Assembly: GCA_037305845.1 (NCBI GenBank)
Contig: CP147778.1
Coordinates: 3,456,001-3,520,000, forward strand
DNA: 64,000 bases
From: Candidatus Freyarchaeum deiterrae
GTDB taxonomy: Archaea; Asgardarchaeota; Jordiarchaeia; Jordiarchaeales; Jordiarchaeaceae
Direction of reading: 5' to 3'
Shown here: positions 1-64,000 of the stretch, piece by piece
Layout of the letters: every line of letters begins with the position of its first letter
How positions within the stretch are numbered: position 1 is the stretch's first letter
Position numbers and translations under genes: made by a program
Notes under the pieces: model-generated
Databases searched by the model: none
What the model saw: the letters and a program-made list of their open reading frames with translations, nothing else
What the model was told of the DNA's origin: nothing

Positions 1-162
1 TAAAACTGCAAAACAAAAGAAATCAAAGAAGCCGCAGAAACAGTAAAGAAGCTCAAGAAAATCACAGTAAAGAAATTAGATGCTAACCAAAATTCCTAAT
101 CTAAAAACTCGCTTCTTAAATTAAAAAATATGAAAAAATAAAAAGTAAAAATTAAAATTTTT

Positions 163-1950
163 TTACGCTTCTTCGGATGCGCCTCTGGCTTTGACTTTTT
201 CTTCTTCCACTTCCTCGGCTTTGGGTGGTTCGATTCCCTCTAGCCATACTGAAAGGATTAGTCCTAGGTCAGGTGGTGATAGGTTCGCTTCCTGATCTAT
301 TATTACGTCTATTACGGCGGGTTTGTTTGATTTCACTGCTCTCTGTAAGGCTGGTCGAATCTCTCCCGGTTCTTCCACGCGTTCTCCATAGCATCCCATG
401 GCTTGAGCCACAAGGTCGTACCTTATGTCTGTGAAGTCGACTCCTATGTATCTCTCTCCAAAGCTGAGTTTTTGTCCGCCCTTTATCATCCCCCACTGGC
501 GATCGTTGTTTATGATAACAACTATTGGTACGCCCAATCTCGCAGCAGTTTCCAATTCATGAATCTGAAGCGTGAAGGAACCGTCCCCACAAACAGCGTA
601 TACTGGCCTTTTGGGTTCTGTGAGTTTCGCTGCTATCGCGTAGGGGAGTCCTACTCCCAAGTGTCCCGAGTCCGCTGCTTGCAGAAATGTTCCGGGCTCG
701 TATATTTTGTTTACGTAAGTATACCATAATGTGGTATTTCCTCCATCTACAACGCATATTGCGTTTTTGGGGAAGAACTCTCTCGCCTCTTTGATAACTC
801 TCAAGGGGTGAATAGGCTTCATGTCTGATTCCGCAAAATCTTTAACGCTTGCAAATTGCATTTCTTGAACCTGCCTGCAGGCCTGTATATTGGGATTGGG
901 GGGTCTCTTGTTGGTCGTTTTTTTGACTTCTTCAATTATCGCTCTCAGAGTGGCTTTGGCGTCTCCCACGATGGCAACATCCACATCGCGGTTTACTCCT
1001 ATCATTTGGGGGTCGATGTCTATTTGGATGAATTTCTGTTCCTCAGGGGTCTTCCATGCGGGTGGTTGACCCCAGAAATCATAATCACACAAGCTGCTTC
1101 CCACAACTAGAACAGTGTCTGCTTGAGTTTGGGCGGTTAGCGCCCCGTACGTGGCAGCTGTGAAGTACAGAGGGTGATCAGTTGGTAGGGCGTCTCGGGC
1201 GCACACGGTTCCAGTAACCGCTGCTCCCAAATGTTCGGCGAGCTCCGCGATTTCTTTACTGGCTTTTGACCGCATGACCCCTCCACCAGGGTGGATAAGG
1301 GGGAACTTTGCTTCCACGAGCATTTTTGCAGCCTGTTTCACAAGCTCCGGGTTCCCAACAGGGGGTTTAGTCGCGCGGTATCTTTCCACTGGGGCGATGC
1401 GAACACTTTCTTCGGGTCCAGTTTCAAACAGAATGTTTACGGGAATGTCGAGGTGCACTGGTCCCGGTTGGCCGGCGGTTGCGTTGCGGAATGCCTGCCG
1501 CACCAATTCCGGTATCCTCTTCCAGTGGGAAATCATGGCGTTCCATTTCACCACTCCCTTGAATAGCGCAAGTTGGTCTAATCCCTGAGTAGACCCGTGG
1601 TCGGGGTATGATTTCCATGTCTGGTTCTGCACTGTCAGCACCACCATGGGGATGCTGTCCGCGTAAGCGGGGTAAACTCCAGGGACTAGGTCGACGGCTC
1701 CTGGGCCTACTGTTCCCAGGCATACTCCTGGATTACCGGTGAGGCGGGCGTAGGCGTCTGCCATGTGGGCTGCTGATTGTTCGTGTCTGGTTCCTACGTA
1801 TTCTACTCCTAGGTTTTTTCCCTCTCTATATAGTGCGTCCATGAAGGGTAGCCATTGTCCTCCAACAATCCCGAATATGAAGCGCACCTTTTCTTGAGCT
1901 ATACACCTTAGAAGTAAATCTCCTCCAGAAATATTCAAATCGTTACACAC
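163..1950 (-). CDS. Thiamine diphosphate-dependent enzyme, acetolactate synthase large-subunit superfamily
   Basis: N-terminal RHEQSAAHMADAYAR and GPGA motifs, GPVHLDIP, C-terminal TPP-binding GDGSF...NNDRQWGM. Substrate cannot be determined. Confidence 0.9.
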   Translation of the reverse strand: MCNDLNISGGDLLLRCIAQEKVRFIFGIVGGQWLPFMDALYREGKNLGVEYVGTRHEQSAAHMADAYARLTGNPGVCLGTVGPGAVDLVPGVYPAYADSIPMVVLTVQNQTWKSYPDHGSTQGLDQLALFKGVVKWNAMISHWKRIPELVRQAFRNATAGQPGPVHLDIPVNILFETGPEESVRIAPVERYRATKPPVGNPELVKQAAKMLVEAKFPLIHPGGGVMRSKASKEIAELAEHLGAAVTGTVCARDALPTDHPLYFTAATYGALTAQTQADTVLVVGSSLCDYDFWGQPPAWKTPEEQKFIQIDIDPQMIGVNRDVDVAIVGDAKATLRAIIEEVKKTTNKRPPNPNIQACRQVQEMQFASVKDFAESDMKPIHPLRVIKEAREFFPKNAICVVDGGNTTLWYTYVNKIYEPGTFLQAADSGHLGVGLPYAIAAKLTEPKRPVYAVCGDGSFTLQIHELETAARLGVPIVVIINNDRQWGMIKGGQKLSFGERYIGVDFTDIRYDLVAQAMGCYGERVEEPGEIRPALQRAVKSNKPAVIDVIIDQEANLSPPDLGLILSVWLEGIEPPKAEEVEEEKVKARGASEEA

Positions 1951-2301
1951 CTCTCAAAATAGGATTTTCAAAATATGGTTGTAATTTTATAGTTCTCTAA
2001 TTTATTATTTCTTTGGGTTTCCATCAAAGGTTTTCAATAATCCAAAATTTACCGAGGTAATTTTTACTGAATCTATCTTTCCCAGTGAAAAAAGATTCTT
2101 ATGCACTATTTGGTATTAGAACTTGTTGGGAATTGAAAGTTAAAAAAATTTAAAAAGGTATTTTGAACTTTTTACATAAAGTATAGAGGAATAATTTTCC
2201 AATACTTAAATATGCTATGATTCATTTTGAAATTTAGAATATAAATAACATAGTGATTCATCAATTGGATTAGAATTAAGGCACTGGGAGAATTAGATGA
2301 G

Positions 2302-4839
2302 GTGGAATTTATGGAAGGATTAGAGAAGCTAGGTGTATTCTATTTAGGTAAGGAATACGATTTAGAAGAAAAAAAGATTATTGATCGTCCTGTAATGTAC
2401 GATGCCCGTGATCTAACTACACATGCGGTCTGTGTGGGTATGACAGGCAGCGGCAAGACAGGACTCTGCATTGCTCTGCTAGAGGAAGCGGCAATCGACA
2501 GTGTGCCCGCAATTATTATTGACCCCAAAGGTGATATAACCAATCTGCTACTCAACTTTCCTGAGCTGCGGCCGGAGGATTTTCAGCCTTGGATTAATAT
2601 GGATGATGCGCGCCGCAAGGGAATGAGTGTGGAAGAGTATTCTAAGAAGGTCGCTACTGACTGGCGCAATGGACTCGCCGAGTGGGGTGAGGGCCCGGAG
2701 CGTATCCAACGTCTTAAAGACAGCGCCGAATTCTTGATTTATACCCCTGGCTCAGATACTGGCTTGCCAGTTAATATTCTGCACTCCTTTGACGCCCCAG
2801 AACTAGATTGGGAAGAAAACAAGGAATTGTTGCGAGAGAAAATTCAAGGCACTGTTTCAGCGATACTAGGTTTGGTGGGCATAGAGGCTGATCCTGTACG
2901 CAGCCGTGAGCACATTCTGCTCTCAAACATATTTGAGTACGCCTGGCGTAAAGGAGAAAATCTAGACATTGCCAAGCTAATCACCATGGTGCAAAATCCA
3001 CCTATGCGCAAGCTGGGGGTTTTTCAGATGGATACTTTCTACCCCGAGAAGGAACGCTTTGAATTAGCTATTGCACTAAACAACCTCCTTGCTGCCCCCG
3101 GTTTCGAACGTTGGTTGGAGGGGCAACCGCTGGACATCGGAAAGATCCTATACGGACCTAGCGGCAAGCCCCGTATGGCCATCTTTTACACCGCGCATCT
3201 TAATGATGCTGAGCGTATGTTCTTTGTTACACTATTATTGCAGCAGGTTCTGACCTGGGTGCGGAGTCAGCCTGGCACTACCAGCCTGCGGGCGCTGGTT
3301 TATTTCGACGAAGTGTTCGGTTACTTCCCGCCGGTGGGTGAGCCGCCTTCTAAGCGGCCACTACTTACACTGCTCAAGCAGGCGCGGGCCTTTGGTTTAG
3401 GCTTGGTGCTGACCACGCAGAATCCCGTAGACTTGGACTACAAAGGGCTGACTAATGCAGGCACTTGGTTTATTGGTAAACTGCAAACGGAAAGGGACAA
3501 GGCACGTGTGCTTGAAGGTGTAGAAAGCGTTGTGTCCGCATCAGGAACAACCCTTGACCGCAACTATCTTGATAAGCTCATCTCCTCGCTTGGTTCTAGG
3601 GTATTCCTGCTGCATAATATTAACGAGGAAAAGCCCATTGTTTTTCAAACTCGGTGGGCTATGAGCTACCTGCGTGGGCCTCTAACTCGCAGTCAGATAA
3701 AGCAACTAATGAAGAACATAAAAGAACAGGAAGGGATCCCTAGTATTCCAAGCACTCCTGAGGTTAAGATTAAAGCTAGAGCTGCAGCACCCTCTTCTAG
3801 GGAAGAGCTACCCGCGGGCCTCAGTTCTCAACCTCCGGCTTTGGCACCTGGTATTGAACAGGTTTTTCTGCCCGCACTGCTTTCGCTAGAGCAGGCAGTA
3901 CTTCAATTGAAAAAAAGAGAAGGTTCTTCCTTGAATATGAAGGGGGATCGATTGATTTATGAACCGGCACTTTTAGGCATGGCTGACATAAATTTTATCG
4001 ACCGCAAATACAATTTTAGTGAAAGCCGTAAAGTGACGCTATTGTTGGAGGTGCCTGAATCACAAGGATTGCTAAAATGGGAAGAGGCTGAATCGTTGAA
4101 TATCTCCCCTAAAAAACTCGCTAATAAACCCTTGGGCGAAGCGTTGTTTTCTGAAGTACCTGCCTCAGTAAGCGATGCTAGTAAGCTAAAAATTCTGGCA
4201 AAAGACTTCACCGATTACCTCTATCGTAATCAGGCAGTAGTGTTGTACTACAACCCATCTCTAAACCTTTATTCTAAGCCTAACGAGGCTCAAGGAGAGT
4301 TCACGGTACGCTGTCGCGAGGTGGCGCGAGAAAAAAGAGATTCCGAAGTGGACACGATGTCGGATCAGTACAAACGAATGACTGATAAGTTGCAGGGCCA
4401 AATGACACTGAAGAAGCGAAAGCTAGCAAAGGTAAAGAGTGAATACGACACCCGCAAAAGAGAGGAGTTCTTTGCCACAGGAGATGCAGTGATTGAATTA
4501 ATCAAGGGCCGAAGAAGTCAGGCTCTCTCTACGATATCTCGTAAGAAACAGGTAACCGGCCAAGTCAAAGCAAAAGTTCAAGATTCAAAGGACACTATTT
4601 CCGATTTGCAAGATGATATCGCTAAGTTGCAGGCGGAACTTAATAAAAAGATAGAGGGTATTACTCGTAGCTGGGATAATGTCTTGAAAGATATACAAGA
4701 AATTCGGATTACGCCCCGCAAAACTGACATAGGTGTGGAACTCTTTGCATTAGCATGGGCCCCAAAGTGGGAAATAACTTACAAGGATGCTAATGGAAGG
4801 GAGCGTACTGATGACATTCACGCATACACAGCACCCTGA
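2302..4839 (+). CDS. HerA/FtsK-like ATPase (DUF87/DUF853 type) with C-terminal coiled coil
   Basis: Walker A GMTGSGKT, IIDPKGD, Walker B VYFDE, KQARAFG and TTQNP motifs; helical charged segment near the C-terminus. Confidence 0.85.
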   Translation: MEFMEGLEKLGVFYLGKEYDLEEKKIIDRPVMYDARDLTTHAVCVGMTGSGKTGLCIALLEEAAIDSVPAIIIDPKGDITNLLLNFPELRPEDFQPWINMDDARRKGMSVEEYSKKVATDWRNGLAEWGEGPERIQRLKDSAEFLIYTPGSDTGLPVNILHSFDAPELDWEENKELLREKIQGTVSAILGLVGIEADPVRSREHILLSNIFEYAWRKGENLDIAKLITMVQNPPMRKLGVFQMDTFYPEKERFELAIALNNLLAAPGFERWLEGQPLDIGKILYGPSGKPRMAIFYTAHLNDAERMFFVTLLLQQVLTWVRSQPGTTSLRALVYFDEVFGYFPPVGEPPSKRPLLTLLKQARAFGLGLVLTTQNPVDLDYKGLTNAGTWFIGKLQTERDKARVLEGVESVVSASGTTLDRNYLDKLISSLGSRVFLLHNINEEKPIVFQTRWAMSYLRGPLTRSQIKQLMKNIKEQEGIPSIPSTPEVKIKARAAAPSSREELPAGLSSQPPALAPGIEQVFLPALLSLEQAVLQLKKREGSSLNMKGDRLIYEPALLGMADINFIDRKYNFSESRKVTLLLEVPESQGLLKWEEAESLNISPKKLANKPLGEALFSEVPASVSDASKLKILAKDFTDYLYRNQAVVLYYNPSLNLYSKPNEAQGEFTVRCREVAREKRDSEVDTMSDQYKRMTDKLQGQMTLKKRKLAKVKSEYDTRKREEFFATGDAVIELIKGRRSQALSTISRKKQVTGQVKAKVQDSKDTISDLQDDIAKLQAELNKKIEGITRSWDNVLKDIQEIRITPRKTDIGVELFALAWAPKWEITYKDANGRERTDDIHAYTAP

Positions 4840-4989
4840 GCTCCTTACTTATTACTATTATGATTCTATAAGCTCGCTTAATCGATTCTCCCAAGACTTT
4901 CCAGAATTTAAACCCTAAAAAACAATCTTCCTGCACAAATGAAAACACCTATAAAATCCAACAATAAAAATATTCTAAGGCGGTAGCGT

Positions 4990-5958
4990 TTGAATATTAA
5001 GGACATTTGTGCAAAGCTCAGACGTTTACTGGAAGACTCCGTTAAAAGAAACCTTGCTGATGGTATACTGCTCTCAGGAGGCCTAGACACCTCCATAATA
5101 GCAACATTAGCATCCAAACATCGGAAGTTGAAGGCGTTTACTGTGGCTTTCGAGGAAGCCCCCTCGCCAGACATCGAATACGCGAAGCAAATCGCTGAAA
5201 AACTGAAACTGGAACACACCATCTACGAGATGAGCATGGATAAGATTTACGCGGAGCTTCCCACAGTTATTATTGCAATGAATTCTTTCGACCCTATGGA
5301 GATACGGAACAGTATTGTTATCCTAGTGGGCTTAGAAGCAGCAAATGAAGCAGGGGTCAACACAATACTCACCGGAGATGGAGCCGACGAACTCTTCGCA
5401 GGCTACAGCTTCCTCTTCAAATATTCCAAAGAAGAACTGAAACGTGAACTCCAAAAACTATGGGAAAACATGCATTTCTCAACAAGGGATCTTGCGGCGC
5501 ATCTCAACATGGAAGCCAAGCTACCCTACTTGGATGAAGCCTTCCAGTCCTTCGCAAAACAGATAGACCCAGAACTCAAAGTCCATAAAGAAAAAGAAGG
5601 CATGATTGGAAAATGGATTCTCAGAAAAGCCTTCGAGGAAATCCTGCCACAAAACATCGTCTGGAGAGTAAAAACCCCCATAGAGCAGGGCTCAGGAACA
5701 GCTTACCTACCCAAAATATTTAGCCAGTTAATTTCGGACACAGAATTTGAGGAGAAAAAGCAAAAAATATTGCAAGAGGATCATGTTGAGATTAGAGACA
5801 AGGAACAATTAACCTACTATGAGATATACCGCTGCGAGATAGGCGTCCCCTCCTCCAAGAAAAAAGAAGGAAGAAAATGTCCAAAATGCAACTCGAATGT
5901 CCCTAAAAACGCCACCTACTGTAGAACCTGCGGAGCTTACCCTATCTCACGCTCATAG
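4990..5958 (+). CDS. Asparagine synthase C-terminal-domain protein with C-terminal zinc ribbon
   Basis: LLSGGLDTS PP-loop, TGDGADELFAGY, PYLD, KWILRKAF; CPKC...CRTC at the end; no glutaminase domain. Confidence 0.85.
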   Translation: MNIKDICAKLRRLLEDSVKRNLADGILLSGGLDTSIIATLASKHRKLKAFTVAFEEAPSPDIEYAKQIAEKLKLEHTIYEMSMDKIYAELPTVIIAMNSFDPMEIRNSIVILVGLEAANEAGVNTILTGDGADELFAGYSFLFKYSKEELKRELQKLWENMHFSTRDLAAHLNMEAKLPYLDEAFQSFAKQIDPELKVHKEKEGMIGKWILRKAFEEILPQNIVWRVKTPIEQGSGTAYLPKIFSQLISDTEFEEKKQKILQEDHVEIRDKEQLTYYEIYRCEIGVPSSKKKEGRKCPKCNSNVPKNATYCRTCGAYPISRS

Positions 5959-6240
5959 ATTCTAAATCTCGAGTAAGTAGTGCTGCTGAAAATCGGATTT
6001 TTAACAATAAAAAAATAGAGCGGATGTTTTGCATGCTTCAATCTGGAGAATTATATTTCTCTGGAGGAATAGATAACTATCGCCAATGAATTTTTCAAGT
6101 CTATTAGAGGAAGTGTAGGTGGACGAAAAAATGGAAGCAGAAACCTTACTGCTATCATGTTACCTGAAAAACTTGGCCGCGTTTAAAAGAGCTTATGTCA
6201 ACACCCGTGGTAGCACAAATAATAAACTTAATATATAGGG

Positions 6241-6999
6241 GTGAACAGAAAGGAAGGCAGAATATTAGGAGTGGCGAAAAGGAAATTGCCTAGAACTGCA
6301 TTGCTGACTGGGTCAGTTGGAGGAGTATTTGGAGCCATAGCGGGCAGTATAGGGGTAATATGGAGCATAGTAGACTTGGTATATGTGATGGAGTTAGCTA
6401 GAGCGATGAAAGACTCCCTCCTCACGATAGTTGATATTTTTAGATACTCGCCCACTTTAATGTTTTTTTACGGATCAAGCTTTGCTCCTATAAATGGACT
6501 TTTTTTCGAGTTTTCGCTCATACTGGCCATACTTCTCATAGCTGGCGGCATTTTCACCGGCGTGGGCTTCTACGGCGTACGCAAAGCGGGAGCAGGCACA
6601 ATGGGCTCTGTTGGACTCGTCTCCGGAATCATTGGAGGTACAGCTGGTGGCTTATTCCTAATTCTGGGAAATTTAATACCTGCATCGCTTAATCTAGCCT
6701 ACTTTGTAACCATTTCAGTGCCAAATTATCTTCTCATCTTTATAGGTTTTGCAATACTCGGGGTTTCCCTTATCCTGATGGGTGTGTCCAGCATAGTTGT
6801 ACGCTATGTAACCGAACATTCTTCGGCTGCCGTAGTCGCAGGAGTCCTGAGCATAGTAGGAGGCTGCCTTCTTCCTTTTTACATCGCAACTTCGCTCATA
6901 AGTATAGGTGGAGACCTCATGGTACTAACTGGCTTCGCTTTTATAATATCGGCTTTCACAATTTGGGCCATTGTTTTCTACCGCTCCAGAAACATTTAA
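6241..6999 (+). CDS. Multi-pass membrane protein of unknown function, paralog of 43824-44636
   Basis: About 6 hydrophobic helices; shares R-x-ALL-x-G, GFYGV-x-K-x-G, PNY/PNF and YRSRNI/YSSRNL with the 43824 ORF. Confidence 0.7.
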   Translation: MNRKEGRILGVAKRKLPRTALLTGSVGGVFGAIAGSIGVIWSIVDLVYVMELARAMKDSLLTIVDIFRYSPTLMFFYGSSFAPINGLFFEFSLILAILLIAGGIFTGVGFYGVRKAGAGTMGSVGLVSGIIGGTAGGLFLILGNLIPASLNLAYFVTISVPNYLLIFIGFAILGVSLILMGVSSIVVRYVTEHSSAAVVAGVLSIVGGCLLPFYIATSLISIGGDLMVLTGFAFIISAFTIWAIVFYRSRNI

Positions 7000-7231
7000 G
7001 GAAAAGATAGCAGTAATAAGAGACGCAAGGAATTGGGGGTTCCGGGGTCTCGTCTGGATTTTTCAGATATTAGTGTCTTCTTTTGCTAAGTTGTCTCCTT
7101 TCCTGTTTCAGAAAGATATTTTAACCTTATCCCCTTTTTCTATTACCGAAATCGGGAGTTTTCTCGAGATTCCTTTTAGGAGGAGCATTAGGTTTAACTG
7201 GTAACCTATGAGATATTTTCGAGGTGGTTTT

Positions 7232-8458
7232 ATGAAGATTGTGATTATTGGTTTCAGTTTAGCGGGCTATACTGCGTCTAGATATATTTTAATGAACGCC
7301 CCTAAGACTGAGATGGAGATTTTCGATCAGGATAAATATCCTTATTATCCTCGTCCTTCCCTTTACGAGGTTTTATCCGGAGAATCACCTACTGATAAAA
7401 TTATTCTTCATCCAGCTGAATGGTATGAGGAACGCGGGATTAAACTACATTTGGGTGTATCCGTAAAATCTATTAAACCCACGGATAAGGAGATTGTTCT
7501 GGCCGATGGCGAAACAGTTTCATATGATAAACTTCTCATAGCTAACGGGGCTCGCCCATCAATCCCTCCGTTGAAGGGTACTGATAAAAAAGGAGTCTTC
7601 GCCATCAGAACTATTGATAATGTTCTAGCCATAAGAGAGTACGCTAAGGGTAAGAAGAATGCGGTTGTTATAGGAGGAGGTTTGCTAGGATTAGAGGCGT
7701 CTGATGCTCTGGGGAAGCTTGGTCTAAAAACTACGGTACTTGAATTCGCTCCTTGGCTTCTTCCCCGACAAATAGACCGTGAGGGTTCAGATTTGCTCAT
7801 TAGCGAATTCGAAAAAAGGGGAGTGGAAACCAAGTGCGGAGCGGAAACCGAAGAGATTACTGGAGATACCAGTGTTACAGGAGTAAAAGTAAAGGGCGGA
7901 TACACTATTCCCGCACAACTCGTCGTATTCGCCACCGGTATACGGAGCAACACTGAACTACCCAAAGTAGCAGGCATAAACGTGAATAAGGGAGTCATTG
8001 TAGACGACCATCTACGAACCAACATAGAGGACATCTATGCTGCAGGAGATGTAGCCGAGCACAAGGGAAGAGTGTACGGCATAATACCAGCCACCACCGA
8101 GCAGGCTCAGATAGCAGCGGCAAACATGATAGGAAAAGAAACCAGTTACAATGGAACCGTTGCTTTAAACACACTGAAAGTTGCGGAATACGATCTGACC
8201 TCAATAGGCCTAGTTAACCCCGAAAGTAACGAATACGAACAAATCCGAAAGGTGGACGCCGACAAGTGCATCTACAAAAAAATAGTTCTAAAAGAAGGAA
8301 AAATCGTGGGAGCAATGCTGATCGGTGACCGAAAGATAGTGAAACCCATGACCGACATAATCTCAAGAGGAATAAACGTTGAGGAAGTTAAACAGGAAAT
8401 ACTAGAAGAAGATTTCGACTTCAAACAGTTCATCGAAAAAAACAGCCCAAAACCTTGA
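7232..8458 (+). CDS. FAD/NAD(P)-dependent oxidoreductase (NADH:rubredoxin reductase / NirB N-terminal-like)
   Basis: YDKLLIANG, VIGGGLLGLE, IYAAGDVAE, TLKVA. Start moved to the ATG at 7232 after GAGGTGG. Confidence 0.88.
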   Translation: MKIVIIGFSLAGYTASRYILMNAPKTEMEIFDQDKYPYYPRPSLYEVLSGESPTDKIILHPAEWYEERGIKLHLGVSVKSIKPTDKEIVLADGETVSYDKLLIANGARPSIPPLKGTDKKGVFAIRTIDNVLAIREYAKGKKNAVVIGGGLLGLEASDALGKLGLKTTVLEFAPWLLPRQIDREGSDLLISEFEKRGVETKCGAETEEITGDTSVTGVKVKGGYTIPAQLVVFATGIRSNTELPKVAGINVNKGVIVDDHLRTNIEDIYAAGDVAEHKGRVYGIIPATTEQAQIAAANMIGKETSYNGTVALNTLKVAEYDLTSIGLVNPESNEYEQIRKVDADKCIYKKIVLKEGKIVGAMLIGDRKIVKPMTDIISRGINVEEVKQEILEEDFDFKQFIEKNSPKP

Positions 8459-8565
8459 AACAGAAATAATAGGCTAAATCAGAACCATTAACCTAAAACT
8501 AGCTCTTTTTCCAAATTTTTTCACGATTCGTAATCTTTATTACATCTTGTAAGATATGTAGACTT

Positions 8566-9429
8566 ATGTCTAGACCTATTTTCCTCAATGTAGGTTATGA
8601 TAATAACGGTAACTTCATTCCCCTACAATATGAAAACGTAGGCATCACAATTGAACACGTGAAATTCGAGAAAGACTCGGGAAGACTGACGGTGTCCGAT
8701 GTTCGCGTCGTTTGGCACAAAGATAAAAGCAGGAAAAAAGAAATCCTCAAAGAGGCTCTGCAGGTAGCGGCGGTAGTTGGCGCAGTAGCTTTAGCCGCTG
8801 CAGCCGGAGGAAGCATGGGACGTGGTGGACGTAGTTGGGCTGGCAATGCCATTGGAAACGCCATGACCGGTGCTGCCTTTGGTTTAGGCGCAGGACTGAT
8901 ATTCCATTCCATGGGTAGAAACGATTTCGAGAATAAGGATAAAGAGGGGAAGCTCGACTCCATAGCAATTCCTCTGGCTTCGATTAAAGACATTCAAACT
9001 GACAGTAAAGGTTTTATCTTATTTTTAGCAAGCGGCGACACCATGGTTTTTGAAGTAAAGGAAACAAAATACTTGCCCGCAATTAAAGCGACGATAATAA
9101 TGAAGAAAGACGAAGGAAAATGCCCATACTGTGGAACAATTGTGCCCCCTGGTAACACAGCATGCCCATCATGTGGAGCACCAGTTAGAGGATCTATAGC
9201 ACCACCATCTCCCGGAGGAGCACCCAGGCCTAGTGCACCTGTGCAGGTTGGCGTACAGGGATCTGCGGCGCAGACAGTAAAATGCGTTAATTGTGGTAGA
9301 ATGGTTCCGTTCTCAAGGTTTTGTCCCGTGTGCGGATCCCCATTAGAAAGTTTCTGTCCTCACTGTGGGAAAGCTATCCCATCAGATGTGCATGGAGAGT
9401 TCTGTCCATTCTGTGGTGGTAAGATCTAA
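8566..9429 (+). CDS. Zinc-ribbon protein with Gly/Ala-zipper segment and PH/GRAM-like N-terminal region
   Basis: Six CxxC motifs at the C-terminus; GAVALAAAAGG...GAAFGLGAG zipper; GRLTVSDVRVVW...IPLASIKDI pattern. Confidence 0.7.
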   Translation: MSRPIFLNVGYDNNGNFIPLQYENVGITIEHVKFEKDSGRLTVSDVRVVWHKDKSRKKEILKEALQVAAVVGAVALAAAAGGSMGRGGRSWAGNAIGNAMTGAAFGLGAGLIFHSMGRNDFENKDKEGKLDSIAIPLASIKDIQTDSKGFILFLASGDTMVFEVKETKYLPAIKATIIMKKDEGKCPYCGTIVPPGNTACPSCGAPVRGSIAPPSPGGAPRPSAPVQVGVQGSAAQTVKCVNCGRMVPFSRFCPVCGSPLESFCPHCGKAIPSDVHGEFCPFCGGKI

Positions 9430-9593
9430 TACTAAAAAGTGCGAAATGAAGGTATAGACCTCCGTGAGGGAACCGCCTCACTTTTTATTTTGGCTATGAA
9501 ACAAACATTTTTGCTGGAGTTATTTCTTGTTCTGGCGCACTTTAATAACTTGAACTTGGCTACTCAAAAAAAGGGTAAAAAAAGTGCGGTAAT

Positions 9594-10406
9594 TTATTTT
9601 ATTTTTGCCTTCAGGCTTCTTTCTTTCGTGGATTTTTCTTTTTTCAGTACAAGCTTATCGAATACTCCGAAGATTCCTAAAGCAAAAAACACTGCAGCTA
9701 CTATCATTACTGATGCGCTTATATCTCCGCTTGCACTTAGCAAGAGGTTTATGTCAGCGACTATGACGCCTATGGCAAAACCCAGAGACCTACCACTTCT
9801 GTTTTTCCAAGTTAGAAAAGAGAAGAGGATTATTGCAGGAATTGAGAGTCCAAGCATGTAAAAAGGTAAAACGGTTAAGTAAGCTTGCGGAATTAATGGT
9901 GGTATCGGGTCTAATAGGGAATTTAGCACGCCAATGAAAGGATCGGTGGTTATTAACGATACCAATGTCGGGCTTACATCCTTGAAAACTATTAACCAAG
10001 GGTTGTCTAAAAAGACACCTGTAACTAGGTATGAAACGTACCTAATGAGGTAAACTGTCATTGATCGGGCCGAATCTACGAGATATATGTGAATTAGCCC
10101 TATTGAAACAATTAACAGTGGGAGTAAGTAGAGTTCCTTAATGCCTATCATCACTAGGGCAATTAGTAGCAAAATCCCGAAAATGGTTAAAGCGGCGAAT
10201 ATTATATCCCAATTACTGCTGATTGGTAGAACACCTGTAAGAGCGAGGTAGTAGCCGAAATAGAATATCGAACCGAAAGCGAAAAATGCGATTAAGAGCA
10301 GCGTGATGTTTATCCTTTTTTTTCGGTAATGGTTGGCTAGGTAAACAACGCAGACCGCGTAAATAGCTGAAATTATGAGAAGTAAAAATGGATCCAATAT
10401 TACCAC
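9594..10406 (-). CDS. Seven-transmembrane protein of unknown function, copy 1
   Basis: Seven hydrophobic stretches; shares ELYLLP, WKNRSGRSLGFA and FALGIFG with 11224-12012. Confidence 0.75.
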   Translation of the reverse strand: MVILDPFLLLIISAIYAVCVVYLANHYRKKRINITLLLIAFFAFGSIFYFGYYLALTGVLPISSNWDIIFAALTIFGILLLIALVMIGIKELYLLPLLIVSIGLIHIYLVDSARSMTVYLIRYVSYLVTGVFLDNPWLIVFKDVSPTLVSLITTDPFIGVLNSLLDPIPPLIPQAYLTVLPFYMLGLSIPAIILFSFLTWKNRSGRSLGFAIGVIVADINLLLSASGDISASVMIVAAVFFALGIFGVFDKLVLKKEKSTKERSLKAKIK

Positions 10407-10816
10407 ATCTCCTTTTCTTTATTACTCATCTTTTCGATTTTTTCTTGACTTTTGTCCTTCACCTTGATAAATTTTTCAAGAGCGTAAAACTCTGAAAGGG
10501 CGTTTATTCTACCCTTTAGGTTTATAGCGGCGAGCCTGGCAATGTGGGGATCTTCCATAACAACTATGACGCCAGTTTTCTCTGTGACCTTCATGAGGAA
10601 CGAGTTATTGTTGTGAATAGTGTCACCTACGTGCATTTCCGAAAGGGGGAACATTTTGTAGTAAGCAATAAACTCCTTGGGAACACTCCCCTTTTCACCC
10701 CATAAATCAAAGTTTATGTCAACTATGGCTAATGCTTCAGGTTTCCAATTACCCCCGTTTCTCTCAACCTGTTCAATCATTTTATCAACACTAGACTCCG
10801 CCAAGACTAGTCCCAA
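10400..10816 (-). CDS. Small soluble protein with predicted Roadblock/LC7 (MglB/longin-like) fold, copy 1
   Basis: Apparent alpha-beta-beta-alpha-beta-beta-beta-alpha pattern (ALAIVD, SFLMKVTEKTGVIVVM); close paralog of 12015-12455. Fold is inference. Confidence 0.6.
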   Translation of the reverse strand: MGLVLAESSVDKMIEQVERNGGNWKPEALAIVDINFDLWGEKGSVPKEFIAYYKMFPLSEMHVGDTIHNNNSFLMKVTEKTGVIVVMEDPHIARLAAINLKGRINALSEFYALEKFIKVKDKSQEKIEKMSNKEKEMW

Positions 10817-11223
10817 CCCTTTAAATTGAATTCTAGTAAATAAGTATAGTCACTACTTTATATATTTTCTCACTTATGCGCCTAATAATATTATTAGGTT
10901 CTTTTCAAGTTTTCATATACCCCCGCTTATTATATTTCCTATTTTACATCCGAACTTGTGGTATTTTAAGCAGTAATAATTAATAAAAACAGTTAATCCA
11001 GACTCTTTGAGGGATAAGGCTCGGGCAGGAGTTTAGTAGTTTATAGTCAGCTATACCAATAGCTTGTATTAAGCATTATTTTTATTGATTGAGCTATTGA
11101 AAAAGTTGGAATGACAAGATTATTACTAGGCCGACGAACTGTTTTTTGTTCTGGTTTTATTTATTGCCTAAGCTTGGATTTGAAAATAAGAATTGAGTCT
11201 AGTTGACGTAATTTGGATTAGGT

Positions 11224-12012
11224 TCAAGTTTTCGCTTCGGTTTTGGGGGGGTCTTCCTTTTTCGCAATCCTGTCGATTATGCCGAATATTCCTAGCGCAA
11301 AGATTACAGTTGCTATAATTGTTATTACGGCGCGTATGTAGACCGCTATCCAAAAAGCCATATTAAACTCTAGTAGTGTCAGTCCGAGAGCAAATCCTAG
11401 AGATCTCCCGCTTCTGTTTTTCCAAGCGAGGTAGTAGAACAGAATTATTGTTGGAGCTGAAATTATAATGAGGTAAATACCCATAGTCGTTTCTGGTACG
11501 TCTGGAATTACTACGCTCAAGGGATTTAGTAATGGTAGAATGGTTCCATAGTAGGGCAAGTTCTGAAGGAAACTTGGATTATAAGTTGCATCTGGAATTA
11601 AAAACCAAATTTGTCCTATGAATTGTCCAGTAGAGGCGTATGAGAAGTATTGAAGGAGGTTGCTTGTTAGCGTATTAGCTGAATCTGAAATATTGTAGTT
11701 AATTATTGCGATGGCGGAGATTAATTCTGGGAGTAAATATAGTTCCCTAATTTTCAACATCACTAGTCCTACAAGAAGTATGACTGCGAAGTAAAGTAAA
11801 GCAGTGAATAGTACATATGTTGTATGGTCGATTAGTAGAACATTGACAAGAATCAAGTAGTAGACTACATAGGTTGCTGCAAATATAGCGAAGAAAATTA
11901 CCAGTAGAAGAGTGGCTGTTTGTTTCCTTTCAGCGAAGTGCTTAGCAAGGTAAACCATACAGGCTGCTGGTAGGACCGAACTCGACAAAACCAGCAAGCT
12001 GTACAAATCCAT
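11224..12012 (-). CDS. Seven-transmembrane protein of unknown function, copy 2
   Basis: Paralog of 9594-10406; ATG at 12012 lies 2 nt after the stop of the upstream small gene. Confidence 0.75.
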   Translation of the reverse strand: MDLYSLLVLSSSVLPAACMVYLAKHFAERKQTATLLLVIFFAIFAATYVVYYLILVNVLLIDHTTYVLFTALLYFAVILLVGLVMLKIRELYLLPELISAIAIINYNISDSANTLTSNLLQYFSYASTGQFIGQIWFLIPDATYNPSFLQNLPYYGTILPLLNPLSVVIPDVPETTMGIYLIIISAPTIILFYYLAWKNRSGRSLGFALGLTLLEFNMAFWIAVYIRAVITIIATVIFALGIFGIIDRIAKKEDPPKTEAKT

Positions 12013-12014
12013 GC

Positions 12015-12455
12015 CTACCAAATTCCCTCTTCGGTTTTCATAGCGTCCCCAAGTCTAGACTTCTTAGACTTTTCTTTGCCTTTCTTTTTTTCTTTTATAA
12101 GCTTCTCCAAACCGTAAAATTCAGATAGGGCGTTAATCCTTCCTCTGAGGTTTATTGCTGAGAGCCTAGCTAAGTTGACATCCGGCATAACAACTATGAC
12201 TCCCGTCTTCTCTGTGATCTTCATAAGAAAGGAGTTGCTGTTATGGATACTGTCCCCCGGATGCAATTCGGATAAGGGGAACTTCTTATAGTAGTCCAGA
12301 ATCTCATCTGAGAAGCTACCCTTTTCGCCCCATACCTTATGGTTTATATCCACTACGGCCAGTCCTTTAGGTTTCCAATTACCTATATTCAACTCAACCA
12401 TTTCTATCATATTATCTACACTGGGTGTAGACAAAGCGCCATCCTCCAATAACAA
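12015..12455 (-). CDS. Small soluble protein with predicted Roadblock/LC7-like fold, copy 2
   Basis: GNWKP, WGEKGS, FPLSE, SFLMK and NALSEFY shared with 10400-10816. Likely TTG start at 12434 after GGAGG. Confidence 0.6.
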   Translation of the reverse strand: MLLEDGALSTPSVDNMIEMVELNIGNWKPKGLAVVDINHKVWGEKGSFSDEILDYYKKFPLSELHPGDSIHNSNSFLMKITEKTGVIVVMPDVNLARLSAINLRGRINALSEFYGLEKLIKEKKKGKEKSKKSRLGDAMKTEEGIW

Positions 12456-12643
12456 TAATAATGATATAACACGCCCGTGTGTACTTATATATAAGTATAA
12501 TGTAATACTTTTTATATCTTACTATTACTCTATATATTATATAATAAATTTTGTCGAATTTTTTTATAATATTATTTTCACAAACAGTACGCTCAATCTG
12601 TTAATGTCTAAAATTTTAGAAGCAAAACTTATCCAAATTCTGT

Positions 12644-13086
12644 TCATTTCAGGTCGTACCACAGTTCAACACCACTTACAAGCCTCAGTAGACCACCCAG
12701 GTTAGAAAGGCGAAGAGCCCTATAATTCCAAAGAAGACTAAAATAGCTGCGTACCCCCTGTTGCCTGTCCAAGTACCGATAGTACTAAGAAAAATAATGA
12801 ACCCGTCAACCGAAACTATTATCCCAAAAGTATTTATATCCCAAATAAAAGTACCCGCCAGATAATCAACCAATGAACCCAAAGTAGCCAAACTAATAAT
12901 GGGAAATACAGTTAAAAGATAAGAAAAAAGTTCTTCCGCAAATACGGGAAAAGGTTAGATATACCATTAAAAACAAGAATACTCTCTCGAACACTCCCAA
13001 TGGTTAGAGATATTGCGAATCCACTAACTATACCGTATAAGCCGCCAATACACCCGAAAAGAATGAATCCTTTTGATGAATCTAGA
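12644..13086 (-). pseudogene. Doubly frameshifted paralog of membrane protein 13184-13621
   Basis: Three frames give SSKGFILFGCIGGLYGIVSG / VFAEELFSYLL...GIIGLFAF / NLGGLLRLVSGVELWYDLK*, collinear with KAWAVLGIIGGIYAVLAG...GFIGLLAFNLGGLLGLVAGIAGWFEK; no clear start codon. Confidence 0.75.
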
Positions 13087-13183
13087 TATATTTAGAACCA
13101 CTACATTTCTGCTTTAAACTTTAAAAACCGAAAACAAAAAAGAAAAAGAGGATTTATTAAACGAAGCTATACGGCTACGCTTT

Positions 13184-13621
13184 CTACTTTTCGAACCAGC
13201 CAGCTATACCTGCGACCAGGCCCAGCAAGCCACCTAGGTTGAAAGCTAGTAATCCGATGAATCCGATAACCGCCATGAGAGCTGCTCCAGCTTTTCTCTC
13301 GCCCCAGAGAAGAGCTCCACCGATGAGGATTAGTATACCATGGCCTGCGATTACGATCCCGGCTAATGTTATGCCTGATGCGCCTGCGAATCCTAGTATG
13401 GGAGCAAGCGGACCGAAAGTGAATGAAGCCAATGTTGGCGATAACTGTTGAATGAGTTGAAGAATGATGGTAATCATGTCAGGGAATATCAACATATACA
13501 TGTAATAGCTGTTAATGGTGTTTGTTAGTCCGACTCCTAGGAATAGAATCACTAGACCGGCTAAAACTGCGTAGATACCGCCTATAATGCCTAAAACGGC
13601 CCAAGCTTTAATTTCTGTCAT
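13184..13621 (-). CDS. Small Gly-rich membrane protein of unknown function
   Basis: Three to four hydrophobic helices; probable start MTEIK at 13621. Confidence 0.7.
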   Translation of the reverse strand: MTEIKAWAVLGIIGGIYAVLAGLVILFLGVGLTNTINSYYMYMLIFPDMITIILQLIQQLSPTLASFTFGPLAPILGFAGASGITLAGIVIAGHGILILIGGALLWGERKAGAALMAVIGFIGLLAFNLGGLLGLVAGIAGWFEK

Positions 13622-14179
13622 GTGTTTATACCTCTCTAATTTTCTCCTTTTTCTGTTTTTTCTCCCCAATTTAGGGGGGTGTTCAATAGCATTATTTTAT
13701 GCTATTAGTGGTTATGGTTTAATACATCATTTATAAGCTTTATTGCTGGTAAAGTTAGGGTCTTCGACAATTGCTTAAATACTTCATATTACAATGTTAT
13801 TAAAAAAAATTATTAATCTAATAAAAACAATTAAGACTGATTCCTCAGCCGATTCCCAAGAAAGCTATACGCTAACAAAAAAATAAACTACAGAGCTTAG
13901 CATCTTCCAATTAAAACCAAAAAAGAACCTCACTAAAACTAATTTTTGCAGTAAACAGAATTTACTATAAATAAGAGTGGAGCATTTTCTTCCAAAAATG
14001 TTGGAAACTAACTGTTTGTTTAAAAACACTAAAGATCCGTAGGAGAAAGCAGGAGAAAACAAACCTGCTGATTTAAAACTTCCACGATTTTTACACCATC
14101 GCTGCGGCTTTTTCAGTCAACCCGATAGATTGATTTACGTTTGATTCCATTATTATGGATACATGTTGGAGGTAAGATA

Positions 14180-14956
14180 GTGGACAGACTGGATGGAAAA
14201 GTCATTATAGTTACTGGAGGTGCCAGAGGAATAGGCAAAGGTATTGCGCTGGCTTCAGCCAAGGAGGGCGCAGACATTATTATCGCCGACATACTCGTTG
14301 ATTTGGCTGAAAAAACGGTTAAAGAGATAAGGGCTCTGGGTCGGAAAGCAATGGCCGTAAAAACGGATGTCAGGGAAAGTAAAGAAGTTGAAGAAATGGT
14401 GAGTAAGACCATAGAGAAATTCGGAAGGATTGATGCCCTCATAAACGATGCCGGAACCGTTGAACCGGAAGGCCTCGACTCCCTCCGTAAATTTCCAAGT
14501 CCGCTGGAAATAGAAGAGGCAGACTGGGACGCCACCCTAGACACCAACTTGAAGGGAATTTACCTCTGCTGCAAATACGTGGTTCCCCACATGAGAGAAC
14601 AGAAAAGTGGGAAAATCATTAACATTTCCTCAATAGCCGGCAAGAGAGGCAACCCCCTTTTACCCCAATACAGCGCCTCTAAAGCCGGAGTCATAAACTA
14701 TACCGAAAGCCTCGCCATGATACTAGGAAAACACGGAATCACAGTCAATGCTATTTGCCCCTATTTCGTCTGGACGGATATGTGGAAGGCTGGAGTAGGA
14801 GGCGAACAGAACAAGGCGGCTTTCGACAACATCGTCAAGTCACAAACAATCCAGAGAAGAGAAACCACCCCAGAAAAAATAGCCGCTCTAGCCATATTCC
14901 TGATGTCAGAGGACGGCTCCGACATCACAGCACAAGCGATAGACATAGGCGCCTAA
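14180..14956 (+). CDS. Short-chain dehydrogenase/reductase (SDR)
   Basis: TGGARGIG, INDAG, NISS, YSASK; GTG start after GGAGGT. Confidence 0.92.
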   Translation: MDRLDGKVIIVTGGARGIGKGIALASAKEGADIIIADILVDLAEKTVKEIRALGRKAMAVKTDVRESKEVEEMVSKTIEKFGRIDALINDAGTVEPEGLDSLRKFPSPLEIEEADWDATLDTNLKGIYLCCKYVVPHMREQKSGKIINISSIAGKRGNPLLPQYSASKAGVINYTESLAMILGKHGITVNAICPYFVWTDMWKAGVGGEQNKAAFDNIVKSQTIQRRETTPEKIAALAIFLMSEDGSDITAQAIDIGA

Positions 14957-15061
14957 TATCTAAATATAACTAAAAAATATAAAACCAAAACCCGAAGTAG
15001 AGCATTACACAAAAACAGCCAAGTTTAAAACAAAAAAATGAAAGTCAGGACTGGAAAGCTG

Positions 15062-15946
15062 TCAAGCCTTTCCCGCCCTATCCCTACTTATTTTTGATTC
15101 AAGAGGCTTCACTGTCCAAAACGTCGTGTAAAAGACATAAACAAACAGTCCCACCGATAATGCTGATATCATAGCTGAAGCTGCAAGGGCCCCTATACTA
15201 CCAAAATGGGTCAGAACCTGAGTGGAGTCAAACAGTATGTGAAGAAGCACTGCTGCTAAGTAGTATTTCAGCGTTTTACCTCTGACCAGACCGTAGCCAA
15301 TGATAGCTGCGCTAGAAGCGTGGAACAGTAATGCGGGTGCTCTGCCAAAAATCCCGATTAAGGGAAGCCCCAACAGACTGGGTCCGAGATAGAACAACGA
15401 TAGCTCCGTTAACAAAGAACTGATATTAGAAATCAACCCCGGAAGATAATAAAGATTAAGGAGTAGAGTCTGCGGCGTTTGAGGCAGTGTTACCAGCACA
15501 TTAAGAAACGTTAGATCATATAACAGGGAGCTTATAATCGGATAATAAGATAACACAAAGCTCATTAGATAGGTCAAATCTTCTCCACCTGCAAATCCCA
15601 GTCCCACCACCATTCCGTAGAATGCTCCGTTCCTCTCGTTCATCCTTCTCCTTATGAATGGGATCAGGAGGACCAGGAGTTTCGCTGCTTCCTCAATGAA
15701 GCCTATGGGTAAGAGGTAAAGAACGTAACCGTAAAGAGGCACTCTAGCGAATAACCGATTACTACCTGTTTCTCCGATTAAAGCCAAGAGTATAACTACG
15801 TATCCCAGTATGAACGCTGCTAGAAGGTAGCGGTAGGGTTCCTGTTCAAATCTCAACTTCTTCATCAGAAGCCAGATGGCTAAAGGAACAAGAATGCAAA
15901 TTGCAATCCCAGTTATAAACGCGAGTAGTGTGTCCAATTTTTTCAT
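15062..15946 (-). CDS. PrsW/YhfC-family glutamic intramembrane protease, copy 1
   Basis: GFIEEAAK, GLGFAGGE, R-x6-H, LLHILFD motifs in a polytopic membrane protein. Confidence 0.8.
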   Translation of the reverse strand: MKKLDTLLAFITGIAICILVPLAIWLLMKKLRFEQEPYRYLLAAFILGYVVILLALIGETGSNRLFARVPLYGYVLYLLPIGFIEEAAKLLVLLIPFIRRRMNERNGAFYGMVVGLGFAGGEDLTYLMSFVLSYYPIISSLLYDLTFLNVLVTLPQTPQTLLLNLYYLPGLISNISSLLTELSLFYLGPSLLGLPLIGIFGRAPALLFHASSAAIIGYGLVRGKTLKYYLAAVLLHILFDSTQVLTHFGSIGALAASAMISALSVGLFVYVFYTTFWTVKPLESKISRDRAGKA

Positions 15947-16154
15947 CCATCCCTTTTTTAATCTATGCGAAAAATTTGAATTTAATTAATCTTTTAAATG
16001 TTTTGTTTTGCGTAATATGGGAACATTCTAAACTTACTTAATCCGCTCCTAACTAGCAAAAAATCGAAGCCTTCCTAACCACTAAAATTTTCAAGAAATG
16101 CTATTAGACGTCAGACACCAGCTGATTTTTTGGAAGATACCATATATTTTACCC

Positions 16155-16230
16155 TTGTTTTTGCGTTAAACTATTTCTCAATTTTTTCGTTAAGCTTCTT
16201 TTTTCCCGTTTTTGCACTGAGTTGTTTTTT
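16155..16230. repeat. Diverged third copy of T-rich repeat B
   Basis: ctatttctcaattttttcgttaagcttcttttttcccgtttttgcactgagttgttttt aligns with ctattttttcaatttttggtttatgcttcttttttctttttttcgctgagttgttttc at 17972-18029. Confidence 0.55.
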
Positions 16231-16244
16231 TAATACGGATACTA

Positions 16245-16425
16245 CCCCGCTCCATCCCTCTCTCGTCCTGCTAACGGGCACAATGCCGCGTCACGGCTCA
16301 CCTTCCATAGTCTTACTAGAATTAGTATGAGGGTAGACCGTGAGAAGACTAGCAGGAGGGAGGGAGGGCGGCCGTTGGAACGGCCGGGAAAGACGGCATG
16401 GTGGGGATTTATGCTCGCTCATGCC
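16245..16425. ncRNA. Candidate structured non-coding RNA (GC-rich multi-stem element), family unknown
   Basis: GC island in AT-rich intergenic DNA. Stems TCCTGCTA/TAGCAGGA (extended by C-rich/G-rich arms), CACGG/CCGTG, GGCCGTT/AACGGCC, GGCATG/CATGCC. Confidence 0.5.
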
Positions 16426-16521
16426 AGTACATTTGTTCGCGTAAATTTTTTAAAGCTCTTGCTGCTATATTGTAACAAAATTTACTTTATTTTTAAGTGA
16501 ATTAGGATGAGGTGAATAATA

Positions 16522-17505
16522 ATGCCAATAGATGTTAAAGCAACACCCGATTACTTGGATTTGTTAAATAAGGGCGTGGCCCGGGAAATTCAAGTATCCG
16601 TGCAGTACATGCTACAGCACTCGAAGATGGAGAAACTCCTGCGCAAGATGATTCCGGAGAACATTCTTCTCGACAAAACTACCTACGAGCAAGTCGGGAA
16701 GGTTTTAAAGGACTTTGCCATCGAAGAGATGAAGCACCTCGGCAAGATCATGGAACGCATTTATATCCTCGGAGGAGAGGCAACCACCAAACCAAGCCAC
16801 ATCGAAATCGGCAACTCCCTGCGGGAATTTGGTGAACTAGGATTGAAGGCAGAGACAGAAGCCCTCAAGCTCTACAGACAAGTCATCGAAATGGCTGGGA
16901 AACTCGGCGACTGGGAGACCCGCGAGATATTCGAACACATTTACCAAGACGAGGAAAAGCACTTCCTCAAATTCCAAGACTACAGCGAAATCGAGGGAGA
17001 AAAAGACTTCCCCGAAGCGGAGCCAGAGGAATTCCAAGCAATTTATACCGATGACTGGATAGCCCTATTAAACCGGGCAGTCGCCGGCGAGCTCTCGGCA
17101 ATCATCCAGTACACGAACCAACACGAGAAAGAGAATGCTGAACTCAACCGCCGCAAGAAGTCTGCCTTGGAGGTCGTTTCCAACAAGACCAAACCGAACG
17201 TATTCGCTGACCTCCTGAAGACCATCTTCATGCAAGAGATGGACCACTTCGAAAAAATCGCCGAGCGGATTTACGAGATCAAGATGGAAGCTACCGCGGA
17301 TGTCGAGCCAATGCCAAACGTCGGTGCCGAAGTGGACGACTGGATAAAGAACGACAGGGACGCCGAGGACTACGCTATCAAGCTATACCGCCAAATCATC
17401 AACAAGGCCTTGGAAATCAATGATGTCCGAACCAGGCTCTTATTCGAGTTCATTATCAACCAAGAAGAAGAGCACTTCTGGCGATTCGACGACTTCACGC
17501 CTTAA
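16522..17505 (+). CDS. Two-domain ferritin-like (bacterioferritin/rubrerythrin-like di-iron) protein
   Basis: Duplicated LLN-x-x-VA-x-E...QY...EMxH...E...A-x-KLYRQ...EExH di-iron motif sets. Confidence 0.85.
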   Translation: MPIDVKATPDYLDLLNKGVAREIQVSVQYMLQHSKMEKLLRKMIPENILLDKTTYEQVGKVLKDFAIEEMKHLGKIMERIYILGGEATTKPSHIEIGNSLREFGELGLKAETEALKLYRQVIEMAGKLGDWETREIFEHIYQDEEKHFLKFQDYSEIEGEKDFPEAEPEEFQAIYTDDWIALLNRAVAGELSAIIQYTNQHEKENAELNRRKKSALEVVSNKTKPNVFADLLKTIFMQEMDHFEKIAERIYEIKMEATADVEPMPNVGAEVDDWIKNDRDAEDYAIKLYRQIINKALEINDVRTRLLFEFIINQEEEHFWRFDDFTP

Positions 17506-17720
17506 AGCAGCAGGAATTTTCCCTATTGTTAACCATTCAATAGGATGAAAATTCACTCATTGCCGCGGCGATACCAAAGTAGAAACCAGTGAAAGATAAC
17601 GTTCTAACCTTAATCTTCCCTTTTTTTATATCAACTATCGAAACTCTTCTAACTAGCCAGTTCCCAATTTTTTGATTTTGTTTTTTCTTATTTTTTTAAA
17701 TTTTTCACTTATCCTTTTTT

Positions 17721-17925
17721 TCCCTTTTTTCACACGGTTCTCTAAAGGCTCTGCAACAACAAAATAATGGAACCAGTCAAATGCCTGAAACTTCTCGGCC
17801 CGAGAGAAAGCTGGTCACGAGAAAGATACATAACTCTGTCAGATTAGTTTCTTATCTCTGCGATTAACAAGCCTTCTCCCATTGTGTGAGGAGATAAAAA
17901 ACATTCAAAAGAGTTGTAATTAAAA
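17721..17925. repeat. Inverted repeat A, left arm (~205 bp)
   Basis: Reverse complement of 24053-24254; about 14 substitutions and one 3-bp indel by manual alignment. Confidence 0.92.
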
Positions 17926-17953
17926 CTTTTGTAAAACCAAACACAGACTTACA

Positions 17954-18061
17954 TTTTGTTATTGTTTTTTCCTATTTTTTCAATTTTTGGTTTATGCTTC
18001 TTTTTTCTTTTTTTCGCTGAGTTGTTTTCTTTTTTTGGTTACTTTTTTCGATTTTTCGCAA
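17954..18061. repeat. Inverted repeat B, left arm (~108 bp)
   Basis: Near-identical reverse complement of 21961-22069. Confidence 0.9.
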
Positions 18062-18157
18062 GTCATTTGGTGGCAGTTCTGAGGCAATCCAGTATTACCA
18101 AAAATCAAAATCTTCGCATAGAACAAAACATAATAAAAATAGAATTGCCCAAAAGAT

Positions 18158-18817
18158 TTAGAGTTTGAGGAGTATACCTCTACAATCGGGCATATCGAAT
18201 TCCAGCAATCGGTAATCTGTGCGTTTCTCAGACAGTCTAGAAATTCCTGAACAGTTCATTTTTAGAATCCAGCATAAAGGAGTACCATCATCTCTGAAAA
18301 GCTCCTCCGCCTGAACCGTTCGGCAGCAGTCTTTATACAAGCAATTACTGACTGTCAAGTTCAGAGTTTCGGAGTCTACCTTTTGATAGGAAGAGTGAAC
18401 ATCAACCCTAATAGAGTTAAGATACTCGAAACATTTTTGCGTAGCATCATAAATATCAGAAATCTTCAGACATTCTTTTCCTACCAGACTCGCATCCAAA
18501 ACCAGTTCAACAACCTTGTTGAAACCGTCCTCCCCACTCCTCATAGAGGCTCGGTAATCCCTATCAGCTTCAAGAAAACCGTAGAGAACAGCATTCCAGG
18601 GATCCTCAATTTTATCAATTACTTGTAGTCCGTAGTCTCGGAAACTATCAACCGTTTCAAGGGTGGATGGCCTTTTACCAGTTCTGCTATAAAGATAGTT
18701 CCCCATGTGGCGTAGAGCTATTCTCATATAGTTTTTACCCAGAATTTTTTGAATCCTGCCAGCGATCTGCAAAAACCATTGAAACAGCCAAACCTTATCA
18801 ACTTCAACCTCAACCAA
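18158..18817 (-). CDS. Hypothetical protein with Cys-containing V4R / methanogen-output-domain-like C-terminus
   Basis: LTVSNCLYKDCC...PLCWI...DCRGIL pattern; fold is inference. Confidence 0.5.
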   Translation of the reverse strand: MVEVEVDKVWLFQWFLQIAGRIQKILGKNYMRIALRHMGNYLYSRTGKRPSTLETVDSFRDYGLQVIDKIEDPWNAVLYGFLEADRDYRASMRSGEDGFNKVVELVLDASLVGKECLKISDIYDATQKCFEYLNSIRVDVHSSYQKVDSETLNLTVSNCLYKDCCRTVQAEELFRDDGTPLCWILKMNCSGISRLSEKRTDYRLLEFDMPDCRGILLKL

Positions 18818-18883
18818 TCTGATACGCCCTCTGAACCTTTCTCAACACTTTTACATGTTTGGAGATATTAATTTTGCTATGGC

Positions 18884-19972
18884 TTAAACTTGCTTGTTCT
18901 CTCCATTTTCTTCTAGACTCTTTATTCTCATCTCTAGATCTTTCACCACTGATTCGGGATACCAGGTTTCCACCTCTCCCTTGAGAGGCATGCCGCACCG
19001 GGAGCAGTAATCATTAGAGGAAATATTAGCCTCCTTGCATCGGGGACACACCACCTGACCCATAGAATTATCCTTAACATCCACACTGATACCAGAAACT
19101 CTCAGAACTTCACGCACAACCTCTTTACCGGAGAGATGGCTGTAGACACCCGGCATGTTACTCGTAGACTTCCATCCGAAAAAGCCCTTCATAGTCTGAT
19201 CGGAGAGCCAGGTTGAGAGCTCGGTGGCCCGAATGTGTCTCATCAAGTGTACGTAGGTACGCTTGCTTATGCCCGCTTTCTTAGCGCAATTTTTAATTAT
19301 CCTCCAAATGGAGACCGCCGATAAACGCTTGCCACGTGAACTGAGCCATAGTGGAGCGCTCTTATCATTCGGTAAAGTAGATAGGTATTCACCCAGAACT
19401 CCGGCACTGCTGATTAAGGGTATTGTGCGAGGTCCGGTCTTGCCCTCCACGCTGAGCATGAACCCGTAATTAACAGGGATGATAGAACTAATATTAAGCC
19501 CCCTAAGCTCCTCTCTCCTTATACCCGACTCCAAAAGCACGCTTAAAAGAGCTCTATCACGGAGTGTTCTGGCACTATTAACGAGTCGTGCTATTTCCTC
19601 TTTATCCAGAAGGTCCTCCGACTTTATTTTTGTTCGAATGGAAGGAACCCTTATCCAATCCGCCCGAGAACTATCATTGCCTTTATCCAGCCACTGGTAG
19701 AAGGCACGGATGCAAATTCGGTATAGTCTAATAGAGGAATCTGAAACCTCATGTCTTTCTCTTTTTCTTTCGAGTTCGCCGAAAAATTTCTTAAGATCCG
19801 CCGCTGTGACTTCTTCAAAGTCTTTCCCTAGGTAATCCACTAGTAGGCTTACCGATTTTTCGTAATTCTTTAAAGTCAGAGATTTTACCTGCGATTCTGC
19901 CCTCTTGTCGTTAAGAAACTTACTGAGGAGCTCTTTCTGACCCGTACTAAGCGTGTAATGCCTTTGCCGCAT
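18884..19972 (-). CDS. Tyrosine recombinase/integrase with C-terminal zinc ribbon
   Basis: Catalytic set ESGIRREEL (R), EGKTG (K), HLMRH (HxxR), FFGW (W), VYSHLS (Y); SAM-like N-domain; CPRC...CSRC. Start MRQRH at 19972. Confidence 0.92.
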   Translation of the reverse strand: MRQRHYTLSTGQKELLSKFLNDKRAESQVKSLTLKNYEKSVSLLVDYLGKDFEEVTAADLKKFFGELERKRERHEVSDSSIRLYRICIRAFYQWLDKGNDSSRADWIRVPSIRTKIKSEDLLDKEEIARLVNSARTLRDRALLSVLLESGIRREELRGLNISSIIPVNYGFMLSVEGKTGPRTIPLISSAGVLGEYLSTLPNDKSAPLWLSSRGKRLSAVSIWRIIKNCAKKAGISKRTYVHLMRHIRATELSTWLSDQTMKGFFGWKSTSNMPGVYSHLSGKEVVREVLRVSGISVDVKDNSMGQVVCPRCKEANISSNDYCSRCGMPLKGEVETWYPESVVKDLEMRIKSLEENGENKQV

Positions 19973-20087
19973 AGGGTTTTCCCCTTGGAAAATGGTGGAA
20001 AATGCTTGAAAAGTATGGGGCGGAACTCCTATATAAAGGTAACATTTCATAAAGGTAAATGTTCTCGAAAGGAACATTTCATTCTCT

Positions 20088-20384
20088 TCAGATCACCCAT
20101 CTTCCCACTAAATCCAGCCGGTACTCCTCCATTGAGGCGTCATAAACCCTGATGGGCACAAATCCCCTCAGAACCATTAACAGGTTAGGAGTAATTATCT
20201 TGGTAAACTCTATGTCACTAGTTTGATACTTCCCGCATAGTTTATTTAATGATTCCTTAAGAAACCCCTTCTGCTTACTAAACACCGCCCAAATATAGAG
20301 CTTTCTTTCGGATTTGCGGTAGCCTCCTATCATAACTCCTTTTTCATCAGAAATTTCGAACGATTCAAGATCTTTCGCTACCAT
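20088..20384 (-). CDS. Small hypothetical protein upstream of the integrase
   Basis: 98-aa ORF from MVAKD, co-oriented with the integrase; LYIWAVFSKQKG is weakly GNAT-like. Confidence 0.45.
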   Translation of the reverse strand: MVAKDLESFEISDEKGVMIGGYRKSERKLYIWAVFSKQKGFLKESLNKLCGKYQTSDIEFTKIITPNLLMVLRGFVPIRVYDASMEEYRLDLVGRWVI

Positions 20385-20996
20385 TCCAACGCTTCCCTTA
20401 AACTTTTCAAAATTCAAACTCCTTGCATAAATAGGAAAACCATGCAAACAAACTAAGCTCACTGAGTACAAATGCTGCGACAGATAAGAAATATGTTTTG
20501 GTACCACCAAAATGAGCTACTAGATATACTCGAAAAATGAGGCGTTTACTCGATTTTCAAAATGGGTCGAGGCTCGAAAACTTTCTCAGAAATCAAGAAA
20601 AATAATGTTAAAACAGAAGAATTGATTTTTTCTCGGTTTTAGGCTACCGCCGCAAATTCTTTCGTCCATAGCCGCAAAAAGCGAAGCATATAGTATCGAT
20701 ATCTTGATAGGGGAAGATGGAACAAGCCGCAATAACTAACAATTAGTTATATCGGTAACTGGTTGAGCTTCATTTTAGTATTGTATTTTCGACCATCATT
20801 TCACATCGGATGACAGTTGGTGGGTTATAATGTTTCTTGAAAAGTAATGTTAATTGGCCTAGAAGAGTTACAATAATTCTGGTGGAGGAAAAAACGAAAA
20901 ATAAATTGAGTTTGGAATACTTTTCCTATTACCAAAACGTTTATAATATTTATTTAACCCAAATCCCATCATAAACAGAAATAGAGGGTACAAGTA

Positions 20997-21815
20997 TTGG
21001 ATGGGCTTGGAGTTATATTCGCGACTGTGTTTTCTGTGCTTTATCCCTTAATCATCTGGCTTCTGATAAAGAAAGTGAGATTCGAACGGGAACCCTATCG
21101 CTACCTTTTGGCAGCGTTCATACTGGGAGCGGCAGTATTCTACTTAGCGTATCTTAGAAAGTTATATGTGTTGTTCTTCAGCGGTTTGGCTCTTTACTCT
21201 GTTGACCTTGTAGCCACGGGTTTCATTGAGGAAGCAGCAAAACTCCTGATCCTGGTCATCCCCTTCATAAGAAGAAGAATGGACGAGAGGAACGGAGCAT
21301 TCTACGGACTGGTGGTAGGACTGGGCTTCGGAGGAGGAGAAGCCATACTGTTGCTGGCTTCGGCGGCGGCGTCATATTCTTCAAATCAACTCGGTCTACT
21401 TCTTGATCTAACGGCTCTTAATAGTCTGGCAATGCAGCCTCTTACACAAATGCAGAGTCTGCTTGTGGGTATCTTTGTCCTTCCCCAACTAATCTCTGAA
21501 ACCAATGCGTTGTTATCACTAATTTTCGGATTCAATCTTTTGGGAATTTCCCCAATAGCGATTTATGAGAGAATATTCACGATACTTTTCCACGCCTCTA
21601 CGGCAACTCTCATAGGCTACGGTCTGGTCAGAGGTAAGACTCTCAAGTACTATATGGCAGCGGTGGCTCTGCACATATTTCTAGACTTCTTTGCGATTCT
21701 TTACCTACTCGGTTTTACAGAGCTCATTGTGACTGAAACTATAATCACGGCAATCTCGCTACCACTGTTTGTCTATGTATTGTACAAGAAAGTTTTAACA
21801 GTGAATGCCTCTTAA
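20997..21815 (+). CDS. PrsW/YhfC-family glutamic intramembrane protease, copy 2
   Basis: GFIEEAAK, GLGFGGGE, ERIFTILFHA, LHIFLD; long identical blocks with 15062-15946 (PYRYLLAAFILG, IGYGLVRGKTLKYY). Confidence 0.8.
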   Translation: MDGLGVIFATVFSVLYPLIIWLLIKKVRFEREPYRYLLAAFILGAAVFYLAYLRKLYVLFFSGLALYSVDLVATGFIEEAAKLLILVIPFIRRRMDERNGAFYGLVVGLGFGGGEAILLLASAAASYSSNQLGLLLDLTALNSLAMQPLTQMQSLLVGIFVLPQLISETNALLSLIFGFNLLGISPIAIYERIFTILFHASTATLIGYGLVRGKTLKYYMAAVALHIFLDFFAILYLLGFTELIVTETIITAISLPLFVYVLYKKVLTVNAS

Positions 21816-21960
21816 TCAAAAAAGTGAATGCGATTGGAATGACTTGATTTCTTCCATTCTTAATTTTTTTATTTCTTCTATTTTTAACCTGTTTTGTTTT
21901 TTGTGCTGCCGAGTTAGATTCTGGTAATACTAAACTGCCTCGGAACTGCCTCCAAGCCAT

Positions 21961-22069
21961 TTACGAAAAATCGAAAAAAGTAACCAAAAAAAGAAAACAA
22001 CTCAGCGAAAAAAAGGAAAAAGAAAGCATAAACCAGAAATTGAAAAAATAGGAAAAAACAATAACAAAA
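21961..22069. repeat. Inverted repeat B, right arm
   Basis: Reverse complement of 17954-18061. Confidence 0.9.
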
Positions 22070-22399
22070 GTGAGCGGATGTCCAAAAACTTGGCTGGTGT
22101 AAAAGGGTGTTTGAGGGAAATGCCTCGGGATGATCTCCACTGTGGGCAGGAATTGTTAAGGACCAGATTGGTTGTTTATCATCTAGAGGAAGGATTTCAT
22201 TAAAAGCAGTTAAAGAGTTAGTCTGTGTTCGGTTGATACAGTCAACTTAAGGTTTATTTGGAGGGAGCCTCCTATTTTTGGATTATGCTGTGTATTACTT
22301 TTGAGAGATGGATGACTCCTCCGGAGATTATTCAATTTTCCCTGAATTTATACTTTGGGTATACCCCCTCTTCAAGAGCAAGGTATAAATAAAAACAAA

Positions 22400-22618
22400 A
22401 TGAGCTTAACCAATGCTAATAAGAGCGTCGAGAAGGTTCCACACAAGCCTGAGAAGTTTCGATCAGACAAAAAAAACGATGATGAGAAGTTTTAAAACTA
22501 TAATAAATGGATTAACAAAGGTAATGCTCTTCGTCTGCGTGGTAAATTTGAGGAAGCCCTAAAATGCTATGATGAGGCCGCCAAAATAGACCCAAGTATT
22601 CCACGCCCATCCATATAG
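22400..22618 (+). pseudogene. TPR-gene remnant with an in-frame stop
   Basis: MSLTNAN...DDEKF*NYNKWINKGNALRLRGKFEEALKCYDEAAKIDP; TAA at 22493. Confidence 0.6.
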
Positions 22619-22948
22619 ACCGTTTCAAACCCCCACCCACACGCTCAAGCAGAATTTTTCAGTGTAGAAGTTAGGGGATATTCACCACCCCAGCTCTTAG
22701 TGGGTAAGACATCCTGTAATTTAACCTTTTCCAAACCCCCAAGGTGGTGAAGAATGGTTCGATTTCTCCTCTAAAATACGCGTTTATTGAGGCTTCTTTC
22801 CCGATTTAGAGCCTTAAAAAAAGAAGGCAAACCAAGTAAATCTGCATCGCCAGTTCACTGGAATTCCTCCAAATGGACCTTAAGTTGGCACTAATGTTAA
22901 GAAATTGCTCGGTCATTTCATCTCCTGTACTACTGACATTTAAATCAC

Positions 22949-23626
22949 CTAATAGCTTATTTCATAACGGTTTTTACCTATCTTTCTTCTCTTATACCTT
23001 CCTCTGTGAATATTACCATCATATTTTCTATAAATGTAGACTTTTTTAAATTCCTTCCACAATTTTTTTACTAGCTCCACATATAGCTCAATTATTATCT
23101 TCAATTCCGAGTCAGATGGAACATAAGCATGATGTACACACTTATTTCTATAACTTACGAGAGGTTCTAAATTTTTTTTCTCCAGTATTGTAAATTTTAA
23201 ATTTAATGATTCAATAGTTTCTAGATATTCTATAATTTTTTCTGACTTCTTTGTCAATGTAACTTTATTATACTTGATACTACCACCGCAGTGTGGACAT
23301 GAACTAACAATCTCATTTCTAGGTTTAAATTCACATACTTCACATAACCAGTCAATAATTAACTCAAAGGAACATAAGAAGATAACAGAAATCAACCAAT
23401 TGGGCTGAATAAATTTTAAAAATGTATTTGTATTTTGGTCACAATATTCCCATGATAATTTTTCAGGTACTTTATTATTAGACATAAACTTGTGAGCAAG
23501 TTCTCTATGAAACCAACTCTCAGAAATCTCTTTTGATATAATAGAGGCATCACTACCAAGAGATAATAGTAACTTTAATTCTTCACTAATATTCTTCAAT
23601 ATTTTCTTCATCTCCTTCTCTGACAT
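22949..23626 (-). CDS. AT-rich hypothetical protein with HEPN-like RxxxxH motif and CxxC zinc finger
   Basis: YRNKCVHH motif in a helical context after ...FELIIDWL; CEVC and CPHC. Confidence 0.6.
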   Translation of the reverse strand: MSEKEMKKILKNISEELKLLLSLGSDASIISKEISESWFHRELAHKFMSNNKVPEKLSWEYCDQNTNTFLKFIQPNWLISVIFLCSFELIIDWLCEVCEFKPRNEIVSSCPHCGGSIKYNKVTLTKKSEKIIEYLETIESLNLKFTILEKKNLEPLVSYRNKCVHHAYVPSDSELKIIIELYVELVKKLWKEFKKVYIYRKYDGNIHRGRYKRRKIGKNRYEISY

Positions 23627-24052
23627 AAATATCTCCTTCTTCTCATTCTACTCCACTTCTTTATCTCTCAAAGAGTTAATAGCCTCAAGCACTCCTTGAT
23701 CCCAACTCTGGGACTCCAACGTTTTCAAATCCCCACAATCTATAACATGGAACATCTCGTCGCGACGTAAGATTAGATTATTCTTCAGGTCTAATAACAA
23801 ACGGTACTGTACAAAGTCTACAACCCCCCAAGCAATTTATTAAACTCTTCCCAGATTTTACTATTTTCAGCTCAATTCACCCCCTCTACAAGAGTTTTAC
23901 ATGGGTTTTTAGCTCAAACATAGGGAGAATTTGACCTGATCCTCCCCCTTTTAGTAAATTTTATTTATTAAAAAAAGGATCCATATAGGGAAAAAATCCT
24001 CGTCATTTTAGGCTAGCCAAAAAATTCAATAACCTTATGTAACCGAAATATA

Positions 24053-24254
24053 TTTTAATTATATCTCTTTTGAATGTTTTTTATCTCTTCGCATAATGTG
24101 AGAAGGCTTGTTAATCGCAGATATAGGAAACTGGTCTGACAGAGTTATGTATCTTTCTCGTGACCAGTCTTCTCTTGGGCCGAGAAGTTTCAGGCATTTG
24201 ACTGGTTCCATTATTTTGTTGCGGAGCCTTTAGAGAACCGTGTGAAAAAAGGGA
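24053..24254. repeat. Inverted repeat A, right arm
   Basis: Reverse complement of 17721-17925; ends 10 bp before the ATG at 24265. Confidence 0.92.
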
Positions 24255-24264
24255 TGATGTTGTT

Positions 24265-25059
24265 ATGAGTTGGAAGGTTAAGGCACCCCTTCGGGTGGAT
24301 TTGAGTGGTGGTTGGACGGATGCCCCTCCATTCACAGAGCAGCATGTAGGATCGTTGGTGAACTTTGCTATAGATAAGTTTCAGGTTTATGATGGGAGTG
24401 AGATAAGGTGTAGCTGGTCGGGTATGGGGTTGGGAAGCAGTGGGGCCTTTAACGTTATTAAAGCGGTTACTGATGATGGGCTCAGCGATCGTGAAAAAAT
24501 TGTGGTGGGAGCATATCAGAGGGAGTTGCAGGAGAACATTTGTGGAATGCAGGATATGGCAGCGAGCACCTATGGAGGTTTGAATTACTGGGAGTTTTAT
24601 AAGGATAATTTTTATCGAACGCCGGTTCCCTTGACGGAGGAGTTGAGAAGGGGGCTTCAGGAGTGTGCGGTGCTTGTGAATACTGGAAAATCTCGTAGCC
24701 CTCGTCATGTTTTTGTTTACGCTAACTATCCTTATGTTGAGCCGATTCTGGTTAAGATGAGTGAGATTGCGACGAGAATGAGGGATGAACTCCTTTCGGG
24801 TAATATGACTCGTGTCCGGAGGCTGGTTAGGGATACGTGGTACTGGCAGAGCAGGATACCGACTGTTAGTACACCTGTGATTGCAAAACTGGTTAGTATG
24901 GCTGATGCGGGGAAGGTTTGTGGGGCGGGAGGTGGAGGCTGCGTCCTATTATTGTTTGAGAACGAAAAAAGGCTGAAAGCATTTACTGAAAAGAATTTGG
25001 ATATCACATCGTTCAAAATATGGGAGAAAGGAGTGGAAACACCAGGGGGAGAACTTTAA
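24265..25059 (+). CDS. GHMP-family sugar kinase, HddA (heptose-7-phosphate kinase)/fucokinase-like
   Basis: KAPLRVDLSGGWTD, GMGLGSSGA, GMQD, YGGLN, GKVCGAGGGG; compact (264 aa). Confidence 0.85.
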   Translation: MSWKVKAPLRVDLSGGWTDAPPFTEQHVGSLVNFAIDKFQVYDGSEIRCSWSGMGLGSSGAFNVIKAVTDDGLSDREKIVVGAYQRELQENICGMQDMAASTYGGLNYWEFYKDNFYRTPVPLTEELRRGLQECAVLVNTGKSRSPRHVFVYANYPYVEPILVKMSEIATRMRDELLSGNMTRVRRLVRDTWYWQSRIPTVSTPVIAKLVSMADAGKVCGAGGGGCVLLLFENEKRLKAFTEKNLDITSFKIWEKGVETPGGEL

Positions 25060-25229
25060 ACATCAAAATTTTAAAACAGAACATTCTATCAAGTCTCAAA
25101 CTAACAAGTAAACCAAGTAAATAAAACTAAAATTTAACAAGCAGGAGTGTTTTAGATTTGCTGGAGAGAAGGAAAAAAATTCATTGGGAAAAAACTTAAA
25201 TCAGAGCTTGAATTATAATCATTCAACTG

Positions 25230-25454
25230 GTGGTTTTTATGGGTGAAGTTATTGAGGTTATATTTGAGAATGGGGTTTTCAAGCCTCTCAAAAAGGTGAT
25301 GTTGAGGGAGGGTGAGTTTGTGAAGATTGAGATAAAGGAAACCAAGAAAATTACTAAAAATTTTTATAAAAAGTTTACAGAAATTGAGGAGAAAATTGAG
25401 AGAGTTGAAGGTGCTTACAAAGCGTTAGAGGAGTTAAGGAATGATCGTTGTTGA
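25230..25454 (+). CDS. AF2212/DUF104-family antitoxin
   Basis: [16 protein letters not shown] signature; overlaps the downstream PIN gene. Confidence 0.85.
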
Positions 25455-25887
25455 CACTTCCGTTTTTGTAAATTCTCTACTTGAAAAGAATGAGGATAGG
25501 ATCAGGAAATCTAAAGAATTCTTGAAGTCAATTGAGGGCTTGGCTATTTTTATTCCGAGGATTTTTCTTCTCGAGTTCATTTCTATTGCAAGAAGGCTTT
25601 CAATAAGCCTATCCAGAAAAGATGTTGAGGAGCTAGTTGCTGATTTTGAAATTCTCTCCGAAAATTTTATGTTTGATGAAGCTTTTAAAGTAGCTGAATT
25701 AGCTCATCCAAGGGCTGTTGATTCGTATTTTATCGCCGCTGCAAAGTTAACGAATTCTGTTCTCATTTCCTGCGATAGAATAATGGTTGAAAATGGAAGA
25801 AAATATGGAGTAAAGGCATACTACCTGCTTGAAGAATTGGACGATGCCATAAAGGCAGTCAGAAAGTTGAAGAGAGGAGAGCAATAG
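25441..25887 (+). CDS. vapC: PIN-domain toxin
   Basis: [29 protein letters not shown] acidic tetrad. Confidence 0.88.
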
Positions 25888-26025
25888 CGTCAGAATCTTG
25901 ATAAGAAACTCTAATAGGTTAAGTGGTGAAACAAGAAGTATAAACTCTTTTACAACGTGAAATAAAAGGTATCTGGTACGACGCAAAATTATTTAGTAAA
26001 TTAATCTTAATCGTGGAGATTTTTT

Positions 26026-26475
26026 ATGAGTAAGGGCAAGAAGATGCCTGAAGACGAGCTTAGAAAGGAAGTTCGAAAATTCTTGGATGAGAGAAAAGAG
26101 CTGGTGCTGTGTACTTGTAGCAATAATATTCCCCGAGCTACCCCCATTGATTTTTACACCGAGAAGGAAGGATTTAACATCTATGTGGGTCTCGCTCCTG
26201 GGAGAAAAGTGAAAAATATTGAGGAGAACCCTGTTGTGAGTATTGGGATTTATGCGCCCATGGATACGGGTAAGATACAGGGTTTGCAGGTCACCGCCAC
26301 TGGAAGGGAGAGGCTTGTCTTTTTGAGGGAGGGGGACGAAGGGTATGGAGAGGCTCAGAAATTGTTTCGGGGAAGAAGAGACTTGATTTTGAAAATTATT
26401 CCGGAAAAAATAGAACTGCTGGATTACGATTTTAGCAAAAGAGGGTATTCTAGGATGCAGGTATTGGACCTTTAG
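26026..26475 (+). CDS. Pyridoxamine 5'-phosphate oxidase-like FMN-binding split-barrel protein
   Basis: VLCTCSNNIPRATP, RKVKNIEENPVVSI, GLQVTATG. Confidence 0.82.
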   Translation: MSKGKKMPEDELRKEVRKFLDERKELVLCTCSNNIPRATPIDFYTEKEGFNIYVGLAPGRKVKNIEENPVVSIGIYAPMDTGKIQGLQVTATGRERLVFLREGDEGYGEAQKLFRGRRDLILKIIPEKIELLDYDFSKRGYSRMQVLDL

Positions 26476-26630
26476 TCCTATTGTTATGAATAGGTTTAAA
26501 TTTTTGCAACCATTGATTACTTATGTATATGCTGCTCGAGTTGTTAGCATATTTGGAAGTATTTCAAAAATTTTATTTGTGAGTAAATGTACTTTGATGT
26601 TCATAAATTGATTATAATCGGGGTGATTAA

Positions 26631-27293
26631 ATGGGATATATTTCAGAGGCTGATAAGACTCGTCTACGTGGACTGTATGAGAGGCAATTTAAGGATGATG
26701 TTAAGATTCTTTTCTTCACGATGGAGTATGAATGCCCTATATGTTCAACTATTAGGGAGCTATTAGAGGAAGTTAGTGGTTTATCTAGCAAGATCAAGTT
26801 GGAAGTATACGATTTCGTGAAAGACAGTGAGAAGGCTAAACTGTACGGAATTGACAGGGTGCCAGCAATTGCCGTTGTTGGAAGAAAGGATTATGGCATA
26901 CGTATTTATGGTTTACCTTACGGTTACGAGTTTAAGCCTTTTACAGAGATGATACTTGATGTTTCTAGAGGGGTAACAGATCTATCCCCGGAAAACAGAA
27001 AGGTGATTGGGTCAATAGCTAAGGAAACACATATTCAGGTTTTCGTCCTGTTAACCTGTCCTTATTGTCCTATGGTAACCAGGTCGGCTTTCAAATTCGC
27101 GATTGAAAACCCTCATATAAAGGTAGATATGACGGATATTCAAATATTTCCAAATCTGGGAACAAAGTACCATGTTGAGGGTACACCCAAAACGGTCATC
27201 AATGAAAAAACGGACTTTTCCGGCGGTATTACTGAAGACCTCTTTGCGCAGCAGTTAGCCGCCATTCAAAGGACACCAACCTATTACGGTTAA
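26631..27293 (+). CDS. Archaeal protein disulfide oxidoreductase (two thioredoxin folds)
   Basis: CPIC and CPYC active sites, IDRVPAI, GLPYGYEF, GTPKTVIN. Confidence 0.92.
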   Translation: MGYISEADKTRLRGLYERQFKDDVKILFFTMEYECPICSTIRELLEEVSGLSSKIKLEVYDFVKDSEKAKLYGIDRVPAIAVVGRKDYGIRIYGLPYGYEFKPFTEMILDVSRGVTDLSPENRKVIGSIAKETHIQVFVLLTCPYCPMVTRSAFKFAIENPHIKVDMTDIQIFPNLGTKYHVEGTPKTVINEKTDFSGGITEDLFAQQLAAIQRTPTYYG

Positions 27294-27325
27294 ACAACCA
27301 GATATAGGAACTGCTGGCTACGCTT

Positions 27326-28147
27326 TTAATCACGGAAATACTTGATTTTTCTTTCTATTCGGAAAATGTAGAAGTATCTAGCAGGATTCTCGATTACGTA
27401 AGGTTCAAAGAAGTCAACACACTTCTGCATCTCTTCCCTTACTCCATCAGAATTCTCAAGATTCAAGTAGTCTAAGTCAATTTTTCTATGGACAGCGAAC
27501 CTTATTTTACCATCCTTCTGACGCGATGCAACAAAGGGGATAACCGTTGCTCCAGTTTCTTTGGCAAGCAGTATAATGCCTGGGGAGAAGAGAGCTTTTT
27601 TTCCCAAAAAATTAGCTTCGATAGGATGCTTACCCTGCATACCGTCAATAAAGATGAGTAGAATTTCATTTCTATTTAGGCACTGCTTCATTTCTTCAAA
27701 GGAGGAAACCGTGCTAAAATGATTCCCAAAAACATTCTTAGTAATACTAGCGATCCTTCCCCAAATAGAAACATTGATGGGATAGCCTCTACCTGCAAGG
27801 TAGAACGGTATCGGTACACTTTCCGAATGCATAGAAAAAAAGATAACACCATGCCCCAAGGCGAGTCCCTTATCCAGATTATCCAACCCTTTGGGGATAG
27901 ACATTCCCGCAAGTTTTTTCTCAGGCAGCCTACCACAAAATAAAAAGTCTACAGAAGTTTTATATTGACTAATAAGAAGGCCTCTCGCCAAGTGGCGAGC
28001 CGCATCATCACTGAGCCCTGGGAAAAAGTAGGTAACATTTCGCATATATTCCGCATAATCGCCTAGAAGAAATTTGAGTCGGGCGTAGAAATCCATGGCA
28101 AGGTAAACAAGCCTCAGGGGAAGCCAGCGAGCAGTAAAGTACAGCAC
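27326..28147 (-). CDS. Lysophospholipid acyltransferase, lipid A lauroyl acyltransferase (LpxL/HtrB)-like
   Basis: KGLDNLDKGLALGHGVIFFSMH, LLIFID, FLGKKA...GIILLAKETGATVIP, VIENPARYFY; may start at a CTG near 28180. Confidence 0.75.
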   Translation of the reverse strand: MLYFTARWLPLRLVYLAMDFYARLKFLLGDYAEYMRNVTYFFPGLSDDAARHLARGLLISQYKTSVDFLFCGRLPEKKLAGMSIPKGLDNLDKGLALGHGVIFFSMHSESVPIPFYLAGRGYPINVSIWGRIASITKNVFGNHFSTVSSFEEMKQCLNRNEILLIFIDGMQGKHPIEANFLGKKALFSPGIILLAKETGATVIPFVASRQKDGKIRFAVHRKIDLDYLNLENSDGVREEMQKCVDFFEPYVIENPARYFYIFRIERKIKYFRD

Positions 28148-28464
28148 TTCTCGAATAAGTAAAACGCTAATTCGACTCAGACAAACACCTTTTAAAGAAT
28201 TATACTCTTTAACAAGAAGACTAACAGAATTTATTTTTTTCGGAAAAAGAACCTAAAAAATTTCTGGCTGGCTCTATAGTTCAAGTAGGTAGTCAAGCTC
28301 CACATCTTCTCTTAACCTGTTAAACTTTTGATTAGAAAATGCTTGTCGTAGAACGCTGACCAGAATTAACTGTCAGTACATTAGTTAATCGAAAAAAATT
28401 ATTAAGGTGTTACAGATTATAATTTAATTTATAGCCAATTGAGTATTGTTGTGGAGAATACAAA

Positions 28465-28914
28465 ATGAAAAAGGCAATAGTAATCTATGACACGATATAT
28501 GGTAACACCGAAAAGGTAGCGAAAGAATTAGCGTCCGGAATGGAAGAACAAGGAGTTAAGGTTGATATTGCCAATGTGCAGAAAGTCGATATTAAAAAAT
28601 TAGAGGAATATGATTTGCTGGCTTTCGGTGGTCCAACGCATAAGCTGGGAATATCTGACTCGATGAAAGACTTCCTTGAGAAACTGAAAAATGTGGAGGT
28701 TAAGGGTAAGAAGGCCTTCGCCTTTGATACCCGAGTAAGGATTCGTGTGGCGGGAAGCGCGGCTAAAAAAATTGAAAAGGAGTTGAAGAAGCTCCGAATG
28801 AGTATTGTCAAATCCTATTCTTCAGCCATTGTTTTGGGACGTGAGGGGCCACTTGAAGAGGGTACGGAGGAGAGATTTAGAAAAATCGCTGGTGAGATTG
28901 CAAAATTGATATGA
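28465..28914 (+). CDS. Flavodoxin-domain protein
   Basis: IYDTIYGNTEKVA, FGGPTH, AFAFDTR. Confidence 0.9.
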   Translation: MKKAIVIYDTIYGNTEKVAKELASGMEEQGVKVDIANVQKVDIKKLEEYDLLAFGGPTHKLGISDSMKDFLEKLKNVEVKGKKAFAFDTRVRIRVAGSAAKKIEKELKKLRMSIVKSYSSAIVLGREGPLEEGTEERFRKIAGEIAKLI

Positions 28915-28979
28915 TTGAACTAGTCTATTGTAGGTTGCTGGAGAATAGTGTGTTTTCTCGTTTTCAGCATGTTTTTTGT

Positions 28980-30428
28980 CTATTCTATACTTTCCAATTC
29001 TATTTTATTATTCCCCTCGGTAGTAGTGTCGGTGGCTATGGCGTATATTTTAGTTTTGGGGAACTCGCCGTATATTGTTAGTGCTCCTTTGTTTTCCATT
29101 ACGAATTGAGTTGAGGCTAGATGAATGAGTGGATCCATGGATTTGATGCCTTGTTTGGCTAGTGCAAGAATGATTCCGTTTAAAAAGCTTGATTCAAGTA
29201 CTATGGTTCCTATTGTTTTTTCAAAGATTTCTTCTCCATAGATGCGCTCCATGGTGTCTACTCCTAGGAACCACAAAAAGTTTTCAACGCCTAGTTTCTC
29301 TTTGATTTCATTTACTGACTCCCTGAAGACTTTGCTGAAATTTGTTATATCTTCTCTTGAAACACTAATTTCGTTCCATGGAGTTTTTTCCGTCGTGTCA
29401 CTGAATTGGAAAAAGTAAAGATATTGCCTAAGCTTAGAAATAATACTCTCGTCTTTGCCTACTCCTAGTAGGGATACCATGTAATCCATAGTTAATTTAG
29501 TTGTAGAGCTTTGCGAAGGAATCATAAATACAGGGAACCCCTTTTGAATAAAACTCCAAATGATGGGGTAAAGAATGTAAAAGTATTCTGTTCCCATCTC
29601 TCTAGATGTTTTAATGAGGTTAAGTGTCCCTTTTCTCAGCCCTCCCTTAAGGGCATTATCCACTTCCTTAATGGATGTGGGAATAAGCGCACTTCTCTGT
29701 TCTTCTGGTTCCGGCCCAGCAACGTATTTAATCCGCGGAAAAAGCTGGGGCGCAAAGGAGGTAAACAGGCTACCCTTAAGAGTAAAAAGATAATACGGTT
29801 GATCCATCTGTCCTCCGCGAATCTTTTCAAAATATAGTTTTCTTAAGAGCCTATCATCTATTATTTCTCTTTCAAGTCTTATCACTCCGTCAACCAAGTA
29901 GTCTAGTTTGCAAGGCTCATCGGTTTCCGTTATGAATAGCATGTTTGAGTCTGTTTTTTCACCAATTTCTAGAAGGATGGTTTCAATGGTGTTGTCTTTA
30001 TCATCGAGGTTAAGATTCGACTTGAGGGCGTCTAGACTATCAATAATGACAGTTACGGGCCGACATTCGGCTGTTTGAATCTTTTCGTTAATTGACCTTA
30101 TGAATTCAGGCTGATCCGTGTACTCAAACAGTAGCCTTTTTGGAACATCGGGGGTAATATAAGACCTCTTGGCGTCCAGAATGTTCTGCGCGTCCAAGAA
30201 TTCTCTCACCCATGGAAATTGAACTAAAACCCTATCAGGGGTCACTCGTGTAGAAAGATAAATAACAGTGCCATTTGAGGACACATTTTTAACTACCTGT
30301 AAAGCGAAGCTGGTCTTACCAGTTCCTGCAAGGCCCTTGATATGAATCGAGTATCCTCCTTTTTCTAAGAGCCCGATTATCTCATCGGGAACACTCTTTT
30401 TAATACTCAACAAAGCGCTTTCCACCAA
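28980..30428 (-). CDS. KaiC/GvpD-like double RecA-fold ATPase
   Basis: IKGLAGTGKT, VIIDSLDAL, LDYLVDGVIRL, EKIRG; second domain (IPTSIKEVDNALKGG) has a degenerate P-loop. Confidence 0.8.
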   Translation of the reverse strand: MVESALLSIKKSVPDEIIGLLEKGGYSIHIKGLAGTGKTSFALQVVKNVSSNGTVIYLSTRVTPDRVLVQFPWVREFLDAQNILDAKRSYITPDVPKRLLFEYTDQPEFIRSINEKIQTAECRPVTVIIDSLDALKSNLNLDDKDNTIETILLEIGEKTDSNMLFITETDEPCKLDYLVDGVIRLEREIIDDRLLRKLYFEKIRGGQMDQPYYLFTLKGSLFTSFAPQLFPRIKYVAGPEPEEQRSALIPTSIKEVDNALKGGLRKGTLNLIKTSREMGTEYFYILYPIIWSFIQKGFPVFMIPSQSSTTKLTMDYMVSLLGVGKDESIISKLRQYLYFFQFSDTTEKTPWNEISVSREDITNFSKVFRESVNEIKEKLGVENFLWFLGVDTMERIYGEEIFEKTIGTIVLESSFLNGIILALAKQGIKSMDPLIHLASTQFVMENKGALTIYGEFPKTKIYAIATDTTTEGNNKIELESIE

Positions 30429-30567
30429 AATTTAAATTTTAAGAGTGAAATAAATAAATTTTTTAGAAATCATTAATATTAGATATGTCTCTTACAGTTA
30501 TTATATTTTTGCTAAATGTATACACTTGAAAAAAAGAGGGTTGTTGAGGTAAAAAGTTTTCAATAAT

Positions 30568-30717
30568 TTATTTCTTAGCCTTAACAGGCTTCTCTTCGAC
30601 TTTTTTCATAGGTTCTCCGCAACATACTATGTCGCATGGACCGCATCCACATGCGGTGTCAACCAACAAAACAATACCACAGTCTTCACACTTGTATTTA
30701 TCGCCTTTCTTTACCAT
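30568..30717 (-). CDS. Desulforedoxin-like 49-aa metal-binding protein (not in the ORF track)
   Basis: Manual translation MVKKGDKYKCEDCGIVLLVDTACGCGPCDIVCCGEPMKKVEEKPVKAKK*; upstream GAGGT. Confidence 0.8.
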   Translation of the reverse strand: MVKKGDKYKCEDCGIVLLVDTACGCGPCDIVCCGEPMKKVEEKPVKAKK

Positions 30718-30918
30718 ATTTTTTACCTCTTGCCCGTTGCTATGATATAGAAACTTCTACTCCGCGAAATATAAAGGTATTCAGCCCTAAAATCTTCGAG
30801 ATAAAGCCGAAAAAAAATACCTTTTCGGGCTCCATATCCTGAACATTCCAAGGTAGAGGAGGTTGAATAATTTTATATGTTTATGAGGTGATAGATTTGG
30901 ACAATATAGAATGTTGGG

Positions 30919-31332
30919 ATGGTAAATGTCTTGGCGAAGAAAATGAGTAACGATCGGTATGAACGAGGCTTAAGGAAGCTAAAGGAAATCGACGGTGAGG
31001 CAGGCACCAGAGTTATGGAGAGCCTGAAAGATATCGCTCCTGACCTTGCAAGATATGTTATAGAGTTTCCATTTGGCGATATTTATTCGCGCCCAGGGCT
31101 GGACTTGAAGTCAAGAGAAATTGCTGTTGTTGCTGCGCTAACTGCTCTTGGAAATGCGGCACCCCAGCTGAAAGTCCATATTAACGGTGCCCTGAACGTA
31201 GGCTGCACCCGACAGGAGGTTATCGAGATTATTATACAGATGGCTGTTTACGCAGGTTTTCCCGCGGCACTGAACGGTGTAACCTCAGCAAGAGAAGTTT
31301 TCAAAGAACGAGACGAAAAGGGACTAAGCTAA
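30919..31332 (+). CDS. Carboxymuconolactone decarboxylase (CMD/AhpD-like) family protein
   Basis: [36 protein letters not shown]. Confidence 0.92.
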
Positions 31333-31535
31333 AAAAAGGAGAATCGCCACTCACAAAAAAGATGACGCCTCTTTAAGATAACTCCAAGAAAGGCGAACTC
31401 CAGCGATTCATCATCATTATCATCCTTTCAGGTTAACAAAAAGTATTTATAGTACATAATTCACGATATGAATAACACTACATATTGAGTAAAAGCATCA
31501 AATAGAATCTGCGAGGAACAACCGAGGTATTCTAA

Positions 31536-32216
31536 ATGAAAACCATTACTGAAAAAGAATTGAAAGAGAGAGAGAAACCAGTTTCCGAGGAAGAATCGGA
31601 ACAAAGTGAACAGATACTTCCAAGAATCGTGGAAAAGGCGAGAGAATACTTCGCAATCGCACCCGAAACCATTCTCAAACAGATTGCCATTATTCTCACG
31701 TTCTCAGTAATAATAACCATGTTCAAAGTTTACACCAGAACCCCTATGCAGTTGCCCGGACATGACGGAATATGGATCCTTCCCATGTTCATTGTACCAA
31801 GAGTTATGTCGGACAAGCGATTACTTGGAGGCTACGGGAGCACCTCAGCGATAGGACTCCTGTCAGGCTACATGATGGGCACTATGGGAGCCGCAGGAGG
31901 AGTAGGCATGGCCGTCATACACTATACGCTCATAGGTTTCCTTATAGACACACTACCCGTTTCAACCCTCAGCAGTAGGGGCGGCGTCCTAGTGTGCGGA
32001 TTCTGGGCCGGCCTCGCCAATATGTCACACTTCTTCGGAGGATCGCTATACCGAATACTCACAGGGGTCACGCCAAACTTCCTAAACATGAATGGAATCC
32101 TAGTTATAATGCTGATGTTTGGCTTCGGATTCGTGGGAGGAGTAATAGGAATCCTCGTAGCCAGCCCATTTATAAAAACCGTGAAAAAGAAAAAAGAGAG
32201 AAAACTAGCGCCCTAG
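31536..32216 (+). CDS. Probable ECF-type transporter substrate-binding (S) component
   Basis: About 6 TM helices with PMQLPGHDG, GFLID and GFVGGVIG patterns. Confidence 0.55.
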   Translation: MKTITEKELKEREKPVSEEESEQSEQILPRIVEKAREYFAIAPETILKQIAIILTFSVIITMFKVYTRTPMQLPGHDGIWILPMFIVPRVMSDKRLLGGYGSTSAIGLLSGYMMGTMGAAGGVGMAVIHYTLIGFLIDTLPVSTLSSRGGVLVCGFWAGLANMSHFFGGSLYRILTGVTPNFLNMNGILVIMLMFGFGFVGGVIGILVASPFIKTVKKKKERKLAP

Positions 32217-32947
32217 AGATATGATTTGGGGTCAACAATTACCCAATCACTTCCCACTTTTTTTACTTTAACCACAGGCTCGCCTCCCTCCAAGAAGGGT
32301 CTCACCCTTTCCGCGTCAATAACTTCATCCTCGCCCAGAAGAATTCCCTCAGCTGAAACAACTCTAGAAACACCTATTACTTCCAGTTCACGCACCGTAA
32401 GTTTCCGTGGCAGACTTCTCAGACTTTTTGGATCCTCAGGGGTTCTGCCTCCGAGTTCAAGGAACCATCCATCATTGCCAGATTGGGCGAGACCCACAGC
32501 AGCTAAGGCTCCTATAACGCCCAGCCTTGTGCCCGCTACGCCCTCAAGCAGCACACCATTTTTTAAGGCTACCGTGTACGCTTCCTTCATGGTCACTATA
32601 ACTTTTTGCGTCTTTCTTCCGAATTCTACTATCTCATCTTTTTTCGAGTTTGAGACTGCTACACCCGGATCACTTCCCTTAATACTCTCTTCAGCAACCA
32701 TATCGTAAACCATCTGGAAAACCTTGTTAATATTATTACCATCATCCAGAATGTGAATTGCCTTAGAGCTGTTCTTACGAGTACACGGGATACGAGGATC
32801 CTGGAGAAGCTGGTGCCGAGTAACACCAAGAATACTAAAGCGCTCAGAAAGCTTATTTGCAACCTTTCTAGCCAGCCTACCAGTCCCGCTCTCGTCGGGC
32901 ATATCCGTATCATCAATTCCAACAAAAATCAAAATAAAACACCCCAA
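32213..32947 (-). CDS. TiaS N-terminal-like (DUF1743-type) protein without OB-fold and Zn-ribbon
   Basis: VGIDDTD...GTG, RHQL...IPCTRKN, SDPGVAV, GVIGALAAVG. Confidence 0.75.
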   Translation of the reverse strand: MGCFILIFVGIDDTDMPDESGTGRLARKVANKLSERFSILGVTRHQLLQDPRIPCTRKNSSKAIHILDDGNNINKVFQMVYDMVAEESIKGSDPGVAVSNSKKDEIVEFGRKTQKVIVTMKEAYTVALKNGVLLEGVAGTRLGVIGALAAVGLAQSGNDGWFLELGGRTPEDPKSLRSLPRKLTVRELEVIGVSRVVSAEGILLGEDEVIDAERVRPFLEGGEPVVKVKKVGSDWVIVDPKSYL

Positions 32948-32976
32948 AAATAAAAATAAAAAAGGGAATAAATACC

Positions 32977-33624
32977 TTATGCTGTGAGGTTGAAAGTAAT
33001 CGCAATTGTAAACACTGACTTAACATAATATTGTTTTGCAAAGTAATTTGGGGACCCTCCGTATCCAGTAGGTGCGCAGAATTTACATGTCCCAATATAG
33101 GTAGCAGTCCCTCCACCGCCTCCCTCAGCGTAGTCAAGTATGGGATACTGCGAAGTAATGTTTCCCAGAAGCCAATGTAAACCTCCGTATACCATTTGCC
33201 CTAGTCCGTTATCTCCTCCGGCCGCGCCCGAAACTTGTATACTCAGTTGCTTAGAGTCTGTTAGGTTCAGGGTTGTTAAGTCCAAGCTGAAAAAATAGTA
33301 TGTAATATTATTAAGCGAGGGCCCAGACTCTGGGGAACCTGTCGATCCGGATGCGAAAGTAGTGTTTTGAAGTGGGCTAAGGTCGCTCCAAGTTAATTTC
33401 TTTATTGTTGTTACTGTGTTGTTTGGGTCTGTTGCGTTTGTGACATAAAATGTTATACCGTAGGATATTGGAATACCGAAATAGGCATAGAGGACCAGAT
33501 TTGTGTTTTGTTGCTGGTTTGCGAGTGTGTTGCCATAGGAGATTGTTACTCCCCCTAGTGAGACAATTGCAATTATCCCTATTGCGGCAAGCACTATTTC
33601 TGTTCGGTTCATTCTCATCACCAA
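32977..33624 (-). CDS. Membrane-anchored extracellular protein, possibly a degenerate molybdopterin-binding oxidoreductase fold
   Basis: N-terminal TM; SGPSLNNI...PILDY...KFCAP...YYVKSVFTIAI resembles that domain's motif order (inference). Confidence 0.45.
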   Translation of the reverse strand: MVMRMNRTEIVLAAIGIIAIVSLGGVTISYGNTLANQQQNTNLVLYAYFGIPISYGITFYVTNATDPNNTVTTIKKLTWSDLSPLQNTTFASGSTGSPESGPSLNNITYYFFSLDLTTLNLTDSKQLSIQVSGAAGGDNGLGQMVYGGLHWLLGNITSQYPILDYAEGGGGGTATYIGTCKFCAPTGYGGSPNYFAKQYYVKSVFTIAITFNLTA

Positions 33625-33881
33625 ACTAGAAGATGAAACGATATGCTTTTCTGAGCATGTCGATATTTAAATCTTTTGGCGGACCGAGAACTTTTAAAAA
33701 GTCGATAACACGGTTAATTTGCAAGATCAACTTTTTGGGCTGGAGCTTCCTTATTTAGTTGAGTATCGTTAATAATCGAAAAGAGAGATATAGGTGATTG
33801 GAAAAAACTCTTGCAAATGGGATTTAAATTAATCCATGATAGGGGCGTTACATTCGACAGCGCCGTCACACTTCAAGAATC

Positions 33882-34847
33882 CTAATGCTCTGCACCTTCA
33901 TAACATTTTTTTGCCTCATCATGTTTCCCAAGTTTATCTAACGCAGCACCTTTGTTGTTCCATGCCTGAACATAGTTGGGGTTTAGTCTTATCGCCTCAT
34001 CAAAGTATTTCACCGACTCATCATACTTCCCAAGAGTGAGTAATGTAAACCCTTTGTTGTTCCAGGCTGTAGCATAGTTAGGATTTAGTCTTATTGCCTC
34101 ATCAAAGCTTTTTACTGCCTCATCATACTTTTCAAGGGTGAGTAATGCAAGACCTTTGTTGTTCCAGGCCGTAGCGTCCTTGGGGTTTATTTTAATTGCC
34201 TTATGAAAGCACTTTATTGCTTCAACCTGCTTCCCAAGATTGAGCAAGTCTAGACCTTTGTTGTTCCAGGCTGTAGCGTCGTCGGGGTTTAGTCTTATTG
34301 CATCATCGAAGTATTTCACTGCCTCATCGTACTTCTCAAGAATGCCCAACGCTAAGCCTTTGTTGTTCAATGCCTGAGCATAGTTGGGGTTTAGTCTTAT
34401 TGCCTCATCGAAGTATTTCACCGACTCATCATACTTCCCAAGATTAAGCAATATGAAGCCTTTATTGTTCCAGGCTGTAGCTTCTTTGGGGTTTATTTTA
34501 ATTGCCTTATCAAAGTATTTTACTGCCTCATCATACTTCTCAAGTGTGAGTAATATGAAGCCTTTGTTGTTCCATGCCTGAGCATAGTTGGGGTTTAGTC
34601 TTATCGCCTCATTGAAACATTTTTCCGCTTCATCGTATTTTCCCAGATTACTCAATGCCACACCTTTGTTATTCCATACCCAATCCAAATTGGGGTCTAT
34701 TTTGATTGCCTCATTACAGCGGTTTATTGCCTCTTCATACTTCCTGTGATTAATTAAAGCCTTGACCTCGTTTTCCGAAATAGGTTCGGCGGATGTATTG
34801 TTTTTGCTATTCTTTCTCTTTTCAGGCATTCCCATCACTTCTTTCAC
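33882..34847 (-). CDS. Tetratricopeptide repeat protein (~8 TPRs)
   Basis: Repeated AWNNKG...LGKYDEA-x-KYFDEAIRLNP units, visible as 102-bp DNA repeats. Confidence 0.95.
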   Translation of the reverse strand: MKEVMGMPEKRKNSKNNTSAEPISENEVKALINHRKYEEAINRCNEAIKIDPNLDWVWNNKGVALSNLGKYDEAEKCFNEAIRLNPNYAQAWNNKGFILLTLEKYDEAVKYFDKAIKINPKEATAWNNKGFILLNLGKYDESVKYFDEAIRLNPNYAQALNNKGLALGILEKYDEAVKYFDDAIRLNPDDATAWNNKGLDLLNLGKQVEAIKCFHKAIKINPKDATAWNNKGLALLTLEKYDEAVKSFDEAIRLNPNYATAWNNKGFTLLTLGKYDESVKYFDEAIRLNPNYVQAWNNKGAALDKLGKHDEAKKCYEGAEH

Positions 34848-35046
34848 TAAAAATTTTGTTCAATAAACTCAGATATCAACATAGGAATAATAATACTTCA
34901 AGTAGAAATTATTATAAGTTCATTTTCAGTCAGTATGAAGTCTACTGGAATGTCGTGTTCTTTTTGGTTTTCAGGTAGTTGCAACTAAAACTTTTAAAGA
35001 GAAGCGTAGTGAATCTATAATCCCGTAGTTTGGATGAGCAGTGATT

Positions 35047-35370
35047 TCATAGAGTTGCTTCTACGTTTTGTTCCATCGCGTCTTGAATTATTGATGAAGT
35101 GGTTTTTATTCTTTCAAATTCTTCAGGTGTGTAGCAGAGATAATCTACGTGTTTTGGAAACCTTGCTGTTTTTAATACTTTTTCCGCTCTTTTGATAAAT
35201 GGAATACCTCTAAAAGCTTCAGAGATTATAATTACGTCGAGATCAGACTCCTCCTTTGCGTTTCCGGTTACTCTTGAACCAAAAAACAATACCCTTTCGG
35301 GCTTGATGTCTTGAACAATTCGGGGTAGAGCCTCTTTTTGAAATTTTTCTATCCAGATATCATTCACCAT
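35047..35370 (-). CDS. Minimal nucleotidyltransferase (MNT)
   Basis: FFGSRVTG...SDLDVIII motif; overlaps the HEPN gene. Confidence 0.9.
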   Translation of the reverse strand: MVNDIWIEKFQKEALPRIVQDIKPERVLFFGSRVTGNAKEESDLDVIIISEAFRGIPFIKRAEKVLKTARFPKHVDYLCYTPEEFERIKTTSSIIQDAMEQNVEATL

Positions 35371-35764
35371 CGTCTTCTTCTCCTATTGTATATCTATTTT
35401 TCAAGAGTCTAAAAATTTTTTTCGCTGATTCAACTTTTTCTTTTGCAATCTTTTTATCATATTGCTCGTAGGGAACCACATCGCTTACGTCAGGATATCT
35501 TGCAAATGTATAATCTGCTGTAAGCTCCAAAATATGCGACATTGCTTCTCCAGAAACGTTGAGTTTCTCGGCCAGCTCATCAATATAATGTATTTTGGGC
35601 ACTTTCTTATTTTCCAAAGCGAAAATAGCTTTTAATAGCTTTTCAACTGCCTGATGTGCAAGGAATGCTGCTACATCATATCCTTCAATTTCTATATTTC
35701 TCTCAGCTATCTCAAGGTCATGTAATGCTTGTTTCAACCATTTCTTTCCGATGTCTTTCGTCAT
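35360..35764 (-). CDS. HEPN-domain protein (HEPN-MNT pair)
   Basis: WLKQALHDLE, FLAHQAVEKLLKA, KIH, ARYPD; start MTKD at 35764. Confidence 0.9.
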   Translation of the reverse strand: MTKDIGKKWLKQALHDLEIAERNIEIEGYDVAAFLAHQAVEKLLKAIFALENKKVPKIHYIDELAEKLNVSGEAMSHILELTADYTFARYPDVSDVVPYEQYDKKIAKEKVESAKKIFRLLKNRYTIGEEDDGE

Positions 35765-36034
35765 CTCTCTACCTCTACCTTCTCTTTCCGGTCCTTCACA
35801 AAATATCCCGGCAAGGAAAACCATCCTTTTTTATAGGAGGAGAAATTGCTACCATAAAACTATTCATGTATTAAAGTGTATTAAAACGACATGGCAGTCA
35901 GTTTAATAGGGGTTATAGTTGAAGCCCTTATAAATAACTTGCTACCGAACTCGCGAGGAATATTATAAAGACCCAAAATTCGAAGACTCTTATGCCAATT
36001 GTTCAGCATGATCTTGAAGTACATGAATGATGTT

Positions 36035-36619
36035 TCAAGAAGAAATCATTATTAGCTCCTTCTCGGTCAGTATGAAGTCTACGATGATATCGTGTTCCTG
36101 TGCGAGGTTTGAGAAGTCTTCGAAAACTTGTCTTGAGTGAACTAGGGTCCCGGACAATATTTTTGGGTTTCTCTCTTTTAGGTAAGCTAGTTCCTTGTCG
36201 CCGTATCCTGAGCCCTTTCCTATGCGGTTGCCTTTTTTGTCTACCGCTACGCTTCCCACCACGGCTACGTCCACGCTTCTTGTCAACGGTTCACCATCCC
36301 CAATAAGATCCCTGATGGATACTTTCACGGGTGTTCCTGGCCTCATCATTTTGAAGCTCGTCATATGTGGGGTGGAGTAAGCCAGAATCTTGCCGTCCAT
36401 CAGAACCATGCGTCTGAAGGGTATTAGAACTCCGTCGGGAGGAGAGAAAACACACTCAGCCTTCTCATACTCTTCCAGTTTCCTAATCTGCCTGCCTGCA
36501 GCGTCGGCTCCCACAAAGTTCGGTATCCTTCCATGCGGCGGGTAGGGAAACGCGGCGATTCTTTCCTCAACCATCATATCCCACACATAATCCCGGATTT
36601 CCTTTTTACTGTTCCACAC
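36035..36619 (-). CDS. 5-formyltetrahydrofolate cyclo-ligase family protein (archaeal type)
   Basis: PHGRIPNFVGA, VVGSVAVD, RIGKGSGYGDKE, HDIIVDFILT. Confidence 0.88.
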   Translation of the reverse strand: MWNSKKEIRDYVWDMMVEERIAAFPYPPHGRIPNFVGADAAGRQIRKLEEYEKAECVFSPPDGVLIPFRRMVLMDGKILAYSTPHMTSFKMMRPGTPVKVSIRDLIGDGEPLTRSVDVAVVGSVAVDKKGNRIGKGSGYGDKELAYLKERNPKILSGTLVHSRQVFEDFSNLAQEHDIIVDFILTEKELIMISS

Positions 36620-36867
36620 TAGTGGGTTCCTCCAAAAACTTGCATATCTTTCTGGCTGTTAAATATTATCATTATTGTCTTGGAGGTAGGTGTTAAAAAA
36701 TACTATCAATGCCTATGCAAGCGGTCTTTGGTTCTGTGAAGGAATGGTTTGAAGAGTAAACGTCTGCAGGATATTGAGTAGTGCTCTGTTCTGAGACCTG
36801 CGAAATAAATCTTTGGCTTCAAGAAAGAATTCAGAAAAACAAGAGGGGGATAAAAAAAAAGTAGTTC

Positions 36868-37893
36868 TTACATCTGTTTTTCTTCTGCTTTTCTTCTGAA
36901 GTTGACCGCGAAGAATAGGATTCCTAGTGCGATGATTCCCAGGCCTCCCGCGATTGATAGGAAGGGAATCGTTTTGTAGAAAAGTAGTATCAGAAGGGCT
37001 CCTGCGGCCACGTGTGCGGCTCCTAGTGTTAGTGTTTCTGCTCGGAAGCTTCTTGTGATGGGTGTTTGAGCGTTGATGATTCTGCCGTTTGATCCGTCGA
37101 TTAGTGCTTTGTAGTCTTTTCTTTTGTAGGTGTATTGGATTTCGTATATTGGAAGGTGTATGTAGTAGAGGGCTTCCTCTTTTATGTTATCGTTTCTGCT
37201 TTCGATTATTTTTACTTCTTTGCGTATTTCTCTTTCCTGTGAACCCAAAACGTTTTGGTTCAGTCTGTTCTTTACTTCGTCGTAGCTTAACTCGGAGTCT
37301 ATTATTTCTCCGTTAACGTCTTTCACGTGTTTTATGTCGAAGTATTCCTTCCCACTAACTGTGACAATGTAGTTTTTCAAGGATTCCTGGCTTTTATCTA
37401 GGCTTATCCCGATTAGGGGAATTTGGTACTCTCTTATGACCTCTCCGGTTTCCTCTTTTTTGTAGTAACTTACGTGTTCGTACCAGCCGGGTGCATCGTA
37501 TGCCGGAGTGCTAAACCTGGGCCAGTCGTCTAATCCCCGGTATGGTGTGTCCGCTGCGTATTGTCCAACCCATAGGGGATAGAATGTGAGTTTTTGGCTG
37601 TGGATGTTGGTTGCTGCCTCAAAATTTTTGGGTGCTCCCGGAACTTTGCTAATCCATGCCCCGAGTAAATTTTTGGCCTGGTCGGGCGTGTAGTGGCACC
37701 TCACGATGTAATGGTCTTTTAGTATATACTTTTTCTTTTCTTTTTTCGATACGCCGGGTTCCGCTACCATCTTTGAAACCTGTATGGCAGTGCCGCAGTA
37801 ATCACAGGTGTGAATCACGGCATCTTCGCGAACGCTTAAATCCGCACCACAATTTGGACAACTAATATCCATATTTTTTTCCACCTTCCTCAC
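36868..37893 (-). CDS. Zinc-ribbon protein with two C-terminal TM helices (YdjG-like), paralog 1
   Basis: CPNC...CDYC, FYPLW, YIHLPIYEIQY...LIDGSNGRII, two TM helices. Confidence 0.7.
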   Translation of the reverse strand: MRKVEKNMDISCPNCGADLSVREDAVIHTCDYCGTAIQVSKMVAEPGVSKKEKKKYILKDHYIVRCHYTPDQAKNLLGAWISKVPGAPKNFEAATNIHSQKLTFYPLWVGQYAADTPYRGLDDWPRFSTPAYDAPGWYEHVSYYKKEETGEVIREYQIPLIGISLDKSQESLKNYIVTVSGKEYFDIKHVKDVNGEIIDSELSYDEVKNRLNQNVLGSQEREIRKEVKIIESRNDNIKEEALYYIHLPIYEIQYTYKRKDYKALIDGSNGRIINAQTPITRSFRAETLTLGAAHVAAGALLILLFYKTIPFLSIAGGLGIIALGILFFAVNFRRKAEEKQM

Positions 37894-38907
37894 TCAATCT
37901 TTTTCTAACTGCATTCTAAAAGCTGTACGCGTCAAAACGAAGCTTAGTGCAATAGCCGCGACTCCGAGTATTATCAACAAGTTTCCTAGCCAGCCACTCA
38001 TGTTAAGGATGTTATTCAGAATTGAGAAGCCGTACTGGCCTGAAATTGCGCCGAGGATAATAAGTGACAGACCCCCGAGATAATTTGCCGCCCTCCGCCC
38101 AAGAGTTAGGGGAATTTCACCCTTCAAGATTGTGCCGGAGTCTCCTATTATTGAAACTTTGTACACCTTGTTTTTGAACTTGTATCTAACCTGCCATAAT
38201 GGCGCATGAACGTAAATGGGGTTGTACATTTCAATTTTGGAATCGCATCTAACCAGTTTATAGACTTTACTGCCTGCAATTCTCCGGTTCTCGTCTTCCA
38301 CCCAGCCATACGCTTCCCTAGATGCCTCCACGGGATTAACTTCCGCATTTATGAACTCCGCTTCAAGGCTTTTTATTTTCTCAAAGTCGAAAGCTTCGGT
38401 ACCGTCCAGCTTCAGCTTCTTCTCGAAATTATTTAACCCGTAAAAAGCAGTATGCTTCCTAGCTATGACCTTTTCTCCACCAGACCCTGCAAAATCTCCC
38501 GCCTCCTCTCTGTATATCGGAACGCTGTACGTTCTGGTGTGAGGATTACCCGCCCTGTCGTAGGTTGTACTTGTGCGTGTTACTGTGGATCTTTTTACTC
38601 CGTAATAGTGGGTGTTTGAGTTAAATGGGCAAACCCAGTAGGGAATATAGTTCAGCTTCAACTCTTCTATCACGGCCTGCTTGTCCAGTCCACGTGTAAC
38701 TCCCTCGTGTTTCTGCAAGAATTTTATTGTATTACTTTTAATTGCTTTCTCCTGCAAAGTCGGCAACATCTGATGATCCGAAACATTCTTCCCTTCAACG
38801 TCAAAAGTTGATCCACAATACTTACAAGTTATAACGACATCCTCGGGTGAAATAGCTATAATAACACCACATGTCGGACACGGCTTAGTTAACTCTTCCT
38901 TCGCCAT
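37894..38907 (-). CDS. Zinc-ribbon protein with two C-terminal TM helices (YdjG-like), paralog 2
   Basis: CPTC...CKYC, YIPYW, YVHAPLWQVRY...GDSGTILKGEIP; directly abuts paralog 1. Confidence 0.7.
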   Translation of the reverse strand: MAKEELTKPCPTCGVIIAISPEDVVITCKYCGSTFDVEGKNVSDHQMLPTLQEKAIKSNTIKFLQKHEGVTRGLDKQAVIEELKLNYIPYWVCPFNSNTHYYGVKRSTVTRTSTTYDRAGNPHTRTYSVPIYREEAGDFAGSGGEKVIARKHTAFYGLNNFEKKLKLDGTEAFDFEKIKSLEAEFINAEVNPVEASREAYGWVEDENRRIAGSKVYKLVRCDSKIEMYNPIYVHAPLWQVRYKFKNKVYKVSIIGDSGTILKGEIPLTLGRRAANYLGGLSLIILGAISGQYGFSILNNILNMSGWLGNLLIILGVAAIALSFVLTRTAFRMQLEKD

Positions 38908-39153
38908 GATAAAACCACGCTAACATTTGAACAATAAGTAATACTATCAAGTATATATTTATTCTCGGAAAAACCAACTATCCATTTTCTTAACCACAAT
39001 ATAAGAAAAAACCCGAAAAAACACTCTAGTACTTGGTTCAAAATAAAAACGCTTACTTAATACATGAACCTCTTTTTTTTCCGCCTGCTCAGCTGATTCC
39101 ATTTTCTAGAAAAAATGCTCTTTATCTATGTAACTTTCTAGGGAGCCGACTTC

Positions 39154-40173
39154 TTAGATATCTGATTTTTCCAACTGCGTTCTAAAAGCTCTAAGCGTCA
39201 AAGCGAAACTTATTACAATCGCCGCGGCTCCGAGAATCATCAACACATAGCCAGGCTCGCTACTCGTGCTAAGGACATTGTTCAGGATGGATAAGCCGTA
39301 TTGGCCTGCGAATGCTCCTGCGATAATAAGGGAAAGTCCCGCGAAGTAATTGGCAGCCCTTCGCCTGAGGGTTAGGGGAATTTCACCCTTCAAAATTGTT
39401 CCCGAGTCTCCTATTACTGATACTTTGTATACCTTATTTTTGAACTTGTATCTAACCAGCCACAACGGTACATGAACATAAATGGGAGAGTGTACTTCAA
39501 TTTTAGAATTGAACCTTACCAGCTTGATTACTCTTTCGTTTGCGATTCGCCGATTCTCATCTTCTATCCTGCCAAATGCTTCTCTCGAAGCCTCAACCGG
39601 ATTAACTTCCGCGTTTATGAATTCTGCGTTAAGGCTTTTTATTTTGTTAAAATCGAAGACCTCTATATTATCCAACTTTAATTTCTTCTCGAAATTATTG
39701 AACCCGTAAAAAGCGGTGTGCTTTCTAGCGATGATTTTTTCTCCACCAGACCTAGCAAAATCCCCCTCCTCCGGTTTATATACAAGAACCGGAATATATG
39801 GGGGCGTCGTTCCCGCCTTGCTGCCATAAACCTTTACTTTACGCGATATCACGGATTGCTTTACTCCACAATAGTGGGTATTTGAGTTAAATGGGCATAG
39901 CCAGTAGGGAATATAGTTGAGCTTCAGTTCCTCTATAACGGCTTGTTTGTACAAACTCCAAGTTACTCCCTCGTGTTTCTTTAAGAATTTCATTGTATTA
40001 CTTTTAATTGCTTTCTCTTGCAGTGTTGGCAACATTTGATGACCCGGAACATTCTTTCCTTCAATGTCAAAAGTTGATCCGCAATACTTACAGGTAATCA
40101 CCACATCTTCGGGAGAAACCGCTATCACTACACCACAAGTCGGGCACTGCTTGGTTAACTCTTCCTTTGCCAT
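39154..40173 (-). CDS. Zinc-ribbon protein with two C-terminal TM helices (YdjG-like), paralog 3
   Basis: Recent duplicate of 37894-38907; near-identical except a central loop. Confidence 0.7.
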   Translation of the reverse strand: MAKEELTKQCPTCGVVIAVSPEDVVITCKYCGSTFDIEGKNVPGHQMLPTLQEKAIKSNTMKFLKKHEGVTWSLYKQAVIEELKLNYIPYWLCPFNSNTHYCGVKQSVISRKVKVYGSKAGTTPPYIPVLVYKPEEGDFARSGGEKIIARKHTAFYGFNNFEKKLKLDNIEVFDFNKIKSLNAEFINAEVNPVEASREAFGRIEDENRRIANERVIKLVRFNSKIEVHSPIYVHVPLWLVRYKFKNKVYKVSVIGDSGTILKGEIPLTLRRRAANYFAGLSLIIAGAFAGQYGLSILNNVLSTSSEPGYVLMILGAAAIVISFALTLRAFRTQLEKSDI

Positions 40174-40330
40174 GAAAAAACCACATTTGCATTTGAGCTA
40201 TACGTTTACACTTTTGATATATAGTTATTTTCGCATAATTGCATTACAACCCTCTGTATATGATGAAAGCGTATACATCTTCGGGGAGAAGAAAAGCCAG
40301 GGAAAGGGTAATCTCTCCAGAATTTTAAGC

Positions 40331-41590
40331 TTAAACTAGGTCTAACCATCTTTTTAGATGTCCGATGTATTGCATTTTAATGGGGCTGATTTTTTCCTTT
40401 TTTTCTACGATTTCTATGCCTTTTTTTATTTCTAGGATTAGAGTTTCTGGATTCTTCTTGGTGTCGAGATATCTTTCTTTTAGTGTGTGAGTTTTGATTT
40501 GTGCGGTTAATTCTTTTTTTTCTTCCGATAGTTTATCGTATTCCCCTCTTTTTTCTTCTTGAAGTTTTGATTTATGGAATCTGAGTTTTCCTTTTGAATA
40601 TTCAAAAGCCTCTGATTTTAAACTATTAATTCTCTCATTCGTATTGCTCAGAGTTTCCATTAAGGAAAAGGTTTTGAAATCATCTTTGCTTGCTATCTCT
40701 CCATAGTTTGAGATTATGGTTTTCATTATGGGATATGAGAAAAGTTTTTTGAAGAGAGAAAAGTATACTCTAGGTGTGGCTCCTCCTCCCCCGGTTTCTG
40801 TAATTTTCACTCCTTTGCCTTCTATACTGTAGCATAATCCTCTAAACTTTAATAATGGATCAAGTGGGGAAGAATAGACTGAGAATACCTCCTTTCTGGC
40901 CTCTTTTGTTATTCTTTCTACGAGTTCCTTAAAGGAAAGTAGGTACTCGCTGCTTACAGTAAATCTGTCGAATCCCAAAATCCCTAGTCCCAGTAAATTT
41001 CCCGAGATTTGAGACGCATAGGAAACAAGGTGATCAATTACTCGCGGATTTAATAGTAAGTCATAATCCCCAACTAGTAAGATGGGCATGAGGTTTTTTC
41101 TTATACTCTCAGTGATTTCAAATAGCTTCATATTAAGCTCAAACCAAGAATCGTTTTCTTCCACTATTGGGAAATAGGGAGGAATACAATAGGCAAGCTT
41201 TGATTTTTTAGTTGACTTTTCTTCCATCCACATTTCCAATTCTTTCTGTTCTTTTTCCATAACGCTCTCTTGAAAGTTGACAACTTTTTCAACAAATTTT
41301 TTAAAATCAGTATCTTCTAAATTCGATATGTCTAAGTCATAGGCTTCAGCTAAGCGCTCTATTGTAATTTTATTTTCTACATCTAGAAAAATAGAGGGGT
41401 GAAAATACCAAGTTGAAGAATCAATCAAATAATCCTTGTTTGTTTTTATAAGAAGGCTTGCGAAAGAGGTTTTATAAATTTCAAGTATATGAGCTTCGGT
41501 AAACAGCAAATCATAGTACTCGGCGTTTTCGAGTGCAAGTTCGTCTTGAGGAAGATACCTTATCGCTATTATCCTCTTTTTATTAGCCAT
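40331..41590 (-). CDS. Hypothetical alpha/beta protein coupled to a nuclease gene
   Basis: 419-aa AT-rich ORF overlapping 41583-41924; motifs YLIDSSTWYF, IPPYF, GGGGATPRVY, HTL. Confidence 0.6.
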   Translation of the reverse strand: MANKKRIIAIRYLPQDELALENAEYYDLLFTEAHILEIYKTSFASLLIKTNKDYLIDSSTWYFHPSIFLDVENKITIERLAEAYDLDISNLEDTDFKKFVEKVVNFQESVMEKEQKELEMWMEEKSTKKSKLAYCIPPYFPIVEENDSWFELNMKLFEITESIRKNLMPILLVGDYDLLLNPRVIDHLVSYASQISGNLLGLGILGFDRFTVSSEYLLSFKELVERITKEARKEVFSVYSSPLDPLLKFRGLCYSIEGKGVKITETGGGGATPRVYFSLFKKLFSYPIMKTIISNYGEIASKDDFKTFSLMETLSNTNERINSLKSEAFEYSKGKLRFHKSKLQEEKRGEYDKLSEEKKELTAQIKTHTLKERYLDTKKNPETLILEIKKGIEIVEKKEKISPIKMQYIGHLKRWLDLV

Positions 41591-41924
41591 AGATAATCCT
41601 AGCTTTATTTTTATTTACTTCAATAAGCCCCACATTATAGTGCTTGAAAATTCCTATATTAGCTTCCTTTACAGCTTCATGCCAGAGTGCAACATAAGCT
41701 TTTGAGAAGAAAAAAGTATTTATGTAAGCTTGAAAGATCGCTTCCTCCCACTTGTTAACCTTGAGCTCAACGGCTACTTTTTTCTCCTCTTCCCCTATTT
41801 TAAAAAAAACGAGGTCAACTCTTTTTCGGCTCATCGGTATTCTTATCTCTCTTTCATAGGTTTTGAAGCCATTGTCCCTGAAAAGCTTAATAACTGGTTT
41901 GTAGAGAATACTTTCCCTGAGCAT
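41583..41924 (-). CDS. Small PD-(D/E)xK-family nuclease
   Basis: RESILY...REI...RVDLV...AVELK...AIFQA...AYVA. Confidence 0.75.
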   Translation of the reverse strand: MLRESILYKPVIKLFRDNGFKTYEREIRIPMSRKRVDLVFFKIGEEEKKVAVELKVNKWEEAIFQAYINTFFFSKAYVALWHEAVKEANIGIFKHYNVGLIEVNKNKARIIYG

Positions 41925-41990
41925 AATTTTTATACAACGCTTACTTTAATAAGTGTTCTTCTTTATTATTCTTGGAGGTTAAGATTGAAA

Positions 41991-42578
41991 ATGGCGGCAC
42001 TATCAAGTTTAAACTTATTGGCCCTCCTATTATATGCTCAAGGAAAAGGTGGAAATAAGGGAGACCCCATAGTAGGTAAGAGGCGACTCGATAAACTCCT
42101 TTTCCTAGCCAAAATGACTTTGGAGGATATTGGGGTGGAAGTCGAGGGCGAGTTTATACCCTATAGACAGGGTGCCTACTTGTTGCAGCTTGAGGGCGTA
42201 ACCGAAACTGCTCAGTCTCTTGGACTCCTTAATATTGAAAAAGATGACGAGCTAATATACTGCATGCCAAGTGAAGGGATCAAGAAGGTTGAAAGAATAT
42301 TGCTACCGAAAATGGACGCGGAAGTACTCGAGAAAATAGAGGAGATTAAAAAGAGGTATAATAGTATTCCCGAAGACCTGCTTCTCGCGGTTACTTACCT
42401 GAAATACCCTGACTATACCATCCGTTCAGAGATAAAGAATCAGGTATTCTCTAGCCTGCTCAAATATCTTGAGGAGTTTGAGGAACTCCCAGAAAAACTT
42501 GGAATAACTAAAGAGGATGTAGAGAAACTATCCTTGGAAGCGAGGAAGAGAACATTCAAGAGGCTAGAGATTGCATGA
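41991..42578 (+). CDS. SocA/DUF4065 (Panacea/YwgA-like) antitoxin-type protein
   Basis: GKRRLDKLLFL, FIPYRQGAY, LLAVTYLKYPDY; ATG at 41991 after GGAGG (the upstream part of the track ORF overlaps the nuclease gene). Confidence 0.7.
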   Translation: MAALSSLNLLALLLYAQGKGGNKGDPIVGKRRLDKLLFLAKMTLEDIGVEVEGEFIPYRQGAYLLQLEGVTETAQSLGLLNIEKDDELIYCMPSEGIKKVERILLPKMDAEVLEKIEEIKKRYNSIPEDLLLAVTYLKYPDYTIRSEIKNQVFSSLLKYLEEFEELPEKLGITKEDVEKLSLEARKRTFKRLEIA

Positions 42579-42649
42579 AAAATGTTATAGTAGACACAAA
42601 TGTTCCTTTTTTGGCCTACCTTTTAAAGGAAATGAAAAGAAAATTCTAA
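42575..42649 (+). pseudogene. Truncated PIN-domain N-terminus
   Basis: MKNVIVDTNVPFLAYLLKEMKRKF*; ATGA overlap with the SocA-like gene. Confidence 0.5.
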
Positions 42650-42778
42650 TTCAAATTTTGCAAATTATGCTTATCAGAAGAGGCTAACGCCCCCTATTTC
42701 CTCTTATTTTTTATGACTGCTTTTCAATGTGGGTTTCTTATATTGGTGATTAATGATAGTTTGTCTGAAAACAGGTGA

Positions 42779-43195
42779 TTATTCATTTTTAACTGGGTCT
42801 AATATTTCGATGAAATCTATTTGCTTAAATGCTTGGTCGTGCGTCATGATTTTCTTTATATTATTTTCAGCCATTGATGCGAGAATCGTTGCATCTCTTC
42901 CACCTATGCCAACATGAGAATACTTTGCAAGTTCTTCAATCGATTTTTTTGCAAGTTTGTAGTCAAAATTCACAATTTCCATGGGGTATGAATTAAATAT
43001 ATCCATTTTCCTCTTTCCCTCTAAGGGGCCCAGATTCTTTATTAGATAGTGGGCTACCTCAATTAGAATCACGGTGTTTATAACAACTCTCTCTTTAAGT
43101 GCTCTCTCAACCTCTCTCGATACGGCTTCGTGTTCTTTTGCCGATCTATCGAAGTAGTAGCACCAGATGTTTGAGTCTACAAAGATTGTTTCCAT
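42779..43195 (-). CDS. vapC: PIN-domain toxin
   Basis: IFVDSNIW, LIEV, GGRDATILAS, MTHD. Confidence 0.9.
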   Translation of the reverse strand: METIFVDSNIWCYYFDRSAKEHEAVSREVERALKERVVINTVILIEVAHYLIKNLGPLEGKRKMDIFNSYPMEIVNFDYKLAKKSIEELAKYSHVGIGGRDATILASMAENNIKKIMTHDQAFKQIDFIEILDPVKNE

Positions 43196-43419
43196 ATCTT
43201 TTTGGCATCCAGGGGTTGTATGATAGATTTGTTGACGCAGCCCTTAAGCTCATTTGAAAACTTTTCAAGGTCAATGAGGGGCTTAATAACCACCTTTCCA
43301 TTTTCAAATTCTACTTCAACTTCTTCTCCAGGCCTGAAACCTGCCATGTCTCTTATCTCTTTGGGGATTTGTATCTTTCCTCTCTCCTCAATTTTGGCTC
43401 TACCCACTCGTATCACCAT
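43177..43419 (-). CDS. AbrB/MazE-family antitoxin
   Basis: ERGKIQIPKEIR...FRPGEEV...KVVIKP; overlaps the PIN gene. Confidence 0.9.
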   Translation of the reverse strand: MVIRVGRAKIEERGKIQIPKEIRDMAGFRPGEEVEVEFENGKVVIKPLIDLEKFSNELKGCVNKSIIQPLDAKKIWKQSL

Positions 43420-43460
43420 GGGACTTTAATTCCAAAAACTATTTAAAATTTACTACTTGT

Positions 43461-43681
43461 AAAATTCGCGGCTTTAACGCAGTAAACTTAAATGGGGTAT
43501 CCCTTAATAGAAATAAGGAGTCCATGGGAGTTGATGACCTACGAAGAATGATAAGAAGTTTGATGCTGTCGAAATGATGCGGGAGATTAGGGATAAGTTG
43601 AGCAAAGAGTTCATGAATATGAGCTATGAGGAGCAGAAAAAATACATAAGAGAAAGAATTAAGCAATCCACGGTTTCATGA
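43461..43681 (+). pseudogene. Decayed PIN C-terminus plus small partner gene with ACG in place of ATG
   Basis: KIRGFNAVNL / frameshift / YPLIEIRSPWELMTYEE*, overlapping (ACG)KNDKKFDAVEMMREIRDKLSKEFMNMSYEEQKKYIRERIKQSTVS*. Confidence 0.55.
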
Positions 43682-43823
43682 AACGCTTCCAAAACATGAG
43701 TCCGGCCGAGCAAGCGGAAAAAAGCACACACACCTCCCATTTTCAGAGAAGATCTTTTTATCTGTACTATTATGTGATAATAAAAAATAAAAAATGAGGT
43801 TTGTTCAGAATCTTTCCGAAAGA

Positions 43824-44636
43824 TTACAGGTTTCTGGAGGAGTAGAAAACCCAAGCCCAGAGAATGAATGCCACGAGCATCGGCCAAAAGCCAATAATGG
43901 CTCCAAAATAAATACCGGTACTAATAATATTTGCAGCGGTGCTGTTTAGACTGATGCCAAAGCTAGTTACGGAGAAGGAGCCGATCGAGCTACCTAAAAA
44001 GAAAAATACCGCCGCTGTAATACTCAAAATTCCCGCAGCAAGGAAAGCCGAGGGCTTCTCGACCATTTCTCTCACAGATATACTAACAGAACCAAACAAT
44101 ATGAATGCGTAACCCAGTAAAAGAAAACCTATCACCATAAGGGGAAAATTGGGTATAGGCACTGGGAGAAAAGGAATAACGTAGGCAAACCCGCCACTAT
44201 TCACTTCTAACAGTGTTTGCTCATATTCTGTTGTCAGATTTACCACAAGAATAAGTATTGCCCCCGCTGAGATTCCTATGATACCTGAGATAATGCCTAC
44301 CGTGTTCACAGCCCCTCCACCAATCTTGTACACACCGTAGAAACCAAAACCAATCAGTACACTGGTCACGATGAAAAATACAGTCAATATAAGAGAGTAT
44401 ACACCGAATAAGGACCAGGACGGAAAATAAGGTATCGGATACGGAGATGAAACTGTAACACCGCCAAACTTCAGAGTTCCAAATACGCCAGAAATGTATA
44501 AACCCAAAAAAACCACATAATTACTTATTTCGGTTGAAAATGTAGAAAATATAGAAACCCATATTACCCCTATAACAGCAGTTATGGCTCCTATTATTCC
44601 TCCATCTGCACCAGCTAGTAACGCTCCTCTAGACAT
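43824..44636 (-). CDS. Multi-pass membrane protein, paralog of 6241-6999
   Basis: Shared motifs and TM pattern with 6241-6999. Confidence 0.7.
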   Translation of the reverse strand: MSRGALLAGADGGIIGAITAVIGVIWVSIFSTFSTEISNYVVFLGLYISGVFGTLKFGGVTVSSPYPIPYFPSWSLFGVYSLILTVFFIVTSVLIGFGFYGVYKIGGGAVNTVGIISGIIGISAGAILILVVNLTTEYEQTLLEVNSGGFAYVIPFLPVPIPNFPLMVIGFLLLGYAFILFGSVSISVREMVEKPSAFLAAGILSITAAVFFFLGSSIGSFSVTSFGISLNSTAANIISTGIYFGAIIGFWPMLVAFILWAWVFYSSRNL

Positions 44637-44819
44637 TCTCTAATCACCTTTATCCCAAGTATTTATACTTATTCTTGCCCCTATCACGAATCTCTAACAT
44701 ATTAACTTATTTTTTGAAGCATTCAATTTTAATATGGATGCGGGTGGGATACTGTTAAAACCCGTTTTCCGTAGATTATTGTAAATACTACTGTGTCTTT
44801 GAAGTTTGGGCTGATGTTT

Positions 44820-46292
44820 ATGAGGGTTAGAATTCCTCGGTGTATGAGTTCGCAGCATCCGGATAATGTTAGGACTCCCTTTTTCGCCAGTCAGAACATC
44901 ATCGGTGGAGAGGACGAGATTAAGGAGGCTTACTATGTTTTCTCGCATCTGGGCTGTGATGAGCAGATGTGGGATATGGAGGGGAAGGAGGTTGATAACT
45001 TCGTCGTGGTGAAGCTTTTCTCGAACTATGATTACTTTTTTAAGGAGAATAAGCTGGGTGAAGATGTTTTTCTAACTCTCCGTGTGCCCAACCCCTCTAT
45101 TGAAAAGGCGGAGGGGAAGATACTGGTGGAAGCACTGGGAAGTATACCGCGTTCCTTTGATGCCTCCAAAATTTTCTATGGCGCAGACCTTACGCCGATA
45201 TTCGAGGTTATCCTGCCCATGACTCAGTCCGCTGAACAGTTGAACCGGGTCTACTTCTACTACAAGGAATTCGTGGTGGGCAAACAGAACCAATCACTCT
45301 TCAAGGGAGACATCCCGATTAAAAATTGGATAGGGGAATTTCAGCCCGAGGAGATAAACGTAATCCCATTAATTGAGGATATGCCGAGCATGCTTAAGGC
45401 GGATCAAATAGTCGGAGAATACTTGAAGGATAAGAAAGTTGACTATCAGAGGGTTTTCCTCGCGAGAAGTGACCCCGCACTAAACTACAGTCTGGTCTCA
45501 GCGGTGCTAATGAACAAAATCGCGCTCCACAAACTGGAACTACTGGAAGAAGAGTTATCCGTGGATATTTACCCCATTCTGGGAGTGGGATCCCCGCCCT
45601 TCAGGGGAGGAATGACCCCCATCTCAGAGGATAAGGTTCTGGAGGAGTACCCCAGCGTGCAAACCTTCACCCTACAGTCGGCTTTCAAATACGATTACCC
45701 CGAACAACAGGTCATGGAATCAGTTAAGAGAATAAAGGACAGGGGAAGAGGAAAAACCCAAGACGTGGATAATGAGCTGTGCCGAAAAATACTGGAGACA
45801 GTGTCCCAAGAGTACGAAAGAGAAGTAATAGATATAGCTCCCCTAATAAACCAGATAGCCCGACACATCCCCCAGAGAAGAAAAAGAAAATTACACATCG
45901 GACTCTTCGGATACTCCAGAGGCGTGGGAACAGCAGTTTTACCGAGGGCCATAACATTCTGCGCCGCACTATACTCCGTAGGCATCCCACCAGAAATCTT
46001 CGGCCTCTCCGCACTAAACGAAAAGTACAGAGAGACAGTTGCAGACATTTACAAAAGCTTCGATGAACACATCTCCCAATCTCTCCAGTATCTGAACCAA
46101 GACAACCTCAAACTACTCTACCCAAACCTGGCAGAAAAAATCCGAGAAATAGCTAAGGAATTCGAATTCGAAACCAACCAAGAACACCAAAACCTAACAA
46201 CACAGATAGTAAAACTATTCAAACAGAACGAACCAACAAAAATTGAAGAAAAAATATTGGAAGCCGGAGCCATAAGAGGATTCCTGGGATAA
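44820..46292 (+). CDS. ppcA: Phosphoenolpyruvate carboxylase, archaeal type
   Basis: IPRCMSSQHPDN, EQMWDMEGKE, TLRVPNP, RVFLARSDPALNY, GSPPFRG, HIGLFGYSR, PRAITFCAALYS. Confidence 0.96.
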   Translation: MRVRIPRCMSSQHPDNVRTPFFASQNIIGGEDEIKEAYYVFSHLGCDEQMWDMEGKEVDNFVVVKLFSNYDYFFKENKLGEDVFLTLRVPNPSIEKAEGKILVEALGSIPRSFDASKIFYGADLTPIFEVILPMTQSAEQLNRVYFYYKEFVVGKQNQSLFKGDIPIKNWIGEFQPEEINVIPLIEDMPSMLKADQIVGEYLKDKKVDYQRVFLARSDPALNYSLVSAVLMNKIALHKLELLEEELSVDIYPILGVGSPPFRGGMTPISEDKVLEEYPSVQTFTLQSAFKYDYPEQQVMESVKRIKDRGRGKTQDVDNELCRKILETVSQEYEREVIDIAPLINQIARHIPQRRKRKLHIGLFGYSRGVGTAVLPRAITFCAALYSVGIPPEIFGLSALNEKYRETVADIYKSFDEHISQSLQYLNQDNLKLLYPNLAEKIREIAKEFEFETNQEHQNLTTQIVKLFKQNEPTKIEEKILEAGAIRGFLG

Positions 46293-46476
46293 AAAACCAC
46301 CGATACCACACCGAACCACCGATAGTATCCTCCTAAAAAAGCAATTGGAGTAGAAAAAATAATTGAAAAGTGTGGAGCCCCCTTCTGTTTTTTAATCTGG
46401 GCTTAGCGCGTTACTTCTACAGAGGTTACTCTGTGTTCCACCAAGGCTTGTTCCATTTTTCAGAAGACTGAGGTAT

Positions 46477-46820
46477 AACACCAGCAATCCTCCTCCAACA
46501 CAAAATTTATTAGAACAGTAGAAAATATAATGAAAATATAACACTATTGTATATTTATCTCTTAAAAAGGTCGTTGAACGACAAACAACCGTTACCGAAA
46601 CCAATGGAACGGAACGAACGAGGAGAGAGAGGAGGAATAAAAACTGAAACAGACACTCCCACTCTTTCTCAGGTTCACAGACGATAAGCAGAAAAAGGGA
46701 AGAGGGAAACGAGGACTCCAAAACATACTAACTAACTAATAGTATTAGTATTGGAGCCTTGCCCTACACAGAAACTTAATTGTTTCTCCTATTAAAAAAA
46801 ACTAATCAAATGAAAATTGA
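46477..46820 (+). promoter_or_regulatory. Conserved promoter and structured 5' leader, copy 1
   Basis: Direct repeat of 49522-49897 and 53978-54329; TATA-like TATTTAT near 46552, palindrome GTCGTT-G-AACGAC, several conserved stems. Confidence 0.65.
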
Positions 46821-49427
46821 GTGAAAACTATGAAAAGCATCAGGCGAAATAAGAAAGCACTAAAGATAACAGCAGTCTTAGCAGCAGTTCTACTCACGGC
46901 AACAATCGTCACAGCGGTTACAGCAATCCAGAACCGGAACACTGTCCCGCTCATCAACTTATACCTGCAGGGCGTCTCGCCAAGTCCTAGCAACGCCATA
47001 ATTCAACCAAAGACTATTCCCATGAGTGGTTACAACATATTGAACGGAAGCGTCTACTATGATAGTATAACTGTGACTGCGAACAACACAGTGATAGACG
47101 GAAACGGATCCACCGTGCAGGGCTCCGGAACTGGGTACGGCTTCTACTTAAATGGAGTAAGCAACGTAACCATCTATAACGTCGCAGTTACAGGGTGGGA
47201 CTACGGCTTCTACCTATCCTCCAGCTCAAACAACAATCTTTCTGGTAACACCGCAAACAACAACGCCAACTACTACGGCTTCTACCTGTACAGTAGCTCG
47301 AACAACAATACTCTCTCGAGTAACACAGCAAACAGCAACTGGGTCGGCTTCGTCCTAGACTCCAGCTCCAACAATACTCTCTTGGGTAACACAGCACACT
47401 TCAATACTGCGGCCGGCTTCGCCCTAGGCCCCAGCTCGAACAACAATACTCTCTCGGGTAACACAGCCACAGATAGCTTAGACGTATATAGCGAAGGCTT
47501 CGGCCTAGGTTCCAGCTCGTACAATAATCTTTCGGGTAATACAGCAGAACACAACACGCGCGGCTTCTACCTGTACGGCGGCTCAAACAACAATCTTTCG
47601 GGTAACACGGCAAACGAGAACATTGGCTACCGTGATGACAGCGGCCATAATACGCCCGGCGTCGGCTTCTTTCTAACTAGTACCTTGAGCAATATTCTTT
47701 CAGGTAACACCGCTTACGACAGCCAATGGGCCGGCTTCTGGCTAACCTCTGGCTCGAACTACAATAATCTTTCGGGTAACAACGCAAATAACTGGCCCTT
47801 TACCCCCGCCGTCTACGGTTTCGAGGTAACCTCCGGCGAAACCTACCTAGTGCCCAGCTCTTACAATACTCTTTCGGGTAACACCGCAAACAACAACCAA
47901 ATGGGCTTCTACCTATACGACGGCTCGGGCAACAATAATCCGGGCAATAATCTTTCGGGTAACAACGCCACAAACAACAACAACAATGGCTTCCTCCTAG
48001 AAGGCAGCTCGAATAATAATCTTACAAATAACACCGCAAACAACAACGGCGGTAACGGCTTCGTGCTATACTCCACCGTTGACCCGGCTCACCATTGGTG
48101 GCTCAGATCCAACAACAATATTCTTTCGGGCAACACCGCAAACAACAACAACGAAGGCTTCTACGTGTACCAAAGCTTGAACAACACTCTTTTGGGTAAC
48201 AAGGCAAACAACAACAGGCATACAGGCTTCCACCTGTACGGCGGCTCAAACAACAACAATCTTTCGGGTAACAACGCTACGAACAACAACAATTACGGCT
48301 TCTATTTGGAAACTAATTCGTTTGGTAACAACCTTCCGGGTAACATCGCTTTAAACTGTACGACTGGAGGATACAACTGGAGTGGTGACTGTATCAATAA
48401 TAATTTTACGGGTAGCGTGGAGGCGTACTATCTGCGTGTGAACGTCACCGATGTTCTGGGCTCTCCTATTTCCGGCGTGGACGTTAACGTGGTGACCGAT
48501 GGAACAAGTGTGTATCGCTCGTCACACTTTGGTGGTACTGACCCCCCAACCGGCTCTAATGGTGTCACCTCCTGGATCGCGGTCGCCTACAGGACATTCA
48601 TAACAAGCGATACCATGACTGAGAACACCACCAATGCTACCGTGTACTATCAGGGTCGTCCCATCTCAGGAAGCAACCCTAGGACAGTCAACATGTCCAC
48701 ATCACAAGTGGAAACCTTCATCGTGGACACCACCCCACTCACAGTGAACATCACCTCACCCACCAATGGTACGCTGTTTAACACCGGCAGTGTTACAGCC
48801 ACTTGGACTGTTAGCGTCCCCTCGATAGTAGATCACTACGAGGTCAGAATTGAAGGAGGCAACTGGAACAACATGGGAACTAGCACCAGCAACACTTTCA
48901 GCGGTTTGTTCGACGGTTCTCACACGGTTGATGTTATGGTCTTCGACCTTGCGGGTAACAACGCTAACGCCTCAGTGTTCTTCACCGTGGACACCACCCC
49001 ACCTACGGTGAGCATTACCTCGCCCACCAATGATACGCTGTTTAACACTAGCGGTGTTACGGTCACTTGGACTGGTAGCGACGCCCTCTCGGGCATAGCT
49101 TATTTTGAGGTTAGTACTGATGGGGTTAACTGGAGCAATGTAACTACGAGTTTCAGCTATAATTTCACCGGTCTCTCAGACGGCTCTCACACCGTTGATG
49201 TTAGGGCTTGGGACCTTGCGGGTAACAACGCTAACGCTTCTGTATCCTTCACCGTGGCTTCCGTGCAACCAGGACAATCTCAGGCTATGCTTCTGGCTCT
49301 CTTGTCGTTGGCTGGAACGCTGGGAGGAGGCACCAGTCCTCTGGTTTACGCTGCCATCATTGGTGTCGTGGGCGTGGGTGTAGTGGCTGCTGGTTTGATC
49401 TACTACTTCCGAAAAGTGAACGCTTAA
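46821..49427 (+). CDS. Surface protein: right-handed beta-helix (NosD/CASH) repeats, 2 Ig-like domains, C-terminal TM anchor
   Basis: Signal peptide, GFYL-x-SS-x-NN-x-LSGNTANNN repeats, DTTPP...DLAGN domains, TM followed by YYFRKVNA. Confidence 0.9.
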   Translation: MKTMKSIRRNKKALKITAVLAAVLLTATIVTAVTAIQNRNTVPLINLYLQGVSPSPSNAIIQPKTIPMSGYNILNGSVYYDSITVTANNTVIDGNGSTVQGSGTGYGFYLNGVSNVTIYNVAVTGWDYGFYLSSSSNNNLSGNTANNNANYYGFYLYSSSNNNTLSSNTANSNWVGFVLDSSSNNTLLGNTAHFNTAAGFALGPSSNNNTLSGNTATDSLDVYSEGFGLGSSSYNNLSGNTAEHNTRGFYLYGGSNNNLSGNTANENIGYRDDSGHNTPGVGFFLTSTLSNILSGNTAYDSQWAGFWLTSGSNYNNLSGNNANNWPFTPAVYGFEVTSGETYLVPSSYNTLSGNTANNNQMGFYLYDGSGNNNPGNNLSGNNATNNNNNGFLLEGSSNNNLTNNTANNNGGNGFVLYSTVDPAHHWWLRSNNNILSGNTANNNNEGFYVYQSLNNTLLGNKANNNRHTGFHLYGGSNNNNLSGNNATNNNNYGFYLETNSFGNNLPGNIALNCTTGGYNWSGDCINNNFTGSVEAYYLRVNVTDVLGSPISGVDVNVVTDGTSVYRSSHFGGTDPPTGSNGVTSWIAVAYRTFITSDTMTENTTNATVYYQGRPISGSNPRTVNMSTSQVETFIVDTTPLTVNITSPTNGTLFNTGSVTATWTVSVPSIVDHYEVRIEGGNWNNMGTSTSNTFSGLFDGSHTVDVMVFDLAGNNANASVFFTVDTTPPTVSITSPTNDTLFNTSGVTVTWTGSDALSGIAYFEVSTDGVNWSNVTTSFSYNFTGLSDGSHTVDVRAWDLAGNNANASVSFTVASVQPGQSQAMLLALLSLAGTLGGGTSPLVYAAIIGVVGVGVVAAGLIYYFRKVNA

Positions 49428-49495
49428 AATGGGGGCTGGAGGGCTTTCGGCCGATTGTTCGGGGGTCTTGCCTCGGCTCCTCCTTTTTTTGTTTT
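49428..49495 (+). terminator. Conserved 3' hairpin plus T-tract, copy 1
   Basis: Stem around loop CCGATTGT followed by TTTTTTGTTTT; repeated after all three beta-helix genes. Confidence 0.6.
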
Positions 49496-49521
49496 AAGTA
49501 TTATTTCTTCCCTCATATACT

Positions 49522-49897
49522 AGGTTGGAACGGTGAAAACACCGGCAATCCTCCTCAAACACAAATTTTATTAGAACAGTCAAAAATATATAAAAAACAT
49601 AATAAAAATATAACACAATTTTATATTTATATCTTAAAAAGGGTCGTTGAACGACAAACAACCGTTGTTGAAACCAACGGAACGGACGAGGAGAGAGAGA
49701 GAGCAGGAATAAAAAACCGAAACAGACACTCCCCACTCTTTCTCAGGTTCACAGACGAGAAGCAGAAGAAAAAGGGAAGAGGGAAACAAGGTCTCCAAAA
49801 CATACTAACTAACTAACTAATAGTAGTAGTAGTGGAGCCTTGCCCTACGTAGAAACTTAACTGTTTCTACATAAAAAACTAATCAAATGAAAATTGA
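49522..49897 (+). promoter_or_regulatory. Conserved promoter and structured 5' leader, copy 2
   Basis: Direct repeat of 46477-46820. Confidence 0.65.
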
Positions 49898-52800
49898 GTG
49901 AAAACTATGAAAAGCATCAGGGAAAATAAGAAAGCACTAAAGATAGCAGCAGTTCTAGCAGCAATTCTCCTAACAGCAACAATCATCACAGCGGTTACAG
50001 CAGTCCAGAACCAGAACCGGAACACTATCCCGCTCATCAACGCGTACCTGATGGGCTTCTCCCCAAGCCCTAACAACGCCATCATTCTACCAAAGATGGA
50101 CGTAAATAGTAGCATCACGTTAAGCGGAGGCGTCTACACCGAACAGATAAATGTGGTAGCGAGCAACATAGTGATAGACGGAAACGGATCCACCGTGCAG
50201 GGCTTCCAACACGATTCTGGCATCATCCTAAATGGCGTAAACCACGTAACCATCTATAATGTCGAAGTCACAGGGTGGTACAGAGGCTTCGAACTAGAGT
50301 CCAGCTCTTACATTACTCTTTCGGATAACACCGCAACCGACAACTACTTTGGCTTCTACCTAGGCTCCAGCTCAAACAATACTCTTTCGGATAACACCGC
50401 ATACAATAACAACAACATAATCGGCTTCTACCTAGACTCCAGCTCGAACAATATCCTTTCGGGTAACACTGCAAACAACAATCAATTTCACGGCTTCGTC
50501 CTGTGGAATAGCCCGTACAATACTCTTTCTAGTAACACGGCAACCAACTGCGGCGCGAGCGGCTTTGTCTTGACCGGAAGCTCTTACAATATTCTTTCGG
50601 GTAACACCGCAACAAACAATCAATTTGACGGCTTCTGCCTATCCTCCAGCTCGAACAATAATACTCTTTCGGGTAACACAGCAAACAACAACGACTGGGG
50701 AGCCAGCTACAACTCCGCTGGCTTCTTACTATCCTCCAGCTCGAACAATAATACTCTTTCGGGTAACATCGCATACAATAACTGCTACTACAGCTTCTGG
50801 CTATCCTCTAGCTCTTACAATACTCTTTCAGGTAACACCGCAAACAACAACACCAACGGCGAAGGCTTCTACCTAGGCTCCAGCTCTTACAATAATCTTA
50901 CGGGTAACAATGCAAACAACAACCTCAACGGCGGCTTCATCCTAGACAGCAGCTCGTCGTACAATAATCTTTCGGGTAACATGGCAAACAACAACTACTA
51001 CGGCTTCCAACTAGGCTCCAGCTCAAACTATATTATTTCTGGCAACACCGCAAACAACAACAACATAGGCTTCTACCTGTATAATAGCGCAAACAACAAT
51101 AATCTTACGGGTAACAACGCAACCAGCAACACACAATACGGCTTCTACCTAGACACCAGCTCTAACAATACTCTTTCAGGTAACACTGCAAACAACAACG
51201 GCCACTGCGGCTTCTTCCTATCCTCCGGCTCGACCAATACTCTTTCTGATAACACAGCAAACAACAACAGCTACTACGGCTTCTGGCTAGCCTCTAGCTC
51301 GACCAATACTCTTTCTGATAACACAGCAAACAACAACAGCTACTACGGTTTTTCCCTAGATTTCAGCTCGACCAATACTCTTTCTGATAACACAGCAAAC
51401 AACAACGGCTACGACGGCTTCTTCCTATCCTCCGGCTCGACCAATATTCTTTCTGATAACACAGCAAACAACAACAGCCACTACGGCTTCTACCTAGACT
51501 CCAGCTCAGACAATAATCTTTTGGGTAATAGCGCAAACAACAACGGCTACGACGGCTTCTTCCTAACTTCCAGCTCGGGCAGCAACACTCTTTTTAATAA
51601 CACAGCAAACAGCAACAACGATGGGTTCTACATATATTCCGGCTCCAATAATATTACAAATAACACCGCAAACAACAACTACTGGGACGGCTTCCTCCTA
51701 GCCCAAGGCTCGTATAGTAATCTTTCTGATAACACTGCAAGCAACAACGGCATCGCAGGCTTCTGCCTAGCCTCCAGCTCGAACAATATTACAAATAACA
51801 CCGCAAACAACAACCACTACGGCTTCGATCTAGCCAGCAGTTCAACCTACAATACTCTTTCTGGTAACACGGCAAACAACAACACCGACTCCGGTTTCTA
51901 CATAACCGACAGTTCAACCTACAATACTCTTTCTGGTAACACGGCAAACAACAACACCGACTCCGGTTTCTACCTATCCACGAACAACAATAATCTTTCG
52001 GGCAATAATAATGCAACCAACAACAACTACGGGTTCAACTTAAAGTCCAGCTGGTACAATATTCTTTCTGGCAACACCGCAAACAACAACGCTGAGCACG
52101 GTTTCGGCTTATCCAACAGCTCTTACAATAATCTTTCCGGCAACACAGCAAACAACAACCTTCTGGGCTTCTACCTACACTACAGCTCTTACAATAATCT
52201 TTCCGGCAACACAGCAAACAACAACAGCATAAGCTTCTACTTAGACTCCAACTCCAATAATAATACTCTTTCTGGTAACACGGCAAGCAACAACACCGAC
52301 TCCGGTTTCTACATAGATCCTTCGTATAACAATGTTCTTTCGGGTAACACTATAGTGGGGTGTGGATTATTTGTGTCCGGTTCTCTTTCATCCTTAGAGT
52401 CGAATACTATTGATCAGAGTAACACTGTGAATGGAGAGACCCTCTACTACTACGTGGATGAGAGTGGTCTTTCTCCGGCAGATTTCGTAAACGCTGGTCA
52501 GGTGATACTGGTCAATTGCGCCAATTCATGGATTTCCGGACTAAACATTTCTAACACCAACGCAGGAATCCAGTTATACTACTCCAGCAACATTACAATA
52601 TCGGAGAATAACATCTCCTTTAACCAGTATGGCATTTACCTGAGTAATTCGAACAACAACATAATTTCAAACAACACAGTAACAAATAGCACCAATTATG
52701 GCTTCTGGCTCGTTTCTTCGAGCTATAATACTCTTACAAGCAACACCGCAAACAACAACAACTATGACAGCTTTAGCTTCTTCCTAAACTCCAGCTCGAA

Positions 52801-53881
52801 CAATAATATTCTTTCTGGCAACACCGCAAACAACAACCTCGGCTTTGGCTTCTTCCTAAACTCCAGCTCGAACAATAATATTCTTTCTGGCAACACCGCA
52901 AACAACAACCTCGGCTTTGGCTTCTTCCTAAACTCCAGCTCGAACAATAATATTCTTGATAACACTGCAAACGACACTGTATGCGGCTTCGTCCTACAAT
53001 CCAGCTCAAACAACAATACTCTAACGGGTAACAATGCAACCAACAACCCCTGGGACGGTTTCCAACTAAGATCCAGCTCATACAATAATCTTTCTAGCAA
53101 CACCGCAAACAACAACGACGAAGGCTTCGAAATATGCGAATACTCGAACAATAATATTCTCTCTGGCAACACCGCAAACAACAACGAAGGCGCCGGCTTC
53201 TACCTATTTATTAACTCGAACAATAATCTTTCTGGCAACATTGCTGCAAATGATCATGTATACGGCTTCCATTTGCAATATTCTTCAGGTAATATCCTCC
53301 GAGGTAACATTGCTTTAAACTGTTCACGTTTTGAAGCTGCATACGCTTGGTCAGATTCTGATTCTCCTAATAATGATTTTACGGGCAGTGTGGAGGAGAA
53401 CTATCTGTGGGTGAACGTCACTGATTCCGGGGGTCAGCCTCTGTCCGAGGCTCAGGTGCTAGTGGTTTCCAACGGAACGACGGTGATTTACGCTACGCCT
53501 TATTTCGGTGGATCAGACTCCCCAACGGGCAATGATGGTTTAACCCTGTGGTTTGCAGTCCCCTACAGGACATTTATAACAAACGAGTTTAGGACTGTGA
53601 ACAATGACACTGTTACCGTGTGGTATTCCACTCCTTCGGAGATAGCTAGTTTTCAGTTGAATCCAAGGACAGTTGACATGTCTACTTCACACCAAGAAAA
53701 CTTCACCTTGGGTTCTTGGCAACCAACACAATCTCTCATAATGCTCTCCGCTCTTCTGCTGTCGTCGGCTGGAACGCAGGGAGGCACCAGCCCGCTGGTT
53801 TACGCTGCTATCATTGGTGTCGTGGGCGTGGTGGTAGTGGCTGCTGGTTTGTTCTACTACTTCCGCAGAGTGAACACTTAA
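49898..53881 (+). CDS. Surface protein: extended NosD/CASH beta-helix with C-terminal TM anchor
   Basis: Dozens of 22-24-aa PbH1 repeats, NTVNG...YYY...AGQVILVNC insert, TM followed by YYFRRVNT. Confidence 0.9.
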   Translation: MKTMKSIRENKKALKIAAVLAAILLTATIITAVTAVQNQNRNTIPLINAYLMGFSPSPNNAIILPKMDVNSSITLSGGVYTEQINVVASNIVIDGNGSTVQGFQHDSGIILNGVNHVTIYNVEVTGWYRGFELESSSYITLSDNTATDNYFGFYLGSSSNNTLSDNTAYNNNNIIGFYLDSSSNNILSGNTANNNQFHGFVLWNSPYNTLSSNTATNCGASGFVLTGSSYNILSGNTATNNQFDGFCLSSSSNNNTLSGNTANNNDWGASYNSAGFLLSSSSNNNTLSGNIAYNNCYYSFWLSSSSYNTLSGNTANNNTNGEGFYLGSSSYNNLTGNNANNNLNGGFILDSSSSYNNLSGNMANNNYYGFQLGSSSNYIISGNTANNNNIGFYLYNSANNNNLTGNNATSNTQYGFYLDTSSNNTLSGNTANNNGHCGFFLSSGSTNTLSDNTANNNSYYGFWLASSSTNTLSDNTANNNSYYGFSLDFSSTNTLSDNTANNNGYDGFFLSSGSTNILSDNTANNNSHYGFYLDSSSDNNLLGNSANNNGYDGFFLTSSSGSNTLFNNTANSNNDGFYIYSGSNNITNNTANNNYWDGFLLAQGSYSNLSDNTASNNGIAGFCLASSSNNITNNTANNNHYGFDLASSSTYNTLSGNTANNNTDSGFYITDSSTYNTLSGNTANNNTDSGFYLSTNNNNLSGNNNATNNNYGFNLKSSWYNILSGNTANNNAEHGFGLSNSSYNNLSGNTANNNLLGFYLHYSSYNNLSGNTANNNSISFYLDSNSNNNTLSGNTASNNTDSGFYIDPSYNNVLSGNTIVGCGLFVSGSLSSLESNTIDQSNTVNGETLYYYVDESGLSPADFVNAGQVILVNCANSWISGLNISNTNAGIQLYYSSNITISENNISFNQYGIYLSNSNNNIISNNTVTNSTNYGFWLVSSSYNTLTSNTANNNNYDSFSFFLNSSSNNNILSGNTANNNLGFGFFLNSSSNNNILSGNTANNNLGFGFFLNSSSNNNILDNTANDTVCGFVLQSSSNNNTLTGNNATNNPWDGFQLRSSSYNNLSSNTANNNDEGFEICEYSNNNILSGNTANNNEGAGFYLFINSNNNLSGNIAANDHVYGFHLQYSSGNILRGNIALNCSRFEAAYAWSDSDSPNNDFTGSVEENYLWVNVTDSGGQPLSEAQVLVVSNGTTVIYATPYFGGSDSPTGNDGLTLWFAVPYRTFITNEFRTVNNDTVTVWYSTPSEIASFQLNPRTVDMSTSHQENFTLGSWQPTQSLIMLSALLLSSAGTQGGTSPLVYAAIIGVVGVVVVAAGLFYYFRRVNT
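52776..52957 (+). repeat. Exact in-frame 72-bp tandem repeat (2.5 copies)
   Basis: gcttcttcctaaactccagctcgaacaataatattctt starts at 52776, 52848 and 52920. Confidence 0.9.
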
Positions 53882-53950
53882 AAATAGGGGCTGGGGCCCT
53901 CGGCTGATTGTTCGGGGGTCTTGCTTCGGCTCCTTCTCTTTTTTTGTTTT
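53882..53950 (+). terminator. Conserved 3' hairpin plus T-tract, copy 2
   Basis: Loop CTGATTGT, same layout as 49428-49495. Confidence 0.6.
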
Positions 53951-53977
53951 AAGTATTATTCTTTCTCCTATGTACTC

Positions 53978-54329
53978 GGTTGGAACGGTGAAAACACCAG
54001 AAATCCTCCTCCAACACAAAATTTATTAGAACAGCAGAAAATATATGAAAAATATACTAAAAATATAACACTATTGTATATTTATATCTTAAAAAGGGCG
54101 TTGAACGACAAACAACCGTTACCGAAACCAACGGAACGGAACGAAGGAGAGGTAGGAGGAATAAAAACTGAAACAGACACTCCCTCCTTCTCAAATTCAC
54201 AGACTAGAAGCAGAAAAAAAGGGAAGAGGGAAACAAGGACTCCAAAACATACTAAAATAAAATTGGAGCCTTGCCCTACGCAGAAACTTAACTGTTTCTA
54301 CATAAAAAAATAATCAAATGAAAATATGA
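53978..54329 (+). promoter_or_regulatory. Conserved promoter and structured 5' leader, copy 3
   Basis: Direct repeat of copies 1 and 2 with a shortened loop and altered but still pairing stem. Confidence 0.65.
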
Positions 54330-57300
54330 GTGAAAACTATGAAAATCATAAGAGGAAACAAGAAAGTATTAAAGATAGCAGCAGTCCTAGCAGCAGTCCT
54401 CCTCACAGCAACAATCATCACAGCGGCTACAGCAATCCAAAACCAGAACCAAAACACTATCCCGCTCATCAACGCGTACCTGATGGGCTTCTCCCCAAGC
54501 CCTAACAACGCCATCATTCTACCAAAGATGGACGTAAATAGTAACATCACGTTAAACGGGGGCGTCTACACCGAAACGATAAATGTTCTGGCGAGCAACA
54601 TAGTGATAGACGGAAACGGGTCCACAGTGCAGGGCTTTTACCCATTTGGATTTGGCTTCAACTTAAACGGCAGAAGCTACGTAACCATTTATAACGTCAC
54701 GGTCACAGGGTGGGACTGCGGCTTCTACCTATACAACAGCTTTAATAACAATCTCACAAATAACAACGCGAACAGCACCAGTACCGGCTTCTACCTGCAA
54801 AGCAGCTCAAACAATATTCTTTCTGGTAACACGGCAAACAACAACGGATACGGCTTCTACCTAGACTCCAGCTCTTACAACAATCTCACAAATAACACCG
54901 CAAACAACAACACCTACGATGGCTTCTACCTAGGGGGCAGCTCGAACAACAATATTCTTTCGGGTAACAACGCAAACAACAACAACTACTACGGCTTCTA
55001 CCTGGGTGGTTCCAATAACAACTTTATTTACCAGAACGATTTTGAAAATAACACTTATAATGCGGTTTCTGATAGCTCAACCAATTTCTGGAACTCCCCA
55101 AGTGAAATTACCTACGTCTACAACGACAAAATTTGCACAAGCTACCTCGGCAACTACTGGAGTGACTACACGGGAAGCGACACCAACGGGGATGATATCG
55201 GAGACACACCCTACATCATCACGGGTGGAGCTCAGGACAATTATCCGCTGATGCAACCCTTTCAGAATTACCTCATTCCCATCTACGTGTGGAATGACTA
55301 CACCTTCACAGGAGACCTCGTCAATCAACCAGTAATTGTGAATGGGTCAAACATAGTGATAAACGGAAACGGCTACACCATACAAGGACCCGGAGTTGGA
55401 GTCGGTTGCGGCTTCAACTTAAATGGCGTGACCAACGTAACCATAGAAAACATCACAGTCACAGGGTGGCAATACGGCTTCTACCTAGACTCCAGCTCGA
55501 ATAATACTCTTACGGGTAACACCGCAAACAACAACACCAACACCGGCTTCTACCTGTCCTACAGCTCGTACAACAATCTCTCGAGTAACACCGCGAACAA
55601 CAACTACTACTACGGCTTCTACCTGGACCATAGCTCGTACAATACTCTCTCGGGTAACACCGCGAACAACGTCACCCTATACGTCGGCTTCTTCCTGTAC
55701 TATAGCTCGTACAATACTCTTTCGGGTAACACCGCAGACAGCAACACCTACTACGGCTTCTACCTATACGGTAGCTCTTACAATACTCTTTCGGGTAACA
55801 CCGCAAACTACAACTACTACGGATTCTACCTAGACGGTATCTCGAACAACAATACTCTTTCGGGTAACATCGCGAACAGCAACAACTACCGCGGCTTCTA
55901 CCTATGGTGGAGCTCGTATAATACTCTTTCGGGTAACACCGCAGACAGCAACACCTACTATGGCTTTGACTTATACATCAGCTCGAACAACGATCTCTCG
56001 GGTAACACCGCAAACTACAATTACTACGGCTTCCGCCTAGACTCCATCTCGGACAATAATAATCTTTCTAATAACACTGCGGACAACAACCCCGGCGTCG
56101 GTTTCTACCTGTATTCTTCGAACTATAATAACCTCTCAGGCAACACCGCGTACGGCAACGGCGACGGCTTCTACCTAGACCGCGGCTCGAGCAGCAACAA
56201 TCTTTCTAATAACACTGCAACTAACAATAATTACGGTTTCGCACTATGCGATAGCTCAAACAATAATAATCTTTCGGGTAACACGGCAGACAGCAACACT
56301 TATGAGAACGGCATCTACGGCGACGGCTTCTGCCTGAACTCTAGCTCGTATAATATTCTTTCTGATAACACCGCAAACAAAAACGGCTTTGGCTTCCACC
56401 TAAACCCCGGCTCTAACTACAATACTCTTTCGGATAACAACGCAACCAACAACTGGCAAGCTGGCTTCTGGCTATACTCCAGCTCAAACAACAATCTTTC
56501 GGGAAACATAGCCACAAACAACCACCAAGGCTTCACCCTAGCAGATAGCTCGAACAACATTCTCTTGGGCAACACCGCGAACAAAAACAGTATAGGCTTC
56601 TATCTGGCCAGCTCTTACAATACTCTTTCGGGTAACACCGCAAACAACAACGACCAAGGCTTCTATATAATCTACGGCTCTTACAATACTCTTTCGGGTA
56701 ACACCGCAAACAACAACGATGTCGCCGGGTACTACCCATGGTCCAGCGACGGTTTCTTCCTATGGTACAGCCCGTACAACAATCTTTCGAACAACACTGC
56801 AAACTACAACAAATGCGGCTTCTACCTAGCCTACAGCTCTTACAACACTCTTTCGGGAAACACTGCAACCAACAACACTTACCACGGCTTCTACCTAGAC
56901 TACAGCTCGGACAACAATATTCTTTCTGGCAACACTGCTCTAAACTGTAATACGGGATACTATTGGTCTTCCGACAGTAGTAATAATGATTTTACGGGCA
57001 GTGTTTGGGCCAACTACCTGTGTGTGAACATCACAGACCCTCTGGGGCTTCCTATTCCTGGCGCAGAGATTAACGTTGAAACCGACGGAACACCGGTATA
57101 CGCTACACCCCATTTTGGAGGTTTAAACGATACAACCGATTCGAATGGTTTAACCCCATGGATCATTGTCACCTACGAGACTGGTACAGGAATAGACCAG
57201 ATGACTTTGAACACCACCAACGTCACCGTGTACTACGCACAGTTGCCCTTCTCAAACAATTCAAGAACGGTTAGCATGTCTGCGTCACATGTAGAAACAT

Positions 57301-58517
57301 TCCAGGTGGAGACGGTGACTATCACCTCACCATCCGAGGGAGCCATACTAACCAACGCCGATGTCCTCTTAGCATGGACTAGCAGCGACAACACGGGCGT
57401 AGACCACTACGCGGTCAGAATCGACGGCGGAAACTGGACCAGTGTGGGTACGAGTCTCAGCTACAATTTCTTCGGTCTCTCAGACGGCTCTCACACCGTT
57501 GATGTGAGGGTCTTCGACCTTGCGGGTAACAACGCCACCACATCTGTGTCATTCTTCGTGGACACTACTCCGCCATCTGTGACTATCACCTCACCTACTG
57601 CGAATGAGCTGTTTAATACCACCAGTGTTACAGTGAACTGGACTGGCAGCGACGACACCGGCATAGACCACTACGAGGTTATACTTGACAGCGGTTCCTG
57701 GACTAGTGTGGGGACGAGTCTCAGCCACGTGTTCAGTGTTTCCAACGGTACTCACACCGCGTACGTTAGGGCCTTCGACCTTGTGGGTAACAGCGTCACC
57801 GGCTCTGTTTCCTTCAATGTGGACACTACTCCGCCAACTGTGACTATCACCTCACCCTCCGGGGGAGCAGTACTTCCCACCAATGTTACAGTGAACTGGA
57901 CTGGCAGCGACGACACCAGCATAGCCTACTTTGAGGCTAGGATTGACGGAAATATCTGGGTTAATGTATCCACGAGTCTCAGCCACACCTTCACCGGTGT
58001 CTCAAACGGTTCTCACACCGTTGATGTTTTAGCTTTCGACCTTGCGGGTAACAACGCCACCGGCTCTGTTTCCTTCAACGTGGACACTACTCCGCCATCT
58101 GTGACTATCACCTCACCTACTGCGAATGCGATGTTTAATACCACCAGTGTTACAGTGAACTGGACTGGCAGCGATGATACCGGCATAGACCACTACGAGG
58201 CCAGGATTGACAGCGGCTCCTGGGGCAACATGGGAACTAACACCAGCTACGTGTTCAGCAGCTTGTCCGACGGTCTTCACACAATTGATGTTATGGCCTT
58301 CGACCTTGCGGGTAACAACGCCACAGCTTCTGTATCCTTTACCGTGGCTTCCGTGCAACCAGGACAATCTCAGACAATGCTCCTGGCTCTCCTGTCGTTG
58401 GCTGGAACGCAGGGAGGAGGAACCAGTCCTCTGGTCTACGTTGCTATCATAGGTGTCGTGGGTGTGGGTGTAGTGGCTGCTGGTTTGTTCTACTACTTCC
58501 GCAGAGTGAACGCTTAA
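54330..58517 (+). CDS. Surface protein: two NosD/CASH beta-helix regions, 4 Ig-like domains, C-terminal TM anchor
   Basis: GNYWSDY...GDTPY...DNYPL NosD cap, PbH1 repeats, four VTITSP...DLAGN/DLVGN domains, TM followed by YYFRRVNA. Confidence 0.9.
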   Translation: MKTMKIIRGNKKVLKIAAVLAAVLLTATIITAATAIQNQNQNTIPLINAYLMGFSPSPNNAIILPKMDVNSNITLNGGVYTETINVLASNIVIDGNGSTVQGFYPFGFGFNLNGRSYVTIYNVTVTGWDCGFYLYNSFNNNLTNNNANSTSTGFYLQSSSNNILSGNTANNNGYGFYLDSSSYNNLTNNTANNNTYDGFYLGGSSNNNILSGNNANNNNYYGFYLGGSNNNFIYQNDFENNTYNAVSDSSTNFWNSPSEITYVYNDKICTSYLGNYWSDYTGSDTNGDDIGDTPYIITGGAQDNYPLMQPFQNYLIPIYVWNDYTFTGDLVNQPVIVNGSNIVINGNGYTIQGPGVGVGCGFNLNGVTNVTIENITVTGWQYGFYLDSSSNNTLTGNTANNNTNTGFYLSYSSYNNLSSNTANNNYYYGFYLDHSSYNTLSGNTANNVTLYVGFFLYYSSYNTLSGNTADSNTYYGFYLYGSSYNTLSGNTANYNYYGFYLDGISNNNTLSGNIANSNNYRGFYLWWSSYNTLSGNTADSNTYYGFDLYISSNNDLSGNTANYNYYGFRLDSISDNNNLSNNTADNNPGVGFYLYSSNYNNLSGNTAYGNGDGFYLDRGSSSNNLSNNTATNNNYGFALCDSSNNNNLSGNTADSNTYENGIYGDGFCLNSSSYNILSDNTANKNGFGFHLNPGSNYNTLSDNNATNNWQAGFWLYSSSNNNLSGNIATNNHQGFTLADSSNNILLGNTANKNSIGFYLASSYNTLSGNTANNNDQGFYIIYGSYNTLSGNTANNNDVAGYYPWSSDGFFLWYSPYNNLSNNTANYNKCGFYLAYSSYNTLSGNTATNNTYHGFYLDYSSDNNILSGNTALNCNTGYYWSSDSSNNDFTGSVWANYLCVNITDPLGLPIPGAEINVETDGTPVYATPHFGGLNDTTDSNGLTPWIIVTYETGTGIDQMTLNTTNVTVYYAQLPFSNNSRTVSMSASHVETFQVETVTITSPSEGAILTNADVLLAWTSSDNTGVDHYAVRIDGGNWTSVGTSLSYNFFGLSDGSHTVDVRVFDLAGNNATTSVSFFVDTTPPSVTITSPTANELFNTTSVTVNWTGSDDTGIDHYEVILDSGSWTSVGTSLSHVFSVSNGTHTAYVRAFDLVGNSVTGSVSFNVDTTPPTVTITSPSGGAVLPTNVTVNWTGSDDTSIAYFEARIDGNIWVNVSTSLSHTFTGVSNGSHTVDVLAFDLAGNNATGSVSFNVDTTPPSVTITSPTANAMFNTTSVTVNWTGSDDTGIDHYEARIDSGSWGNMGTNTSYVFSSLSDGLHTIDVMAFDLAGNNATASVSFTVASVQPGQSQTMLLALLSLAGTQGGGTSPLVYVAIIGVVGVGVVAAGLFYYFRRVNA

Positions 58518-58585
58518 AATAGGGCTAGATACCTCCTGACCGATTGTTCGGGAGTCTACTCTCAACCCTCCTTTTTTTGTTTTAG
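58518..58585 (+). terminator. Conserved 3' hairpin plus T-tract, copy 3
   Basis: TAGA..CTCCTGA-CCGATTGT-TCGGGAG-TCTA followed by TTTTTTGTTTT. Confidence 0.6.
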
Positions 58586-58846
58586 ATATTGGTTTCGAAT
58601 GCGACACTAGAAAATTCAGGTTAGGTTATGCAGTTTGTGAGTGGGCTTTTTTGGATTCTGTTTCTGGTTTGCTTATTGTCTTATTTTGGTGTTTATTTTA
58701 TTTGATTTGCTGGGCTGGAAATAATTGTGTTTTTTTGTTTGTTTTTCGTATTACGTGGATGTTAGCATAATTTAAATATTTTAAAGATTAAATGATTGTT
58801 TAGGTAGTACGGGTCAATTTCCAGTGGAACTTTTGGTGAAAAAACA

Positions 58847-59629
58847 ATGTACGGTATAACGGTAAAAAATTTGGGAAAAGTGCCCAAAAAAGTCAATCAC
58901 CCGATATGCATACAGGGTCTCCCTGACATAAGCAACGTGGGAACAGAGGCCGTAAAGCAGCTAGTGGAAAGACTCGAAGCCAAAAAGGTTATGGAGCTGG
59001 GGTTTAACGACCTCCCACCCATAATCATAATTAACGATGGAATCCCACACCTTCCAGTCATCCAGATACATTTCTGGAAGGATCCACAAAACAAGCAGGA
59101 CATATTTTTCGTTTCAGGCGACGACCAACCGTTGAGCTCCAGGGGAATCTACACCATCTCACAATATCTGGCGGAGCTCATGTCGAAAAATGATGTGCAG
59201 CTTATAGTAACCCTCGGCGCATACCTAGTTGAAACTTCCAGCAGAAACGATCCAGTAAAAATATACGTAGCCGCCACTCACAAGGAAAACGAACACTTGG
59301 AAAAACTCCTCAGCCTGCCCCACGCCAAACCCATGACTGAGGGAGAAATACTCGGAGCAAACGGCATGGTACCAACACTAGCAAAACAGAAATTCAACAT
59401 AGACGGAGCAATAATTCTATCCGAAACCAGTGCACAAATCGCCTCAACAGGAACCAACGATCCCAACGCCACAACGGCACTGGTTGAAACCATGAAAAAA
59501 TACTTCAACCTTCCACTAAACGGCACCCCCACAAAAACCACGAAACACTCACCACCAACCAATGAAGACAAAAAGCCCCCAAAAGTAGAACTTCCAGAAA
59601 CATACAACCAAAGCAGCTACATAGGCTGA
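58847..59629 (+). CDS. PAC2-family (proteasome assembly chaperone-like) protein
   Basis: IQGLPDISNVG, SGDDQP, IVTLGAY, GEILGANG, LSET...DP; C-terminal SYIG tail. Confidence 0.85.
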   Translation: MYGITVKNLGKVPKKVNHPICIQGLPDISNVGTEAVKQLVERLEAKKVMELGFNDLPPIIIINDGIPHLPVIQIHFWKDPQNKQDIFFVSGDDQPLSSRGIYTISQYLAELMSKNDVQLIVTLGAYLVETSSRNDPVKIYVAATHKENEHLEKLLSLPHAKPMTEGEILGANGMVPTLAKQKFNIDGAIILSETSAQIASTGTNDPNATTALVETMKKYFNLPLNGTPTKTTKHSPPTNEDKKPPKVELPETYNQSSYIG

Positions 59630-59924
59630 CCCCCCCTCAACAATACACCACCAATAACAACAACAATAACAACAATTAAAAATCACCACAAAGCAAAGCA
59701 TTCGGGGGGTTCCCAATTTTTAATTTTTCCAAATCAAACAAGGATAAAACACATGCTCATTCTATATTATACTTATGATTTCGAATCCTTTTTGATAAAC
59801 CATTACTTTTTAGTGAAACCAACTTAAAGAACTTAATCGCGTACCTTTTATTCTCTGAAGGCGTCCTATTACTATTAATATGATATCATATTATTGAATG
59901 TGTTAATAATAATGAGGCTTTAAA

Positions 59925-60119
59925 ATGAAGGATGAAACTGGTAAAAAGAAATCTGACCCGGAGAATCGAATAAGAAATGTTACCCTCTGGAGATGCACAA
60001 ACTGTGGGGGGCTCAACAGGACGGAAGAGCAACCAGAAGTATGTGAACTCTGTGGAGAGGGAAAAACATTCGAAAAAATGAAACTAAAAATCAAAACAAG
60101 TCCAACTCAAGACACTTAA
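59925..60119 (+). CDS. Small rubredoxin-like zinc-ribbon protein
   Basis: WRCTNCG...PEVCELCG...FEK. Confidence 0.7.
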   Translation: MKDETGKKKSDPENRIRNVTLWRCTNCGGLNRTEEQPEVCELCGEGKTFEKMKLKIKTSPTQDT

Positions 60120-60167
60120 AAAAAAGTAAAAAAGAAGAAAATATTGTAGGATTTAACTCAAAACATT

Positions 60168-63100
60168 TTAGGAAATTCTCTTCATGGATTTAGGTTCTTT
60201 CTTTCTCTTACCCTTACTCTCAGTTTCTGACGATGCGTCGGATTCTTCGGAATCTTGTTCTCCGCTTTCTTCTTCTGCTGCTGCTGTTGCTGCTGTTGTT
60301 GGTGCAATGCCTTCTTTGTCGCCTGAAGTTTCTTTTGGGCTTTCGACTTTTTCTGGTTCGGCTATTTTCTCTGGTTCTGGTTGTTTCAGTACTTCCCATT
60401 CTTGTTCTGTCTTTATTTCTGCTTTTTCTGGTTCTGGCGTCTTAGGTTCTTCCACTACTGTGGGTGTTTCCGCTTTTGGTTTCTCTGGTTCTTGTTCTTT
60501 AAGCCATTCATCCGGAATATTTAGTTCTGTTTCTTTTGTTTCCGATTTTTCCAGTTCTTTCGATAGTTCTGTTTCAACTTCCTCTGGTTCCGGCTCGGTT
60601 TCTTCCGCTTCTTCTGGTTTTTCTGTTCTGGCTTTCTTGGGTTTCTTTATTGGTTTCTTGAGTATTTCTTGTCTTTCTTCTGCTTCATCTATGGTTTGTA
60701 AGACTTTGGCGCTGATTTCTCCTGGCACGTTTACTGATTCTAGGAGTTTTTCGCGTTCACGTGGGGCAGCGGTCTTCAGCTCTACGGCTAGTGCGTAGGC
60801 TTCTTCTTTTTTCATTCCGGATTCTATGAGCAGTGGTAGGATGCGGTCTGCCAGTTCCATTGGGATGTATTGATCCGCTTTGGGCTCTAATCCCAGAGGG
60901 GCTAGTTCTTCACTGCGAATGTTGGTTACCACTATTTCTCTTGGTACCAGTTTAACTTCTAACTTTTCTCCACGGGTAATTTGGGCTATTAGTTCGTCGA
61001 TTCTCTTTATGATAGCGGGTATCGTTGCTCTCTTGATGAGGGCGTAGCCAGTGAACAAGGCGACGGGTATGGCTACGGCTGCTAAAGTTAGTAGGAATGT
61101 CGATACTGGAACTCTGGTGCTCGGGGTTAATGCGATCGATTTCTCCTTAATTGACACCATGAATGATATCTGCTGAGGTTCGTAGTTTGTAGCCTGAATC
61201 AGAATGGTAATCGGTATCGATGAGGGTGGCAGCCCGAAAGTTGGAACTAGAACTAAGTAGTTACCACCACCCAATTGTGAAGCACTGATCTGCTGTGTAC
61301 CTACGCTACCTGCGCCACTTGCTCCGCCGAAAACTGGTAACCCACCGGTAACCGTTACGGTTGCGTTGGGTACTGGATTTCCATTACGATCCACGTATGT
61401 AAATGAGAGGGGGGCAAAAGTCCACGAGTTTTCAATCTGAACCAAGGGGCCTGCGAAGAGATACTCTGAGGATCCGAATATTTCCGGAATAAGAGTTGCG
61501 GATGTGAATGTAGTGGGGGTTCCTTTGAGATTTAGGGTCAAATACTGGTATTGAGCAGTATAGTTGGTAAGTACCGCCTGTATTACAACGGTGTATACTC
61601 CAGATTTGAGTGTCCCGTTGGTTATTTGTCCAGAGTAGTTACCTACATTAAGGGGATCATTTAAAGCTCCGTGTATAGTAGTGTTTTCTCTTATACCCCA
61701 AGTCACGCTGGCACCTAGAACGGGGAAGCCTTGACCGGCGCGTTGGAATAGAGCGGACATGCTAATATTCTGGTCGAAAAATCCTTCAAGGCTGGTATTT
61801 GCAACTGTGAGAATGGTTGAAACGCTGCTGATAGTGAGATATATTGAGACGCTGGGTATCGAGTAATTCGCTTTGGTAGCACTTACCTGGATTATATATT
61901 GACCAGGCGTTAAATCACTCAAAGTGCCACTGGGAACCTTGAAAGCCCCAAATCCTTGATCCGTCATAGGCTCGTTTATGTGAGTTGTTCCAGGAATTGT
62001 TGAAAGCACTGTAAACGGAAACTCTGGGTCATTTAACACGGGTTGGTAGTGATGTGTTTCAGTATAGTTAACAGTGACAGGGAGTAAATCAAGATTCGGA
62101 GCCCATTCGATAGTCCAACTGGATATAAACGTAGGAATAACATTAATTTTGTTTAGCAGCAGAAATATTGCGATAGGCGACGGATTCTGATTATTTACAA
62201 CATCACTGGGTATTGCGAACACGGTTATGGTGTAGCTTGTATTACCCGAAAGTCCCACTAAAGTAGTGTTGAAATTAGCATTGTATAAACCCGTAGTTCC
62301 CGTGCTGGTCATGTTGATACTGCGGTTGAATCCATTAGAATCAGAAATATTGAAGCCTATCAACTGCGCATCTATGCCGATACCAGTAATACTGTTATTA
62401 AACCAAACATTGAAGCTTACATTGTCCGACCAAAACATGCCAAGTATTTGGGTTCCATTTACGCATTGCAGGTAGGTTGGTTTAGCGGTAAGGCTGAAGC
62501 TCAAATGAATCTGTAACGCTAGGGGCCCGGTCATATTTATGGGCTGGCTGACATTTAGTCCAGTTGTTTTGTTGACAATATTTTGGATACCATAGGGTGT
62601 CCCACCGGCAGTTACGTTTATGTTTAACTGTTGGTTTGCCCAAGCGTAGAATGAACAGTTTGCGAAGTATCGGTTAACATCCTGTGAGATAGGGGTGTAT
62701 AACACATTTGTGTAATTTAATGTCACGTTTGCATTCTGGACTAGGTTGGTAGTACTGTCATAGACTTCGAGGTAAATGCTAGTGATATTCATAGCTATGG
62801 TAATGCTGGTTATGGGTGCTGTGAAGTTATCTTGGGTATTCCATCTTATGGCTTGACTTGAATAGTTCCAGTAAGAGGGGGTTGGGTTTACGTATGCCTG
62901 TATCCCGTACTGGCTTGAGTTAGAGCTCTCGTATAGTGGGAAAGAGATTTGTCCCAGGGAGTTTGTGAGTCCTGATGTGTTGTATCCTGTTGGGGCTCCT
63001 GAATTATAGTCATTATAGACTGTTACATTTACTCCAAGTATGGGATTTCCGAAGTTGTCGGTAACGTTAACCTGTAGTGGGAAGATTTTCCTAATCTCGT

Positions 63101-64000
63101 TGCCAGAAACGCATGTCACATTGTGGTTCACTTGATTCCAAGTGTTTGCCGCTTGGCTGACTCCTCCAGTCAGACCCACGATGTAGTATTGGAAGGGTAT
63201 CTGTATGAAATGTTCACCGGAGTTTCTCATGTCGTTTCTGACACCGAAGGATGAGACTCCACTGTCAAAACCCGTGCCGTACTCCATACTAGTACTATTT
63301 GCTGTGTCTCTCGGCCACTGTGAAGAGCCGAGAAAACCTAAACCGATCCCATCGTTACGTACCAGAGCCATGTAGTTCTGAGGCTGTGTTCCCGCTTTAG
63401 CCTCGACAAAAGGAATGCTCGTGGCTATTCCGAGATTGTTATTGTCCACGTAGAAATTCCACGAACTATCTACAGATGTAACCGCAAAATCGTATATTGG
63501 AACAGCGTTAGAGTTTATACTGAAGGGAGTACAGTTCTGGATCTGAATTGCAACTATGCCTGTGTAAGCGTAGAAGGTGTAAGTCTTGTTCATTGGCCCA
63601 TAGCTTCCTCCAACTGTGAAGATATCTGTGCTGGTCTTGCTAATCGTGACAATAGCTCTTATGGGTCCGTTTTCAATGACATTGATAGTCCAATTGAGTG
63701 TATTGCCCAAGCCAAACCGTCCGTTATCATCAGCATCTATACGGTCTATTCCTTTGTGCACTCCACTCGTTGGGATGGTTTCAACTCCGTTTATCTGGAA
63801 CGATTGGAATGACGCGTCATTATCGTATGTTAAATCAGCTGAGTAAGACTGATAGTAGCCACTTATTACACCTGTACTAAAACTGAAAGTACTACTACTA
63901 GTTACGGTGATGCTGAGGTTGCTTGGTTCTGGCTCAGGTGCTCCAAAGGTACTATTATAGTAGAGGTAGTATGTTGACGTTCCACTCTTTGTTACATTAA
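60168..64000 (-). CDS. Large membrane-anchored surface glycoprotein with cytoplasmic helical domain and acidic tail (5'-partial)
   Basis: Frame stays open from 63761 to the window edge (NVTKSGTSTYYLYYN...); many N-x-S/T sequons and beta-rich repeats; one TM (FLLTLAAVAIPVALFTGYALI), then a Glu/Pro/Lys-rich tail. Confidence 0.85.
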   Translation of the reverse strand, partial: NVTKSGTSTYYLYYNSTFGAPEPEPSNLSITVTSSSTFSFSTGVISGYYQSYSADLTYDNDASFQSFQINGVETIPTSGVHKGIDRIDADDNGRFGLGNTLNWTINVIENGPIRAIVTISKTSTDIFTVGGSYGPMNKTYTFYAYTGIVAIQIQNCTPFSINSNAVPIYDFAVTSVDSSWNFYVDNNNLGIATSIPFVEAKAGTQPQNYMALVRNDGIGLGFLGSSQWPRDTANSTSMEYGTGFDSGVSSFGVRNDMRNSGEHFIQIPFQYYIVGLTGGVSQAANTWNQVNHNVTCVSGNEIRKIFPLQVNVTDNFGNPILGVNVTVYNDYNSGAPTGYNTSGLTNSLGQISFPLYESSNSSQYGIQAYVNPTPSYWNYSSQAIRWNTQDNFTAPITSITIAMNITSIYLEVYDSTTNLVQNANVTLNYTNVLYTPISQDVNRYFANCSFYAWANQQLNINVTAGGTPYGIQNIVNKTTGLNVSQPINMTGPLALQIHLSFSLTAKPTYLQCVNGTQILGMFWSDNVSFNVWFNNSITGIGIDAQLIGFNISDSNGFNRSINMTSTGTTGLYNANFNTTLVGLSGNTSYTITVFAIPSDVVNNQNPSPIAIFLLLNKINVIPTFISSWTIEWAPNLDLLPVTVNYTETHHYQPVLNDPEFPFTVLSTIPGTTHINEPMTDQGFGAFKVPSGTLSDLTPGQYIIQVSATKANYSIPSVSIYLTISSVSTILTVANTSLEGFFDQNISMSALFQRAGQGFPVLGASVTWGIRENTTIHGALNDPLNVGNYSGQITNGTLKSGVYTVVIQAVLTNYTAQYQYLTLNLKGTPTTFTSATLIPEIFGSSEYLFAGPLVQIENSWTFAPLSFTYVDRNGNPVPNATVTVTGGLPVFGGASGAGSVGTQQISASQLGGGNYLVLVPTFGLPPSSIPITILIQATNYEPQQISFMVSIKEKSIALTPSTRVPVSTFLLTLAAVAIPVALFTGYALIKRATIPAIIKRIDELIAQITRGEKLEVKLVPREIVVTNIRSEELAPLGLEPKADQYIPMELADRILPLLIESGMKKEEAYALAVELKTAAPREREKLLESVNVPGEISAKVLQTIDEAEERQEILKKPIKKPKKARTEKPEEAEETEPEPEEVETELSKELEKSETKETELNIPDEWLKEQEPEKPKAETPTVVEEPKTPEPEKAEIKTEQEWEVLKQPEPEKIAEPEKVESPKETSGDKEGIAPTTAATAAAEEESGEQDSEESDASSETESKGKRKKEPKSMKRIS

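Follow-up and report, generated by a model that had tools for sequence, protein, structure and literature searches.

The closed 3.58-Mb chromosome of the Asgard archaeon Freyarchaeum deiterrae carries a locus at which a tyrosine recombinase gene is enclosed by long inverted repeats. The window analysed is the 64,000-nt stretch at positions 3,456,001-3,520,000 of contig CP147778.1 (GCA_037305845.1), and feature coordinates are positions within it. The features are listed below; the second PrsW gene, the truncated B start, the conserved palindrome upstream of the recombinase (the P-site) and the IS6-like remnant were absent from the original prediction made from this sequence.

15062-15946, minus strand: second PrsW gene, a diverged duplicate that arose in the lineage-specific rearrangements seen at this locus
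17658-17731, plus strand: truncated original start of B, collinear with the ferritin flank of L042, L045 and L046
17721-17925, plus strand: repeat A, an inverted copy, private to this genome, of the DNA upstream of the kinase; its junction lies at the microhomology TCCCTTTTTTC
17926-17953, plus strand: spacer, with an inverted match at 22212-22240
17954-18103, plus strand: site B (V4R side), one of two strong genome-wide copies
18158-18817, minus strand: V4R-like gene, from a large host paralog family
18884-19972, minus strand: tyrosine recombinase of 362 aa, counted from the conserved start, with a C-terminal Zn ribbon
20031-20082, minus strand: P-site, inverted arms AAATGTT and AACATTT flanking nine variable bases
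20088-20510, minus strand: orphan of 140 aa, absent from relatives or with DUF5658 in its place
20997-21815, plus strand: PrsW/YhfC intramembrane protease, within the module in every sufficiently long locus
21919-22069, minus strand: site B' on the PrsW side, the inverted counterpart of B and recently homogenised with it; 52-bp identical run
about 22235-22893, no strand assigned: IS6-like remnant with terminal inverted repeats of about 22-28 bp
22949-23626, minus strand: HEPN-like gene, cargo between the spacer match and A'; E 0.002, below the cut-off
24053-24254, minus strand: A', the DNA upstream of a GHMP sugar kinase; at both ends it matches the corresponding region of L082

The predicted genes were recovered in large part, the recombinase with its Zn ribbon, PrsW, a TPR remnant and a weak HEPN match among them, but the V4R-like gene has no Pfam match; its original label is retained, and its family has 39 matches in the Freyarchaeum genome. 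As this gene is broken or lost in several relatives, it counts as dispensable cargo. The suggestion that the right arm had gained cargo holds, in the form of the HEPN-like gene and the IS6-like remnant, which contains the TPR fragment together with a repeat present in multiple copies in relatives.

The inner and outer repeat pairs

Both repeat pairs and the spacer match (17935-17957 with 22212-22234, 83%) are real, and B is longer than first stated, aligning with B' over 151 nt at 90.7% identity and fading out to 18144 and 21876 at 85.6%. B has T-tracts arrayed on its outer side, a pair of TTTTCGWAAA-type units spaced by 20-21 bp, GGAGGCA repeats at an 11-bp interval and a GTAWTACC core; 10.5-bp phasing of the T-tracts was not seen. 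The genome-wide search that had been proposed for both repeats returned two copies of A and, by HMM, two strong copies of B (E 1e-29), the third-best match having an E value of 0.005. Exactly two strong copies of about 150 nt are found per genome throughout the genus, and in all ten relatives' loci with both ends assembled they bracket PrsW, the recombinase and V4R in inverted orientation. These 150 nt are about as conserved as coding DNA, with an exact deletion of one 11-bp unit in one lineage; in rearranged loci, extra B copies degrade and two intact inverted copies persist. Within genomes, identical runs of 48-86 bp are shared by four of the ten B/B' pairs, and the two sites exchange sequence with one another. 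The possibility that B is a structured RNA was rejected on folding z scores of -1.7 to +0.2 and an Rfam search without match, that it is a replication origin on the lack of a nearby ORB or cdc6 (oriC being at 1.64 Mb), and that it is a dispersed repeat on its genome-wide copy number.

The outer pair has a different history. A and A' match over 205 nt (91.7% identity, E 1e-79), have no further copy in the 3.58-Mb genome and form a pair private to it, A being absent from every GTDB relative searched. A' is partly native DNA upstream of the sugar kinase, as comparison with L082 reveals, and A is joined into the truncated B at an 11-bp microhomology; as stated originally, no target duplication was found at the outer ends of the pair. 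Judged by these alignments, A/A' is the scar of a one-off duplication or rearrangement and not a switch. The nested outer repeat, the most striking item of the original prediction, is thus an ordinary rearrangement scar. A was rejected as an IS, MITE or gene remnant, since terminal repeats are absent and its sole homologue is the kinase upstream region. The earlier view that A, the spacer and B formerly made up one inverted block stands. Its two models do not: A and B are neither alternative switches nor one terminal inverted repeat of about 340 bp. None of the GTDB relatives searched carries A, B/B' is genus-wide, A' is partly kinase upstream DNA, and the module is single-copy, vertically inherited and in the terminus zone.

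The recombinase and its upstream site

The recombinase is the only PF00589 gene on the closed chromosome, and the domain is single-copy in each of three of the five congeners. In G001 (87% complete), PrsW and B' lie on a 5-kb contig that ends before the recombinase gene; in G003 the flanking mutase gene is likewise missing and the contig stops inside B, so that this genome was rejected as an empty site and represents an assembly gap. The search for an empty site in relatives, which had been suggested, found none. The gene is vertically inherited; its dN/dS of 0.05-0.08 shows strong purifying selection, its dS resembles that of neighbouring housekeeping genes, and the catalytic residues of the enzyme (R152, K178, H242, R245, W267 and Y277) are invariant in 37 sequences.

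XerA was not found in the Freyarchaeum genome. The recombinase scores 120 bits against the 220-bit cut-off of the XerA model NF040815, which the Atabeyarchaeia XerA-like proteins also fail to reach (183 bits); its nearest solved structures are XerA (4A8E and 5HXY), and in the tree it falls among Zn-ribbon integrases, separate from the Asgard XerAs (99/97). Full-length relatives occur on viral contigs, two of them adjoining tRNA-Leu. A scan that recovers the dif of Atabeyarchaeia gave no convincing candidate for a canonical 11-6-11 dif, either genome-wide or in the window. Some Asgard genomes, including the single-contig G034, have no PF00589 match, which makes Xer non-obligatory.

The P-site is unique within the genome and, among 151 Asgard genomes, confined to the Freyarchaeum/Jordarchaeum genus; its arm cores, ATGTT and AACATTTAC, are unchanged in 12 of 12 rows, and its third half-site abuts the TATA box of the recombinase gene. 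It is a unique conserved inverted repeat beside a recombinase gene, as in XerS and XerH systems, and is a candidate crossover site. It could be a dif-like site, an autoregulatory operator or both, and, since it overlaps the promoter, may be an operator only. A sigma-70 promoter scan, a model ill-suited to archaea, performed at chance level. In the genomes of the sister family that were searched, neither a recombinase ortholog nor B nor the P-site was found.

Chromosomal position and a putative role at the terminus

Identified through cdc6 and three ORBs, oriC lies at 1.639-1.640 Mb, at the skew maximum beside cdc6 and away from the start of the record. The module is located 185 degrees from it in this one closed genome, within the terminus region, and skew estimates of the terminus (3.43-3.57 Mb) include it, skew resolving the terminus to about 140 kb at best on a broad plateau; an 8-mer estimate is distorted by repeats. 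A random locus would lie as near to the exact antipode, 46-50 kb away, about 3% of the time. The control was xerA of Atabeyarchaeia, for which the angles from cdc6 are 176 and 183 degrees; in G031 an 11-6-11 dif precedes the gene by 12 bp. Replication termini accumulate mobile DNA anyway, and in G002 one flank of the module is a gene cluster located mid-replichore in the Freyarchaeum genome. In Thermococcales the position of xerA is variable (PMC2958812). Replication of the Freyarchaeum genome has been described as bidirectional and its mobile elements as not discernible (PMC11291895, PMC11529989); in the literature searched, the completion of replication and separation of circular chromosomes in Asgard archaea are undescribed.

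On balance, we think it probable, by a modest degree, that the locus is a single-recombinase, Xer-like terminus module standing in place of XerA/dif. The segment from B to B' would serve chromosome maintenance where replication ends in Freyarchaeum/Jordarchaeum, a provirus-type tyrosine integrase having been domesticated there and having taken over from XerA. We infer that the most likely task of the enzyme is to resolve chromosome dimers through recombination between sister copies of a site in the module, the first candidate for the site of cutting being the upstream P-site and the second a core within B. B and B' are predicted to be orientation-dependent sites, bound by a presumed protein and held as one inverted pair around the recombinase, where they would either assist recombination, as accessory or second sites for it, or mark the terminus in a polar manner. 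Their homogenisation and the status of the region as a rearrangement hot spot may both stem from occasional exchange between the two, A/A' being the scar of one such event. If so, a virus-derived integrase replaced XerA in parallel to XerS and XerH, and defined candidate sites are open to in vitro testing.

In XerS/difSL of streptococci and lactococci and XerH/difH of Helicobacter and Campylobacter, a lone recombinase of about 355-362 aa likewise replaces the usual Xer beside an atypical site, gene and adjoining site forming one module (PMC5357621). By contrast, the Freyarchaeum enzyme is unrelated to these (NF003462, 31 bits against a cut-off of 267), has a Zn ribbon and an archaeal host, and its module has a PrsW gene and two 150-nt inverted sites in addition; no Xer system with two such long inverted sites was found in the literature searched. 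The resemblance of the two TTTTCGWAAA units of B to the difSL arms quoted in PMC5357621 is a lead only. Archaeal XerA/dif systems (Thermococcales, PMC2958812; Sulfolobus, PMC3020120; Atabeyarchaeia) share the single chromosomal tyrosine recombinase and a site in the terminus region, but the Freyarchaeum enzyme scores too low for the XerA model, groups apart from the Asgard XerAs and has no 11-6-11 dif. The bacterial fork traps Ter/Tus and Ter/RTP (PMC4999828) have opposed sites flanking dif opposite the origin, as B/B' flank its candidate here, whereas B/B' are far longer, and the fit is one of orientation and position alone. A bacteria-like Freyarchaeia terminus assembled from viral parts, with the P-site as a new dif for the domesticated provirus integrase and B/B' as polar sites for fork arrest or positioning, is a doubtful extension; no archaeal precedent for such a trap was found in the literature searched, and Sulfolobus replication terminates by stochastic fork collision (PMC3020120).

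Alternative explanations and the orientation of the module

The strongest competitor to the terminus module, although itself unlikely, is a resident mobile element with B and B' as its ends, which its integrase seldom moved or flipped and which became fixed in the ancestor of the genus without host function. The integrase clade is of provirus type, synteny often breaks immediately outside B or B', and partial direct B repeats bracket inserted DNA in the window and L082. The closest outside relatives of the enzyme, at 28-40% identity, are tRNA-targeting archaeal provirus and iMGE integrases, some on viral contigs beside tRNA-Leu (PMC6563490, PMC8371274). Unlike theirs, the Freyarchaeum locus is single and fixed, without viral or plasmid genes, and, as originally reported, no tRNA (by ARAGORN, which multi-intron tRNAs escape) or direct att repeats were found there. 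Nor were the empty site typical of integrated elements, the several copies or sites and target duplications typical of transposons, or genes for transfer or replication found. The neighbourhood is the same in nearly all loci, dS equals that of host neighbours with very low dN/dS, and the P-site and B occur only with the module.

It is less probable still that B/B' act between convergent genes as conserved sites for bidirectional termination or for a regulator and the P-site as an operator, with the recombinase in another or residual role and the terminus position incidental. B is T-rich and then A-rich, usually amid convergent genes, and the P-site abuts a TATA box; against this, B has two copies only per genome, is conserved over 150 nt about as well as coding DNA, lost an exact 11-bp unit in one lineage and shows no RNA structure.

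Invertible switches such as fim/FimBE and shufflons combine a tyrosine recombinase with inverted sites, and the original prediction saw here an active phase-variation switch, with a segment of 4.1 kb (B) or 6.5 kb (A) often flipping within populations. Both orientations of the module are indeed present among relatives, and the module has inverted during evolution. Yet orientation is constant within each flank group: B adjoins ferritin in the window, L042, L045, L046 and L082, and B' adjoins a mutase in G001, G004, G005 and L077. Nor do the breakpoints of the flips coincide with clean B x B' crossovers, none of which was found among close relatives: in reversed genomes ferritin and SDR moved along (the window), or an old PrsW was left behind (L080, rejected as a clean flip by the PrsW tree). 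That contigs of L079 and L084 stop at B was rejected as evidence of flipping, since shared runs of 30-52 bp account for it. With orientation fixed within lineages and breakpoints that are not clean swaps, a frequent switch is very improbable. It could draw on the long identical B/B' runs and on precedents for inversion, between inverted dif sites by Sulfolobus Xer in vitro (PMC3020120) and between repeats of about 100 bp by Int-pTN3 (PMC8371274), but in most genomes B and B' have unlike 6-bp core spacers (three of six positions differ here), A is private and 8% diverged, a B flip re-points no evident promoter, and neither the strictly identical crossover cores nor the mixed orientation within a lineage of fim and shufflons is evident among relatives.

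That the repeats are a misassembly is scarcely credible, even with short-read contigs of L079 and L084 ending at runs common to B/B', as 8-14% divergence separates the copies, independent genomes have the same layout, the overall topology of the genome was verified with long reads (PMC11291895), 74-98% of the words are contained in seven sequencing runs (three of which may be the source), and a Logan contig matches 18029-21993 at 100% identity.

The recombinase module and its putative site

The nested inverted repeats of the original prediction were recovered on re-measurement, the outer pair A/A' at 91.7% identity over 205 nt and the inner pair B/B' at 90.7% over 151 nt, with likeness fading across 195 nt, and domain searches upheld the gene assignments inside them. 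Searching the closed 3,576,204 bp chromosome found no strong copies of A or B beyond each pair; a genome-wide HMM search gave a faint candidate for a remnant of a further B start at 16155-16243 (E 0.11). The main features are:

17721-17925 and 24053-24254, A and A'
17954-18103 and 21919-22069, B and B'
18884-19972, minus strand, tyrosine recombinase gene
20031-20082, minus strand, palindrome (P-site) upstream of the recombinase gene

B/B' bracketed PrsW and the recombinase, accompanied in some cases by a variable gene between the two and by a V4R-like gene, in all ten loci from GTDB congeners and metagenomes, counted only where both ends were assembled. The recombinase is the sole PF00589 match of the closed chromosome and occurs once per genome in three of five congeners, the other two having assembly gaps at the locus. 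Its catalytic R-K-H-R-W-Y set is invariant across 37 sequences, and its dN/dS is 0.05-0.08 with dS similar to that of neighbouring genes. Close relatives carry the names Freyarchaeota or Jordarchaeia, and viral contigs carry relatives of 28-34% identity, two of them adjoining tRNA-Leu. Upstream of the true start, the arms of the P-site are conserved and enclose a variable centre, and a third half-site sits at the TATA box; the palindrome is present in 12/12 aligned rows, unique in the genome and genus-restricted among 151 Asgard genomes searched.

XerS/difSL and XerH/difH each pair one recombinase with its site (PMC5357621), and we lean towards the module working similarly, as a single recombinase with its own site at the terminus. 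Against this, the P-site may be an operator alone, and tyrosine recombinase matches are lacking from some Asgard genomes. Membership of XerA/dif was rejected, as the recombinase scores 120 bits against the XerA model (cut-off 220) and falls among Zn-ribbon integrases, separately from the XerA-like proteins of Asgard archaea (support 99/97), in a midpoint-rooted tree of 51 rows with several long branches; no 11-6-11 dif was found in this genome. The tested features also dismissed an att-bounded element and a transposon.

Chromosomal position

Genes for cdc6 lie at 1.637 and 1.682 Mb. The long AT-rich gap adjoining the first holds three ORB (origin) motifs at 1.639-1.640 Mb, and is likely to be the origin:

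G000:C1:1638800-1642000 (closed chromosome, outside the window), candidate oriC adjacent to cdc6; ORBs at 1,639,072 and 1,639,994, plus a third in inverted orientation near 1,639,812

The cumulative GC skew reaches its maximum close to this region, which makes the leading strand rich in C and A, the reverse of the usual bacterial pattern. A single ORB-like motif at G000:C1:287377 is distant from every cdc6. The module lies 185 degrees from oriC, 46-50 kb off the antipode, and skew-derived switch estimates span 3.43-3.57 Mb. As a random locus would land this near with a chance of ~3%, and the placement comes from one closed genome, this position is support for the Xer-like reading, not proof. 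In the two closed Atabeyarchaeia genomes the XerA-like gene lies 176 or 183 degrees away from cdc6; in G031, xerA is preceded at 12 bp by a textbook 11-6-11 dif opposite cdc6 (L058:10653-10680), and the right arm of this dif recurs identically upstream of xerA in another genome (G021). No published account of a dif in an Asgard archaeon came up in a literature search.

Structure and exchange of the inner repeats

The layout of B is constant: an array of T-tracts, a pair of TTTTCGWAAA-type units spaced by 20-21 bp, GGAGGCA repeats at 11-bp intervals and a GTAWTACC core, right past which conservation falls steeply; one lineage has an exact deletion of one 11-bp-spaced GGAGGCA unit. A fold test gave no RNA structure signal. 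B/B' could plausibly be accessory or second recombination sites; a bolder reading as a fork trap seems improbable.

The predicted inversion stands in that both orientations occur among relatives, but not as clean flips between B sites. With the kinase/PNPOx flank as reference, the module faces one way in L040/L083, L043, L046, L074 and L082 and the opposite way in the window and L080, uniformly inside each flank group; the inner PrsW genes of the latter two cluster together (support 91/92). A clean B x B' swap was rejected for both, since ferritin and SDR were inverted along with the module in the window, and in L080 the old PrsW was left in place and a new PrsW-B' arose. Identical B/B' runs of 48-86 bp in 4/10 pairs (between-genome median 12, 95th percentile 21) show that B and B' swap sequence. 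Likeness is just 59-78% in other pairs, however, and B and B' mostly differ in their 6-bp core spacer, a pattern consistent with sporadic exchange rather than with a switch that is kept up.

The two window PrsW copies (15062-15946 and 20997-21815) stem from a lineage-specific duplication in the PrsW tree and diverge fast (dN ~0.2 at dS 0.6-0.8 versus close relatives).

Origin of the outer repeats

A was absent from all 40 related genomes searched, and A and B differ in history. In L082, GHMP kinase upstream DNA matches both ends of A' and then runs on into the spacer (17926-17953) as in the left copy, showing that A' is native upstream DNA of the kinase. In the window, the original start of B (17658-17731) runs collinearly with ferritin-flank DNA from three relatives up to an 11-bp microhomology, where it breaks off into A. 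Spacer-A, together with B, would thus have been copied into the left site in inverted form. Later gains of the right arm would be the HEPN-like gene and an IS6-like remnant, in keeping with the suggested cargo gain. A ~110-bp repeat at 22718-22853, probably a MITE, is single in this genome and present in at least ~35 copies in one congener (G003) and many in two others (G004 and G005).

Elsewhere in the window, a non-coding, GC-rich stretch that lies upstream of ferritin (16225-16450), kept in L046 at 81%, is a candidate structured RNA, with four compensatory pairs in a fold of these two sequences and no Rfam match. An acyltransferase gene (27304-28155) has a second, 93% identical copy at G000:C1:3398432-3399283, and 46477-58700 holds large multi-copy repetitive genes with numerous paralogs genome-wide.
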